Assembly (NCBI GenBank): GCA_951406725.2
Contig: OX597831.1
Location: forward strand, 53,072,001 to 53,136,000
DNA length: 64,000 nucleotides
DNA from: Octopus vulgaris
Lineage: Eukaryota
Direction of reading: 5' to 3'
In this document: positions 1-64,000 of the stretch, one piece after another
How positions within the stretch are numbered: the first letter of the stretch is position 1
Layout of the letters: every line of letters begins with the position of its first letter
Notes under the pieces: generated by a model
The model's input: the letters and a program-made list of their open reading frames with translations, nothing else
What the model was told of the DNA's origin: nothing
Databases searched by the model: none
Translations under genes and position numbers: made by a program

Positions 1-331
1 CCTTGAAGAATTTTTAGTCAAATAAATCGACATCAGCATTTATTTTCCCTTATTTTGAGAAGCCTGGTACTTATTCTATCAGTCTCTTTTGCCGAACCAC
101 TAAGTTATGAGGATGTAAACACACCAACATCATTTGTCAAGCAGTGACAGGGAACAAACATAGACACTAACACATAGATATATGTGTGTGTGTGTGTGTA
201 TATATAAATATATGATGGGCTTCTTTCAGTTTCTATCTACCAAATTCACTCACAAGGCAAAGCTGCAGTGGGACTGAACCTGGAACCATGTGGTTGGAAA
301 GCAAGCTTCTTATCACACAGCCACACCTGTG
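1..331 (-). mobile_element. tRNA-derived SINE, family A (partial)
   Basis: Reverse complement of the family A head and body seen at 5892, 32208 and 38178. Confidence 0.8.
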
Positions 332-385
332 CTTGTTCAACATTTTCCAAAATAATAGAAACATCAGTTAAAAAAAAATGCTAAA

Positions 386-391
386 TTTATT
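386..391 (-). promoter_or_regulatory. Candidate MED8 polyadenylation signal (AATAAA)
   Basis: AATAAA about 260 nt downstream of the MED8 stop on the minus strand, followed by a U-rich tract. Confidence 0.45.
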
Positions 392-653
392 GAATTAAAA
401 ACAAAAAAAATGTTTACAAAATATTCAAGGAGAGATTGTTTTCCCCAAAATGAATTTTAAAAAGTTTAGAGAAGGAACAAAATGAATCAATAATTTAAGT
501 AAAAATAAGTTTGTTGCACTGTGCAGTAGGTTTTTGATATAGATCCTCTTTTCTGTTACCTTCATTAAGTTAGCAGTCAGAAATACTGTAGTAATATCTG
601 TTGAGATATAGATGTGCGTTTTTTTTTCTTTGCACACAGTTTCAAATACTACC

Positions 654-736
654 TCAGGAACGCTGGTAAGGATGACTGGAGGCTGCTTTGATGTTAGTCT
701 TGATAGTGCTTGGAGCTTTAGAAATATTGGTGGAAG
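654..736 (-). CDS. MED8: MED8 exon 7 (last coding exon; stop TGA at 654-656)
   Basis: Acceptor atatttccag; encodes [27 protein letters not shown], the conserved MED8 C-terminal IKTNIK...HPYQR motif. Confidence 0.95.
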
Positions 737-3700
737 CTGGAAATATATAAAAATTAAAGGGTAGTTTTTAAGAACACAGATTATGACCATAAATATGAAA
801 AAAATCAATCATGTTATGCTTTGCTGAACCTTTTTAAGACTAACTTAACTGACAACAGATTCCACCTTTATTTTGATGTTGGCTTGTTTGCGATAGAAAA
901 TACATCAATATGTTGCTACTTAGTCCCTGGGGAACCTGGAACAAGCAGGTCTATAATCAAAAGCTCTCCAATTGCGATTATCCTGCCTTTTCTAGACATC
1001 ATTGAAGGTGTATTTTTAAGACAATATGGTTTAATTTGGCTACTTTCACAATCACATGGTTTTAGTTTTGTTCCACTGCATAGCACCTTGGCAGTGTATC
1101 TTCTACTACAGCCCTGGTCAGGCAAAAACATGAGTGAATTTGGTAGAGTGAAACTGCAGGTAGCTTGTGGTGTGCATGTGATGCATGAAAGCTGACCTTC
1201 CAAGCAAATCACCACTTGAGCAAAATGGTCATAATGTTCACATTCCTTGTTGACATTATGACCTGTGGCTCTGTATACTGAAAGATCACCATCATCATTT
1301 TAATGTCAGCTTTGCCATGCTTGCATGGGTTGGTCGGAGTTTATGGAGGCAGATTTTCTACAGACAGATACCCTTCCTGTTGCCAGCACCCATCTGTTTC
1401 CAATCAAGGTAATATTTCCTCATGGCTTGACGTGTGTTTAGAAATTACTGACATTCATTTACACATTCACATGATGTCAAAACAAGAGAGCTCGCATGCA
1501 TGACAAGCTTCTTTCAGTTTCCAGCAACCAAATCTCAAGGCTAAGGTTGGTCCAAGGTTATAATAGAAGACACATGCCTAAGGTGCTACATAGTGGGACT
1601 GAACCCCAAACTGTGTTGTTGGGAAGCAAAGTTCTTAACCACACAGCCTGCGCTTATATAACAATACATAACACAACATGTATTTAAGAGGTTAAAAGAA
1701 ATGTAAAATGAATGAAAATGTGAGATAACTTACCTGGTGGCTTCTGAGTCTGTGGCTGAGTATTAATGTTGTTATTCTGATGAGAATTCTCAGAACGTCG
1801 AGGTGTCGGTTGTTTGAGACCTTTTCCAATAGTGATGGCCTGAATTAGAGTATTGGTATCTGCCATTGAAGATGTCTGTGGCTGTGCCGATTTCTGATCT
1901 GAAGTCCAAAAGGTAAGAAAAATTCATTTCCAGTAGACGACAGCAATATATGTGTCAGAGGTACCTTATCAATATGACCCAAATAGATATGATAGCTGGT
2001 AGTCCAATGCTACTGGCCTGTATCTTATCAGTTCAGATCTTGGCTGTTGATGAGTTCGTGGTGCTCGAGAAAAATTACCAGGTTGTTGGTAAAACATATC
2101 AAATCTGGGAACATTATCATTACCTATGATAACTAATCTCCCTTTTTAATGTGCAAAGCCAGGAGAAAAGCCAATTTTACTACATTTTTTCTGCATTGAT
2201 AACTATATTGATTGGAAAATAAAATTGAATATATGTGTGTGTATGAAAAGATATGGCTTAGTGGTTAGGGAGTTGCACTCATGATTGTGAGATTGTGGTT
2301 TTGATACCTAGATCAGGTGTTGCGTTATATTCTTGACCAAAACACTTCATTTCACATTGCTCTGCAAGCATTTCGTCATCTGACATGTAGCACATGGTGC
2401 ACTTCTACAAGTAATGTCAATATGATAGAGGAATTGAGCTTATGTGAACACAAACATTTGATCACTGATTGGTTTAAGGCTACAAAGTAAGTGGTGTGTA
2501 GCAGAACTGAACCTGAAACCATGTGGTTTGTAAAGTGAGCTTCTTAACCACACAGCCATCCCATCCCTGCACCTAAATATCAATTAAATTTCATAAGTTT
2601 TGTTGCAGTTGTTAGTTTTAAATAATTTTTCTCCAGCTCATACTCATACTCATATAATACCTCCCATACTTACTTGCTTCGCTTTCCCATTCTTCTCGAG
2701 CAGAATTGATGATGTCAATGATGTTGCTGGTGATTTTGTTTAGAGAATTTAATTGTTTCTGAAAAAAAAAAAAGAAAGAAACTGAAGTATCCAGATGGCA
2801 TTACTCTCTAATTTTTTGAAATACAATAATAATTTCCCCAGAGACATTTACTGTTTTAACTGGATTCTATTTTGTTCAAAAGGTGTGCTGAAAATCACAG
2901 ATGTTTAAACATGTTTTTATATAGTAACCCTTATCTGTTATTGAAATTCTCTCTCACTGACTTTCTGTTTTGCCTTTTCTTTTCTAGAGAAGGACCAATG
3001 CCCATCATCATCCTCATTTAGTGTCCATTTTCCATGCTGGAATGGGTTAGATAGTTTCATTGGAACTGCTAAGCTGGAGGGTTGCATCAGGCTCCAGTCT
3101 GTTTTAGCTTGGATTCTACAGCTGGATGCTCTTCCTAACACTAACCATTCTACAGAGTGTACCGGTAGCCTTTTATGTGTCACTATTATAATACAAACCG
3201 CACCACCATCACTTTAGTCAGGAGGAAGAGCATTAACTGTGCCCTTTAATAGGCAGTATTAAAGGGAATAGGTTCTGAAGACCGAAGGGAGGAAGCTATC
3301 CTCAAACTATAAACCTGGTCCAAATGCTTACGATAGACTAAAGGTACTCAGTGACCAGATACTATTGTCATTAAATTAAGTCCATTATCCAAGTACACTA
3401 CCGTCAGAAATTAATTAGCACCCTTGATTTGCTCTTCACTCAAGGTATGTGCTGTCACCTAGTGGCCATATCTCGAACTATTGCTTTGTTGCGAGTTCAC
3501 TGTTGCGCAGAACGATGACGTAACTTTGTTTGCAGAGCAGTTTGAGAGTCTACAGCCTTATGATGTTGACATAGCAGTGCAACAACTTGGAGTGCGGATG
3601 CAGACAAATCTTCCTTTGTTTAATAGATATAGGTAGCGCCTCGCAAGGACCGAAATCACACCATACTAAGTTTTCTCATCGCGTAAGACGTTTTGAACAG

Positions 3701-6700
3701 CTCATAAGGTTAATTGATTTAACCTATTTAATGTAGAAATTTGAGAAGTGCTAATTAATTTCTGACGCAAGTGTAAGTCCCAGTGAGATTTGACTCAGAC
3801 TACAAAGTCAACAAATACAGCATGGTCTAAAACACAAAGAGACAGTAAACACAGCGCTGACTCAGATCACAAAGAGCCAACAAATGCAACATTGACTCAG
3901 ACCACAAAGACTTAATAAATACAGCATACACTCGAACACAAAGAGTCATCAAATATAGCACTGACTCAAACCACACAAAGAGCCAACAAATATGGCATTG
4001 CCTCTGAACACAGAATCAACAAATATATATTTCTTTACTGCCCACAAGGAACTAAACAGAGGGGACAAACAAGGACAGACAAACGGATTAAGTCGATTAC
4101 ATCGACCCCCAGTGCGAAACTGGTGCTTTATTTATCGACTCTGAAAGGATGAAAGGCAAAGTCGACCTCGGTGGAATTTGAACTCAGAACGTAGCGACAG
4201 ACGAAATACCACTAAGCATTTCGCCCGGCATGCTAACGTTTCTGCCAGCTCGCCACCTCAAATATAGCAAGGCATTCAGCCTGTCACTAACAATTCTGCT
4301 GGTCCACTGCCAAAGACTGGTGTGTTATTGATTGATCCCAAACCCCACAAGCACCAGGGAAGGACGAAAGGCAAAGCTGAGTTCAAAGGAATTTGAATTC
4401 AGTTATGCAAGAAGCCAGAGTAAATACTTCTAGGCATTTCGTCTGATGCACATATGATTTTGTCAATTCATTGTTGCTAACATCATGGCTATGTGTTCAA
4501 ATATTACCACGATGAATATGTTGCAACTAAAACAAATTATATAATTCTTTTTGCCTCACTCTGCTTGTCTGAGAACAGGTACCAGGCCTACTTTACAGCT
4601 AAGTGTTTGGCTGCTAAGTAGAAAGTACTCAAGAGAAAAATAATAATAACAATTGTTACAAATTTTGGTACAAGGCCAGAAATTTCAGAGGGAGGAGTTT
4701 AGTTGGTTATATTTACTCCAGTATTTCACTGGCACTTTGTATTATTGACACCAAAAGAATGAAATACAAAGTCAACCTCAGCAGTATTTGAACTCAAAAT
4801 ATAAAGAGCTGAAAGAAATTTCATTAAACATTTTGTCTGTTGCTCCAACAATTTCTGCCAGTTTGCCACCTTAAGAATTGTAGTAATCGTTTCAGATTTT
4901 GGCACAAGGCCGGCAATTTTGAGGGGTGATGGAGATAGTTGATTACGTCATCCCCTGTACTTGACTGGTATTTTATTTTATCACCCCAAAAAGATGAAAA
5001 ATACAGTTGTCCTTGAAAGGATTTGAACCTAAAATTTAAAGAGCCAAAAGAAATACTGCCAAGCATTTTGTCTGATTCTGCCAGCATGCTGCCATAATAA
5101 TACTAATATCTAAAAAAAAAAAAAAAAACCCATAAATTGCTAAGCAATTAACAATAGCTAAGCATTTAATTTTAAATAAAATATGTAAGAATATAAATGA
5201 AAGAAAAAAAAAACAAAAAAAAAAACAGGATAACACTTCCAAATAATTTATATAACATAGCTTTCTACAAACATTTGGTGAATAAGTAAATATGTAAAAA
5301 AGAAATCAAATAAATTAGTTTCCAATCAACTCACTCTAGTTACTGTTGCGTCCTCAACTAACATGTTTTCATTCTTTATTCCTTTGCCCTGTCAAAACAA
5401 AAGCAAACAAGTTATAAACACATTAGTAAAATATGGTGTTACTCTTATTAATGTTGAAATGCTATGTATTACTTATGTAAAATGTAGCATTCACCATAAC
5501 ATGGACTATGAAGAAGGAGCTATACACTAGGCTTCTCACAAGGGCTTGGAAACATTTCATTGGTGGATACAAAACCAAAGCGGAAATTTATGGATACATT
5601 CCATCAATCTCTAGTGTACGAGACATTTTGACACAGCTGTTTTGGTGTCACTGGTTTGATGCTGACTTATTTGACATTAGACGTTTTAGATGTTTCTCTC
5701 ATTCTCTCACACTCTCTTTACCAATGTGTATGTGCATATTTCTCTTTATGTGTCTGAGGTGAAAGTGTGTTTAGGTCAATCACATTCAATTAATAAATTG
5801 TAATATCCCTCTATTTCTCCCCACTCTCTGTCTGTATGTGTACATTGTTATGGACATGCCCTTACTATCAACAAGTGTTTTGATAATTTATAGGCGTAGG
5901 AGTGGCTGTGTGGTAAGTAGCTTGCTTACAAACCACATGGTTCCGGGTTCAGTCCCACTGCGTGGTACCTAGGGCAAGTGTCTTCTACTATAGCCTCAGG
6001 CCGCTCAAAGCCTTGTGAGTGGATTTGGTACACGGAAACTGAAAGAAACCCGTCGTATATATGTGTGTGTGTGTGTATGCTTGTCCCCCCAACTTCGCTT
6101 GACAACCGATGCTGGTGTGTTTACGTCCTCTAACTTAGCGGTTCAGCAAAAGAGACCGATAAAACAAGTACTAGTCGATTTGATCGACTAAAGGCAGTGC
6201 TCCTGCATGGCCACAGTCAAATGACTGAAACAAGTAAAAGAGTAATGCTGGATTTACATTCTGCTACCAGTAGAGCTTAGAGTTACACTCTCTTAATGCC
6301 AGTAGGACTAAATCCAGTTAATAGAGATATCAGTATAGGAAGCCATAATTTTAAGTATCTAGACTCTGGTCACAGCACAGAAGGTGACAGGATAGGCACT
6401 ATCAATCTCTCTGATCAGTGATCTGATTTTTAAATGACTAAACCATATTTACTGCAGAAAGATTTTAAAAAAATTAATTAATTAAATAAAAGTAATGATT
6501 ACATGACTGTCTTATTTTTATGTGACATTAACCAATACTGATCTCTAGAGGCAAGAAGGCCACATATTTTAAGAGAAAGAACAATCATATTTTTACTTGA
6601 CTTTGCAGGGCATCCAAAACCAGTGGGATTGATACAATTTGTTTCTCTTGAATAGCTGACGGTCGTGGGACAAAAATATATATATATATATGTAAAATTA

Positions 6701-9700
6701 AAAAATATTTTTGTTGTTTTTGTAAAATCTCAGAAAATAATTAAAAATTCACATTTTTTATTAAATTATTTTGTTATACTTGTCTATCCAACTGTAAATA
6801 TTTTAAATATCTCACTAACTTTTTGTTATAACTTGGTAAAAGAGTACATATTTTGCCAAAAATTGCCAAATTTGTTCCCACTGAGAGAGAGAGAGAGAGA
6901 GTGAGTGAGTTCCAAAATTAGATCAGAATAGAATAGTTAGCGTGAGGTCTGAGGGGGAAATAATACGGACAATAGGAGGAGAAAAGATAAGTGAGTTTCA
7001 AGTACCTGAGTAGAGGTTGTACAAAACCAACCAGCCTCAAGCAGCAGAGGCCACTGAAATAGGTGTAGAAGAGTCAGAGAGAAAACATGGCATGTCTGCA
7101 AGTCAGAGATTGGAGTAATTTTCTGGGATGTTAAATCAAGAAGGTCCTTTACAAGTAGTTGGATAAGAATGTTTGTTATGTGTGTATAAGCATACATGAT
7201 GGACAAAGTATGAGCATCTAGTTCTTCAATCAACTGAATGACCTGCTAATTGAATTAACAAGCAGCATAGGTGAGTATTTCATAGGCACCCAACGTTCGA
7301 AGGTGAAGCTTGACTTTTGAATGTTGGGCCTCATGAAGGCAATGACAAGTGACCGAGACCTTTGGAGATATGCTGTGCTTGAGAAGACCCAGCAATCCAA
7401 GTGAAACTGTAACTGTGGCCTATGCCAGTGCAGCATAACCGGCCCATTTAGGAGTACCTTTCAATCATTGGGCAATAAACTGCCCTTGTGAAGACCTTTT
7501 GAGCCAAGTGAAGTCATTGTTGTGGCTGATGAGAGTGCCACCTGACTGGTCCCGTGCCGGTGGCACTTAAAAAGCACTATTCGAGTGTGGTCAATGCCAG
7601 TACTGCCTGATTGGCCCTCATGCCAGTGGCACGTAAAAAGCACCCACTACACTCTCAGAATGGTTGGCATTAGGAAGGGCATCCAGATCAGATTGGAGCC
7701 TGGTGCAGCCTTCTAGCTTGCCAACCCTCAGTCAGACCATCCAACCCATGCCAGTATGGAAAGTGGATGTTAAACGATGATGATAATGAATTAGTGTAGA
7801 AAGCTGTACCATTAAATTTCACTTACAAATCTTGGGTCAATCTGAAGCTATGGTAAAGACCCTTGCCCAACATGTCACACAGTGATATCGAACTCAGGAT
7901 CTCATGGTTTTGTAGTAAATCTTTTTACCATTTGGTTACTTGTGTATCCATATTGTGTGTGTGTGTATATATATATATGCATGTTAGGAATACCAAAAAG
8001 TAATGCCACAGTTTCAAGCAAATGATCTGAAGTCATGTTACTAATATATTACTAATCTTTAAGGTCAGTCCAATCATTGATCTTGTTTAGCTGAAGTTAA
8101 CATTTGAATTTGATAACCCACGTTTTCTTTTTAGACAATTCATGGATGGCAAGGACTTTGAAAAGTATCACTATCAACACTGCTTGCTTTACAAATTTCA
8201 TACAGGTAACAATGTAATATGTGCAGTGAAAAACATATGCACTGTATATCCTGACATAAATCATCATTGTTATTTTAACGTCCAGGTTTCCATGCTTGCA
8301 TGGGTCAGATGGATTTTGTTGAGGTGGATTTCCTATAGTATGAGGCTCTTCCTGTTGCCAACTCTAACCTGTTTCCAGTCAAGATAATATTTCTCTATAA
8401 CCAGACATATTTCCATGGAAGATTGCAAATGAAAGATATTCTTTGCATGATGGGGACACTTAAAGCATATGATGGGCTTCTTTCAGTTTCTGTCTACCAA
8501 ATCCATTCACAAGGCTTTGGTTGGCCCAGGGCTGCAGTAGAAAATACTTGTTCAAAGTGCTATGCAGTCAGATCGAACCCAAAACTATGTGGTTGGAAAG
8601 CACACTTATTACATAACCATGCTGGAGTGTTTGAAGATGCCAGAAGTGTTTTAACAAGTTTAAGAATGTTAATTTTAATCCCTCTTGTTAATACTGATAA
8701 AGATCAAATTGTTCATGAGAATGACGCAGTGAAATCAGCAATTGAAGAGAACCTGTTTCTAAGTATTGGTAAGTTCTCCTGGAAAATGAATAAACCTTGG
8801 TCCATCTTCATGATTAAGTGAAAGAAATTAGAACAAAGTATTTAGAGAAAGGACTTTGACATCTCATAAACTATCCTTTGAGAATAAAGCTTTGCATTTA
8901 ATAATATGCAACTTTTTGGGAAAAAGCACTTCTTAGATGAATTGTGACCAAGCACAAGGAAATTGATTATCTATGTTAAAAAGAAATGTAAGAAGCAATG
9001 GCTATCAGAAATGAAATACTCTAACACCTACAGCAGAGTTGCATCAAAAGAAGCTTTTTGCTACACTGTTTGGTGGAATTCAACTGGTATTGTTCACCGA
9101 GTTATTGGAACAAGAGAGAAACAACACTGCACTGCTTTATTGGCAACAGCTTCTATGTGTGGGTCAACCTACTATTAATCTGTTCACTTCTCTACGGAGC
9201 ATAAGTCATCAGTCTTTGTCTTTTCAATTGTTATTGCCACAGAAAGTGCTCTGATGAACTTTCTCTCATAGTTCCAGATCACTTTGTGCCATCTTGCCTG
9301 ACTTGAAACTCACAGCATCTTCATCCATATACAGTTGTGCTTCCACAAATAAGGAAATAGTTTTTTTTTCTTTTGAACTGCCAGACATTGGAACTCTCTT
9401 CCATCTCATTGTTTTCTTCCTTCTTATGACCTGAACTCTTTCAAGTCTAAAGTAAATTCATTCCTTTCATCTGAATTTTTTCTTCAAATCCCTTACACTA
9501 AGTGGCTTCTTGCTTTGTTTGGGGACTTTCTTATTAAAAAAAAAGTCATTAATGATTTTTCTCTATTATTCTTAACTCTCAGTCGTCTTTTATTGTTTCT
9601 TTAACTTAGCCTTTTTTCTAGGTAGGGGGTCTATGCAACCCCAGTTTTACCTTTGGGGAGAAGGGTTTCATATTAATCTGACCACTATCCTTTGAGCTGT

Positions 9701-10831
9701 CCAGCATGGGAAGCTCTACCAAGAGCTTGCACTCTGCTGGCATAGCATTCAGGGTCTTTAAGGCACGCAAGCCATCACACCATAACAAGGACTGGACCTT
9801 GTGAAAGATGTGTGAATCAAGCTCTTTGCAAAAGTTCAAATCAACAGAAAATGTATCATTTAGTAATTTTCAGAGCCATATAACCAATAAAACAGATAAG
9901 GCCTTGAGAGTAAAAATTACTACTCACCCACCCTATTCACAAACTTAGCCTCTTTAGATTTTGACTCATTCAGAATGTTGACTACTAGAATGTTACCAGT
10001 GCTAAAACATTCACAAGCTAAGATGTTGCAACAGCATTAAAATTTGAGTTTTGTTGCACATCTTAGCTTCTGAATGTTAGACTTTTCCTCTTCTGAGAAT
10101 ATGATTTATTTTCAAACATAGAACCTAAAATACCTTGCAAAAATTGCGATATTATTTTTCGGTGTCCTGATGGGTTAGTGAATATAAGTGTCAAGTGTCA
10201 AATCTTAGATGTAGTGGTTTAACTAGTGGGCATAAGTTCAATCCCAGCGTCAATCAAACTATTAATACTTTGGTGCAATTGGAATGAACTAGTAGTATCA
10301 GAGGTAATAAGATATATAATAAGGAGACTATTCTTGATACAGACAATAGTAAGAAAATGATCCAACTCTGTAGATTTAATAAAAGATTCAGTTTGAAATT
10401 CTGAGAACATTACCGAATATGGAAGTTACATGAAGCAGACTTAAGAATACAATGGCCAAAATGTTCTGACAATAATAACTAAGGACACATATATGAATGA
10501 ATAAATCATTGTATCATAGTCAATAATCTAATAAAAAATATTTTGATTTTCTGTTGCTATTAAGACTAATAATGCTGCAATCTCAACTTGACCAAGTGTC
10601 GAGGAAAGCAATAATATTTTTAGAATTGTCAAAATGTTCTCACTTTAATAGATGTTCTCTGTATCTGAGCAATAAGGCCAAAACAATAATAATGTTAAGC
10701 AATAAACTATAAGGAAATTTGCATAAAGATAAAATCTTATAAAGGCTTGCAGAGAGTTGAGAAATGATTTTTCATAAAGGAAGTCATGCAACATAATTTG
10801 TAAGTAAAATAACACAGATGAATATATACAT

Positions 10832-10878
<47 letters not shown>

Positions 10879-13800
10879 TACATATGGATGGGGAAATTAC
10901 ATAAGTGTCTGTTAAGACACATAATGACTTCTATTAACATAGAAATGTATAATTAGAGAAACATTTTAGCCATAATATAAGAAACCATCAAAGAAGATAA
11001 AGAAAGAAATGAAAGATACAATGAGGACAGAGAACAGTACAAATATCTGAGAAGCATGCACAATATGAGAGAGTAATGTTAGTTCAGCAAGTCTGGATCA
11101 AGAGGAGGTTTTCTTTTCTTTTTTTTAAACAACTTAAGTCAATGTTTCATAGTTGACATGTTGCTGTTGAATGGGAGACAAGACACAAGCAGACAATGAC
11201 TAAGACAACATATAGGACATAAGTACAACTTACCTGGCTGTACAGCATGTACGGCTGCCGCAAAGAAATACAGTAAAGAAATAACATTCGTTTTATTTAC
11301 ACAGTTTGGACAAGTAAGGGTTATATGGGAAAAAATAAATACATCTACGACAATAGGAATCAAAATAGGGCTTTAGTTAAATATTCAGGAATAATGAGAC
11401 AATTTTCTATATATCATCCTACTTATTTAAGCCCTTCATTCCCAATAGAGAGTAGACCATTGACAACATTTCTTCACTGTTCTCAACTTTGGACTGTCTT
11501 TTTCAGCTTCTCCAGTTTGATCTCTGCTTTTTTTTTAGCTCTACCTCAGTAACCTGCCTCCGGTTATTTTTAGGCCATCCTCTCTTCCATCATTCTAATG
11601 GGTTCCAGGTTCAACGCCTGACATGTAATGCACGATATTGGTTCCTTTACTACATCATGTTTCTGTGAGAGAAGGCCTTACTCACCCAGATCTCGATGGT
11701 TCTAAATTGTTGCTATGCTTCTATAACTTTTTTTTTAGATAGGAGTGTTAACCCTATGCAAATCAATTATTGGGAAGAGATGGTCCATATTAATCTGGCT
11801 ATTATCCATTGACCTGTCCACTATGGGAGGCCATACCAGGTGTCTGTGTTCTGCTGGAATAGCTCACAAGGTCATTGAAGTATACAAGCCACCATACCCA
11901 ACTAAAACAGGACCTTGTGGTGGTATACCCTTCAAGAGTAAGTGTATTATATTAATGCCAGTGTTTTATCAATGTGGACTTAAAGGGTAGGATTTAAACA
12001 CAGAGTGTGAAGACATGTAACTAGTTATCACTAGCTATTTTGTCCAAAGCTCTACCAAGTCTGCCATCCACTTGCTTCCTTACATTTCCACTTCTTGCAC
12101 TATGCTTACCTTCCACTCTCCAATCCTGTCCTCTTGGCCCTGTGCCTCTGTATCATTGCTCTCCGCTAGCTCCTGACCTGGGTGTTCCACCCACATGCCC
12201 TGTCTCACTGTATCATTGCTATCTGCAAGCCCCCAACCTGTCTGTTCCACCCAAATGTAACAAGAAAACTTTTCACAACCCCACCCCAACAAACCAATCT
12301 ACACCTCTACATCTCTTCTCTTCCTCACATTTCTTCCTTCATACACTATGCCTAACTCTCACTCCCTAGTCCCGTCCTCATGGCCCTCCTCCTCTTTATC
12401 ATTGCTATCCAATAGCCCATTGACTTTCTATAACCAGGTTTTAGCCAATCACCCCCACCTTCCGCACTCTTTAATTACAGTTCCTTTGCGATACCCTGCC
12501 ACTTATATTATGGCATTCGAACCTCAATATGCCCTGGAATTTGCCACCATCTATATCTCTCTCTTCCTTTACACAACTATCCCCTCTATATTCTGATCCC
12601 TGTCTCTTGTGAGTATGCCTGGCACTTTGCCACCATCTCTATCCTGCTGTCTCCCACTTTCTCTCTCCTTCTCGTTCGGCACTTCCCTCACGTTGGGTAC
12701 CATGTATTTACTTTGTGGCAGTACACCTATTTCTGTCTTCATTCCTGATTTCTCTCTCCAGCTGGGTAACCTTGTACCTCCTCTACAACAAGACACCTCT
12801 TTCTGTTTCTCTGTCTCACTATAACCTTTCATCATCTGACACAACACCACCCACTCCAAGAGATTTTTTTGGTCTTGCAAGTACTTGGTAACCCTGTCAG
12901 TGTAGGTGCTAGATAAAAGCACCCAGTCCACACTGTAAAGTGGTTAGCATTTGGAAGGGCATCCAGCTGTAAAAACCTTGTCAAAACTACCTTGTCTGTG
13001 CTTGTGCCATGTAAGAAGCACTAAGTCCACTTTGCGTGAGTGGCTGGTGTTAAGAAGGGCATCCAGCTGTAAAAATTCTGTCAAAACAGTTGCAGAAGTC
13101 TGGTGCAAGCTTTTGTCAGGCCAGCTCTTGTCAAACTGTCCCACCCATGCCAGCATGGAAGGCAGATGTTAAATGATGATGATTATGAGCACTAAGTACC
13201 TTTTACTTAAACTTGCAAAACTTTATTGCAAACTTTCTACCAGTTAAAAAACAAGAAAACAAAAAAAACAAAAACAGGTGTATATAATACACATACTTTT
13301 CCAATAGCCTTTTTTCTATTATCTTAGATATTTATTCCTGGTACCTTGTATATGTCAAGTATTCCAGCTAATGAAAAAATATATTTGCTGTTTAGTATTA
13401 TTATTATTATATTCAATAATCTGAGGCTTTCAAAACTACTTTTTGATTTTTATTTTACTTTCCATTAATTCACATAAGAATTCCATTTAAATATATTTAC
13501 TGCCCTTTCTATCTGAAGAACACAATTATTGTTATATATATATATATATATATATATGCTCAAAGGCTGTATAGTAGTACTCTTAGCACCCTTCATTAAA
13601 TAATGCTTAATATATAGCCTTCCCTCAGATATTAGTTCTTATACACTAAGGCAATCAGTCATGTTCAGGGAAAGGCCTCAACTTCTGATATATAGAGGGT
13701 CTGACCTAAGTAGATCTAGAGAATACCTAAAAAAAAAAAAGGCCCAAACTCCAATGGTAGAACAAATGGATGAAGACATATGATCTTACTGGCTGAATTG

Positions 13801-14048
13801 GCAGAAGAGGGTAATGCTTGATGGACTAGTTAAGAAGGTACAGCCCAAGCAATACATAGGCTGATGGCAGTCTGTAGCAGTTTTGTTGCCTGATCCTGAA
13901 TGTCACATATCGCCTGTGCTGTAGAGGATATCTTTAAGGCCACAGTGAGTGGGTCATTTCCTGGAAAGTTAAGATCCAACCTAATCAAAACCATGCCACT
14001 GGAATTTCTTGACCGAAGAAAGTAAAATTAGAAAACAAGAAGGAGCTG

Positions 14049-14081
<33 letters not shown>

Positions 14082-16176
14082 TACCTCAAAGACGAGTGAC
14101 AATGATCTCATCTTTGTGGCTTGGGATTTCAATGGAATGTCAAGTTAAGAAAAACGAGCATTTTCAACACCTCCTTCTTTTCGCTTTTAATCAAGGTTTT
14201 AATGCTGCAAAAGCTGCTCTCGGCATTTGTGCTGTGTATGGAGAGGGCGCCATAGCTGAAAGAACTGCTCATGATTGGTATGCCAAGTTCAAAAATGGAA
14301 ATTTTCACCTGGCCATCCAGTTGAGTTCGATGAAGAGCGATTAAACCAACTTTTGCACGAAAATTCTTGTCAAACGACAAGGGAACTGGCAGAGAAAATG
14401 AAATGCTCCCACACTGCTATAGAGAAGCATCTTCACTCAATGGGAAAGGTTCAGAAGTATAGAGCATGGGTTCTGCATGCTTTAAGTGACAACAACAAAA
14501 ATCAACTGGCCACAATCTCTGCTGGTTTGCTTGCTCATCACAGCTCAACTCATGGACACAGGCAACGGATTCTTTTCCAAATCGTTAATGACGACAAAAA
14601 ATGGTGCCTGTACATCAATATGAAGCAGCCTAAGGAATGGCTTAGCCCTGGTAAACAAGTGACATTGTACATGAAACAAGATCTTCATCCATGTAAAATG
14701 ATGTTGTGTATGGTGGGACTGAGAAGGGATTATCCATTATGAATTGCTTGAACGGAACCTAACAGTCAATGCGGAACTCTATGTTCAAGAGAAAAGACCT
14801 AATCGGCAGCATGGAGTTCATCTGCTGCATGACAACGCCCGCCCTCATATCACCAATATGACCAAGGAAGCCATTCAAACACATGGCTGGGAAGTGCTGC
14901 CACACCCACTGTACTCTCCTGATTTGGCACCCCTGGATTTCCTCCTCTTTCAAATGCTATGTGCAGAGTTTCATTCAATACTGATGCAGAATTGAGTGCT
15001 TGGTTGGATCAAGTGCACCTGTGTTGGTGGCACATAAAGAACATATTTTGAACGTTGGGCCTCATGGAGGCAAAGTGGCTGAGTTCCTTTCATGTGTTGG
15101 GCCTCACGGAGGCAAAGTCGCTAAGTTCCTTTTGAGTGTTGGGCCTCATGGAGGCAAAGTGGCCGAGTTTCGTTCGAGTGTTGGGCCTCATGGAGGCAAT
15201 GTCTATGACCTTTGGTATTATGTTGTGTTTGAGAAGACCCATCAAACCACACAAAATCGGTCATGGCAGATATTGGAGTCATGCAATTGCACCTTGGTGT
15301 CATGCAAACAGCACCAGTGACACATAAAAGCACCCGTTACACTCTCAGAGTGGTTGGCATTAGGATGGGCATCTAGCCATAGAAAACCATGCCAAATTAG
15401 ACTGGAGTCTGCTGCAGCCTTCCAGCGTGCTAGCACAGTCAAACTGTCCAACCCATGCCAGCATGTACAACGAATGTTAAATGATGATGATGTGTATATG
15501 TATATATACACATATATACATATACTAGCAGCTAAGCCTGGTTTCACCGGTCAGTTTGGATGATGTGGCTGTAAAACCTGCTCTGTGTAAGCATTTAACT
15601 TGTTTGGGCATGCTTACATTAAAAAAACAATTTTACAATGACTTATTTTTGTCAAAACCAACAAAAAAAACCAACCAAGATTCAACCAAATCAAAAAATA
15701 AACCCAAATACTAAGCAAACAAAGATGAAGCATTCCACTTCCATTGCATGTGCACACACACACCCCTTTTACATACACACACATATATTCACAGAATTGA
15801 AACGCTGTTTGATTTATTTTTTCAGCGTACAATTTGCATCATCCCACTACCAAGTATGATATCACCCCTTCCTTTCTCATTCATAAACACAAGAGTATTA
15901 TCATAGTAGATTATCTCGGTAACCATGAGAGCTATGCAAAAATACAAAGCCCAGCATCACCACCGGATCATTCTACACATCTCTGTAATTTTTCATGCAA
16001 TTCCACCCAACTGTTTGACCATGAATCCAAAGACAAGAAAGAATTACCCATGACAAATTTATACGTATAGATATATACACACACACATATATATATATCA
16101 TGCTAGCATGGAAAGCGGACGCTAAATGATATATATATATATATATATATACACACATGTGTATATATATATATAT

Positions 16177-16219
<43 letters not shown>

Positions 16220-19200
16220 CATACATATATGTAAAGGTAGGTTTAGTGAGATTGTAGAGATGCTGCATACAAGAGGTAAGATAGAGAGGAGCTTCAGCTA
16301 GGGTCCTCACAGGCAAAGCACATAGATATAAAATCTTCTGGCAAGGTAACATGGATGGAGTGGGAGTGTAAACATACTCCTTGCAGAGAAATGGGTAGAT
16401 AAAGTTATAGAGGTTGTCAAGGTATGTGGTAGAGCACTTAAGCTCAGGCTAGTCCTACAGAACAGCACAGTTTCAATTATCTCTGCCTACGCTCCATAAG
16501 AGGGCCAACGAGATGATCAGAAGGACCATTTTTATGATACCCTTCTACATGCTACTTCAAAGAGGAGTGGCACTGATCTCATCTTTGTGGCTGGAGATTT
16601 TAATGAGCATGTTGAGCAGCAATCTGGTATTTGTTCCCAAAATAATGAGGGAACTAGGCTACTGGAATTCTGTGATGCACATAACCTTTTAACCTGCAAC
16701 ACTAACTTCAGGAAACCAGACAGCCATCTGATAACCTATCAATCGGGTGACTCTGCTAGCCAGATTGATTTCATCCTCACCAGACAGCGGGATGCAGGGT
16801 TGTTCTTAAATATAAACACCCTGTGACTGAGAAGACCCAGCAAATAAAGTGAGTTCACAGCTTTATCCTACACCAGTTTCGCATAACCAGCCCACTCAAA
16901 AGCACCTTGGGTCGCAGGGCGACATGCCATACTTGAGGAGACCTACTGAGTCACATACATCAACATCAAAATGAAAATCAAATGGAAATTGTAGTTGTGA
17001 TACCAGTGCCGGTGGCACGTAAAAAGCACCCTCTACACTCAGAGTGGTTGGCGGCACTGGCAACGACCTCGCTCAAATGTTTTTTCACGTGCCACCAGCA
17101 CAAGTGCTAGTAAGGCGACGCAGGTAACGATCACGCTCGAATGGTGTTTTTAATGTGCCAGCTTGTTGCTCTGGCAACGATCTCACTCGTTTGGTACTCT
17201 TAGCGCTCCACTAACACAGATGCCAGTCATCGAATTTGATTTCGATTTCAATTCAACAGTGAGAACAGAAAATAATACTATCAAAAAATTTCCAATTTCC
17301 TGTTTTGTTATAGATATATATATATATTTTAGGGTTAGTAGTAATAGAGAATCTAAAGAAACCAAATTTCATGCCATGATAAAACATCAAAAAAGATATG
17401 GACAAGCTAGAAAAAAAAAATTTTGAAATTAAGTTAGTTATTATCTGTTATGGTACACTAATTTACATTCCTTTGATTGGAAATCTTACCTGCTTCTCAA
17501 AACTATTGAAGCAAGTTAAAATGATTTACAGCTAAAATATGTTGACTTATGTCAAGGATTCCGTATCAGGCGCAATAATGTTTAAAACCACAAGAAAGAT
17601 TGGAATATAATTGATGTTGTTGTGGTTTTGCCCCAGGACAGCCCTGCTGAAGTAAATCTATAATGAAAATGAACCAGCTATGATCATAACATCATCTTTT
17701 CAGACAATGTTTCTAGAACTACTGTCCAGTGTATCCTTCCATTTTAAGATGGTAATGTATGATCTGAAGGGAATTTGGCTGCTATTGTTACCAAGTCATA
17801 ACACAATGTAGAGGTTCCTTTGTTGATGTATTGAGAATTGGTATTTTATTGCTAGGAATGTTTGTCATAAGATGACAGGAGACAATTTAAGTAAATGTAT
17901 TTTATATGATCTAATTGTTGATATGCTGGAATGAAAAGTTAGATTAAACTTGATTGTATCTTCACTGAAAACACAAAGCTGCCATCAGCTACTCAATTGT
18001 AAAAACTCTTACAGGTTTTGAGAAAATGTCTAGTCCATTTAAGTTTCTAATCATGACAATGCCAGTAGATTTCAAAGGCATAAAATTGATGATGTATTAG
18101 TAATATATTTGAGGTTAGAGTTTGCAGCTCTTTCTGTGTCAAGCAAATTGCATTGAAGTCCTATTCATGAAGCCTGGGATCTACGTAGCTAGTACTAGTT
18201 AACTGTAGTAATTATATATTAGTTTCAGATTTTGGCACAAAGCCAGCAATATTGGGGGAGGGATGAAGCTTATTACATCGACCCCAGTGCTCAACTGGTA
18301 CTTATTTTCTTGACCCAAAAGGATGAAAGGCAAAGTCGCCTTTGGCGGAATATGAACTCAGAATATAAAGACGGGTGAAATACCATTAAGTATTTTGACT
18401 AGTGTGCTAATGATTCTGCCAGCTTCCTGCCTTAACTGTAGTAATTATATATTAATACAAGTTACCAAATTTTCTTGTGAATAAGTTGCCTCCCTAATTT
18501 AGAGTTAAATCCTGGAACAAAATTTTTTCCCTACATAGTTTTAGCTTTGCCCTATGTCTGAGTTGCACCCCAGTTTTTTTTTTTTTTAATCAAATATAAA
18601 ATAGTGTGACTTACACAAGAACAGATATAGTAATTATATTTCTTAAAGAAACTGATACTAAACACAAACAAGAAAAAAAAAAAACAAACAAAAAAACATT
18701 ATTTTTCAAAAACAACCATGCTCTCATCTTACCTGTGTTGTATCATGGCTGCTAGGGCCTAACCGACAGGTAAGTTCATTGAACTTCTCTTCAACTTCAG
18801 GTTCTGGTTTGGTTCGTAGGTATACAGGAACAACTTCATGATTGAAAATCATTAATCGGCCTTCAGTTAGTTTCTACAAAAGACAAAACAGAAAAAAAAG
18901 TTTAAAACTCTTATATTGCTGAGCAATTTCTATCCAACCGTATAGTCATGCTTACATGTGTTTCATTTGCTAATAGACATTACAAAGTTTTACATGTTAG
19001 ATAGACATATAAGAAATTTCTTTCTAGAAATTCTGCAGACAGAAAATTTATGTTTGGATGAAGTGTTTATATTTAGTACCTACACACTGTGTGTGTGTGT
19101 GTATTTGCATATACCCTTGTCTTGACATCATGTGATGGTTGTAAATGAGCATCACTGTCATATAAGCAACATTGTTTGTTTCCAGCTTTCCATGGAAAAC

Positions 19201-22200
19201 ATGTCTGGCTATGGAGAAATATTACTTTGCTTGGAAACAGGTGAGGATTGGCAATAGGAAGGGCACAGCTCTCCTCATCCATTCGTAGTACATGACCATA
19301 CCAACACAAACATCTCTCTTGCATGCCACATCTGATGCTTCTTATATCCAACATTTCTCTCAGGGCACTTACACAATGTCATGTGTGTACACTCAAATTA
19401 CACATTCAGCAGATCATGCTAGCTTCATTTCTTTCAAGCCTACGCATGTCTTCAGCAGTCACGGCCCATGTTTCACTGCCATGAAGCATGGCAGTTTGCA
19501 CACATGCATTGTACAATCTACCTTTTACACTGAGTGAGAGGCCTTTTGTCACCAGTAGGGGTAGAAGCTTTCTGAACTTTGCCCAAGCTATTCATATTCT
19601 AGTGGTAACACTCTCAGCACATCCACCCCCACTACAGACTTGGCCACCTGGGTAGCAGAAGCTATCAACTACATCTAGTTTCTCCCACTGGCATGTGATG
19701 GAATCTATTTTCTGAGCGTCTTTGGTGTTTATTGCCCCTGTGCATCTGCTGCACACGAAAGCTATCTTCCCGGTTAATCTTCCTTTGATGTTGCTGCACC
19801 TCTTATGCGTTACTCTAGATCTGGAAGGAACTTTGACCCATCTGCAGACTTGGTCTGTGGCACTCAGTAAGCTGTTCAATAGGAATTTCCAGCTACCTTC
19901 TATGTCCGAGGTCTGTAGCTCCTCCTTCCTCTCATCAAATTTCTTATGAGGATGTCCTTAAATCTCTGACCATATGAAAGATTCTTTAGCTTCCAAATCC
20001 TTCTTTTCTGGAATGATCTGCCACTTGGCATCCTTCTGGCCTTGAGTCTAAAGTCAGTAATGACTAGTCTTTGCTGGGGGGGGGGTTACATTCTTCACCC
20101 AGGAGGGTCTTTGTATTTAAGAGCAACCCTGTGTCCCGCTGTCTGGTGAAGAGGAAATCAATCTGGCTAGCAGAGTCACCTGATTGATAGGTTATCAGGT
20201 GGCTGTCTGGCTTCCTGAAGTTAGTGTTGCAGATTAAAAGGTTACATGCATCACAGAACTCCAGTAGCCTAAAAATTGATTAGCCTGCATTTATTTTTTT
20301 CTTTCTATGATATGAAGCATTTTGCTTTATAAAATCCATGTTTAACCCTTTAGTGTTCACATTATTCTGCCAAAGTTAATGCCTTTTCATCCACATTGTT
20401 TTGAACTAATCATTCATTAATCTTGTAGCTATGAGATTTTGATGAGGTAGCTGTTAATTTTTAAAACGATATTGTAGGGTTGGTGTGAGAGACCAGATCT
20501 GGCCAGTTTGAACATAAAACAGGCAGAATACTTTTGGCCGTATATGGCCGGTTTAAATTAAAATTTTCCAGCATAATCGATGTAAGAACCTTGTGTTCAT
20601 GTTTATGTTCAAGTAACAGCTTAATAATGAAGAGATTAGTTTTTTTTATTAAATCCCTTCAAATTTGTGATTATTCTACAAACCCTTTAGCATACAGATT
20701 AATTTATTAAATGTAATGCTTATTTATCCACATTTTTTAAAAATTAATCATGTGGTATCTTGTAGCTTCAAGACTTTGAAGATGTCACTGTTTATTTTTA
20801 GAATAACATTGCAGGGTAGGTGTGAGAGACTGGATCACACCTACAGGTAGAATATTTGGGCTAGATATGACTAGTTTAAATTACAAGAGTGTATTTCATA
20901 CATGTTCACAACAGAGTTCAAAACATTTCTTGTATGGCATTTGTAAAATTTTGAAATAAATTTTCAGAACAGAGGGTTAAAAATAACATTAAAAGAAAGA
21001 AGCTATCAATCAAGACTATAGATTCATATATTTGATGAACAGTTGCTTTCAAATATTTAGAAACATTAAAAAGTTACTTCAAGTTCTGGATCTTTATCTG
21101 GAGAAAGAGCAAGTGGTAGTAAGACATAATTCTTCAAAGGTGGGATTTTTTCACTTTTCAATAATCGCGTCAATGAATTCAGCTGTCCTGAGAGCAAGGC
21201 AAAATTATCAAGTGCATTTGGCCTGGAAAAAGAGAGAAGAAAAAGAAAAAGCAAAGTTGAAACCTGTTCAGAAATATTGGAGATGTAGGAAGACATGGAA
21301 ACAAAGTAATGAAAAAACTGAACATGAAAGAGACAACAAAAAAAAAATCATAATAGGAGACTTGTGATACTGGAGAGGACTTTCCCACTAATGCCAACAT
21401 AACAAAATGGTCATTAAATTAATGATGGTGGTGATGAAGGTTGGGGTATATATAACTAGGTCTCTTGTTTAATATATTCCTATTAAGTCTCCCTTTGTTC
21501 TTTATTTATCACTAATCTATTCACTGTACCATATCACCTGTGAAATAAGGTCACTGTTCATATTGAATCCACCTTTCATCCAAACTTTGCTTCTCTCTCA
21601 CCATCCCACTTTATCACTTTATGTCTCAACTCCTCTCTTCCACAACAATTCCCAAGTAAAAAGGAATGGAAATAGATATGTTTGTATTCGGCACTCAATA
21701 ACATCACCCTTTTCTGCTAACCATCTCTACCCCAAGTGACTCTTCATTGATATTTACCACTGTTATCATCATCCACATCCATTACTGTCACCTGCTCTCT
21801 CTCTCTTACCACAACACAACTTTATTGCTATCCCATTATATTGTGCTATTTTTCTTCAATCTCCTCTCTAAAACCTAAAGTCAAAGTGTTTATTTAACTT
21901 GCAACAATATAAAATTATTTCCTTATTTGACTAATATCAACTACATAAAGTACCAGACACTATGAAAGGTGTGTAGCAGAACCATGATTGTTCTTTACCT
22001 TTAGATATCTGCATTTTGCCTCTTTACCTTTAGATACCCATTTTGGCTCATCATGTGATGGTCAAGTCCATTTAGCTTAACGTGGGCTGTCCACCCCTTA
22101 ATGTGATAGACTAGCCAAGTGTCCCTACATCAGCTATTTAAGGGAAGCTTTTTCCCTCGCTTATTTCTTAGGGAGGTGAGTTTGGATTGACATGAGAGCA

Positions 22201-25200
22201 GTTGATTCCACTTTGTAGCTTCAGCAAGGGCAAAACTGTAGCAGGAATTTCTTGATGCAATGCTTAGCATTTTTTTCCAATGTTCATCTTCATTTTCAAG
22301 AAACACTTTGAAACTATGTAATGTATTTGACAGATTTTTCACGTTATGCTAGTTGCTGTATTTCCATTTAGTGTTGGAATAAATGTTGCAGTCAATTTTA
22401 TTGATGTTCGTTATCCTGATTTTTATTTATCCAACCTAGCTAAAACCAAAGTCCTAATAAGTAGGAAGGTAGACAAACCACAAACCCCTTCAAGTAGATG
22501 GCCCTGCTTGATCTGGAGAAAAGGCGTAGGTAGAAACTCTATAAGCTGTACCCAGTGTAAGCTATGGACACATAAGAGGTGCAGCAATATCAAAGGAAGG
22601 CTAACTAGGAAGATAGTTTTTGTATGTGGCAGATGCTCAGGAGCAATAAACACTGAAAATGCACAGAGAACAACTTCTGCTATATTCCAGGGAGAAAAAC
22701 TAGAAGTAGTTGATTGCTTCCGTTACCTAGGTGACCAAGTCAGTAGTGGGGGCGGGTGTGCTGAAAGTGTAACTGCTAGAGTAAGAATAGCCTGGGCAAA
22801 GTTCAGAGAGCTCTTACCTCTGCTGGTGACAAAGGGCCTCTCGCTCAGAGTAAAAGGCAGACTGTATGATGCGTGTGCATGAACAGCCATGCTACATGGC
22901 AGTGAAACATGGGCCGTGACTGCTGAGGACATGCGCAAGTTTGCAAGGAATGAAGCCAGTATGCTCCGATGGATGTGTAATGTCAGTGTACATACTCAAC
23001 AGAGTGTAAGTACCTTGAGAGAAAAGTTAGACCTAAGAAGCATCAGTTATGGTGTGCAAGAGAGACGATTGCGCTGGTATGGTCATGTGGCGAGAATGGA
23101 TGAAGATAGCTGTGTGAAAAAGTGCCACACCCTAGCGGTTGAGGGAACCTGTGGAAGAGGTAGACCCAGGAAAACCTGGGATGAGGTGGTGAAGCATGAT
23201 CTTCGAACATTAGGCCTCACAGAGGCAATGACTAGTGACCGAGACCTTTGGAAATATGCTGTGCGTAAGAAGACCCGGCAGAACAAGTGAGACCATAACC
23301 CATGGCCTTTACCAGAATGTAGCCAGCCCACTTATGCATACCTTTGCTTCTTTGGACACAAAACTCTGCTTGCGAAGACCTGTTGAGGCAAGTGAAATCA
23401 AAATTGAAATTGAATTCGAAAATCGAACCAAATTCGTCGATTGGCACCCATGCCAACCTCCCTTCACTGGACACTAAACTCTGCTTGCGAAGACCTGTTG
23501 GGGCAAGTGAAATCGAAATCGAACCAAATTCGATGACTGGCACCCATGCCAGTGGAGCGCTAACAGCTCCATCCAAGCAGGATCACTGCCAGAGCAGCTG
23601 TCTGGCTCGTAAAGAGCACCATTTGAGCGTGATCGTTGTCAGCGTTGCCTCACTAGCACTTGTGCTGGTAGCACGTGAACAAAACATTCGAGCGAGGTTG
23701 TTGCCAATGCTGCTGGACTGACTCTTGTGCAGGTGGCACATAAAAAACACCATTTTCGAGCGTGGCCGTTGCCAGTACCACCAGACTGGCCCTTGTGCTG
23801 GTAGCACTTTAAAAGCACCCACTACACCCTCGGAGTGGTTGGCATTAGGAAGGGCATCCAGCTGTAGAAACTCTGCCAGATCAGATTGGAGCCTGGCACA
23901 GCCATCTGGTTCGCCAGTCCTCAGTCAAATTGTCCAACCCATGCTAGAATGGAAAGCGGACGTTAAATGATGATGATGATATTATATTACCAGGACTTAA
24001 ATCACATTGCATTGCATCATTTAACACGACACTATGCAAAGTGTTTCAGTGTAATTTGCCTGACATTACACCACTGAGTTTCTCCTGCAACACTCATATT
24101 TTCTTCTCCTCCATCTTATTGGTCACATTGGATACATTAGATAGTGCAATTATAGATATAAATAAAATTATGGGATAATCACAACTGGAACATTCTTGAT
24201 AAGTCAGTTTGACAGGGCTGACTCGTGGTTAAACAACAGCAATGAGCTCCATTTTCCTTTAAAAAGAGAAAACTGGAAAAATTATATTACTCACCATGAC
24301 ATCGAAGCATATTCATGCTCTATTTTCATCAGAAAACTGTGAATACAATTTTTCAAATCAGAAATTCTCTGTGTGATTGTATCTAAAGCGGCTTCTAACT
24401 GTTTTTCTTCTCGCTATGAAAATCAAATGAAAAATATTTGTTAAAACATATTTTATGAAACCTTTTTCTTGTCAAAGGAAAGGATAAGAGATATTAAAGG
24501 ATATGTAAATATCCAAATTTGCAAAATAATCTGTTTCCATTCACTATTTTAATATTTGTTTCCTACTTTCTTTATCATCATCATTGCTGAACCTTACGAA
24601 GGAGATGACAGATGACCGAGATATGTGGTACATTGCTGTACTCGAGAAGACCCAGCCATCACAACAGAATTGAGATCCTAGAGCCAAGGTACCACATAAA
24701 AAGCATTGATGCGGATGCTGGTATCACATAAAAAGCACTGGTAATGGTGACATGTAAAAAGCACCCACTACTGTCAGTAAAGTGGTTGGCCTTAGGAAAG
24801 GCATCCAACTATAGACACCAAGCCAAAACAGAATATGGAGCCTGGTGCAGACCCTGGCTTTGCCTGTTACTGTCAATCCATCCAACTCATGCCAGTATGG
24901 AAAATGGACATTAAATACTGATAATAATGATGATCATCATCGTTTTAACATCCACTTTTCTATGCTTGCATGGGTTAGATAGAATTTTGAGAAATTTTCA
25001 ACGGCCAAATGGTTTTCCTGTCACCAACTATTATCTGTTTCCAAGCAAAGAAATATTACTCCATGGTTGTGACATGTTCAGGTAAAATATTGGAAATGAA
25101 TGGCATTCATTTACTGCAATTTTGCAATATCAAGACAAATACACACACCTATGTGTATATATGGTGGGATTCTTTCAGATCTCATCTACTAAATCAACTC

Positions 25201-28200
25201 ATGAGGCTCTGGTTGGCCTGGGGCAATAGGAGAAATTTGTCAAAAGTGTCATGCAGTGGGACTGAATCTAAAATCACGTGGTTGAGAAGCAAACTGCTTA
25301 ACCACACAGCCATGCTGGCATCTTTTTTAGATGGGGAAAAATATTAAAATAGTGAATAAAAACAATACCACATAAATACAAACTTGGCACTTGTTTCATA
25401 TACAATTCCCACTGTATTTTAAAATTTAGAAAGAAATTTCAAATGAAGTTTAAGATAATTGCAAAAAGGTTGAAAATAGCATGTTCTACCTCCAACAATT
25501 TCATTATTTAGTTAATTCAGATGTGACTGCCATCCCTCACATAATTATGCATTGTTGGTGGAAATCTTCAATCCAGATGGTGATAATAGAAAATAAAATT
25601 GTGTCCATGCATACAAACAAAAGCGGGAGGTCCTAATGGCAGTACACTCAAATGAGTAAATAACATACTATCATCATTTTAACATCTACTTTTCTATGCT
25701 CGCATGAGTCAGATGGCATTTGCTGAAGTGAATTTTCTATGACTGGATGCCCTTTCTGTCGCCAACCCTATGTAAGGTAATATTTCTATGTTTCTATGCA
25801 AGGTAATATTGGGTTGTCTGGAAAGTTTGTGCCGATTTATTGTAGCTTACCTTTTGACTTATTTTAGAACAAGGTTGAGTCCATAAAATAGGATTTGACT
25901 ACACCTCCATTTAGAGCACAGTTTAAGCTATCTTTTCGTGGAAGAAGGTTTATGTTCCTATAACCTGTGTTAGTTCTGTAACCCTTTAAAATGAAAGATA
26001 AGAAAGTTCATTTTCAGCACTTGATGCTTTTCTTTTTCTGTAAAGGGAAAAATGTCTCACAAGCAACCAAAGAAATATGCGCAGTTTACAGTGAAGTTTC
26101 TTTATCTGAAAGAACTGCATGGAAGTGGTTCACAAGGTTCTGGGCTGGAGATTGTAGCCTTATTGATAAAGAGCGATCAGGCAGACCATCCTCTACAGAT
26201 GATGACCAAATCAAGTCATTAATTGAGAATAACACACATTGCACAGCCCGAGAATTGGCAGAAAGCCTCAACCTATCAAAATCCGTCATTCATGAGCACC
26301 TGGTAAAACTTGGGTACACAAATCACTACGATGTTTAGGTAACACATGAGTTGAGTGAGAAGAACCTTTTGGATCACATTTCCATCTGTGATTTGCTTTA
26401 TAAACTGAATGAAAACGCGCCTTTTTTAAAGCAAATTGTGACAAGTGATGAGAAATGGATTATCTACCAAAATGTTCAGAGAAAGCGATACTGGAGTAAG
26501 CGACATGAGCCACCCTTAGTCTCCCCAAAAGCAGGTCTTCACTCTAAAAAGGTCTTGCTTTGTGTCTGGTAGGATTGGAAAGGAATTCTGTACTATGAGC
26601 TTCTCCCAAGTAACCAGACAATTAATTCTGAGAAATACTGCACACATCTGGACGAGTTAAAAGTAGCAATTCAAGAGAAACGTCCAGAATTGGCCAACAG
26701 GAAGGGTGTTGTTTTCCAACATGATAATGCAAGACCGCACGTTTCTTTGGGAACCAGACAAAAATTGCTGCAGCTCGGCTGGGATGTGTTACCCCACCCT
26801 CCATATTCACCAGATATTGCTCCTTCGGATTTCCATTTATTCAGGTCTCTGCAGAATAGTCTTAATGGTAAAAATTTCAATTCCTTGGATGACGTAAAAA
26901 AATACCTTGATGAATTATTTGCCATAAAATCACCTCAATTCTGGTAAGAGGGAGACGCATTGTGCAACAAAATGGTTCAAATTTGGTTGATTAAAAAAGT
27001 AATGGCAAGTATTTATTGACCTTTTTCTTTCCTTTGAAAATCTGCACGAACTTTCCGAACAACCCAATATTTCCCCATGACCAAACATGTTTTCACAGAA
27101 GACTGGCAATGAAGGACATCAATTGCATGACTGTGGCACTTGTTGGCAAACAACTATCACGCGAAATCAAGGGAAGGAGACACACATACACGACGGACCT
27201 GTTTCAGTTTTCACCCACCAAATCTACTCACAAGGCTCTGATCGGCCCGGAGCTTTAGTAGAAGACGCTTGCCCAAGGTCCCACGCAGAGGGACTGAGCC
27301 GAGGATCGTGTGATTGAGAAGCAAACAGCCACGTATATATATATATATATATATTCAATCAGACTGAGTTATTGATTATTAAGGTTTGTCTGTAAATGGC
27401 ATGTAAGCTACATTTTAAAGAATATCTGAAATTCTTTGTATTAAGTTTTCGTCAAGAGCAAGCCTCATGAATATTATGTGTACTGCGATAAAGTAAATGT
27501 ACAATTGTTTACCTGTTTCGCTTTATATGATAAAGTTTTAGGAATAGAGAAATTATGTGAGAATATGACGGAAACTGCTTTAGAATTTTATTTAGCTTTA
27601 GAAAGCAAGGGATAATTCGTAAATTGATAACTGGAAGTGACCGCTGACAAATGTAGCGAGATTTCAAGCGGAAATAAAGTTAGTTTACAATTCTACAGGA
27701 GCAAAATACACATTTTAAACTAAAGTATCAAAACAAAATCCAGTTTGTTTCCAGGAATAATGAAAACAAACAAAATTAACCTAAGTCATTATTCAATGTT
27801 GAAATAAATGTCGAAAGTAAACCATTTCAAGTTTTTACCGGATAGAACGAATATTTCTAATTTTTATTGTTTACAATTAATTTTCACGAAAAGAAAATAA
27901 ATACAAATAATTTAACAATAAGATTAACAAATCCGACTTTCCACATGTGTTATGCTACATGGTTTGCATGAACTATCTCGGTTATGTTTTATTTACATCT
28001 ATTTATATATAAATATAAATTGTACTCAGTAAAAATGTTTGTTTTATCATGCAATTTACAAACGATATACTCCAATTCAAAAGTAGAGCTTTATTTTAAA
28101 TTAAACTTTAGCAGATATCGCAGCTTCAATTTTAGTATTGAAAATGTATTAAATTGCAGTGTGTTTATGTCACACATTTATACGCAGCATTGTTAAATAT

Positions 28201-28729
28201 TAGGTTGTCCCAAAAGTTCGTAAACACTTGCGAAAATTGAATTTTTACTCGCCAAGTACTAACAAAAACAACAAAAATTATTCCTCAAAATAAAGACCAT
28301 TATTTTCCAAGACTTTCTACGAACTTTTGGGACAACCTTATAGTAAGTCACATCTAAGATGCGGTAGTCGAAACATTATCTCTAAAGAGTTTTAATAGCA
28401 TTTTCCTTTTAATTTACCATGTATAATAGAGAACTACAGGAACGGATCAACGGAAGTTTATTAATATGAACTGAAAAAATGGTTTTTCAAACGTTTTTTT
28501 TACGACTTTTGAATATAACAGTCATAACTGCTTCAGAAACTTCTCATGGGATCCATATGTAAGCAAAATGATGAATCGGATGAAACGTATTACGGATGTT
28601 TAGATAATTCAACTGGAGTTAGAAAACTGAGAGAAATAATATATATATTTATATATGATAAGATATACTATTAAAGAATCTGAAATAATAAACAAAGATA
28701 ATAATAATGTGAGCAATAATTACCTGCAT
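654..28729 (-). CDS. MED8: Mediator of RNA polymerase II transcription subunit 8, complete 7-exon CDS: complement(join(654..736,1734..1898,2674..2758,18733..18873,21078..21222,24295..24413,28724..28729)), 744 nt, 247 aa
   Basis: The spliced translation [24 protein letters not shown]...[16 protein letters not shown]...[15 protein letters not shown]...[18 protein letters not shown]...KQLNSLNK...[15 protein letters not shown]...[16 protein letters not shown] matches metazoan MED8 motifs from end to end. All introns are GT-AG and the phases join (0,2,0,0,1,1). Confidence 0.97.
1734..1898 (-). CDS. MED8: MED8 exon 6
   Basis: Acceptor ttcag, donor CAG/gtaagt; [35 protein letters not shown]...KPP; phase 1-1. 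Confidence 0.93.
2674..2758 (-). CDS. MED8: MED8 exon 5
   Basis: Acceptor tttttcag, donor gtaagt; [28 protein letters not shown]; phase 0-1. Confidence 0.93.
3396..3773 (+). mobile_element. Tc1/mariner-type non-autonomous element (MITE)
   Basis: 26-bp TIRs CACTACCGTCAGAAATTAATTAGCAC / GTGCTAATTAATTTCTGACGCAAGTG (2 mismatches), with TA on both sides. Confidence 0.85.
3791..4024 (+). repeat. Minisatellite of about 34-35 bp, about 7 diverged copies
   Basis: Approximate unit TGACTCAGACCACAAAGAGCCAACAAATACAGCAT repeated in tandem. Confidence 0.8.
4031..4257 (-). mobile_element. tRNA-derived SINE, family B (core CCTTTCATCCTT...GTCGATAAA...ACCAG)
   Basis: Head GGCGAGCTGGCAGAAACGTTAGC with B-box GAGTTCAAATTCC. 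Further copies at about 4655-5095, 18225-18432, 41068-41383, 43919-44078, 47230-47820 and 61146-61305. Confidence 0.8.
5335..5388 (-). CDS. MED8: Candidate MED8 alternative cassette exon (54 nt, [18 protein letters not shown])
   Basis: Branch-like TACTAAT, U-rich tract, gacag acceptor and AGA/gtgagt donor; phase 0-0 with no stop; lies in the phase-0 intron 4. Confidence 0.6.
5500..5660 (+). mobile_element. Old RTE-X-like LINE fragment
   Basis: Translates YTRLLTRA...[15 protein letters not shown], similar to the intact segment at 46557-46999. Confidence 0.55.
5892..6243 (+). mobile_element. tRNA-derived SINE, family A (full length)
   Basis: A-box TGGCTGTGTGG, B-box GGTTCAGTCCC, CORE-like GGGCAAGT, internal (TG)n and tail TGACTGAAACAAGTAAAAGAG. 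Confidence 0.88.
7310..7790 (+). mobile_element. RTE LINE 3' end
   Basis: [19 protein letters not shown]-terminus plus a 3'UTR ending in (GAT)n; same family as 22432-23980. Confidence 0.8.
7984..10171 (+). mobile_element. Highly decayed mariner element with nested insertions
   Basis: Degenerate TIRs at both ends. Remnants of the transposase N-terminus (HCLLYKF...[10 protein letters not shown]), ELHQKK/VWWN and HPPYS motifs are interrupted by SINEs (about 8260-8620) and LINE fragments (about 9180-9830). Confidence 0.6.
10644..10664 (-). CDS. MED8: Candidate MED8 microexon (21 nt, IQRTSIK)
   Basis: Branch-like CTTAAC, ttatTGCtcag acceptor and AAA/gtgaga donor; phase 0-0 with no stop. Confidence 0.5.
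11234..11254 (-). CDS. MED8: Candidate MED8 microexon (21 nt, PYMLYSQ)
   Basis: About 88 nt without AG upstream, ttcttTGCggcag acceptor and consensus CAG/gtaagt donor; phase 0-0 with no stop. Confidence 0.6.
14132..15008 (+). mobile_element. Mariner transposase pseudogene (TIRs lost)
   Basis: [11 protein letters not shown]..., WVLHAL (WVPHEL-like), DDKKW, HDNARPH and [13 protein letters not shown], with frameshifts and deletions. Confidence 0.9.
15010..15492 (+). mobile_element. RTE-derived 3' element with a 4 x 42-bp tandem repeat
   Basis: GTTGGGCCTCA(T/C)GGAGGCAA at 15054, 15096, 15138 and 15180; ends in (GAT)n. Confidence 0.8.
16235..16825 (+). mobile_element. RTE LINE apurinic endonuclease fragment
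   Basis: [26 protein letters not shown] and SQIDFIL motifs, with stops. Confidence 0.88.
18733..18873 (-). CDS. MED8: MED8 exon 4
   Basis: Acceptor ttttgtag, donor CAG/gtaaga; [47 protein letters not shown]; phase 0-0. Confidence 0.96.
19267..20270 (-). mobile_element. RTE LINE fragments (endonuclease joined to RT C-terminus)
   Basis: Minus-strand [11 protein letters not shown]...[14 protein letters not shown] and SQIDFL motifs; internally deleted. Confidence 0.85.
20342..20885 (+). mobile_element. Two TTAA-type (piggyBac-like) MITE copies
   Basis: Begins TTAACCCTTTAG; body shared with copies at 46010, 52571, about 59990-60167 and 62953. Confidence 0.7.
21078..21222 (-). CDS. MED8: MED8 exon 3
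   Basis: Acceptor ttttccag, donor gtaact; (W)[48 protein letters not shown]; phase 2-0. Confidence 0.96.
22432..23980 (+). mobile_element. Relatively young 5'-truncated RTE LINE (RT 3' part, Zn finger, C-terminus, 3'UTR, (GAT)n tail)
   Basis: NLAKTKVL...FRYLG...AMLHGSETW...[11 protein letters not shown]...GRGRPRKTW; one frame with a single premature stop at 22880-22882. Confidence 0.93.
24295..24413 (-). CDS. MED8: MED8 exon 2
   Basis: Acceptor tttcatag, donor gtgagt; [39 protein letters not shown](W); phase 0-2. Confidence 0.96.
25809..27067 (+). mobile_element. Near full-length mariner (DD34D) element with inactivated transposase (25991 to about 26993)
   Basis: 30-bp TIRs (TTGGGTTGTCTGGAAAGTTTGTGCCGATTT), TA target duplication, TSDEKW and HDNARPH[10 protein letters not shown] with 34-residue D-D spacing. 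Three in-frame stops and a C-terminal deletion. Confidence 0.95.
28200..28340. mobile_element. Mariner-derived MITE, 141 bp
   Basis: 21-bp perfect inverted repeat AGGTTGTCCCAAAAGTTCGTA with TA flanks. Confidence 0.88.
28724..28729 (-). CDS. MED8: MED8 exon 1 coding part (ATG CAG)
   Basis: aaacATGCAG/gtaatt on the minus strand; supplies the MQ of the conserved MQREEKQ N-terminus. Confidence 0.88.
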
Positions 28730-28978
28730 GTTTATCTGTCGGGTAAATAATATCTCTAATAAGTTTGATTACTTCCGGTGTGTTGTAAGAGAGGAGAGTT
28801 CAGCGGATGTTGTTACTGTCATCACATGATTGACAAAATGGATGTCGTCTCAGACGATTCGATGGGTTGAGATATTAAACAGGATTATTTATAAACTACC
28901 TGGGCACAGTTTTGTGTCTCCAGCGAAATTCAGTAAGATAGAAGAAAAAATTAAAAAAGAAAAACAAACTTGCTTACA
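28730..28978. promoter_or_regulatory. Bidirectional promoter and 5'UTRs shared by MED8 and SZT2
   Basis: 249 bp between divergent ATGs with no recognisable transposon. Contains an ETS/GABP-type motif ACTTCCGG (28771-28778) and a YY1-like CAAAATGG (28834-28841); CpGs look more frequent here than in the introns. Confidence 0.8.
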
Positions 28979-29020
28979 ATGGATGAAACAGATGAAGCTA
29001 GAAGCTTTGACGGAGATCAA
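28979..29020 (+). CDS. SZT2: SZT2 exon 1 (MDETDEARSFDGDQ)
   Basis: ATG in acaATGG context, acidic N-terminus, CAA/gtaaca donor; phase 0 joins exon 2. Confidence 0.75.
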
Positions 29021-29266
29021 GTAACAACATTTTTCTCCTCTCTCCCTTATTTTATAACAATTGTTTATTTCGTTACATTCCTCCGCAGCAGAAGGTTGCA
29101 CCATGCCGATACAAGCCTTTTCTGGTGTTTATTCGTCTGTCATAAATATGATAGCTATCTGTTTTGTCCTGCAGACGAAATTAAATTAGAATGTTGTGAT
29201 CACGTTAATGAAATGCTATGTTTTCATTCAACATCATACACACACACACACATGTGAGTGTGTGTG

Positions 29267-29322
<56 letters not shown>

Positions 29323-32159
29323 GACTTGCTAAGTGCTCAGTGGAGTGCAGTGTTCGTGCAAGTAGCATGTCGCTGATAGCATATGTATACATTGACAAAG
29401 TTATGCACGAGACTAAAAGTTGGTCAGTAGTAATGTACTTGTGCTCTAATAGCGTACAACATCGGTTCAATACTTCGTTCTCTCCCTCCCTCTCTCTCTT
29501 TTTTCACTTTGAATGTTTATTTCATACGTTTCTATTTAATGTCTAGTTTGAAAGTCCTTTTTTTAATTAATAAATCGACTTTATACAAGTACTAACGGTC
29601 AAAGAAAGAAGCTCTACGCGATCGTCTTATCTGTTGGAAATAACTGCCAAGTCTCCCTCAAATTACACGATACCGTCTTTAAAACAAAAATTAGATACCA
29701 TGTCTCTCTCTCTATATATATATATATCCATTTTCCGAGAATTCTACAAAATGGTCATGACTTTAATCATAGGTATACTTAGACACTAATGAGTTGGGTT
29801 CAAACAACAACATATACGAACGGGCACTCAGGTTTTTTTTTTAATTGTATTTCGCAAGAGGGAAGTTATATATTACTGGAGAAATTTGATGAATTGATTT
29901 TGCATTTTTCACATTACCTTTATAATTTGATAAAATAACTCATTCACCTTCGCGTGTGACTGTTGCATTGTAAATATACTATGAAAGCTTTTCATTATGA
30001 ACCCTACCTTGTTTATATAAGGTTATCAAAGCCATACGCGTTGACAGTTTCACACACACACATACATAAAAATAGGTTTGCAATTAATACCGTTACGTTC
30101 TCCTTTACGTTTAAACCATGGCATAAAATAACGCATTATTTTTAACTTGTAGAAAAAAAAAAATTCTCTAACTTTTGAATTCATTGCAGACCTCTGGAAA
30201 TTAATCAGCGTATAATTACTACTCGTATCAAAGTAATGGTGGCGTTATCCCTAGTACTTTCATTATTACTATGCTTCTTCGTTTTAATGTTGCCAACTTG
30301 TTGATTAGTCGTAAACTTTGTACATATGTATCTATGTATGTATGTGTGTGTTAAAATTGAATTCGAATGTGCATTATTCTTGTCGCTTCGTAATAGAATT
30401 TGGTGCTGTGGACTCCGTTCGTATCACGGCAGTTCTCAAAACAACAAATATCAGTCTTTTCCCCTCTTCAAAAAAATGTTAGCAAAATCTTTTGGCCACC
30501 CTGCTTTATCAAAGAGAAAACAAAATAAGTCTGCATCCATATAATTCTTTCGTCGCTGTGGTAGTGGACAAGTATAGAGGCTATTTTGATTTTATTAAAC
30601 ACGGTACTTAGTTTGCCGTCCCTTTTATTTTTCGATCTTCACTGTCTCCACCCCCTAAGTATATCTTCACCAATCGTATGACCCCTTTCTCAAAGTCATT
30701 CATCCTTTAGAATGTGCTTGTTTGTTATTGTAGCTACATGGCGTCGTATATTGAAATACCCCTTGTTGTAGGTATTTTACTGCATGGGCACCTGTGATGC
30801 AAAGAAGCAATAAATAACTCACTGATTGTGCTAATAGTTACTATTATACTCATCCATTCAACACATATTTTGACTATGAGGGTATATCTAGAAGTATTGT
30901 TTGAAATAAAATATTTGGCCCTGATCCAGCAGATTTATGATCAAGTGCATTCCAACCGTGGCCACCCGATTTTCCCTAGGTGCTGGGGAAATCATAACCT
31001 TATTAAATTTGTACTTCTTTTCTAAGACGGTAGAATGTGAGTTGATGGAGATTTCACTGGCATTTTTAGCAGTTCGATCGACCACGTAAAAGCTTCTTCG
31101 CTGGCTGACAATTGGCTCTTAGAACGGAGGTCTGTTTGCGAGATGTCTTGGAAATCTAAATCTTCTGTACATTAGTATTTATCTCTTATGATATTTATTT
31201 ATAAAAGTTTTTGTAAGAGGTGTGGGAGTGGCTGTGTGGTAAGTAGCTTGCTTATCAACCACATGGTTGGTATAAACTGTGTGGCACCTTGGGCAAGTGT
31301 CTTCTACTATAGCCTTGGGCCAACCAAAGCCTTGTGAGTGGATTTGGTAGACGGAAACTGAAAGAAGCCTGTATGTATGTATATATGTATGTGTGTGTAT
31401 ATGTTTGTGTGTCTGTGCCCCCCCCCAACATCGCTTGACAACCAATGCTGGTTACTTAGCGGTTCAGCAAAAGAGACCGATAGAATAAGTACGAGGCTTA
31501 CAAAGAATAAGTCCTGGGGTCGATTTGCTCGACTAAAGGCGGTGCTCCAGCATGGCCACAGTCAAATGACTGAAACAGGTAAAAGAGTAAAGAAAGGTGC
31601 GTTGTATACCGTAGCTTTCATGGATAGCATTAAAAATAGAGAGATACGAACTTTCTTGGGTAGTAACTGTAGCTTATCCTCTAGTAAAACATATACGATA
31701 TATTTCAAACAAAACACTCGTTAGTTTCAGTGTTCCCGCTGTCTTTTTCAAGGAAACTCTCACAGAGCTGGTGGAATACGAGCTATCTATTCTTTCAGGA
31801 GATACAGAGAAAGAAATTTTGGCAGTTGTAGTTCATACTATTATTGATACAGTAAGAGACATGCAACTAGTGACACTTTTTTTTTTTACACATACTATGT
31901 AGATACTTACTATTGTAGACACTATACACGAGAATATTTTGATACGTTCTCTTAGTCTAGAAAGGTCTAAAGCTTGGACGTTAATCAAATATACGTAATC
32001 TTGTTCTTTGTATTGAAAATTTATCAATTTAGTTCCAGTTTTATTTATTTATTTTTTTTTATCTTTCTATCAAGAGGTGTATATAAATCTGTTTACAGTT
32101 TAGTTTTGAAAAAAAAGTTTGACTGAAGGTCGCTTTCATATGTAAATGAATACCAGAAT

Positions 32160-32195
<36 letters not shown>

Positions 32196-35100
32196 TCGAA
32201 ACAATGCCAGGAGTGGCTGTGTGGTAAGTAGCTTGCTAACCAACCACATGGTTGTGGGTTCAGTCCCACTGCGTGGCATCTTGGGCAAGTGTCTTCTGCT
32301 ATAGCCCCGGGCCGACCAATGCCTTGTGAGTGGATTTGGTAGACGGAAACTGAAAGAAGCCTGTCGTATATATGTATATATATATATATATATATATGTT
32401 TGTGTGTCTGTGTTTGTCCCCCTAGCATTGCTTGACAACCGATGCTGGTGTGTTTACGTCCCCGTCACTTAGCGGTTCAGCAAAAGAGATCGATAGAATA
32501 AGTACTGGGCTTACAAGGAATAAGTCCCGGGGTCGATTTGATCGACTAAAGGCGGTGCTCCAGCATGGCCGCAGTCAAATGACTGAAACAAGTAAAAGAG
32601 TAATATATATATACATACACTCTCACACGCACACGAGACCATAAGCCAGGGAAAGTATGCATTCATATATCAGTCAGTAGAGTGGGTATATTATCCGAAA
32701 TATATAGTATTATATATCTATCACGGCTGATCTTACCAGTCGGTTTTGCACAAGGAATACAATGGAGTGTTAGGTAACAATCCGATTATATAACCTTACG
32801 CCCATCAGAGTTAGCCAATAGTACTAACCAAGAGGTTGGAGATATAGCTTTTAAACTAGGTATAGAAGACAGGGTAGAGGCTCTGATGAAGAAAGAGGCC
32901 TTCATAATGATTGAGGATCATAAGCCTAACTTTACCTCCAACTCTAAAGATATTCTGTTCCATATCAACAAACTCTGATGAGTGTAAGGTTATATAATCG
33001 GATTGTTACCTAACACTCCATTATATTCCTTGCACAAAACTGATTGGTAAGATCAGCCATGATGGATATATAACACTGTATATTTTGGATAATATGTGTG
33101 TGTTTGTGTGGAGTAAAAGAAACAAGTCTATTTAAAGTTATACGCACTTCATTTCATGTGCTTATTTAGCTTTCCATCCAGAGCTAAAATAGATAAAAAT
33201 ATATATCTTATCTTTTACTTGCTTCAGTCATTGAACTGTGGCTAGTTGGGGCACTGCCTTGAAGGGTTTTAGTCTAGCATATTGACCCTCAGTATTTCAC
33301 ATATTTATAAACAATGGGCTTCCACACAGTTTCCGTCTGTCAAATTCATTCACAAGCAATTGGTCAATCCATGGCTATAATGGTAGACACTCATGCAAAG
33401 TATGATGCAGTGCGATTGATTCCGAACCTATGTGATTGCAAAGCAAGCTTCTTAACCACAGAGCCGTGACTGTAAATATTTTTGTAAAAACATGATTTAT
33501 CCAATTTTGTGTACTTGAGTTCAATCTTGGATCTTGAAGAGAGTCATAGCATTATTGATCTGTGTGATAGAGTAGACCAAAACATGATGCTGTTTGGCTT
33601 TGTCTCCAGAAGAGGCACAGTGGGTGCAATCTTCTCAGTGAGGCAACTGCAGGAGAAATAATTGGGTAAGGATAAAACCCCTATTCCTGGCTTTCATTGA
33701 TTTGGAGAAAGCATTTGATAGGGTACATTGCTCAGTAATATGAAGGTCACTGAGGAAACTAGGTGTAGATGCATGGTTTGTGAAAGCTGTACAAGATATG
33801 CACAAAGGTGCAGTAAGTAAAGTGAGAGTTAGCAATGATTTCAGTAACAAATTAATCGTGAAAGTAGGAGTTCATCAAGGTTGAGTCCTTTCTTTACAGG
33901 TCATCACAGCATAGAACATGAACATTAGATGATGATTACTAGTTTCAAGTTAATTCAGCACTGAATTACATATCTTCCACCACTAAATTAAATATTTTCT
34001 TGTTCTTATTTGTCCTGCTAACGAGTAAATCATTCTGTAATGTTTAATCAGTTATCCAAACTACAGTCATAATTACATTTGGTTAAGCAATGAAAGTAAA
34101 CCACTATTGAAAATGCATTGCTTAATTTTATGGGAATATTTAAGGTGGCAAGCGAATAGAATTGTTGATGTAATGGATGGAATGATTTGTGGAATTTCTT
34201 CCAGTTCATTGCATTCTGAGTAGAAATGCTACTGTAGTCAAGTTTGCTTTTTATTTTTTCAGAGTTACTAAAGTAAGTACTAGTTTAATACTGGGATTGG
34301 TGTTATTGACTAACCACTCCTGAAGATTGCTGGCCTCATGTCAAGATTAAAAATAATTATTCTGAAGCAGTCAATGATTAGCATTACCAGTTGAGCAATG
34401 GAATTTGTTCTCATCATCATCATTTAGCGTCCGTTTTTCATGCTAGCATGGGTTGGATGGTTCAACTGGGGTCTGTGAAGCCGGAAGGCTTCATCAGGCC
34501 CAGTCAGATCTGGCAGTGTTTCTACGGCTGGATGCCCTTCCTAACGCCAACCACTCCGTGAGTGTAGTTCTGACTCTTTATATTCTGACTCTTTATATTC
34601 TGAATTCAAATGCCACTGAGATCAATTTTGCCTCTCATCCTTCCAGTGAAAATAAAATAAGTACTAGTCAAATAATCATCATCATCATCGTTTAGTGTCT
34701 TCTTTCCATGCTGGTTTGGGTTGGACAGTTTGGCAGAGAGCTGTCCTGACTCCAACTGTCTGTTGTGGCATGGTTTCTATGGCTGGATGCCCTTCCTAAT
34801 GCCAACCACTTCACAGAGTGTTCTTAGTGCTTTTTTACATGTCACTGGCGTGGGTGCCTTAAATCAGCACCGGTACAGGTGATTGTGATTTTTAAGTGGC
34901 ATGAGCACCTGAATGTGTGGAAGACAGCGATTTTACTTGTCTTATCAAGTATAGGTGGTTGATTAAATCAACTAACCACTTCCCCCAAATTATTAAAGAG
35001 GTGACATCTTCAATCTCTGTACCATGGTGCACAAGTATAGTGCATTTAGTCCACAAGTGTACCACAAGAGTTTTAGGTGTGACTTACAAAATGCGCTGAT

Positions 35101-38100
35101 ATTTAGAAAAAGTGAGTATTTTTAATCCACTGCACCAGTGTAAGTAAAAATTGGGAGGAAGGTGGAACACATTCACCCATTTCTGCATCAGAACAATTGT
35201 AATATTTGTTTTTTATATTTTATCTTTTACTTGTTTTATTGTTTTAGTCATTGGACTATGGTCATGCTGGGGCACTGCCTTGAAAGGTTTAGTTGAGCAA
35301 ATCAATCCCAGTACTTAGTCTTAAAATCTGGTACCTATTCTATCAGGCTCTCTTTTACCAAACCTTGGAGTTAAGGAGATGCAAACAAACCAACACCAAT
35401 TGTCAAGTGGTGGAGGGGACAAATGTGCTCATACACATTCAAATGTATATACATAAATGTACATTCTGCTATAGCTTTTTCTATATATATACTTACCACT
35501 TCAGCCCCTTATGTATCCCTATATCTTCCTCTCCACAGCTTCTACATCTTGCACTTCATTCTACTACTTTCTGTTCTATTCTTCTTCCTGAGCCACTCTT
35601 AAATTTCCCACCTTACCCCTCTACATATTCATATTTCCCACCATCTGCACCCCCCACTCTTGTTCATCACTCACTACATTAAATTCTACCTCCACCTGTT
35701 TATTCCCTCCCCACACTTTTATGAAAGCATCCACTTTCTCATCCCCCTCCCATGATCCACTGTCCATGTTCACCTTGTTCTTTGAGAGTCTGTTTTAAGC
35801 ACCCAGTCACTAACTTCCTCCTATCCCCTTGACAGCCATATATCTCCATTGTAGCAAGACATCTGTGCTTGTCTCTCTATCATAATCCAGTCTTTGAGCA
35901 CCTGGCATACAGCCACTCATCTCCACCTTCCTCTCTTGATTACTTCCTCTTTGTCGTGGGAGTTTTTACCTTTTCCTTTTTCTCTGTTTTTCTGTGTCTT
36001 GCAAGTTACATGGCAACCTTGAAAATAAGCACCCAGTACACTCTGTAATAATAGGAAAGGCATCCAGCCATAGAAACCATGCTAAAGATGATATTGGAGA
36101 TCAATGTAGCACTGCAGCTTACTGGATCCCTGTTAAACAATCCTACCCATCCATGCCAGCATGGAAAACAGATGTTAAATGATGATGATGATATGTATGA
36201 TGGGCTTCCACACAGTTTTTGTTTATCAAATCCACTTGCAAGGTATTGGTTGGTCTGAGGCTATAGTAGAAGACACTTGTTCAAGGTGTTGTATAGTTGG
36301 ACTGAACCTGAAACCTTGTGGTTGCCAAGCAAACTTCTTAACCTCACAACCATGCCTGTAACATTTTAGTATCATATTCAGTTTGTCAGGACTCAAAAGT
36401 GGATGGAAATAGCTGTTATACAGTATCCGTTTGATGGCTATCTATTGTATCACCCAGTGTGGCTTCTGACATCTTTATTCAATTCATTGACCTACATTGA
36501 GTATTAGTTTCAATATTCATAACTTATATCCAATGTCAGTAAAGCTTTTGACTCTGTTCCCTCTTATCTGTTATCTTATATAAAGATATCTTAAGATTCC
36601 AGATATTGTTTTTTCATGGAATCCTTACCACACTAATTTGAATAAGACATTAATGAAACAATTTGTTTTCAGAGAGAGAGAGAATTTATTCATGAAAAAG
36701 AATTTATTTCATAAAAAGCATATAACTTTAAAATGGTGAATACTTTATTATGAAAATATTTTCTACTAAATTTTATTAAAATCTTATTTTACTGAACCTC
36801 AGAATTAATGGGGTTCAGTAAGAAATGCTACCTTAACCCTTTTGCCAACCTGTTTCAGATCACCTCTGGTCCTGAAATAAAAACTTCCTGTTTTCAAGTG
36901 ATCAAAATTATGACCTTCCATCAAAAATTCATGTTAATTTGTTCCCAACACCATTTTAATAACAACTAAATTATTCTTATGAGGGAGAGATTTCAAGCTT
37001 GAGTAACTGGAAGTTGTTATCCATACATTTTTTCTCTAAGACAATTTTTTTTTCATTGAATGTCTTACTGAAATTAGGCTGGTGGAGAGGTTGTCTGTAA
37101 AAAATACTGGTATGGGTTCCAGGATTTTTGGAAAATAATGAGTTCCATGCCAAAATAAATTTAGAAATTACTATTCTAAGACTTGGAAACACAAATGGTA
37201 TAATTCTGGTGAAACAGCGCCAAGAGAAGTATTTAGCCAAAAATAACTCTACTTTTTATTTACTGAGCTAGGGATTGTGTAAGTAAGACTGAATATTGAT
37301 TGGTCTGTCTCTGATTATCCAAATAATCTGAGACAGACCAAGCAAAATTTGGAATAAGCTAACAGAATTAAGGGTCATTGTCATCTTCATTTAGTGTTGA
37401 CTTTTCCATGCTTGCATATGTTTGGCTGAATTTGTCAAGACAGTTTTTTCTATGGTTGGAAGCCCTTCCTGTCTCCAACCATCACCTGTTTCCAAGCAAG
37501 GTAATATTTATCTGTAGTTAGTTGTTTTCTACTGAATACTGGAAAGAACAACATAGCTTTATGACTGTGATGCTCATTTACAACTATGGTGGCTAGACAA
37601 GGGTACATACCCAAACACACGCACGTCTGATGGGCTTCTTTCAGTTTCCCTCTACCAAATCCACCCGTAAGGTTTTGGTCAGCTTGAGGCTCTAGTAAAA
37701 GACACTCACCCCAGGTGCTGTGCTGTGGAATGAGCCCAAGACCAGATGGTTGGGAAGCAAGTTTCTTAACCACATCTATGCATATTTAAGGTTAATTAAT
37801 TGAGAATATCAATGGAAGGAATAAAACTCATTTGTTGTTATTTGTATTTTTCAGTCTGCTCCTGAAGCAAAGGAAATTTACCTTTTGATGAAGAAAGAAT
37901 ACAGGATATCACGAAACATCCGAGCAACATGGTATTTCAACCATTTAAATACCACAATGACATTTGTACCTCCTGTAAGCCTTGTAAGTATACGTGTCTA
38001 TTCACTTTCATTTATGAAACCTTGTAGATGTTTAAATTTTGAAGTGCAGAAGTTATCAATAAGTACCTCTGTTTATCATATCATTTTTTAATAATAAAAA

Positions 38101-41100
38101 ACAACGCAATTTCAAATTAATTAATTTTTTGCAATATTTTTGTGGGCAAGATGACATGCTCAATCATTAATTAACCTAGGCGTAGGAGTGGCTGTGTGGT
38201 AAGTAGCTTGTTTACCAACCACATGGTTCCGGGTTCAGTCCCACTGCGTGGCACCTTGGGCAAGTGTCTTCTACTATAGCCTCGGGCTAACCAAAGCCTT
38301 GTGAGTGGATTTGGTAGACGGAAACTGAAAGAAGCCCGTTGTATGTGTGTGTGTGTATGTTTGTGTATCTGTGTTTGTCCCCCCAACGTCACTTGACAAC
38401 CGATGCTGGTGTGTTTATGTCCACATAACTTAGCAGTTCGGCAAAAGAGACCAATAGAAAAAGTACTAGGTTTACAAAGAATAAGTACTAGCGTTGATTT
38501 GCTCGATTAAAGGTGGTGCCCCAGCATGGCCACAGTCAAATGACTGAAACAAGTAAAGAGTACTATCAGAAAAGTCGAAAAGATAATAGTTTGAATGGAA
38601 CAGTTGACAGACAAGTCAGCTGAAAAGTAAAAGTGTCTCATTGCTTGGGAAGGTTTATGACTGTGATAATACTAAGAGATGTTGAATGTAATCTCTACAG
38701 TCAGTAGTAATTAGAGTAGTATTTATTTAACAATGACACATCCAGAACACTTAGTCCTTTCATGATTTGTCATTTTTTTTTTTTGTTTTGTTTTTGTTCT
38801 AAATGTAAGTGTACTGTGACTCTTGAAAATTTTGGAGAGAAAAATGTTATTGTTGTTATATGCAACAGATGCAGTATCAGATTAACTCTTTTGATATCAA
38901 CCTACTTGAACCAGCCTTAGGTTCTATGGCATAAACTTACTGTTTTAAAGAAGTTTAAATTATAATCTTCCAGCTTAATAATGAGAAATTTACTTTACTA
39001 AATTCTTCATTATACTAATATTGCCTCTATTGCTTATAATGAATTTTTATTCAGTCAGGTGGCTACAAATTTTGTTTCCATCATCATTCATCTAATGTTC
39101 GTTTTCCATGCTGGTATGGATTGGATGGTTTGACAGGAGCTGGTTTGTCCAGGCGCCACACCAGGCTCTATCATCTGTTGTGGCATGGTTTCTACAGCTG
39201 GATGCCCTTCCTAACTCTGACCACTTTACAGAATGTACTGGGTGCTTTTGTATATGACACCAGCACCAGTGGTTTTAACATGATATCAGTATGAGTGCTT
39301 TTTATGCGACACCAATACGGGCATCAATTTTGCTATGGTGGACTTGTTATATATATATTGTATTTTTAAACATAACACATTTATAAGAGACATTCTCTCG
39401 GGCAAAATAAAGCAGTAAATTTTGTCTATCACAGTGTATTTACATTAAATGTGATGAATAAATGGCTATTATTATTATCACCAAAGCTGTCATCAAAGTT
39501 TCACATTTGGATCAGCACTCTTCACTGGCAGTTCATTTCTGTATAGCAGTAGTGTTGACTTTTGCTTTCTCCCTCAGTTCTATAGAATAATAACCATTAT
39601 TGAATGCATCATCATCATCATTTAAGATCAGTGTTTCATGCTGGCATGGGTTGATGGTTTGACAGTATCCAATGGGCCCAAGGACTGCATCATGTTCCAG
39701 TGACTGCTTTGGCATGGTTTCTATGACTGGATGCTCTTCATAATGCCAACCACTTTATAACATGCACTGGGTGTTTCTTTTATGCCACCCACGCTAATGA
39801 CACCATCATGCAGCTTGCAAAATTATGAACTGATGTGTTTGTGTGTGGTGGTGGTGGTGGGGAGACTTTATTCTAGGAAATAAGGGGCAAAAGATGGGTA
39901 AAAGTATGAGAGAAAGAACCAGAGTAGAACAGATTTCTTGTTACATAACTGACTACTCATATTTTAGAAGAAAAGGTAGGAGTGATTAAGTGGAGCTTAT
40001 CATCATCATCATCATCATCATTTAACATCCATTGTCCATGCTGGCATGGCTCGGACAGTTTGACCAGGGCTGGCAAGCTGAGGGGGCTGCACCAGACTCT
40101 GGTCTGATTTGGCATGGTTTCTATGGCTGGATGCTTTTACGAATGCCAACTGCTCCAAAAATGTAATGGGTACTTTTACGTGCCACCTGCACAGGTGCCA
40201 GTTACATGACACCAGTATCTACCATTACTATGATTTCACTTGATTTGATGGGTCTTCTACTCAAGCATGGCATGTTGTTGAAGGTCTCAGTCATATGTCA
40301 TTGCTTTCGCGAGGTCCAATGCTTAAAAGGTGCTTTTTACATGCTACTGCCACAGGTGAAAGTTACATGACATTGACATTAGACACATTGCCTCCATGAG
40401 GTCCAACGCTCAACAGGTGCTTTTTATGTGCCACCAGCATGGGTGCCAGATGCCTCCTAGAGGCCCAACACATGACAGGAGCTTTTTACATGCCACTAGC
40501 ATGAGTGCCAGGTATGCAACATCAGCATCGGCCACATTGCCTCCATTAGACTCAAAAAGTAAATAAATATGTAAATGTCTGAATTTTCCAATCTATTCTA
40601 GTATTTTAAAAAGTTGGTTTTCATATTCATAATGGAACTTTTTCATGTAATTTAAAAAAAAAAAATTAATGCTTGATATTTATGTTAGTCATTTTAAAAA
40701 ATGTGTAACAATTTTTTCTTTTACTTCAAGTCTGATTTATCATCAGAAGAACTGATAGTGTTGTCTGTGATCCCAGAGAAAAGCTATGTCACCTTCCAGC
40801 CAGGCAAAGAACATTCTTTCAAGCTTACCACACGTACCAAAGTGATTTTCATGTCCACACAGTATAGAATTGCATTCGCCCTGGATCTAAGCCCGTCTGT
40901 GTCCTCTTTGGTAAGTTTTTCGTTTTTATTTTTCTAATTGTGATGTTGCAATTATCAAGTATTAAATATAATGCTTAGTATGCAATTATCAAGTATTAAA
41001 TATAATGCTTAGTATAGCTTAGTATTAAATATAAATTGGTGTTGTAGGAACATTCTTCATTATAAGGGTTTCAAATTTTGGGGGAAGGATTAAATTAATT

Positions 41101-44100
41101 ACATCAACCCTAGTGTTCAACTGGTACTTATTTTATCAACATTGAGAGAATGAAAGGCAAAGTTGACCTCTGTGAAATTTGAACTCAGAATGTAAAAACA
41201 GACAAAATGCCACTAAGCATTTTACCTGGTATACTAATGACTCTGCCAGCTCGCCACCTTAACATTCTTCATTATGTTGCTGAAATTCGACCTTGACGGA
41301 ATTTGAACTCAGAATGTAAAGTCAGACAAAATACTGCTAAGCATTCCGCTTGGCATGCTAACGTTTCTGCCAGCTCGCCGCCTTATATTCAGAAAAATAT
41401 TAAAATCAAAATTTAGAAATGCTGTTGAAATGGCAATAAGATACATGAAGGTTTGTATACCATAGAGTAGAAGAAACTCAGAAAAGTCCCTGAAGTAGTT
41501 TTAATTTTCTGTTAGCTATTTCATTTCAGTAAGTTATGTTTTTGGTGTGACTTGCAAAATGCACTGATATTTAGAAAAAGTGAGTATTATTTAATGCGCT
41601 GCACCAGTGTAAGTATATTCTTGGGAGGAAAGTGTAACACATTCACCCATTTCTGTTTCAGAACAATTGTAATATTTGTTTTTTATATTTTATCTTTTAC
41701 TTGTTTTATTGTTTTAGTCATTGGACTATGGTCATGCTGGGGCACTACCTTGAAAGTTTAGTTGAGCAAATCGATCTCAGTGCTTAGTTTTAAAATCTGG
41801 TACCTATTCTATCAAGCTCTTTTATCAAACCTTGGAGTTAAGGGGATGTAAACAAACCAACACCAATTGTCAAGAGGTGGAGGAGTCAAATGCGCCTTCA
41901 ACCAGATTCCTCACAGGCAAGACACAGAGATATAAAATCTTCTAGGAAGGTAACAGTGAAGGGGTAGGTGGTGTGGGCATACTTCTTGCAGAGAAATGGG
42001 TGGATAAGGTCATAGAGGTAGTCAGAGTTTGTGATAGAGTACTTAAGCTCAGGCTAGTCTTGCAGAGTAGTATAGCAACAATTATTTCTGCCTATGCCCC
42101 ACAAGCGGGCCTACCAAATGAACAAAAGTTGAGTGGCAATGATCTCATCTTTGTGGCTAGGGATATCAGTGGGCATGTTGGACAGCAACCTGGTATCTTC
42201 TGTGGTGTACATGGGGGCCATTGAATTGGTTCCCAAAACAAAGAGGGAACAAGGCTACTGGAGTGATGCAAATAACCTACTGATCCTCAACATCAACTTC
42301 AGGAAGTCAGCCAGCCACCTGATAACTTACCAATCAGGTGACTATGCTAACCAGATTGATTTCATTTTCACCTGAATGAAAGACCTACCCTGAAGAATGT
42401 ATCCCCCAGCATAGACTAGTCATTAGTGACTTTAGACTTCAGACCAAAGGATACCAAGAAACAGACCAATCTGGTAAAGAAGGAATTGGAAGCTTAAGGA
42501 CACCTCGCATGGTCAGAGATTTAGGGACGTCCTAATTGAGAAATTTGATGAGAGGGAGGAGAAGCTACAGACGTGTGACATAGAGGGCAACTGGGAATTC
42601 CTGTAGGACAGCTTGTTGAGTGCCACAGACCAAATCTGCAGCTGGTGCAAAGTCCCATCCAGACCTAGGGTGACGTGGTGGTGGACTGAGGTTGTAGACA
42701 GGGCCATTAGAGCAAAGAGACAGGCCTAGAAGAGTGGGGGTAGCAGGGAACTGTATCAGATAGCTAGAAGGGAAGCCAGGAGACAGGTAGGTATATCTAG
42801 AAATACTGGCAGTCATAGTAAGTTACAGCCAGGAATAGATATTCCTTTAGCCCTTATTGTGTGAGAGTTATGTACACTCATATTTGTGCATGTGCACTTG
42901 AGACATAGGAACCAAGTTAACTTGTTTTCAATATTGGGGTACTTTCCAGAACTGAGTACAATAAATAGTGAATATAGATCAAAAACTTGTTGTAGTTATT
43001 ATTTGTGTACACAACTTGGGGATATCAGCCCTGGCCCTGGCACATAAAAAGCACCTTTTTGAGTGTTGGGCCTCACGGAGGCAATGACCGAGACCTTTGG
43101 CATTATGTCGTGTTTGAGAAGAAAACCTATCAAGCTGAGCAAAATAGCAGTCATGGCAGATACTGGTGTCATGCAAATGGCACTTGTGCTGGTGGCATGT
43201 AAAAGAACCCATTACACTCTCAGAGTGGTTGGTGTTAGGAAGGGCATCCAGCTGTAGAAACTCTGCCAGTTCAATATTGGAGCCTGGTGCGGCCATCTGG
43301 TTTCCCAGCCCTAAGTCAAAATCGTCCAACCCATGCTAGTATGGAAGGCGGACATTAAACAATGATGATGATGATAATTCAGTATTTTCACATTTGTACT
43401 CAAAAATAAGAAGCATCACAGAAATCCACATTATAAAGGATTTGTGGTTGTAGTATAATAAAAAGTAAGGCTAGTGAAATAGTTAACGTAGTAGAGTAGT
43501 AGAGAAATGTGCAAGAATTAAGATGGAGGACACAGGAAGGAGTTCTCAATGGAAAAACTTTGGTATGAGTAGTGTAGGTGTGGTTTTAACAGAGGAGCAA
43601 ATAAGAAAAATGGCAGAGTAATTAGACCCAGATTCAGTGAATAGTAACTTTACACTATCTATGATCTCTGTTTGAGGTCTGAGCAAAATGTACTGAGAGT
43701 GTTGCTATGGTGATGGAACTAGATTATGCCACTTGGCACAGATTGACCTTGAACCTTGTTGCGCATGTACACTAAGTTATAATGTTCTCGCTCACTTCCA
43801 TTGTTTACAGCAGTGCTTGGAAGTAAAATGTATTGATTGTGGTCATCTCAGTACACCCCAGAGCCTCCATCAGTGACCATGGCAGAGAAAATATGTGACG
43901 TGTGTGTGTGTGTGTGTGTGTTCAAATTCCACCGAGGTCGACATTGCCTTTCATTCTTTCAGGGTCAATTAAATAAGTACCAGTTACGCACTGGGGTCAA
44001 TATAATCGACTTAATCCGTTTGTCTGTCCTTGTTTGTCCTCTCTGTGTATAGCCCCTTGTGGGTAGTAAAGAAATAGGTATGGTGTACAGTAGTCACCTG

Positions 44101-47100
44101 TAAACCATTCCAGTCTCGGGAAATAAATGATAATGAAGAGGCAGAGGAAGATATTTAAAGTATATCTTATTCAAAGATGGTATTGTGCCATAAATATTTT
44201 CCTTAGAAGCTCCTCAAAATATTTGTCTGAATTGAACTAATTAATGGTATTTATTTTTCATTTATCTATTTTAGGATTTATGTTCAGGTCGAGTACTGTG
44301 GGATGATGTTTACACTTCTTTGAAGAACTGTCTTACTGGTTTAGTACAGCCTGTAAGTAGATTTCAATAATTATTTCTTAAAGACAACTTTATATGTAAA
44401 ACACACACACACACACTCTCTCTCTCTCTCTCTGAATATATTTTCACTGAACTTGCTTCAAGAAACACAGGATTTTAAAGACAAGAAGTTAATTTATAAT
44501 TATTTTTGCCAAAGATCTTACATGTTTGGGTTAAAACTTGAGATAGGATCTTTTTTCTTCTTGCAGTTTTGTTCACCTGGCTCAGATCTAGCTCTGACTC
44601 CATCTCTTTATGTGACAGTTGTTGCTTACACACCATTAATTGCATGTCGCAATAATTTCGTAAGTATTCAAATATTTATTAAAAAAATTCTTTTGGCATT
44701 GTATTTTATTTAACTGATATTTCATTTTGTCAAATGAGAAAAGACAGTTGATTTTTTTTTTTCATATTTGAGAGTAATTGTTTTATTTTAAATGATGTAG
44801 TTTTCCTACTTCAATACATTCACTTGTCTAGAAAAAATGAAACCTATTGACAACCACATAAAAGCACCTTTGCCAGTGTCACATAAAAATACTCATGCTG
44901 GTGCCACATAAAAGCACCCAGCACACTCTGCAAAGTGGTTGGTATTAGGAAGGGCATCCAGCCATCAAAACCATGCCAAAGCAGACATTGAACCCTGGCA
45001 ACTCTTCAGCTGCCCAACTCCTGTTGAGCCATCCAACCTATGCCAGTATGGAAAATGAGCATTAAATGATGCTAATGCTGATGATGATGACAAACTGATG
45101 CAGTCAACAAAAACTACTGAGATTTGAATTCATGACCATAAGTCATTGTCCTGTACTGTAACCTCACACTCATAACATTAAATTAGTTGCAGTTTGAATG
45201 ACTGCAACCTCTTTTATCTGTTCCAGTCACTAGACTGTTTGTGGCCATCTTAGGACACTATCATTAAGAATTTTAATCTAATGAATTGACCTCAGTACTT
45301 TTTTTTTTTAGCTTGGTATTTATTCTGTTGGTCTCTTTTGTAGGACCTTTAAGTAATAGGGATGTAAACTCACCAACACTAGTTGTCAAGTAGTGGTGTG
45401 GGACAAACATAGAGACACACACACCCACACACAGATGCACACTCTGGGCTTCTTTCTGTTTTCATCTACCAAATTCACTTATGTGGTTTTGGTTTGCTCA
45501 AGGCCAAATAAAAGACACTTACCCAAAGTACCATGCAGTGGGACTGAACTTGGAACCATGCAGTTAGGAAGCATTGTTCTTACCACAAAGCCACACTTGC
45601 GCATTTAGAATGATACAAATCAATTTATTTTGAATTTTACAGGTAATGATTGAAGTTGAAATTTAATGAAAATAACAATTTACCAAACTCATTTGCATGA
45701 ATGAATTAAGTTATTTCAATCATAATATTAATGTTAATTCTCATGTTATATTTCTTTTTAATGTAATTCAATATTGTGTCTCTCTGTTTTACTATTCATA
45801 TTGAATTTTAGCTGTTTTTGTAATATTTATAGGTCTTATGTCAAGGAGTATTGGTTACAAGAAAAAACTTAAAAACCATTCTTGGTGAATTACATCGAAT
45901 GCTCAAGGAGTTTGAGAATGCTGTTTCAAAACATTTTGCATCATTAGTAACTCTTCAAATGAATTCTGTGAGTGTAACATTTTAAATACTTTTTTATGTT
46001 CATCTTTGCTTAACCCTTTAACATCTAAATAGGCCATCTTGAACCAAAATATTCTACTGGTTTTATGTTTAAATTGGCGGCTAGATTCAACCTCTCGCAC
46101 CTAACCTACAATCTCATTCTAAAAATAAACAATTGCATCATTGAAATCTAGGAGGTACGAGATAATGCATGATTAATTCAAAACAGTGTGAATGAATAAG
46201 GATTACATTTGACAGAGTGATCTGAATGTTAAAAGGTTAATGTAATGAATTTATTTGGGTGGAAGAGATATATTGTTAAATCTATACAAGTATTACAAAT
46301 TGTTTTCCATCTTTCATGAGCCCTAGGATTCATAAGGCTGGAGCTTAACCCATTTTCCATGGCATATAAATTACTGAGATTACATCACCCCTCCTGAATG
46401 GGATGCCAATCTATTGTAGGGTTAACTCTCCAATCATCTACAGCTGGGTTGATTGGAGCAACGTGAAGGGAAGTAATTTGCTTTAGAACACAACACACTG
46501 GCTAGTCCAGGAATTGAAACCATGATCATAAGATTGTGAATGCTACACCCTAACCATCATCATCATCATTGTTCGACCGTGGTCGAGACAATGGAATTTA
46601 CTATGTTACGCCAGACTTCACGGTCCATCATAGCATTACGGAGGTCCTGTTGCTGGATGCCTGTATCCCTGGAGATTACATCAGGGTAGGAGAGTGTGCG
46701 CCCTCTGGTATTGCGAGTAGATGGCTTCCAGAGGAGAAGAGTAGAAATTACTTCTTTTTCAGCTCTACAACAATGTCCAGCAAACTGGACTCTCCTACCT
46801 TTCACAAGAGATGACACAGGTGGTAATTTCCCATATATTTGCATTTTGGTTGGATGGCGCTTCCACGAGAGATTTTGAGCTCTCATAAGGAGGCGAGTGT
46901 AGGTTCCATCCAACCGCCTCTCAAGCTTCTTTGATAACGTCCAGGTTTCTGAGCCATATAGTAGAATTGGTTCGACTGTGGCTTTGAATATAATAATAAA
47001 CACCCTAACCACTAGGACATGTGCCTTCACTCACATTTGTTTAAAGAAGTTACTTATCAAATGGCTATAAACATGTTTTAGTGTTCAAAGTATTTAACTA

Positions 47101-48798
47101 TTATTGTATGATATAACATCACATAGAAGCATTTTATTAGAATTACTTTGGTTACATAAAATACCAATATAATAATGTACCTTTGAATGACTGAAACATA
47201 TATTTCTATGCAATTAATTCCTTCTGATTTTTTGCACAAGAGTAGCAATTTCAAGAGAAGGGAGAAGTTGATTACTTCAACTCCCTTTGCTCAACTGGTA
47301 TTTGTTTTATTGACCCTGAAAGAATGAAAAGCAAAATCAACTTAGGTGGAACTTTAACTCAGAATATAAAGCTAGAAGAAATGCCACTAAGTATTTCTGA
47401 TTCCTTTGCAAACAATCCAATCCTTTCTACTATAGGTGCAAGGTCTGGAATTTATCATGAAGGGGACTAGTTGATTTCATCAACCCCACTACATGACTGC
47501 TATGTATTTTATTAACTCCAAAAGGATGAAAGGCAAAGTTGACCTTGGTGGAATTTGAACTCAGAATGTAAAGACATGAAATGCCGCTAAGCATTTTCAT
47601 TCTTATGCCTTTCTACTATTGGTACTAAACCCTGAATTTGTAGGGTAAGGGGCTAGTTAATTACTTCGACCCCAGTACTTGACTGGTACTTATTTTATTG
47701 ATCCCAAAAGGATGAAAGGCAAAGTCGACCTTGGTGGAATTGGAACTCAGAATGTAAAGTCAGGCGAAATGCTGCTAAGCATTTTGTCCCACATGCTAAT
47801 GTTCTACCAGCTCACCACTTTGAACCTTGATGGGATTTGAGCTCAGAATACCAAGAGGCAAAAGGAATGATACTGCCAACTTGCAGTGCAGTATGGCCAA
47901 ATGGTTAAGAAGTTCATTTTATAATCACAAGGTCCCAAGTTTGATATCACTGTGTGGCATCTTGAGCATGTGTTATTTTCTATAACCTCAGATCAGCCCA
48001 TTGTTTTGACATTCACTAAGTAGAAGCCTGTCAAATGGATTGTATCTGTAATTCGAAAATCTAGCCTTGTTACACAGTGTCGTAGTGATTTTATCTGATA
48101 ATTGTATTAAGGGCACACATGTCTGTAGAATACTCAGCCACTGACATGCTTAGTCAATGAACCTGGTAATTCACTTAATCAAACAACTGGAGTTTCACCA
48201 TTTATGATTATGCCATTTGGGATTGTGATATTTGGGATTATGACCCCACCCCTATTTTGCAGATTAGTATGTCTAGACATGTATTTCCAATGTTTTATAT
48301 TTGTAAAGATGATAGGATCTTATTTGAGGTAGATTGGACTGCTATTTCTAGTAGGTCAGTAGACCATATAGGGGCTTGATATTTTCAAAAATTGATGGAA
48401 GAATGTTCTTTGTGATGCTTATCTTATTCATCTTTATTTTTTTATTTGTATCAGTCATAGGATTGCATCCATGCTGGAGCACTAGTTTGAAAGGTTTAGT
48501 CAAACAAATCGACCCTGGTAGTTATTTTGTAAACCTAGTTCTTATTCTATCAGTCTCTTTTTGCCGAACTACTAAGTTACAATGATGTAAACAAACCAAC
48601 ACAGGTTGTCAACACAAAGACACACACACACACACGATTTTTTTCCCTTCCTCCATTTTTTTCTTCTCATCCCATTCAGTTGAAGAGTGTAGGCTCAAAA
48701 CATCAAAGACTTTTCCCTTTTTCTTGAGTGTCAAACTAATGCACCAGCCTGTTGTTTCCTCACCTGTCTCTGTCTTTTGTTTTCTGCACATTTGAACC

Positions 48799-48848
<50 letters not shown>

Positions 48849-51800
48849 CTGTTCCTATGTATATGATGATCTTCTTTCAGTTTCCCTCTACAAATTCACT
48901 CGCAAAGCTTTGATCAGCTTGGGGCTATAGTAGAAGACACTTGTCCAAGGTGCCATGCAGTGGGACTGAATGAGGAACCATGTGGTTGGAAAGCAAACTT
49001 CTTACCACTCACCTACATCTGTGCCTGCTGAATTCAGGTGTCTCTATTTGAAACAAAATCACTGTTAGAATTTTAAAAAATACATTTTGGTTCCATATCA
49101 ATTACTCCAATTATGACTTGATATTAATTATTACAATTATTACTACACTCTCGGAGTGGTTTGCGTTAGGAAGGGCATCCAGCTGTAGAAACACTGCCAG
49201 ATCAGATTGGGGCCAGGCACAACCTCCTGGCTTCCCGGACCCTAGTCGAACTGTCCAACCCATCCAGCATGGAAAACAGACGTTAAACGATGATGATGAT
49301 GATGATTATTGACTACTTTTCTTTCTCTTTTAATGTATAGCATGAGCTTAGTGAAGTTGCCTCTTTGAATGACATACCGTCTGTTGACACAAGAAGCCGC
49401 AGATCAAAATTGGATGAGCAGAAAGTTGAAGAACTTATATCCAAACCTGAACACGGTTTTGTTAATGTTCTCAGGTTTGGTATTTTGGCTCTACAGCTGT
49501 TACCAGAAAATGCATCAGCAGGTACTGTGAAGGAGTTTACTATACATTTGCATTTGTTTTTATTTTATTAAGTTTTTGACAGAACTGAATTAACTGAAAT
49601 AAAACAAAATTATGTAATTTACTGCTAGATCACCATTCTTTGCTTATATACATTGTAATTTTGAAGCTATCAAATCCTCCTCCTCTTCATTGATGTTGTC
49701 ATTATTGTCATCGTCATCATCATTGTTTAATTTCCATGCTTGCATGGGTCAGACTGAGTTTATAGAAATAGGTTTTCTTTGCTGACCCTCACCTGTTTGC
49801 ATGCAAGGTAATAATTCCCCATGGCTGAACATGTTTGCGCAAAATATTGGAAATGAATGACATTCGTTTACAACAGTCACATGATGCCAAAAAAAAAAAA
49901 GAGAGACAAATAAGTGGTTGGTATTAGGAAGGGCATCCAGCTATAGAAACCATATCAAAGCAATCTTGGTGCAATCCTTTAGTTCGTCAAATCCTGTCAA
50001 CCCATATCAACATGGAAAACGGATGTTAGAATGATAATGATGCCTTCAAAGACACTATAGATTACTCATGTCAAGTAAAGGACTTGAAGAATTTAGCAAC
50101 AACGTTTTTACACATAGTTAATTTTACGTTTTTGTATTTAACGTATCATTTTATGTTATTTTTGTAAGAGATAAAAGTATATTGTTAAATATTGTTAGGT
50201 TAATTAATTTGGCTAATATGAAATTTAGCTTATTTATATTCATCTCATCTCCACTATTGTTTCTCATCGTCATCCTCATATATCTCCTTCACTGCAAAAC
50301 ACTTGTTTCTGTCCCCTCTTTCCTACTTTAGTCTCCTGAATAGCTGGTACCAAAGCCACCTCCCTCAGTACTGTACCCCTACTGAGTGAAGGAGTCTTGT
50401 TCTGGTGACCTCATTAGTGGTGGTTCCATAAAAAAAAAAGCACCCAGTACAAACTATAAAGTGGTTGGTGCTAGGAAGGGCATCCAGTTGTATAAACTAT
50501 GCCAAAGCAGACATTGGAGACCAACTTTGCTCTCAAGCTAGTCAGATTCTGTAATACCATCCCGGCCATACCAACAAGGAACGTGAATGTTAAATGACGA
50601 CGATGATGATGATGATGATGACAAATTGTTAGTCGCGCAGGGATGATACCATTATTGTAATATGTTTTATTTTTAAGCTTTTACTTAAATATTTTTGTTG
50701 TTTTTAGATAATTTTTGTTTTAACCAAAAATGAATATACAAGTATAGCTTGATGTTAGAAAAATAAACAATACTTAAATGTTGATAAGAAGCCTCATAAT
50801 TCAATTTTCCATGATGGTTTTCTTTTCCTTTTAGGTATTGCAGTTGTCACTGATGGAATGGTTGGCCTTCCAGATGCCAGTATGTTTGAAGCTCTTGTTG
50901 CACAGCTCCGTAACAGTACCATCGCATGTTCATTTTTGCACATTGGATGCAGTCACCACAGTAACTTGTCCTTTGGACGGGTTCCACATACAGAGCTGAT
51001 GAAATTTATTGCTACTGCCACATTTGGAGGTTATTTTGCAGTGTCACCTAGTGTTGTAAGTTATCTTGATATCTTGACCTCTTCCTTCTTCATCAGTGAC
51101 TAAAATTCTCAAGAGTATGAAGTAATCTTGATGTGGCTGCTCGGTCTGTTAGGAATAGCAGCCAAATTTCTCTCAAATTACACCCTACTGTCTGATGTAG
51201 TTTTAGGTTCATTTATGTCTGAATACAAGATGTAATGGTCACAGCTGAATTTCTTTTGGTCATAAGTTTGTTAGATCACGGTCAAATATTTACAAATGTT
51301 AAAATTCATTACTACCTTTCATTTATTTTTCCCCATTTTTTTTTCAAAGAAAAAACAAAAAAACAAACAAACTAACTATTGGTATGGGTTGGACAGATTT
51401 GAAAATTCTTACATTTATGCAATTTTCTGGAGTAAGAGTTTGTGTGTCATTTATACCATCAAATACATATTTAATGGCATAAAAAGTTATTGATTTGACT
51501 TCAAGAGTTTGGTCAGATTTCATTATTTAGTTGTTACATGTTTCTGATGTACATAAATGATTCTTATATAAATTAATTTTTTTATTTACCTTTAGAAAAA
51601 CTCTGGAAATGAATTGAATGTTTACCACAAAGCATTTTTCCTGTGGAGCTTTCAGAAAGGTTTAACAGGATTTGAAGTTCCAGATACTGGTTTGAATTGC
51701 AGACAAGATCATACATCAGGGCGGCCTTCTTGGGTTGGCAGGTACAAATATTTCATATTCTTCACACTGACATATTGATTTACTAAACATCAAAATGTGT

Positions 51801-54550
51801 TAACAGTTTTTGCACTATTTCGCAAATCATTACTTTTTTTAATCTCTCTCCCCCCCTCTCCCTCTGTGTGTGTATATCTTCATCGTTTGACAATGAGGAT
51901 TAAGTTATTTGAATAATTGAACAAATAACTGCCACTCTGTCAGTTACAACGATGAGCAAATAATCATCATTGTTTAACGTCCGTTTTCCGTGCTAGCATG
52001 GGTTGGATGGTTCGACCAGGGTATGGGGAGCCAGGGTCAGCATTTCTACAGCTGAATGCCCTTCTTGACGCCAACCACTCCATGGGTGTAGTGGGTGCTT
52101 TTTACGTGCCAGGGGAGGCTGGCAGCGGCCATGATAGGTTGGTGCTTTTTACGTGCCACCGGCACAGAAGTAAACAGATAAAGACAATGGTTATTCGTAA
52201 GGCAGAACAAAGGAAAGCAAATATAAAGACAGATGGACTGTAGCTTGAACATGTAAAAAGCAAGTATTTAGCACAAATCAGGAAGTTTGCTGTGAAAAAA
52301 TCTACCTGACTCCTTGTTGTTTACAGTGACAAGCATTCCAGTTGATGTAATCAACAGAACAGCTTGCTTGTGAAATGAACATGCAAGGGACTGAGCAGTC
52401 TACAGACACATGCATCCTTAACGCAGTTCACAGGGAGATTTAGCATTTTCTTTTTTGGTCAGCCCAGCGTACCACACAGTGGGATTGAACCTGAAGCCAT
52501 GCTTGCATCAATCAGTAAGCAGTAATTGTAAATGGAGTAAAGTGTATATCATCCAGAGAGGTTTATGGTTTTAATCCTTCAGCATTCAAACTGCTCATAT
52601 CTGGCCCAAAATGTTCTACCTGTTTTACAATCAAACTGGACAGATCTGGCCTCTCACACCTACCCGACAATATCATTTAAATTATAAACAATTATATTAT
52701 TGAAATCTCAAAGCTACGAGATAATGCATGATTAATTCAAAAGAATGTGAATAGATAGGCATTACATTTAACAGAGTAATCTGAATGCTAAAGGGTTAAT
52801 CAATGAAATTCTTACAAAAAAAATGGATGGAATATGCAATTCTTAAATTATGTATATTGTATGATAAAAGATATCAAATTCTTCATTTACTGGAAACTTG
52901 TATGGCATAAGGAATTTCATAAGAATAGAAACCAGCTGATAAGCAAATCCCTCAGACTGTTTGGAATTTTACATTACTGAGTCTTTGCTTTGCTTGTTTG
53001 TAGGCTTTTGACCCATCCAGTTACGAATCAAGAAATCAATGTTGCACCAATGGTAAGGAAAAAGCACAAAGAGGTCAATCTCCAAACCACTATATCTGGA
53101 GTGCTGTCATTACGGTTGCGAGAAGGTTATACAATCAAAGAGGTGAACCTAATTAAAGGTATGTGGGGTTACTGATTTTCTACTTTATGTTAATGGTTTG
53201 TAAAAATTAATCCTGTTTGCCATTATTTTGTTAATAAAGTAAATACCTCTCAGTACTAGAAAAATTGTCCTCCTCCTCCTTTAACATTTGTGTTCCATGC
53301 CAGCATGGGTTGGACTGTTTGACCAGAGCTGGCAAGCTGGAGAGCTGCATCAGGTTCCTGTCTGATTTGGCTAGGTTTCTATATTTGGATGCCCTTCCTA
53401 ATGCCAGCCACTTCACAGTGTGTGCTGGGTGCTTTTAATGTGGCACTACCACAAGTTCTTTTATGTGGTACTGGCACAGAACTCTTGCAGGCCAATTCTC
53501 TTCACCAAAGGATATGGTCTTCCTGTGGAGGATGGGTCTTCATGAGTACAGCAAGGCACCAGGTATCTTGGTCTTGTCAGAGCTGCATAACACATGTAAA
53601 TATATACACTGACAAATGTACATATGACTTTCATTAATGATATATGGGTTGATTCTTCAAGCCAAGTCAACTGGTGGAGATCTAGGGGTAGGTTAAGAAT
53701 GAGATGGCTGGATAATATTGTAGAGAATCCAACTGCAAATTGTAATGATGATTGCTTCTGAAAGAATTCCATGTGCTTAAGGACTCTACCCCAAGAACTC
53801 TACCAGGAATAGTAAGTGAAGAGGGATGGATAGATGTAGTGTCTATTTTGTGCATGCGTGTGTGTGTTTGTGTAAAAATATATGGCTTGAATTTTTCATT
53901 TATGAATTTTTATTTATATCATATTTTTCTTGTTCTCTGATTCCTTAAGGTGAAAGCCAGATTGAAGTTCGTCTTTTGTTACCATGGAGGGAATATGCTC
54001 GCATTGAATACATTGCTACAGCATCATGGCCTTTGTCTCCCAACAAGTAAGCTAATGTCTTTATTTTTTACTTGTTTCAGTCATTAGACTGTGGCCATGC
54101 TGGGACACCACCTTGAAGAATTTTTTATTTTGTAGTCAAATGAATCAACCCCAGTACTTTTTTATTTTTAAGCCTGGTACTTATTCTGTTGCTCTTTTTT
54201 GCCAAACTGCTAAGTTATGGGGACATAAACACCAGTTATCAAGCAGTGGTGGAGATCGAACCCTGAAACAAAGACACACACACACAGGTGTATGTATGTG
54301 TATATATATCCATATCCATATTAGAGGGAAACCACTATGTGGACACCCTTATGCTAGAAATATATATATATATATTAAATTAGAGATAAAACCACTATTA
54401 GGCAAATCAAACAGTGAAAATCATAAACCAATACATAGAAATAAAATTAATTAATAAAAATATATAAAATATAAAATTCAAAATTTAAATTATTTAAATT
54501 TAAAGTTAAAATTTAAAAAAATTATTTAAATTAATAATTTATACTTATAA

Positions 54551-54590
<40 letters not shown>

Positions 54591-57461
54591 ATTATTATTA
54601 TTATCATTATTATTATTTTTTTTAAATATATATAACTATCAAAAAGTATTAAAAGTTTAATATAAGATAAAGAGTAAAACCACTACGATCGTTTCATGCC
54701 CATAAACCAATTCGAATAACAATAATTTAAATTCAATTAATAATTTGAATTATGGTTATAGTCAATCTTCAGGTTAATTATAATATTTAAATAAATAATC
54801 AGAAATATTTAAACAATATTTTTTAAGAAATAAATAAAATAATAATTTTTCTTATTAAAAAACTCTATTATCAAACTAGAAACTTAATGATTATGATTAT
54901 GTCATACAATCGATTATAATGTTAAATATTAATTTTTAAGGTAAGAAACCCACAAATAATCTAATATCAGTTATAGTCAATATCTAATTACATACATATT
55001 TTACAAAAAAAAAAAATGACTATTCGTATTATTAAATATAATTTCAAGTCAAATAATTATATAATATTTGAATAATAAATGAATTATCAATGAAAATATA
55101 TAAATGTATATAAATATTAGAATTAAGATCTAAAATTATCTCTATCAATAAATATATATGCACGTATAATAAAGACCTAATAAATTAATTATTCATTATT
55201 ACTTATAAAAATATTAAAAGATTAAAGATGAAATAGCTAATTGTAAAAAAAACAAACAAACAATCTTAAACGAACGCTATAACAAATTAACGTACTATAT
55301 ATCTCTTTGGCTAACTAATAACTTTCAAAAATCGTATAGTTAAAATAGAATAATAAAATACTTAATGAAATAATCAATCCGTAGTTATATAGTATCAAAT
55401 AAATGCTACAAATATATTTATCAATGGGAAGAATATTACTACCAATTACCGATTTAAAAAAAACAATATATAAGTTATAATAACAATTATAAGAAATTTA
55501 AAATAACAATCAACAAATATAGTTATTTATGACTAAAATTTATGCTATCAATACATGTATATACATGAAACCTTACTTTAAAAAACTTGTATAACTGTTA
55601 AAGATCTATATATCTCTTTGGCTAAGTAAAGTCTTACGAATAAACATAAAGTGAATATCTAATAATTATATAGAAAAAATTACGATAATTAGATCATTAC
55701 ATAACCATCAATATTTATATAAAAAACAATATTATACCATAAGACTTATTAAAATATTTAAATTTTAAAATTTAAGAATCTTAAATATAATATATATACA
55801 CAATGGGCTTCTTTCAGTCACACTGCATAGCTTCTCGTGCAAGTGTCTTCTACTATAAATGTTTGAAATCTGTTGAGAATATATGATAACTTAAAATATC
55901 ATGATGAGAGAAGGGCATAACTAAAGGGAGATCTAAATGACATGCATGAGTGTACATCTTTTATCTGTTTCAGTCATCAGACGGAGGCCATGCTGGGGCA
56001 CTGCCTTGAAGAGTTTTTAGTCAAATGAATCAAACCCAGTATATTTTTTTTGTTTTTGTAAGCCTGGCACTTATTCTATCGGTCTCTTTTGCCAAATTGC
56101 CAAGTTATGGGGTCTTAAGTACACCAACACTGGTTGTCAAGCAGTGGTGGGCGACAAACACACACACACACACACACACATGCCAGAATTCTTTCAGTTT
56201 CCATCTACCAAGTTCACTCACAAGGCTTTGGTTGGCCTGAGGCTATAGTAGAAGACACTTGTCCAAGGTGCCACGCAGTGGGACTGAACCTGGTACAATG
56301 TGGTTGGGAAGCAAACTTCTTAGCAAACGGTTATACATGTGCCTAGCCAAGCATGTGTGTGTGTGTGTTTGTGATATGGGAGGAGAATGAAAGATAGTTG
56401 GAATAAATCAGCTACTAAGTAGTGTAGTAAAAGAGTATCATACATGAAGAGAGATTCTAGAATTCATAATGGAACTAGAAAAGTAAAGCAATGGTTTGAA
56501 TCTGAGTGTGTTGGACTGAAAATAGAGAAATTATCTTTAATATAATCTTCATTTTCAAGATATAAAATTGATATTTATCTCATGCACTGGTATAATAAAT
56601 GATGTGTATCTTTCTGTAGAGGATTAGAGTTATTGACCTAAGAAGTGAAGAAATAAGTCTTGGATATTCATGCCTTTGCTGTTAACCTTTAGCATGCTCA
56701 GGCACATAATGATGCAGTACGAGTTTTCTCCCCTGTAGCAGCTGGCACATTGTGTTGCATTGAGAGGGGAGAAAACTCATATGGTGACATGATGCATCTA
56801 CAGCATGCTAAAAGTTAACACCATAAATTCAGTGAAGTGAAATAGCTACTAGGAATGGAGACCATATAACAGGCTTTATTCACCAAGAACTATTGTACTA
56901 TTTTTTTAAAAATATTTCATGACTTGAATTATCATTTCCACTTGTATTGTTATATATGTATTTTGACATGGAAATGGTATTTTTTCTATTTCCAATTTAG
57001 GCGTTACACTCGTGTAGAAATAATAATTGAAGGCAGCTATGATTTTCTTCATGAGATGACTTGTACTGACAAACGCCCTTCCAAAAGTCCATTCCGCACT
57101 GCTCATGTCAAAAAATACTGGCAATCTTTACAAAAGTGAGTTTAAAGACTATTTTTATGTTTTTTACATTTACATTTATCAAAAGTTTGTTGGAAATGTT
57201 CTATTTTGAATTATTTTGTTTATAGATTTTGATAAACTTTGGTTAATGTTTAATATTAGGGAAAGAGATTTTACATTACTGCTTTCATCATCATCATTTT
57301 AATGTCCACTTTGTCATGCTTGTGTGAGTTGGATACAGTTTATTGAAGACAGATTTTCCATGATTGGATGCCCTTCCTGTTGCCAACCCTCACCTGTTTC
57401 CATACAAGATAATAATTCCTCGTGACTTGACATGTTTTTCACAGAAGACTGGAAGCAAACA

Positions 57462-57514
<53 letters not shown>

Positions 57515-57711
57515 TACAGGGGGCCCCAAAAGTCATTGATGGGTTTCAGTTTTTAATAACTTCCTTAACTATACAAATAAATGCATGAAATTTTGATACA
57601 ATATAAAGGACATAATGGAAATTAATATACACAGGTCAAATTTTGCAACACTACTACATCACATATGAAAAATGACATTTATATATATGTGTATGTATGT
57701 GTGTGTGTGTG

Positions 57712-57742
<31 letters not shown>

Positions 57743-57754
57743 AGATATATGAGA

Positions 57755-57799
<45 letters not shown>

Positions 57800-60700
57800 G
57801 GAATTGGTTGTATTTGTAAATATCTTAGTTTCCACTAATTAAACTTTGATTGAAGACAGTGTTAATGTAATGACTTTGTTTTTTATTTCCTTTCAGCTTG
57901 ATGCAAACAGACCAACTATTGGTTCATCTTCATTCTTTTTCCTCCAATGCTGTAAATTACACTGTTCCAAAAACACTAAAGAATGGATTGCCACTTCTAC
58001 CAGCAGAGTATTCTTTACAGCAGTTAGTATTATTTATATTGTTATCATCATCGTCTTCACAATAGTTTAGCTTTCTTTAGTACCTTGTGAAAAATTAACC
58101 CCAAACCTGTCTTTATTTAAAGCTTGGAAACATTATTAGGAAGCATCTTTTATCCTTTACTTGTTTCAGTCATCAGACTGCGGCCATGCTGGGGCACCAC
58201 CTTGAAGAATTTTAGTTGAATGAATCGATCCCAGTACTTATTTTTGTAAACCTGGTACTTGTATTGGTTCTCTTTTGCCGACTGCTGTGTTACAGGGATG
58301 TAATCACACCAACACCTGTTGTCAAGTGGTGGTGGGTGACACACAAATACAAAGACACACACATAGATATATCTATAAATGTATGACAGGCTTTTTTCAG
58401 TTTCCATCTCCTAAATTCACTCACAAGGCTTTGATCAGCCCGAGACTATAGTAGAAGACATTTGTCTAAGGTGCCATGCAGTGGGGCCGAACTGGAAACC
58501 ATGTAGTTGGGAAGCAAAATTTTTCTGCACAGCCATGCCTGTGCCTATGTAAATCAAATCAGTGGGACCCAGCATCTGTTTTGATTATACTCATAGTATA
58601 AATCAAACAATGCAAGCCAATAAAGCTGTTATCAGTTTTACAGCATTGATGCATAAACTACACCAAAATGCGATATATACAGCTTGGTGAACTGATTTAA
58701 TGAGAGATCTGTGTTTTGGCCATGAACATAGGAAAGAAGATACAAATGCTCCTTTAGCTTCTTATATGGTACTCTTTAACTCATCCATCAGCCGTTCTAC
58801 TCTCAATTACATCTTTTAATTTAAAGGTCATCAGCCTTTTGTTAAATGCTTCTTTTACACGTATTTTTTTGCACACTATCTGATTGTATTATAATTTGGA
58901 TGTAATTGTAGTTTTTCTAAGCAGAACTTCATTGAAGCAATCTCACTTCTGTAATGAACAAAATACTTCATGGAGTGTCTATGCTGATAATAATTTTAAC
59001 GAAAATCTTAATTGCAATCTTCTGATTGATTATTGCTTACTTCCTTTTTAATTTGTAAGACTGAATTTATTTACATACATTACATTGAAGAGTTCTGTGA
59101 ATTTATTGCTGTTCATTTAAATTTTCAGTTCTCTCTCTTTTTTGGCACATACCAATCTTCCATTAATAGCTGGATAATATTCTATTGAAAACTCTTTAAA
59201 GAAAAAAGCAATTGAGAAAAAATATCAAAAAGTGTTATAATGTATATTAACTCTTAAAAAATTATTTAAACGTTTAGATTTCCAATTTTTAAACTCTGAT
59301 TTATCTTTAATATTTTTTGTTCTAATTTTGCAGAGATCCCAGTTTAAATGAGCTGATAAAATTCTGGAATCCAATTGCCAGTTTAGACATCAATATATGG
59401 TTAGTTAGATATATTTCTTACAAACTGAAGTAATTTAACTAAAACAGTTTACACCTCTTACTTGCAATGTTTGCATCTTTTTTTCGTCTTTTACTTGTTT
59501 CAATCATCAAACTGTAGTCATGTTGGGGCACCGCCTTGAAGAATTTTTAATCGAATGTATCGACCCTAGTGTTTGTTATTTAAAATCTGGTTCTTATTCT
59601 ATCAGTTTCTTTTGCCAAACTGCTAGATTATGGGGATGTAAACATACTAGCACCAGTTGTCAAGCAGTGATGGCGCCGGACAAATACAGATACACATATG
59701 AGTGGACAAACAAAAGAAGGGTACTCAACGCATTAATTGAGAGTTACATGTATCAAATGAATCAAACTGTTTTGATCCACATACATATATGTATTTATGT
59801 GTGTGTGTGTGTGTGTGTGTGTATACACATGCACGCATGCACACACACACACACACACGTATATATAGGAGTATGGATTTTTAAAAATCTTTCTGACTGA
59901 TGTGAGCCTGGAAGAGTGGACATTAAAATCATGATGATGTGACCTGTTGTCATTCAACCCAGTCATATCCACCCCAAATATTTTATCTGTTTTAGATTTA
60001 AACTGGTCAGATTCAGCCTCTCCCACCTACCCTACAATGTCATTCTAAAAGTAAACAATCTCATAATTGAAATCCTGAAGCTACAAGATAATACACAATT
60101 AATTCAAAACAAAGTGAATAAAAAAAGCATTATATTTGACAGAGTAATCTGAATGCTAAAGGGTTAAGTTCCTGATAAACAGAACATCTTGCTCTGTAGT
60201 TTGATGTGTGAATACACTAAGGTACCTTACTTGAAAACAAGCGAGAGTTGTCAGTTGGAAGACCATCTAACCATAGAATTCAGTATTGAGAAGTCTTGTC
60301 CAACACATACCAGCATGGAAAAAGCAGATATAGAAATGCTAATGATGATGATGATGATAGGAAGTTAAGTCTAGTGACATAAAAGATAAATGTCTGAATA
60401 ATTGTTTTATTTCTTTCTTTTCAAGGCAAAAATGGATGCACACACATCGAATCGGTATCATATTGCGGCATGATACTCCTCTGAAAAAGTACCTGCACAC
60501 TCCAAATTCCAATGGCTACTTCCAGTCTGTACACTGTTATAAAGCTATGACTGCATTGAACAACATGTTGAAACACTGGTGCACATTTGTCTTGATGGAG
60601 AATCACTCTAACCTCACATACATGTACATAAAATTTAATAACAGGTAAGTGTACCATTCATTACATTTGTCATTTTATATGGAGGCCAATATGGCTCGAA

Positions 60701-63512
60701 TAAGTAAAACATCTGACAGCCTTGTCTCATGGGTATATTACCTGCTATAGCTTATTGTTTTATCTTGTTGGAGATTGGTATTTCATCTGTTTAAGACTAT
60801 GGAAGTGGAGTTAGTGATGAAATAAATATAGTTTATGAAGAAATTTACTTCAGTAACTTCATATGGAAAACTTACGATTCAGTACTATACTGAATATGTT
60901 GAATTCTCTCTGATTATAGATCCTTATATTCCACATTTATGTTTACATGCTATGGCTAGGTGCAGGTATGGTGGTGTAGTCAAAAAGCTGTGAAGGTGTA
61001 AAAACATCATATCAACCCAGTGCTTCCCTGTAATGGACTGTCAGTCCCATTGCCCAGCATCTTGGACAAGTGTCTTCTACTATTGCTCTGTGTTCATTAA
61101 TGCCTTGTGTGTGAATTTGGTAGACAGAAACTGTGTTTGAACTGTGTTCAAATTCTGCCGAGGTCGACTTTGCCTTTCATCCTTTTGGGGGTCGATTAAA
61201 TAAGTACCAGTTACACACTGGGGTCGATATAATCGACTTAATCCGTTTGTCTGTCCTTGTTTGTCCCCTCTGTGTGTAGCTCCTTGTGGGAAGTAAAAGA
61301 AATAAGAAACTGTGTTTGAACCTGTTGTATATATATTGAGCATTCTAAGATAAGGTTTTGGCTTTAGAATATTCCCAGGGTTATCTCTCTTCAGTGCCTC
61401 CTATTAGGAAGGCTAAGGAGCCAGAAATGCATCTGAGAGTCCATTAGAGGAAAGCACTGGGTAGATATGATGTTTTTACACCTTTTACTGTAAGAGAGAA
61501 TGTTTTCTCCATGTGAATTTACCTTTAAAAGTTAAAATATGTTACAAGCATATTTTAATAAACCTAAAGTTCATTTATTCCTCATCACTGCTTAGTGCTG
61601 ATACTATTGTGTTTATTCTGAGTAGAAATGTGTGTGTCTTTGTGTTTGTGAATGTTCTCCACCATCAATTGATGACAAGTGTTGGTTTGTTTACATCCCC
61701 GTAACTTAGTGATTTGGCAAAATAGAATGATAAAATAAGTTCTCAACTTAAAAAAAAGTAAACACTGGGGTCAACTATTTGACTACAACTGCGGCCCCAG
61801 CATGGCCAGAGTCCAATGAGTGAAACAAGTAAAAGAAATATGTTCTAATAAAAACCTCAAAGTATCTATTTTGTTACTGTGGATGTTATGGGACTTCTTA
61901 CAGTTGATAATATTACTAACACTGGTAAAATAAGCATTAGTAATATGCTAGAGTTGATTCAGTTAATAGTACACTCTCCGACCCTGCAAAATTTGCCTTT
62001 GTTTTCATTCAAAAGAAATTAACTTAAACACTGTATGTACCACTGTGACTTATTGATGTTTTAAAAGAAAAATGTATTTAAAAAATTTATTTTTTTCTAT
62101 TTCATTTCATTAAAGTGATTCTGACAAACCTCCAAGCACATTTTATATACTACGTGTAACTTCAAAACCACCTTGTTTGGTGTTGCGGCTTGCATTCCTT
62201 GGTGGAACAGCTGGACATGAACGGCATGCAGTTGTAGCCGAACTAAGAGAAGAAATCCTCAAGTTGAAACTACCAAGAGGACCTCATAAATCCTCTGGAT
62301 TGCGGTTATCTCTTGAAAGGAGAAAACAAGTCCAAGGCATACCATTGGATTTAACCAACCAGAAAGAGGATGACCTTTCCAGTGCCAAACCATCCAAAAT
62401 GAGTACTCAGCTAAACAGAAAGCAAACCACAGAAGTCAAATGTTGTGTTGTGTTGAGTAAACCAGTAGAGAAAATTTTAATCAGGTTAGTTTTCTACATC
62501 ATCATCATCATCATCATCATCGTTTAACGTCCGCTTTCCATGCTAGCATGGGTTGGACGGTTCAACTGGGGTCTGGCAAGCTTGAAGACTGCACCAGGCC
62601 AGTCAGATCTGGCAGTGTTTCTACAGCTGGATGCCCTTCCTAACGCCATTCCTATTTATATTTATTTATATATTCCTTTGTTATTTTATTTGTTTTAGAC
62701 ATTGGACTAATTATTTAACTAAATTCCTGTATTAATTTTGAATTAATTGAAACAAAAATTTCATGAGAAACAAGGTCCTGAAAGAGTTAAGGTAACCTGT
62801 TTTCTCTTTCACTTAGTTTCATAAATGAAGGTGTGGCTATGTGGTTAAGATACTTGTTTCCTATCCATGTGATCTTTGGTTCAATCCCATTGTGTGGCAC
62901 TTTGAGTAAAATGTTTTAATGTAGAGAAATCTAGTTAATTAACCGTGGAGATTAACCCTTTAGCATTTAGATTATTCTGTCAAATGTAATGCTTATTTAT
63001 TCACATTGTTTTGAATTAATCATGAATTATCTTGTGGCTTCAAGATTTTGATGATCTGATTGTATATATCTAGAAGACATTGTATGGTAGGTGTGAGAGG
63101 CTGTGTCTGGCCAGTTTGAACCTAAAACAAGTAGAATATTTGAGCCAAATATGACTGGTTTAATGAAAATACATAAATATAAAGTTTTAAAATTAATTTT
63201 CCCATCTCATTAACATTATAGTCACTGATCTTCCGACATAAAAATATGCAAAATAATAATAATTCATAAAAACTTTTTTCTTTTAAGATATGAAAGAGTT
63301 CCTCATGATCTAAGTGTTGTGGACGATCCAGCTCGTGAGATTCCTCGTCATACATCAGATGCTGCTGAGAAAGCCAGCCGTTCAGTGGCTGCAATGTTCA
63401 ACACAATGTCACGGTACCTCTACCACAGGCGATGGATTTGGAGTATCCAGCATGGTCGTGTACCTTTAATGCCTACACCTATGGTGGGGCGTATGTTGTC
63501 CACTTTGGCCAA
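28979..63512 (+). CDS. SZT2: KICSTOR complex protein SZT2, 5' part (17 exons, 2597 nt, about 865 aa; gene continues beyond the window)
   Basis: join(28979..29020,37855..37983,40731..40910,44275..44352,44567..44659,45833..45967,49341..49521,50835..51055,51596..51741,53004..53158,53950..54046,57001..57135,57897..58022,59334..59399,60426..60644,62116..62484,63288..63512). One open frame with GT-AG introns. Motifs LLMKKEYRISRNIR, LDLSPS, GILALQLLP, VTDG, ELMKFIATATFG, RLREGY, LHTPNSNG and SRYLYHRRW match SZT2. Confidence 0.96.
31219..31590 (+). mobile_element. SINE family A
   Basis: Head and tail as at 5892. Confidence 0.85.
32208..32601 (+). mobile_element. SINE family A
   Basis: Complete head, body and tail. 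Confidence 0.88.
32688..33095 (+). mobile_element. Penelope-like element RT fragment with a 125-bp inverted duplication
   Basis: The spacer translates LGIEDRVEALMKKEAFIMIEDHKPNF, resembling the AFITLKDHKxNF motif of Penelope-like RTs. Arms are 32688-32812 and 32971-33095. Confidence 0.7.
33570..33910 (+). mobile_element. RTE LINE reverse-transcriptase fragment
   Basis: FGF...AIFSVRQLQEK, LAFIDLEKAFDRV and VGVHQG motifs, decayed. Confidence 0.85.
35070..35428 (+). repeat. Local duplication, copy 1 (about 360 bp)
   Basis: Roughly 90% identical (by eye) to 41538-41895, including the non-SINE flank. Confidence 0.9.
37855..37983 (+). CDS. SZT2: SZT2 exon 2
   Basis: Acceptor tttttcag; SAPEAKEIYLLMKKEYRISRNIRATWYFNHLNTTMTFVPPVSL; donor gtaagt (an alternative donor gtaagc follows 37974). 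Confidence 0.93.
38178..38561 (+). mobile_element. SINE family A (young, near consensus)
   Basis: Intact A/B boxes, CACCTTGGGCAAGTGTC core and tail. Confidence 0.9.
40000..40550 (-). mobile_element. RTE-derived 3' element
   Basis: (CAT)n tail followed by the reverse complement of the RTE 3'UTR. Confidence 0.75.
40731..40910 (+). CDS. SZT2: SZT2 exon 3
   Basis: SDLSSEELIVLSVIPE...TKVIFMSTQYRIAFALDLSPSVSSL; donor gtaagt. Confidence 0.93.
41538..41895 (+). repeat. Local duplication, copy 2 (about 360 bp)
   Basis: Direct copy of 35070-35428. Confidence 0.9.
41897..42790 (+). mobile_element. RTE LINE endonuclease/linker fragment
   Basis: [46 protein letters not shown] and VTWW motifs. Confidence 0.88.
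43030..43376 (+). mobile_element. RTE-derived 3' element
   Basis: LGLTEAM region plus the 3'UTR and (GAT)n tail. Confidence 0.8.
44275..44352 (+). CDS. SZT2: SZT2 exon 4
   Basis: DLCSGRVLWDDVYTSLKNCLTGLVQP; ttttag / gtaagt. Confidence 0.93.
44567..44659 (+). CDS. SZT2: SZT2 exon 5
   Basis: FCSPGSDLALTPSLYVTVVAYTPLIACRNNF; ttgcag / gtaagt. Confidence 0.93.
45833..45967 (+). CDS. SZT2: SZT2 exon 6
   Basis: VLCQGVLVTRKNLKTILGELHRMLKEFENAVSKHFASLVTLQMNS; ttatag / gtgagt. Confidence 0.92.
46010..46240 (-). mobile_element. TTAA-type (piggyBac-like) MITE
   Basis: TTAACCCTTTAACAT ... ATGTTAAAAGGTTAA termini. Confidence 0.8.
46557..46999 (-). mobile_element. Young 5'-truncated RTE-X-like LINE
   Basis: Open frame VEPILLYGSETW...FAGHCCR... 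with a (GAT)n tail; 12-bp target duplication ACACCCTAACCA at 46545-46556 and 47000-47011. Confidence 0.9.
49341..49521 (+). CDS. SZT2: SZT2 exon 7
   Basis: HELSEVASLNDIP...PEHGFVNVLRFGILALQLLPENASA(G); gtatag / gtactg. Confidence 0.9.
50835..51055 (+). CDS. SZT2: SZT2 exon 8
   Basis: IAVVTDGMVGLPD...QLRNSTIACSF...FGRVPHTELMKFIATATFGGY; ttttag / gtaagt. Confidence 0.95.
51596..51741 (+). CDS. SZT2: SZT2 exon 9
   Basis: KNSGNELNVYHKAFFLWSFQKG...SWVG(R); ctttag / gtacaa. Confidence 0.92.
52571..52799 (-). mobile_element. TTAA-type (piggyBac-like) MITE
   Basis: TTAATCCTTCAGCATTCA ... TGAATGCTAAAGGGTTAA termini. Confidence 0.82.
53004..53158 (+). CDS. SZT2: SZT2 exon 10
   Basis: LLTHPV...VRKKHKEVNLQTTISGVLSLRLREGYTIKEVNLIK(G); ttgtag / gtatgt. 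Confidence 0.94.
53950..54046 (+). CDS. SZT2: SZT2 exon 11
   Basis: ESQIEVRLLLPWREYARIEYIATASWPLSPN(K); cttaag / gtaagc. Confidence 0.94.
54676..54780 (-). ncRNA. Hammerhead ribozyme-like motif (type I, Penelope-type)
   Basis: Minus strand: CTGAAGA, a hairpin of about 70 nt, then GAAAC GATC GTA GTGG. Stem-loop III is palindromic (ACGATCGT); stem I is weak. Confidence 0.55.
55958..56343 (-). mobile_element. SINE family A
   Basis: Reverse complement of the consensus. Similar minus copies at about 33210-33470, 45212-45602, 48432-49025 and 58147-58546. Confidence 0.85.
56680..56820. mobile_element. Palindromic TTAA-flanked MITE
   Basis: TGTTAACCTTTAGCATGCT ... AGCATGCTAAAAGTTAACA termini and an internal GAGTTTTCTCCCCT/AGGGGAGAAAACTC inverted pair. 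Confidence 0.75.
57001..57135 (+). CDS. SZT2: SZT2 exon 12
   Basis: RYTRVEIIIEGSYDFLHEMTC...SPFRTAHVKKYWQSLQ(N); atttag / gtgagt. Confidence 0.94.
57897..58022 (+). CDS. SZT2: SZT2 exon 13
   Basis: LMQTDQLLVHLHSFSSNAVNYTVPKTLKNGLPLLPAEYSLQ(Q); tttcag / gttagt. Confidence 0.88.
59334..59399 (+). CDS. SZT2: SZT2 exon 14
   Basis: DPSLNELIKFWNPIASLDINI(W); ttgcag / gttagt. Confidence 0.88.
60426..60644 (+). CDS. SZT2: SZT2 exon 15
   Basis: QKWMHTHRIGIILRHDTPLKKYLHTPNSNGYFQSVHC...WCTFVLMENHS...; ttcaag / gtaagt. Confidence 0.95.
62116..62484 (+). CDS. SZT2: SZT2 exon 16
   Basis: DSDKPPSTFYILRVTSKPPCLVLRLAFLGGT...LREEILKLKLP...CCVVLSKPVEKILI(R); taaag / gttagt. Confidence 0.95.
62497..62649 (-). 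mobile_element. RTE 3' tail insertion
   Basis: (CAT)n followed by a near-consensus RTE 3'UTR end, 12 nt after the SZT2 exon 16 boundary. Confidence 0.8.
62953..63165 (+). mobile_element. TTAA-type (piggyBac-like) MITE
   Basis: Starts TTAACCCTTTAGCATTTAGATT; body matches 20342 and 52571. Confidence 0.78.
63288..63512 (+). CDS. SZT2: SZT2 exon 17
   Basis: YERVPHDL...MSRYLYHRRWIWS...GRMLSTLA(K); tttaag / gttagt. Confidence 0.94.
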
Positions 63513-64000
63513 GTTAGTCTTTTGTGTTTTTTTTATTTTTATCATGACTTTACTACTTTGTCTTTCATCTTTTGGGAGCCCATAAATAAATTTCTTGTCC
63601 AGAACATTAGATTAGTGGGATTTTAAAACATCATGTTTTGTGCATTCTAGATTTGCATCCCACTTCCTGTTACTGGTCAACCACAAGATTCAGATCTTGT
63701 TAAAGTGTAGTGGTTTGTGTGCCTCAATGATATTAAGAGCTATGCCATTGACATGAAAGCTCTTACCATGCTAAACATTTCAAAGGATAGAGGCTGGACT
63801 AATGTAAAAATAGGTTTCTGTCAGGCCAACACTCCTACCTAGCAAAAAAGCTAAGTTACAGAAGTAGCAGTGATATTACAAAATCAACAAGATCTGGCAA
63901 TCAGATTGATCAGCTGAGGTGCTTGGGGACTTAATGGACTTCTTAAGCTTGTCCTGGTTTTTGTTGGGTCTTGTTGGACTCATTTTTTTCTCCTTACCTC

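Follow-up and report, generated by a model that had tools for sequence, protein, structure and literature searches.

The exon studied here is closest to the neural microexons controlled by eMIC-bearing proteins. According to PMC8797185, a long AG-free zone and a UGC close to the acceptor mark eMIC targets, and fly eMIC exons additionally have a UCUC tract, a CUAAY branch point and a weak donor. The study 10.1101/2024.09.17.613571 reports a UGC in 74-79% of SRRM3/4 microexons, where the motif is common but not required, and gives 5' splice-site strength as the best correlate of inclusion in mammalian targets. Within Mediator, the PMC8797185 supplement lists a Med23 exon of 18 nt, and PMC12868881 reports that deletion of the mouse Med23 microexon advances neurogenesis gene programmes. 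The preprint 10.64898/2026.09.05.749416 uses the term type I convergence where orthologous genes of separate lineages have gained different small exons within one and the same part of the protein. The searchable literature has very little on cephalopod microexons.

We analyzed a 64,000-nt stretch of Octopus vulgaris DNA (the window), in which an initial annotation made from the letters alone had singled out a 21-nt exon with a consensus donor, encoding the peptide PYMLYSQ, on the minus strand. We confirm that 11254-11234 is a real, alternatively spliced, frame-preserving microexon of the Mediator subunit gene MED8, kept in octopus and cuttlefish. Its sequence is CCGTACATGCTGTACAGCCAG, flanked by ...tttgcggcag and gtaagt; the length of 21 nt falls within the 3-27 nt limit of the microexon class and the ends are canonical (cag before the exon, gtaagt after it). 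The donor (11228..11233, minus strand), taken with the last CAG of the exon, agrees with the CAG/GTAAGT consensus at 9/9 positions and is the best of all MED8 donors. Upstream of the acceptor lies an AG-exclusion zone of exactly 88 nt (11257..11344, minus strand), where the initial annotation had estimated about 88, and the proximal UGC that it had pointed out is present at -8 to -6 (11260..11262, minus strand). Among MED8 acceptors, that of the microexon has the longest upstream AG-free zone and the closest UGC. The description of the exon as a GC-richer island in unique AT-rich sequence also held, with 57% GC in the microexon against 31% upstream and 36% downstream, and with the 201-bp microexon region matching only itself in the genome in a search that skips very common words. 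A repeat or duplicated origin is unsupported, as this region and the 54-nt exon downstream of it each have one genomic match in that search.

The host gene and the 54-nt partner exon had not been named in the initial annotation and were identified here. Used as a query, the exon at 18873-18733 retrieved 42 proteins, 42/42 with the Pfam domain PF10232 (MED8); the match to human MED8 in PDB 7emf has an E-value of 3.9e-59, and the top Foldseek hits are Mediator structures. Translation of nine exons on the minus strand, spanning 28729 to 654, reproduces the 272-aa protein P0001 at every letter, and the same exons without the microexon give exactly the 265-aa protein P0043, with the frame preserved. 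By this coding-sequence match, the gene consists of the first coding bases, encoding Met-Gln (28724..28729), exon 2 (24295..24413), exon 3 (21078..21222), the 141-nt exon 4 that is the upstream partner of the microexon (18733..18873, also supported by contigs), the phase-0 cassette microexon itself (11234..11254), a phase-0 exon of 54 nt encoding 18 residues that is its downstream partner (5335..5388, single copy in the genome), an exon starting with KQLNSLNK in a conserved helix (2674..2758), the penultimate coding exon (1734..1898) and the last coding exon, which runs to the stop codon (654..736). PYMLYSQ is frame 0 of the microexon and forms residues 138-144 of the 272-aa isoform, in agreement with the peptide first proposed. 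The other two frames, RTCCTA and VHAVQP, were excluded because the phase at the end of exon 4 is 0 and PYMLYSQ alone occurs in the proteins.

Databases carry the pair of 272 and 265 aa under O. sinensis, as isoforms X1 and X2, and under O. vulgaris, as two proteins; the same pair of isoforms is given for O. bimaculoides, so both forms are on record for three Octopus species. The initial annotation had named conservation in other coleoids as a check, and a cuttlefish provides it: the MED8 models of Sepia pharaonis, of 263 and 256 aa, differ by SYMVYSQ, with 5/7 residues identical to octopus. Octopus and cuttlefish lineages split roughly 270-300 million years ago. A further MED8 pair in the same cluster has the insert on 17 contigs and no insert on 49, and Argonauta has the skipping form alone in the protein collection, which does not speak for a loss. 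Short protein fragments spanning the microexon insert were searched for, and none was found. The microexon is already in automated gene models, which carry no statement on its regulation or function.

Public transcript assemblies contain both forms. We examined 7 of the 20 runs with all sampled words; these are assembled contigs with coded samples and come from four studies, and such contigs show a single path for each run rather than a level of inclusion. None of the runs listed is recorded as RNA or has raw reads. The four contigs aligned to the window carry the spliced joint between exon 3 and exon 4 (4/4 runs) and are therefore transcript-derived. Read letter by letter, assemblies X1 and X6 pass from exon 4 through the microexon into the 54-nt exon, X6 with one base change that is synonymous, and the predicted junction, the microexon end ACAACACAG joined to CCGTACATG, was found in X1. 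Assemblies X12 and X19, also read by letter, join exon 4 directly to the 54-nt exon and skip the microexon. We called X3, X4 and X5 from the end of the match, which extends by one base when the next letter is the G expected on skipping, a behaviour also seen in X12 and X19. This places X3 and X4 among the skipping assemblies and X5 with the including ones; tail length is 425 letters for X4 and 446 for X6. The microexon is included in 3/7 assemblies and skipped in 4/7, the letters having been seen in four and the call inferred in three. Species does not explain the difference, because both outcomes occur within study P2 (two including, two skipping) and within organism label A (one of each). 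Other short candidate exons of the same intron are unused in the four contigs with letters seen and in any listed isoform.

We give a probability of roughly 0.6 to the reading that the microexon is mainly neuronal, included through an eMIC/Srrm234-type activator, and that it would provide the Mediator head module with a form of MED8 bearing the short aromatic motif YM(L/V)YSQ in a predicted flexible loop. Neural eMIC-type control is the preferred reading in view of the AG-free zone, the UGC, the strong donor and the exon of eMIC-like type in the genome. The 88-nt zone and the UGC at -8 form the pair typical of eMIC targets, although not strictly required in them. The likeness to neural microexon architecture that the initial annotation had drawn stands for these two signals and for the donor, but it does not extend to the strong CUAAY branch point and UCUC-rich tract that are enriched (not required) in fly eMIC exons. 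We found no CTAAY within 150 nt upstream of the microexon, where the yUnAy words that resemble branch points, at -85, -64 and -23, are weak. The 150 nt scanned contain a single TCTC, at -145, and the acceptor has no UCUC tract close to it.

The eMIC-like exon matches positions 13-55 of the SRRM_C profile with 32.6 bits against a Pfam cut-off of 27; it is a single exon of the domain, and no continuation of the domain was found within 20 kb downstream. Profile matches of cwf21 or eMIC-like type lie at G000:C25:35789896, G000:C25:37317492 and G000:C27:11415 (L006, L004 and L005). Two of these are cwf21-domain loci: on C27 an SRRM2-like frame that is apparently intronless, and on C25 a cwf21 exon whose start has diverged. 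The C25 locus shares its strand with the eMIC-like exon and lies 1.5 Mb upstream of it, and a link between the two would be putative. The cwf21 loci may reflect a duplication of Srrm234 into general and eMIC-bearing copies, as in vertebrates.

Under eMIC-type control, the microexon would be too short for default exon definition and would be skipped. Where an eMIC-bearing protein is present, the UGC and the AG-free tract would be used to recruit U2AF/SF1, and the perfect donor would bind U1, leading to inclusion. The seven residues would then extend the coleoid insert at the MED8 helix hairpin from 18 to 25 with the frame intact, and the longer loop could expose YM(L/V)YSQ for contact or for phosphorylation, so that the insert would tune a Mediator-neck protein contact rather than switch MED8 off.

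Regulation by another programme instead of the neuronal eMIC is an unlikely alternative; it could be tied to muscle or to a developmental stage, or depend on RBFOX/CELF/ELAV-type factors that bind in the downstream intron and act from there. The downstream intron is UG-rich, with 9 TGT per 80 nt at 11154..11233 (minus strand) against 1.8 expected from the window rate, and this tract is a possible candidate enhancer. At +174 stands a TGCATG (11055..11060, minus strand), which we take to be an RBFOX-type word; it is a weak indication, as the chance of one within 300 nt is about 12%. The lack of CUAAY and UCUC would suit such a programme as well, and the run-to-run differences are silent on which tissue includes the microexon. 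The combination of the longest AG-free zone and closest UGC among the acceptors of the gene argues against it, as does the statement in 10.64898/2026.09.05.749416 that convergent tissue-specific exons are prominent mainly in neural tissue and somewhat in muscle.

Where the microexon sits in the protein bears on whether it has any function. We fetched 261 MED8 proteins, of which 241 were scorable at the junction (10 lacked the anchor and 10 the helix); the set consists of top-scoring hits and members of 30 clusters, and is an uneven sample with no named Nautilus protein. No insert is present at the junction in 200/241, and the spacing there is identical in 98/100 non-coleoid proteins. Coleoid MED8 has an insert in 11/11 cases, of 18 residues in six and 25 in five. 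The 54-nt exon is found in 11/11 coleoid proteins scored and in no other proteins of the set, in which Nautilus is unrepresented; no coleoid protein without it was seen among the 11. The region of this exon (5335-5440, minus strand) has its own 51-nt AG-free zone, with CTAAT at -38 and TGC at -17, and its donor is the weakest of MED8 (5/9). To judge from these signals, it looks as if the 54-nt exon began as a regulated one.

Structure models place the insert in a hairpin. In the insert-free model, that of a chiton MED8 built on 100 sequences, helices span residues 115-130 and 133-167, and the junction at 137/138 falls five residues into the second helix. In the inclusion model, residues 128-150 are coil with pLDDT below 50, and the helix resumes at 151, within the 54-nt exon. 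The seven microexon residues are thus predicted to fall in a flexible loop, in models that are both of single-chain MED8 with a pTM of about 0.3. A stretch predicted to be disordered could tolerate additions, and the microexon might be included to an intermediate extent in every tissue, as a nearly neutral extension of a loop already opened by the 54-nt exon; inclusion near 50% everywhere could give the observed 3/7 and 4/7 assembled paths. We consider this improbable, since octopus and cuttlefish have kept the length, the frame, 5/7 residues and the optional use of the exon, at a junction that is otherwise fixed in length.

We also asked how often such an exon arises by chance in the 13.3 kb between exon 4 and the 54-nt exon, using 200 dinucleotide shuffles. 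Candidates had to preserve the frame, measure 3-27 nt and have a donor of at least 8/9, an AG-free zone of at least 60 nt and a TGC within 22 nt, terms chosen post hoc with the microexon already known; one candidate is present in the real span, and 1/200 shuffles reached that number. On stricter terms (donor 9/9, AG-free zone of at least 80 nt), 0/200 shuffles passed. An AG-free zone by itself is not rare, as the span has 6 gaps of at least 88 nt among 854 AGs. Although long AG-free gaps can thus arise by chance in an AT-rich intron, a chance pseudo-exon or annotation noise is refuted, and given almost no credence, by the junction letters from two independent studies, the isoform pairs in several species, the orthologous cuttlefish peptide and the exact coding-sequence match.

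Optional inserts at this junction are not restricted to coleoids. In a comparison of 31 protein pairs, 18 differ at the microexon junction and 13 elsewhere; the 18 comprise four coleoid, one chiton and two Physella pairs, nine within-species hymenopteran pairs from eight genera and two cross-species bee pairs. Hymenoptera (sawflies, wasps, ants and bees) have an optional 3-aa insert, DYN, DCN, DSN or DYS, exactly at the junction. The likely source is a separate 9-nt exon, because a start with Asp cannot begin with GT and the Asn-ending forms cannot end with AG. Three bee or wasp models resembling intron read-through diverge at the junction, and two of them start with V, which fits a phase-0 intron at this position. 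The coleoid and hymenopteran inserts are likely independent in origin, because the peptides are unalike save for a tyrosine in some, and as far as the sequences indicate they match type I convergence as defined in 10.64898/2026.09.05.749416. The chiton insert (+13 aa, starting with V and ending with K) and the Physella insert (+8 aa, ending with K) were not counted as separate exons, as alternative splice-site use could explain them. In Nasonia, P0197 and P0138 (isoforms X2 and X4) also lack the KQ directly after the junction, an independent 6-nt shift that together with the DYN insert yields four forms of MED8.

A more far-reaching and tentative proposal is that coleoids make a neuron-specific Mediator head by means of the MED8 microexon and that, at the same residue, an unrelated microexon evolved in bees, ants, wasps and sawflies; we regard this as possible, with the odds against it. 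If true, the core Pol II coactivator would carry a convergent splicing switch in two groups of invertebrates noted for their elaborate brains. With its separate hymenopteran insert at this junction, MED8 is a candidate convergence hotspot.

In the rest of the window, SZT2 lies head-to-head with MED8 (28724-29020), with plus-strand exons near 37850-38000 and 50830-51055; these two exons match human SZT2 with E-values of 8.9e-8 and 1.9e-18. The human SZT2 and MED8 genes are also head-to-head. The likely first ATG of SZT2 is at 28979, 250 bases from the MED8 ATG, and the sole CCGGAAGT (an ETS-type word) of the window is at 28771, between the two. The MED8 introns contain what we take to be broken remnants of mariner-like transposases at 13985-14995 (+) and 25982-26947 (+). 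Frame fragments at 22331-23290 (+), 19073-19957 (-), 16500-16826 (+), 41946-42375 (+) and 46566-47030 (-), all intronic, are presumably of LINE-like reverse transcriptase/endonuclease. Tandem repeats with periods of 42 nt and 35/104 nt lie in MED8 introns at 15046-15203 and 3790-4025.

We found no literature linking MED8 with a microexon in a search that left most subscription journals outside, and no title on a microexon among the matches listed for MED8 alternative splicing or isoforms. MED8 was not found in the main text of 10.64898/2026.09.05.749416, which analyzed O. bimaculoides and honeybee tissues, or in the PMC8797185 supplement or the searchable supplements of PMC9699675. The MED8 microexon is a clean and conserved case that is easy to assay, and its host is an essential subunit of the transcription machinery. 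If neural, it would serve as a reporter of cephalopod eMIC activity and would put directly to the test the idea, suggested by the mouse Med23 result, that splicing retunes Mediator in neurons.

Compared with known systems, the exon and peptide are identical to those of the annotated X1/X2 isoforms of O. vulgaris and O. sinensis, which are automated models, as are the two MED8 models of Sepia pharaonis. With the eMIC-dependent neural microexons (SRRM3/4, Srrm234) the exon shares a length of 3-27 nt, frame preservation, a long AG-exclusion zone and a UGC by the acceptor. Its strong donor is like those of mammalian eMIC targets and unlike the weak donors described for fly eMIC exons. It differs from eMIC targets in having no CUAAY or UCUC, and by its sequence it is a candidate for neural bias and eMIC dependence. 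MED8 is a core transcription subunit, whereas tissue-specific splicing is reported mostly for cytoskeletal and intracellular machinery, with housekeeping genes largely unregulated. The type I convergent neural exons (fly spg/DOCK3-4 and syd/SPAG9) show the same pattern that the sequences suggest for MED8 of coleoids and Hymenoptera. The mouse Med23 microexon, likewise a small exon within a Mediator subunit, is the nearest functional precedent, but it belongs to another lineage and another subunit, MED23 being part of the tail module and MED8 of the head neck, and there is no sign of shared origin.
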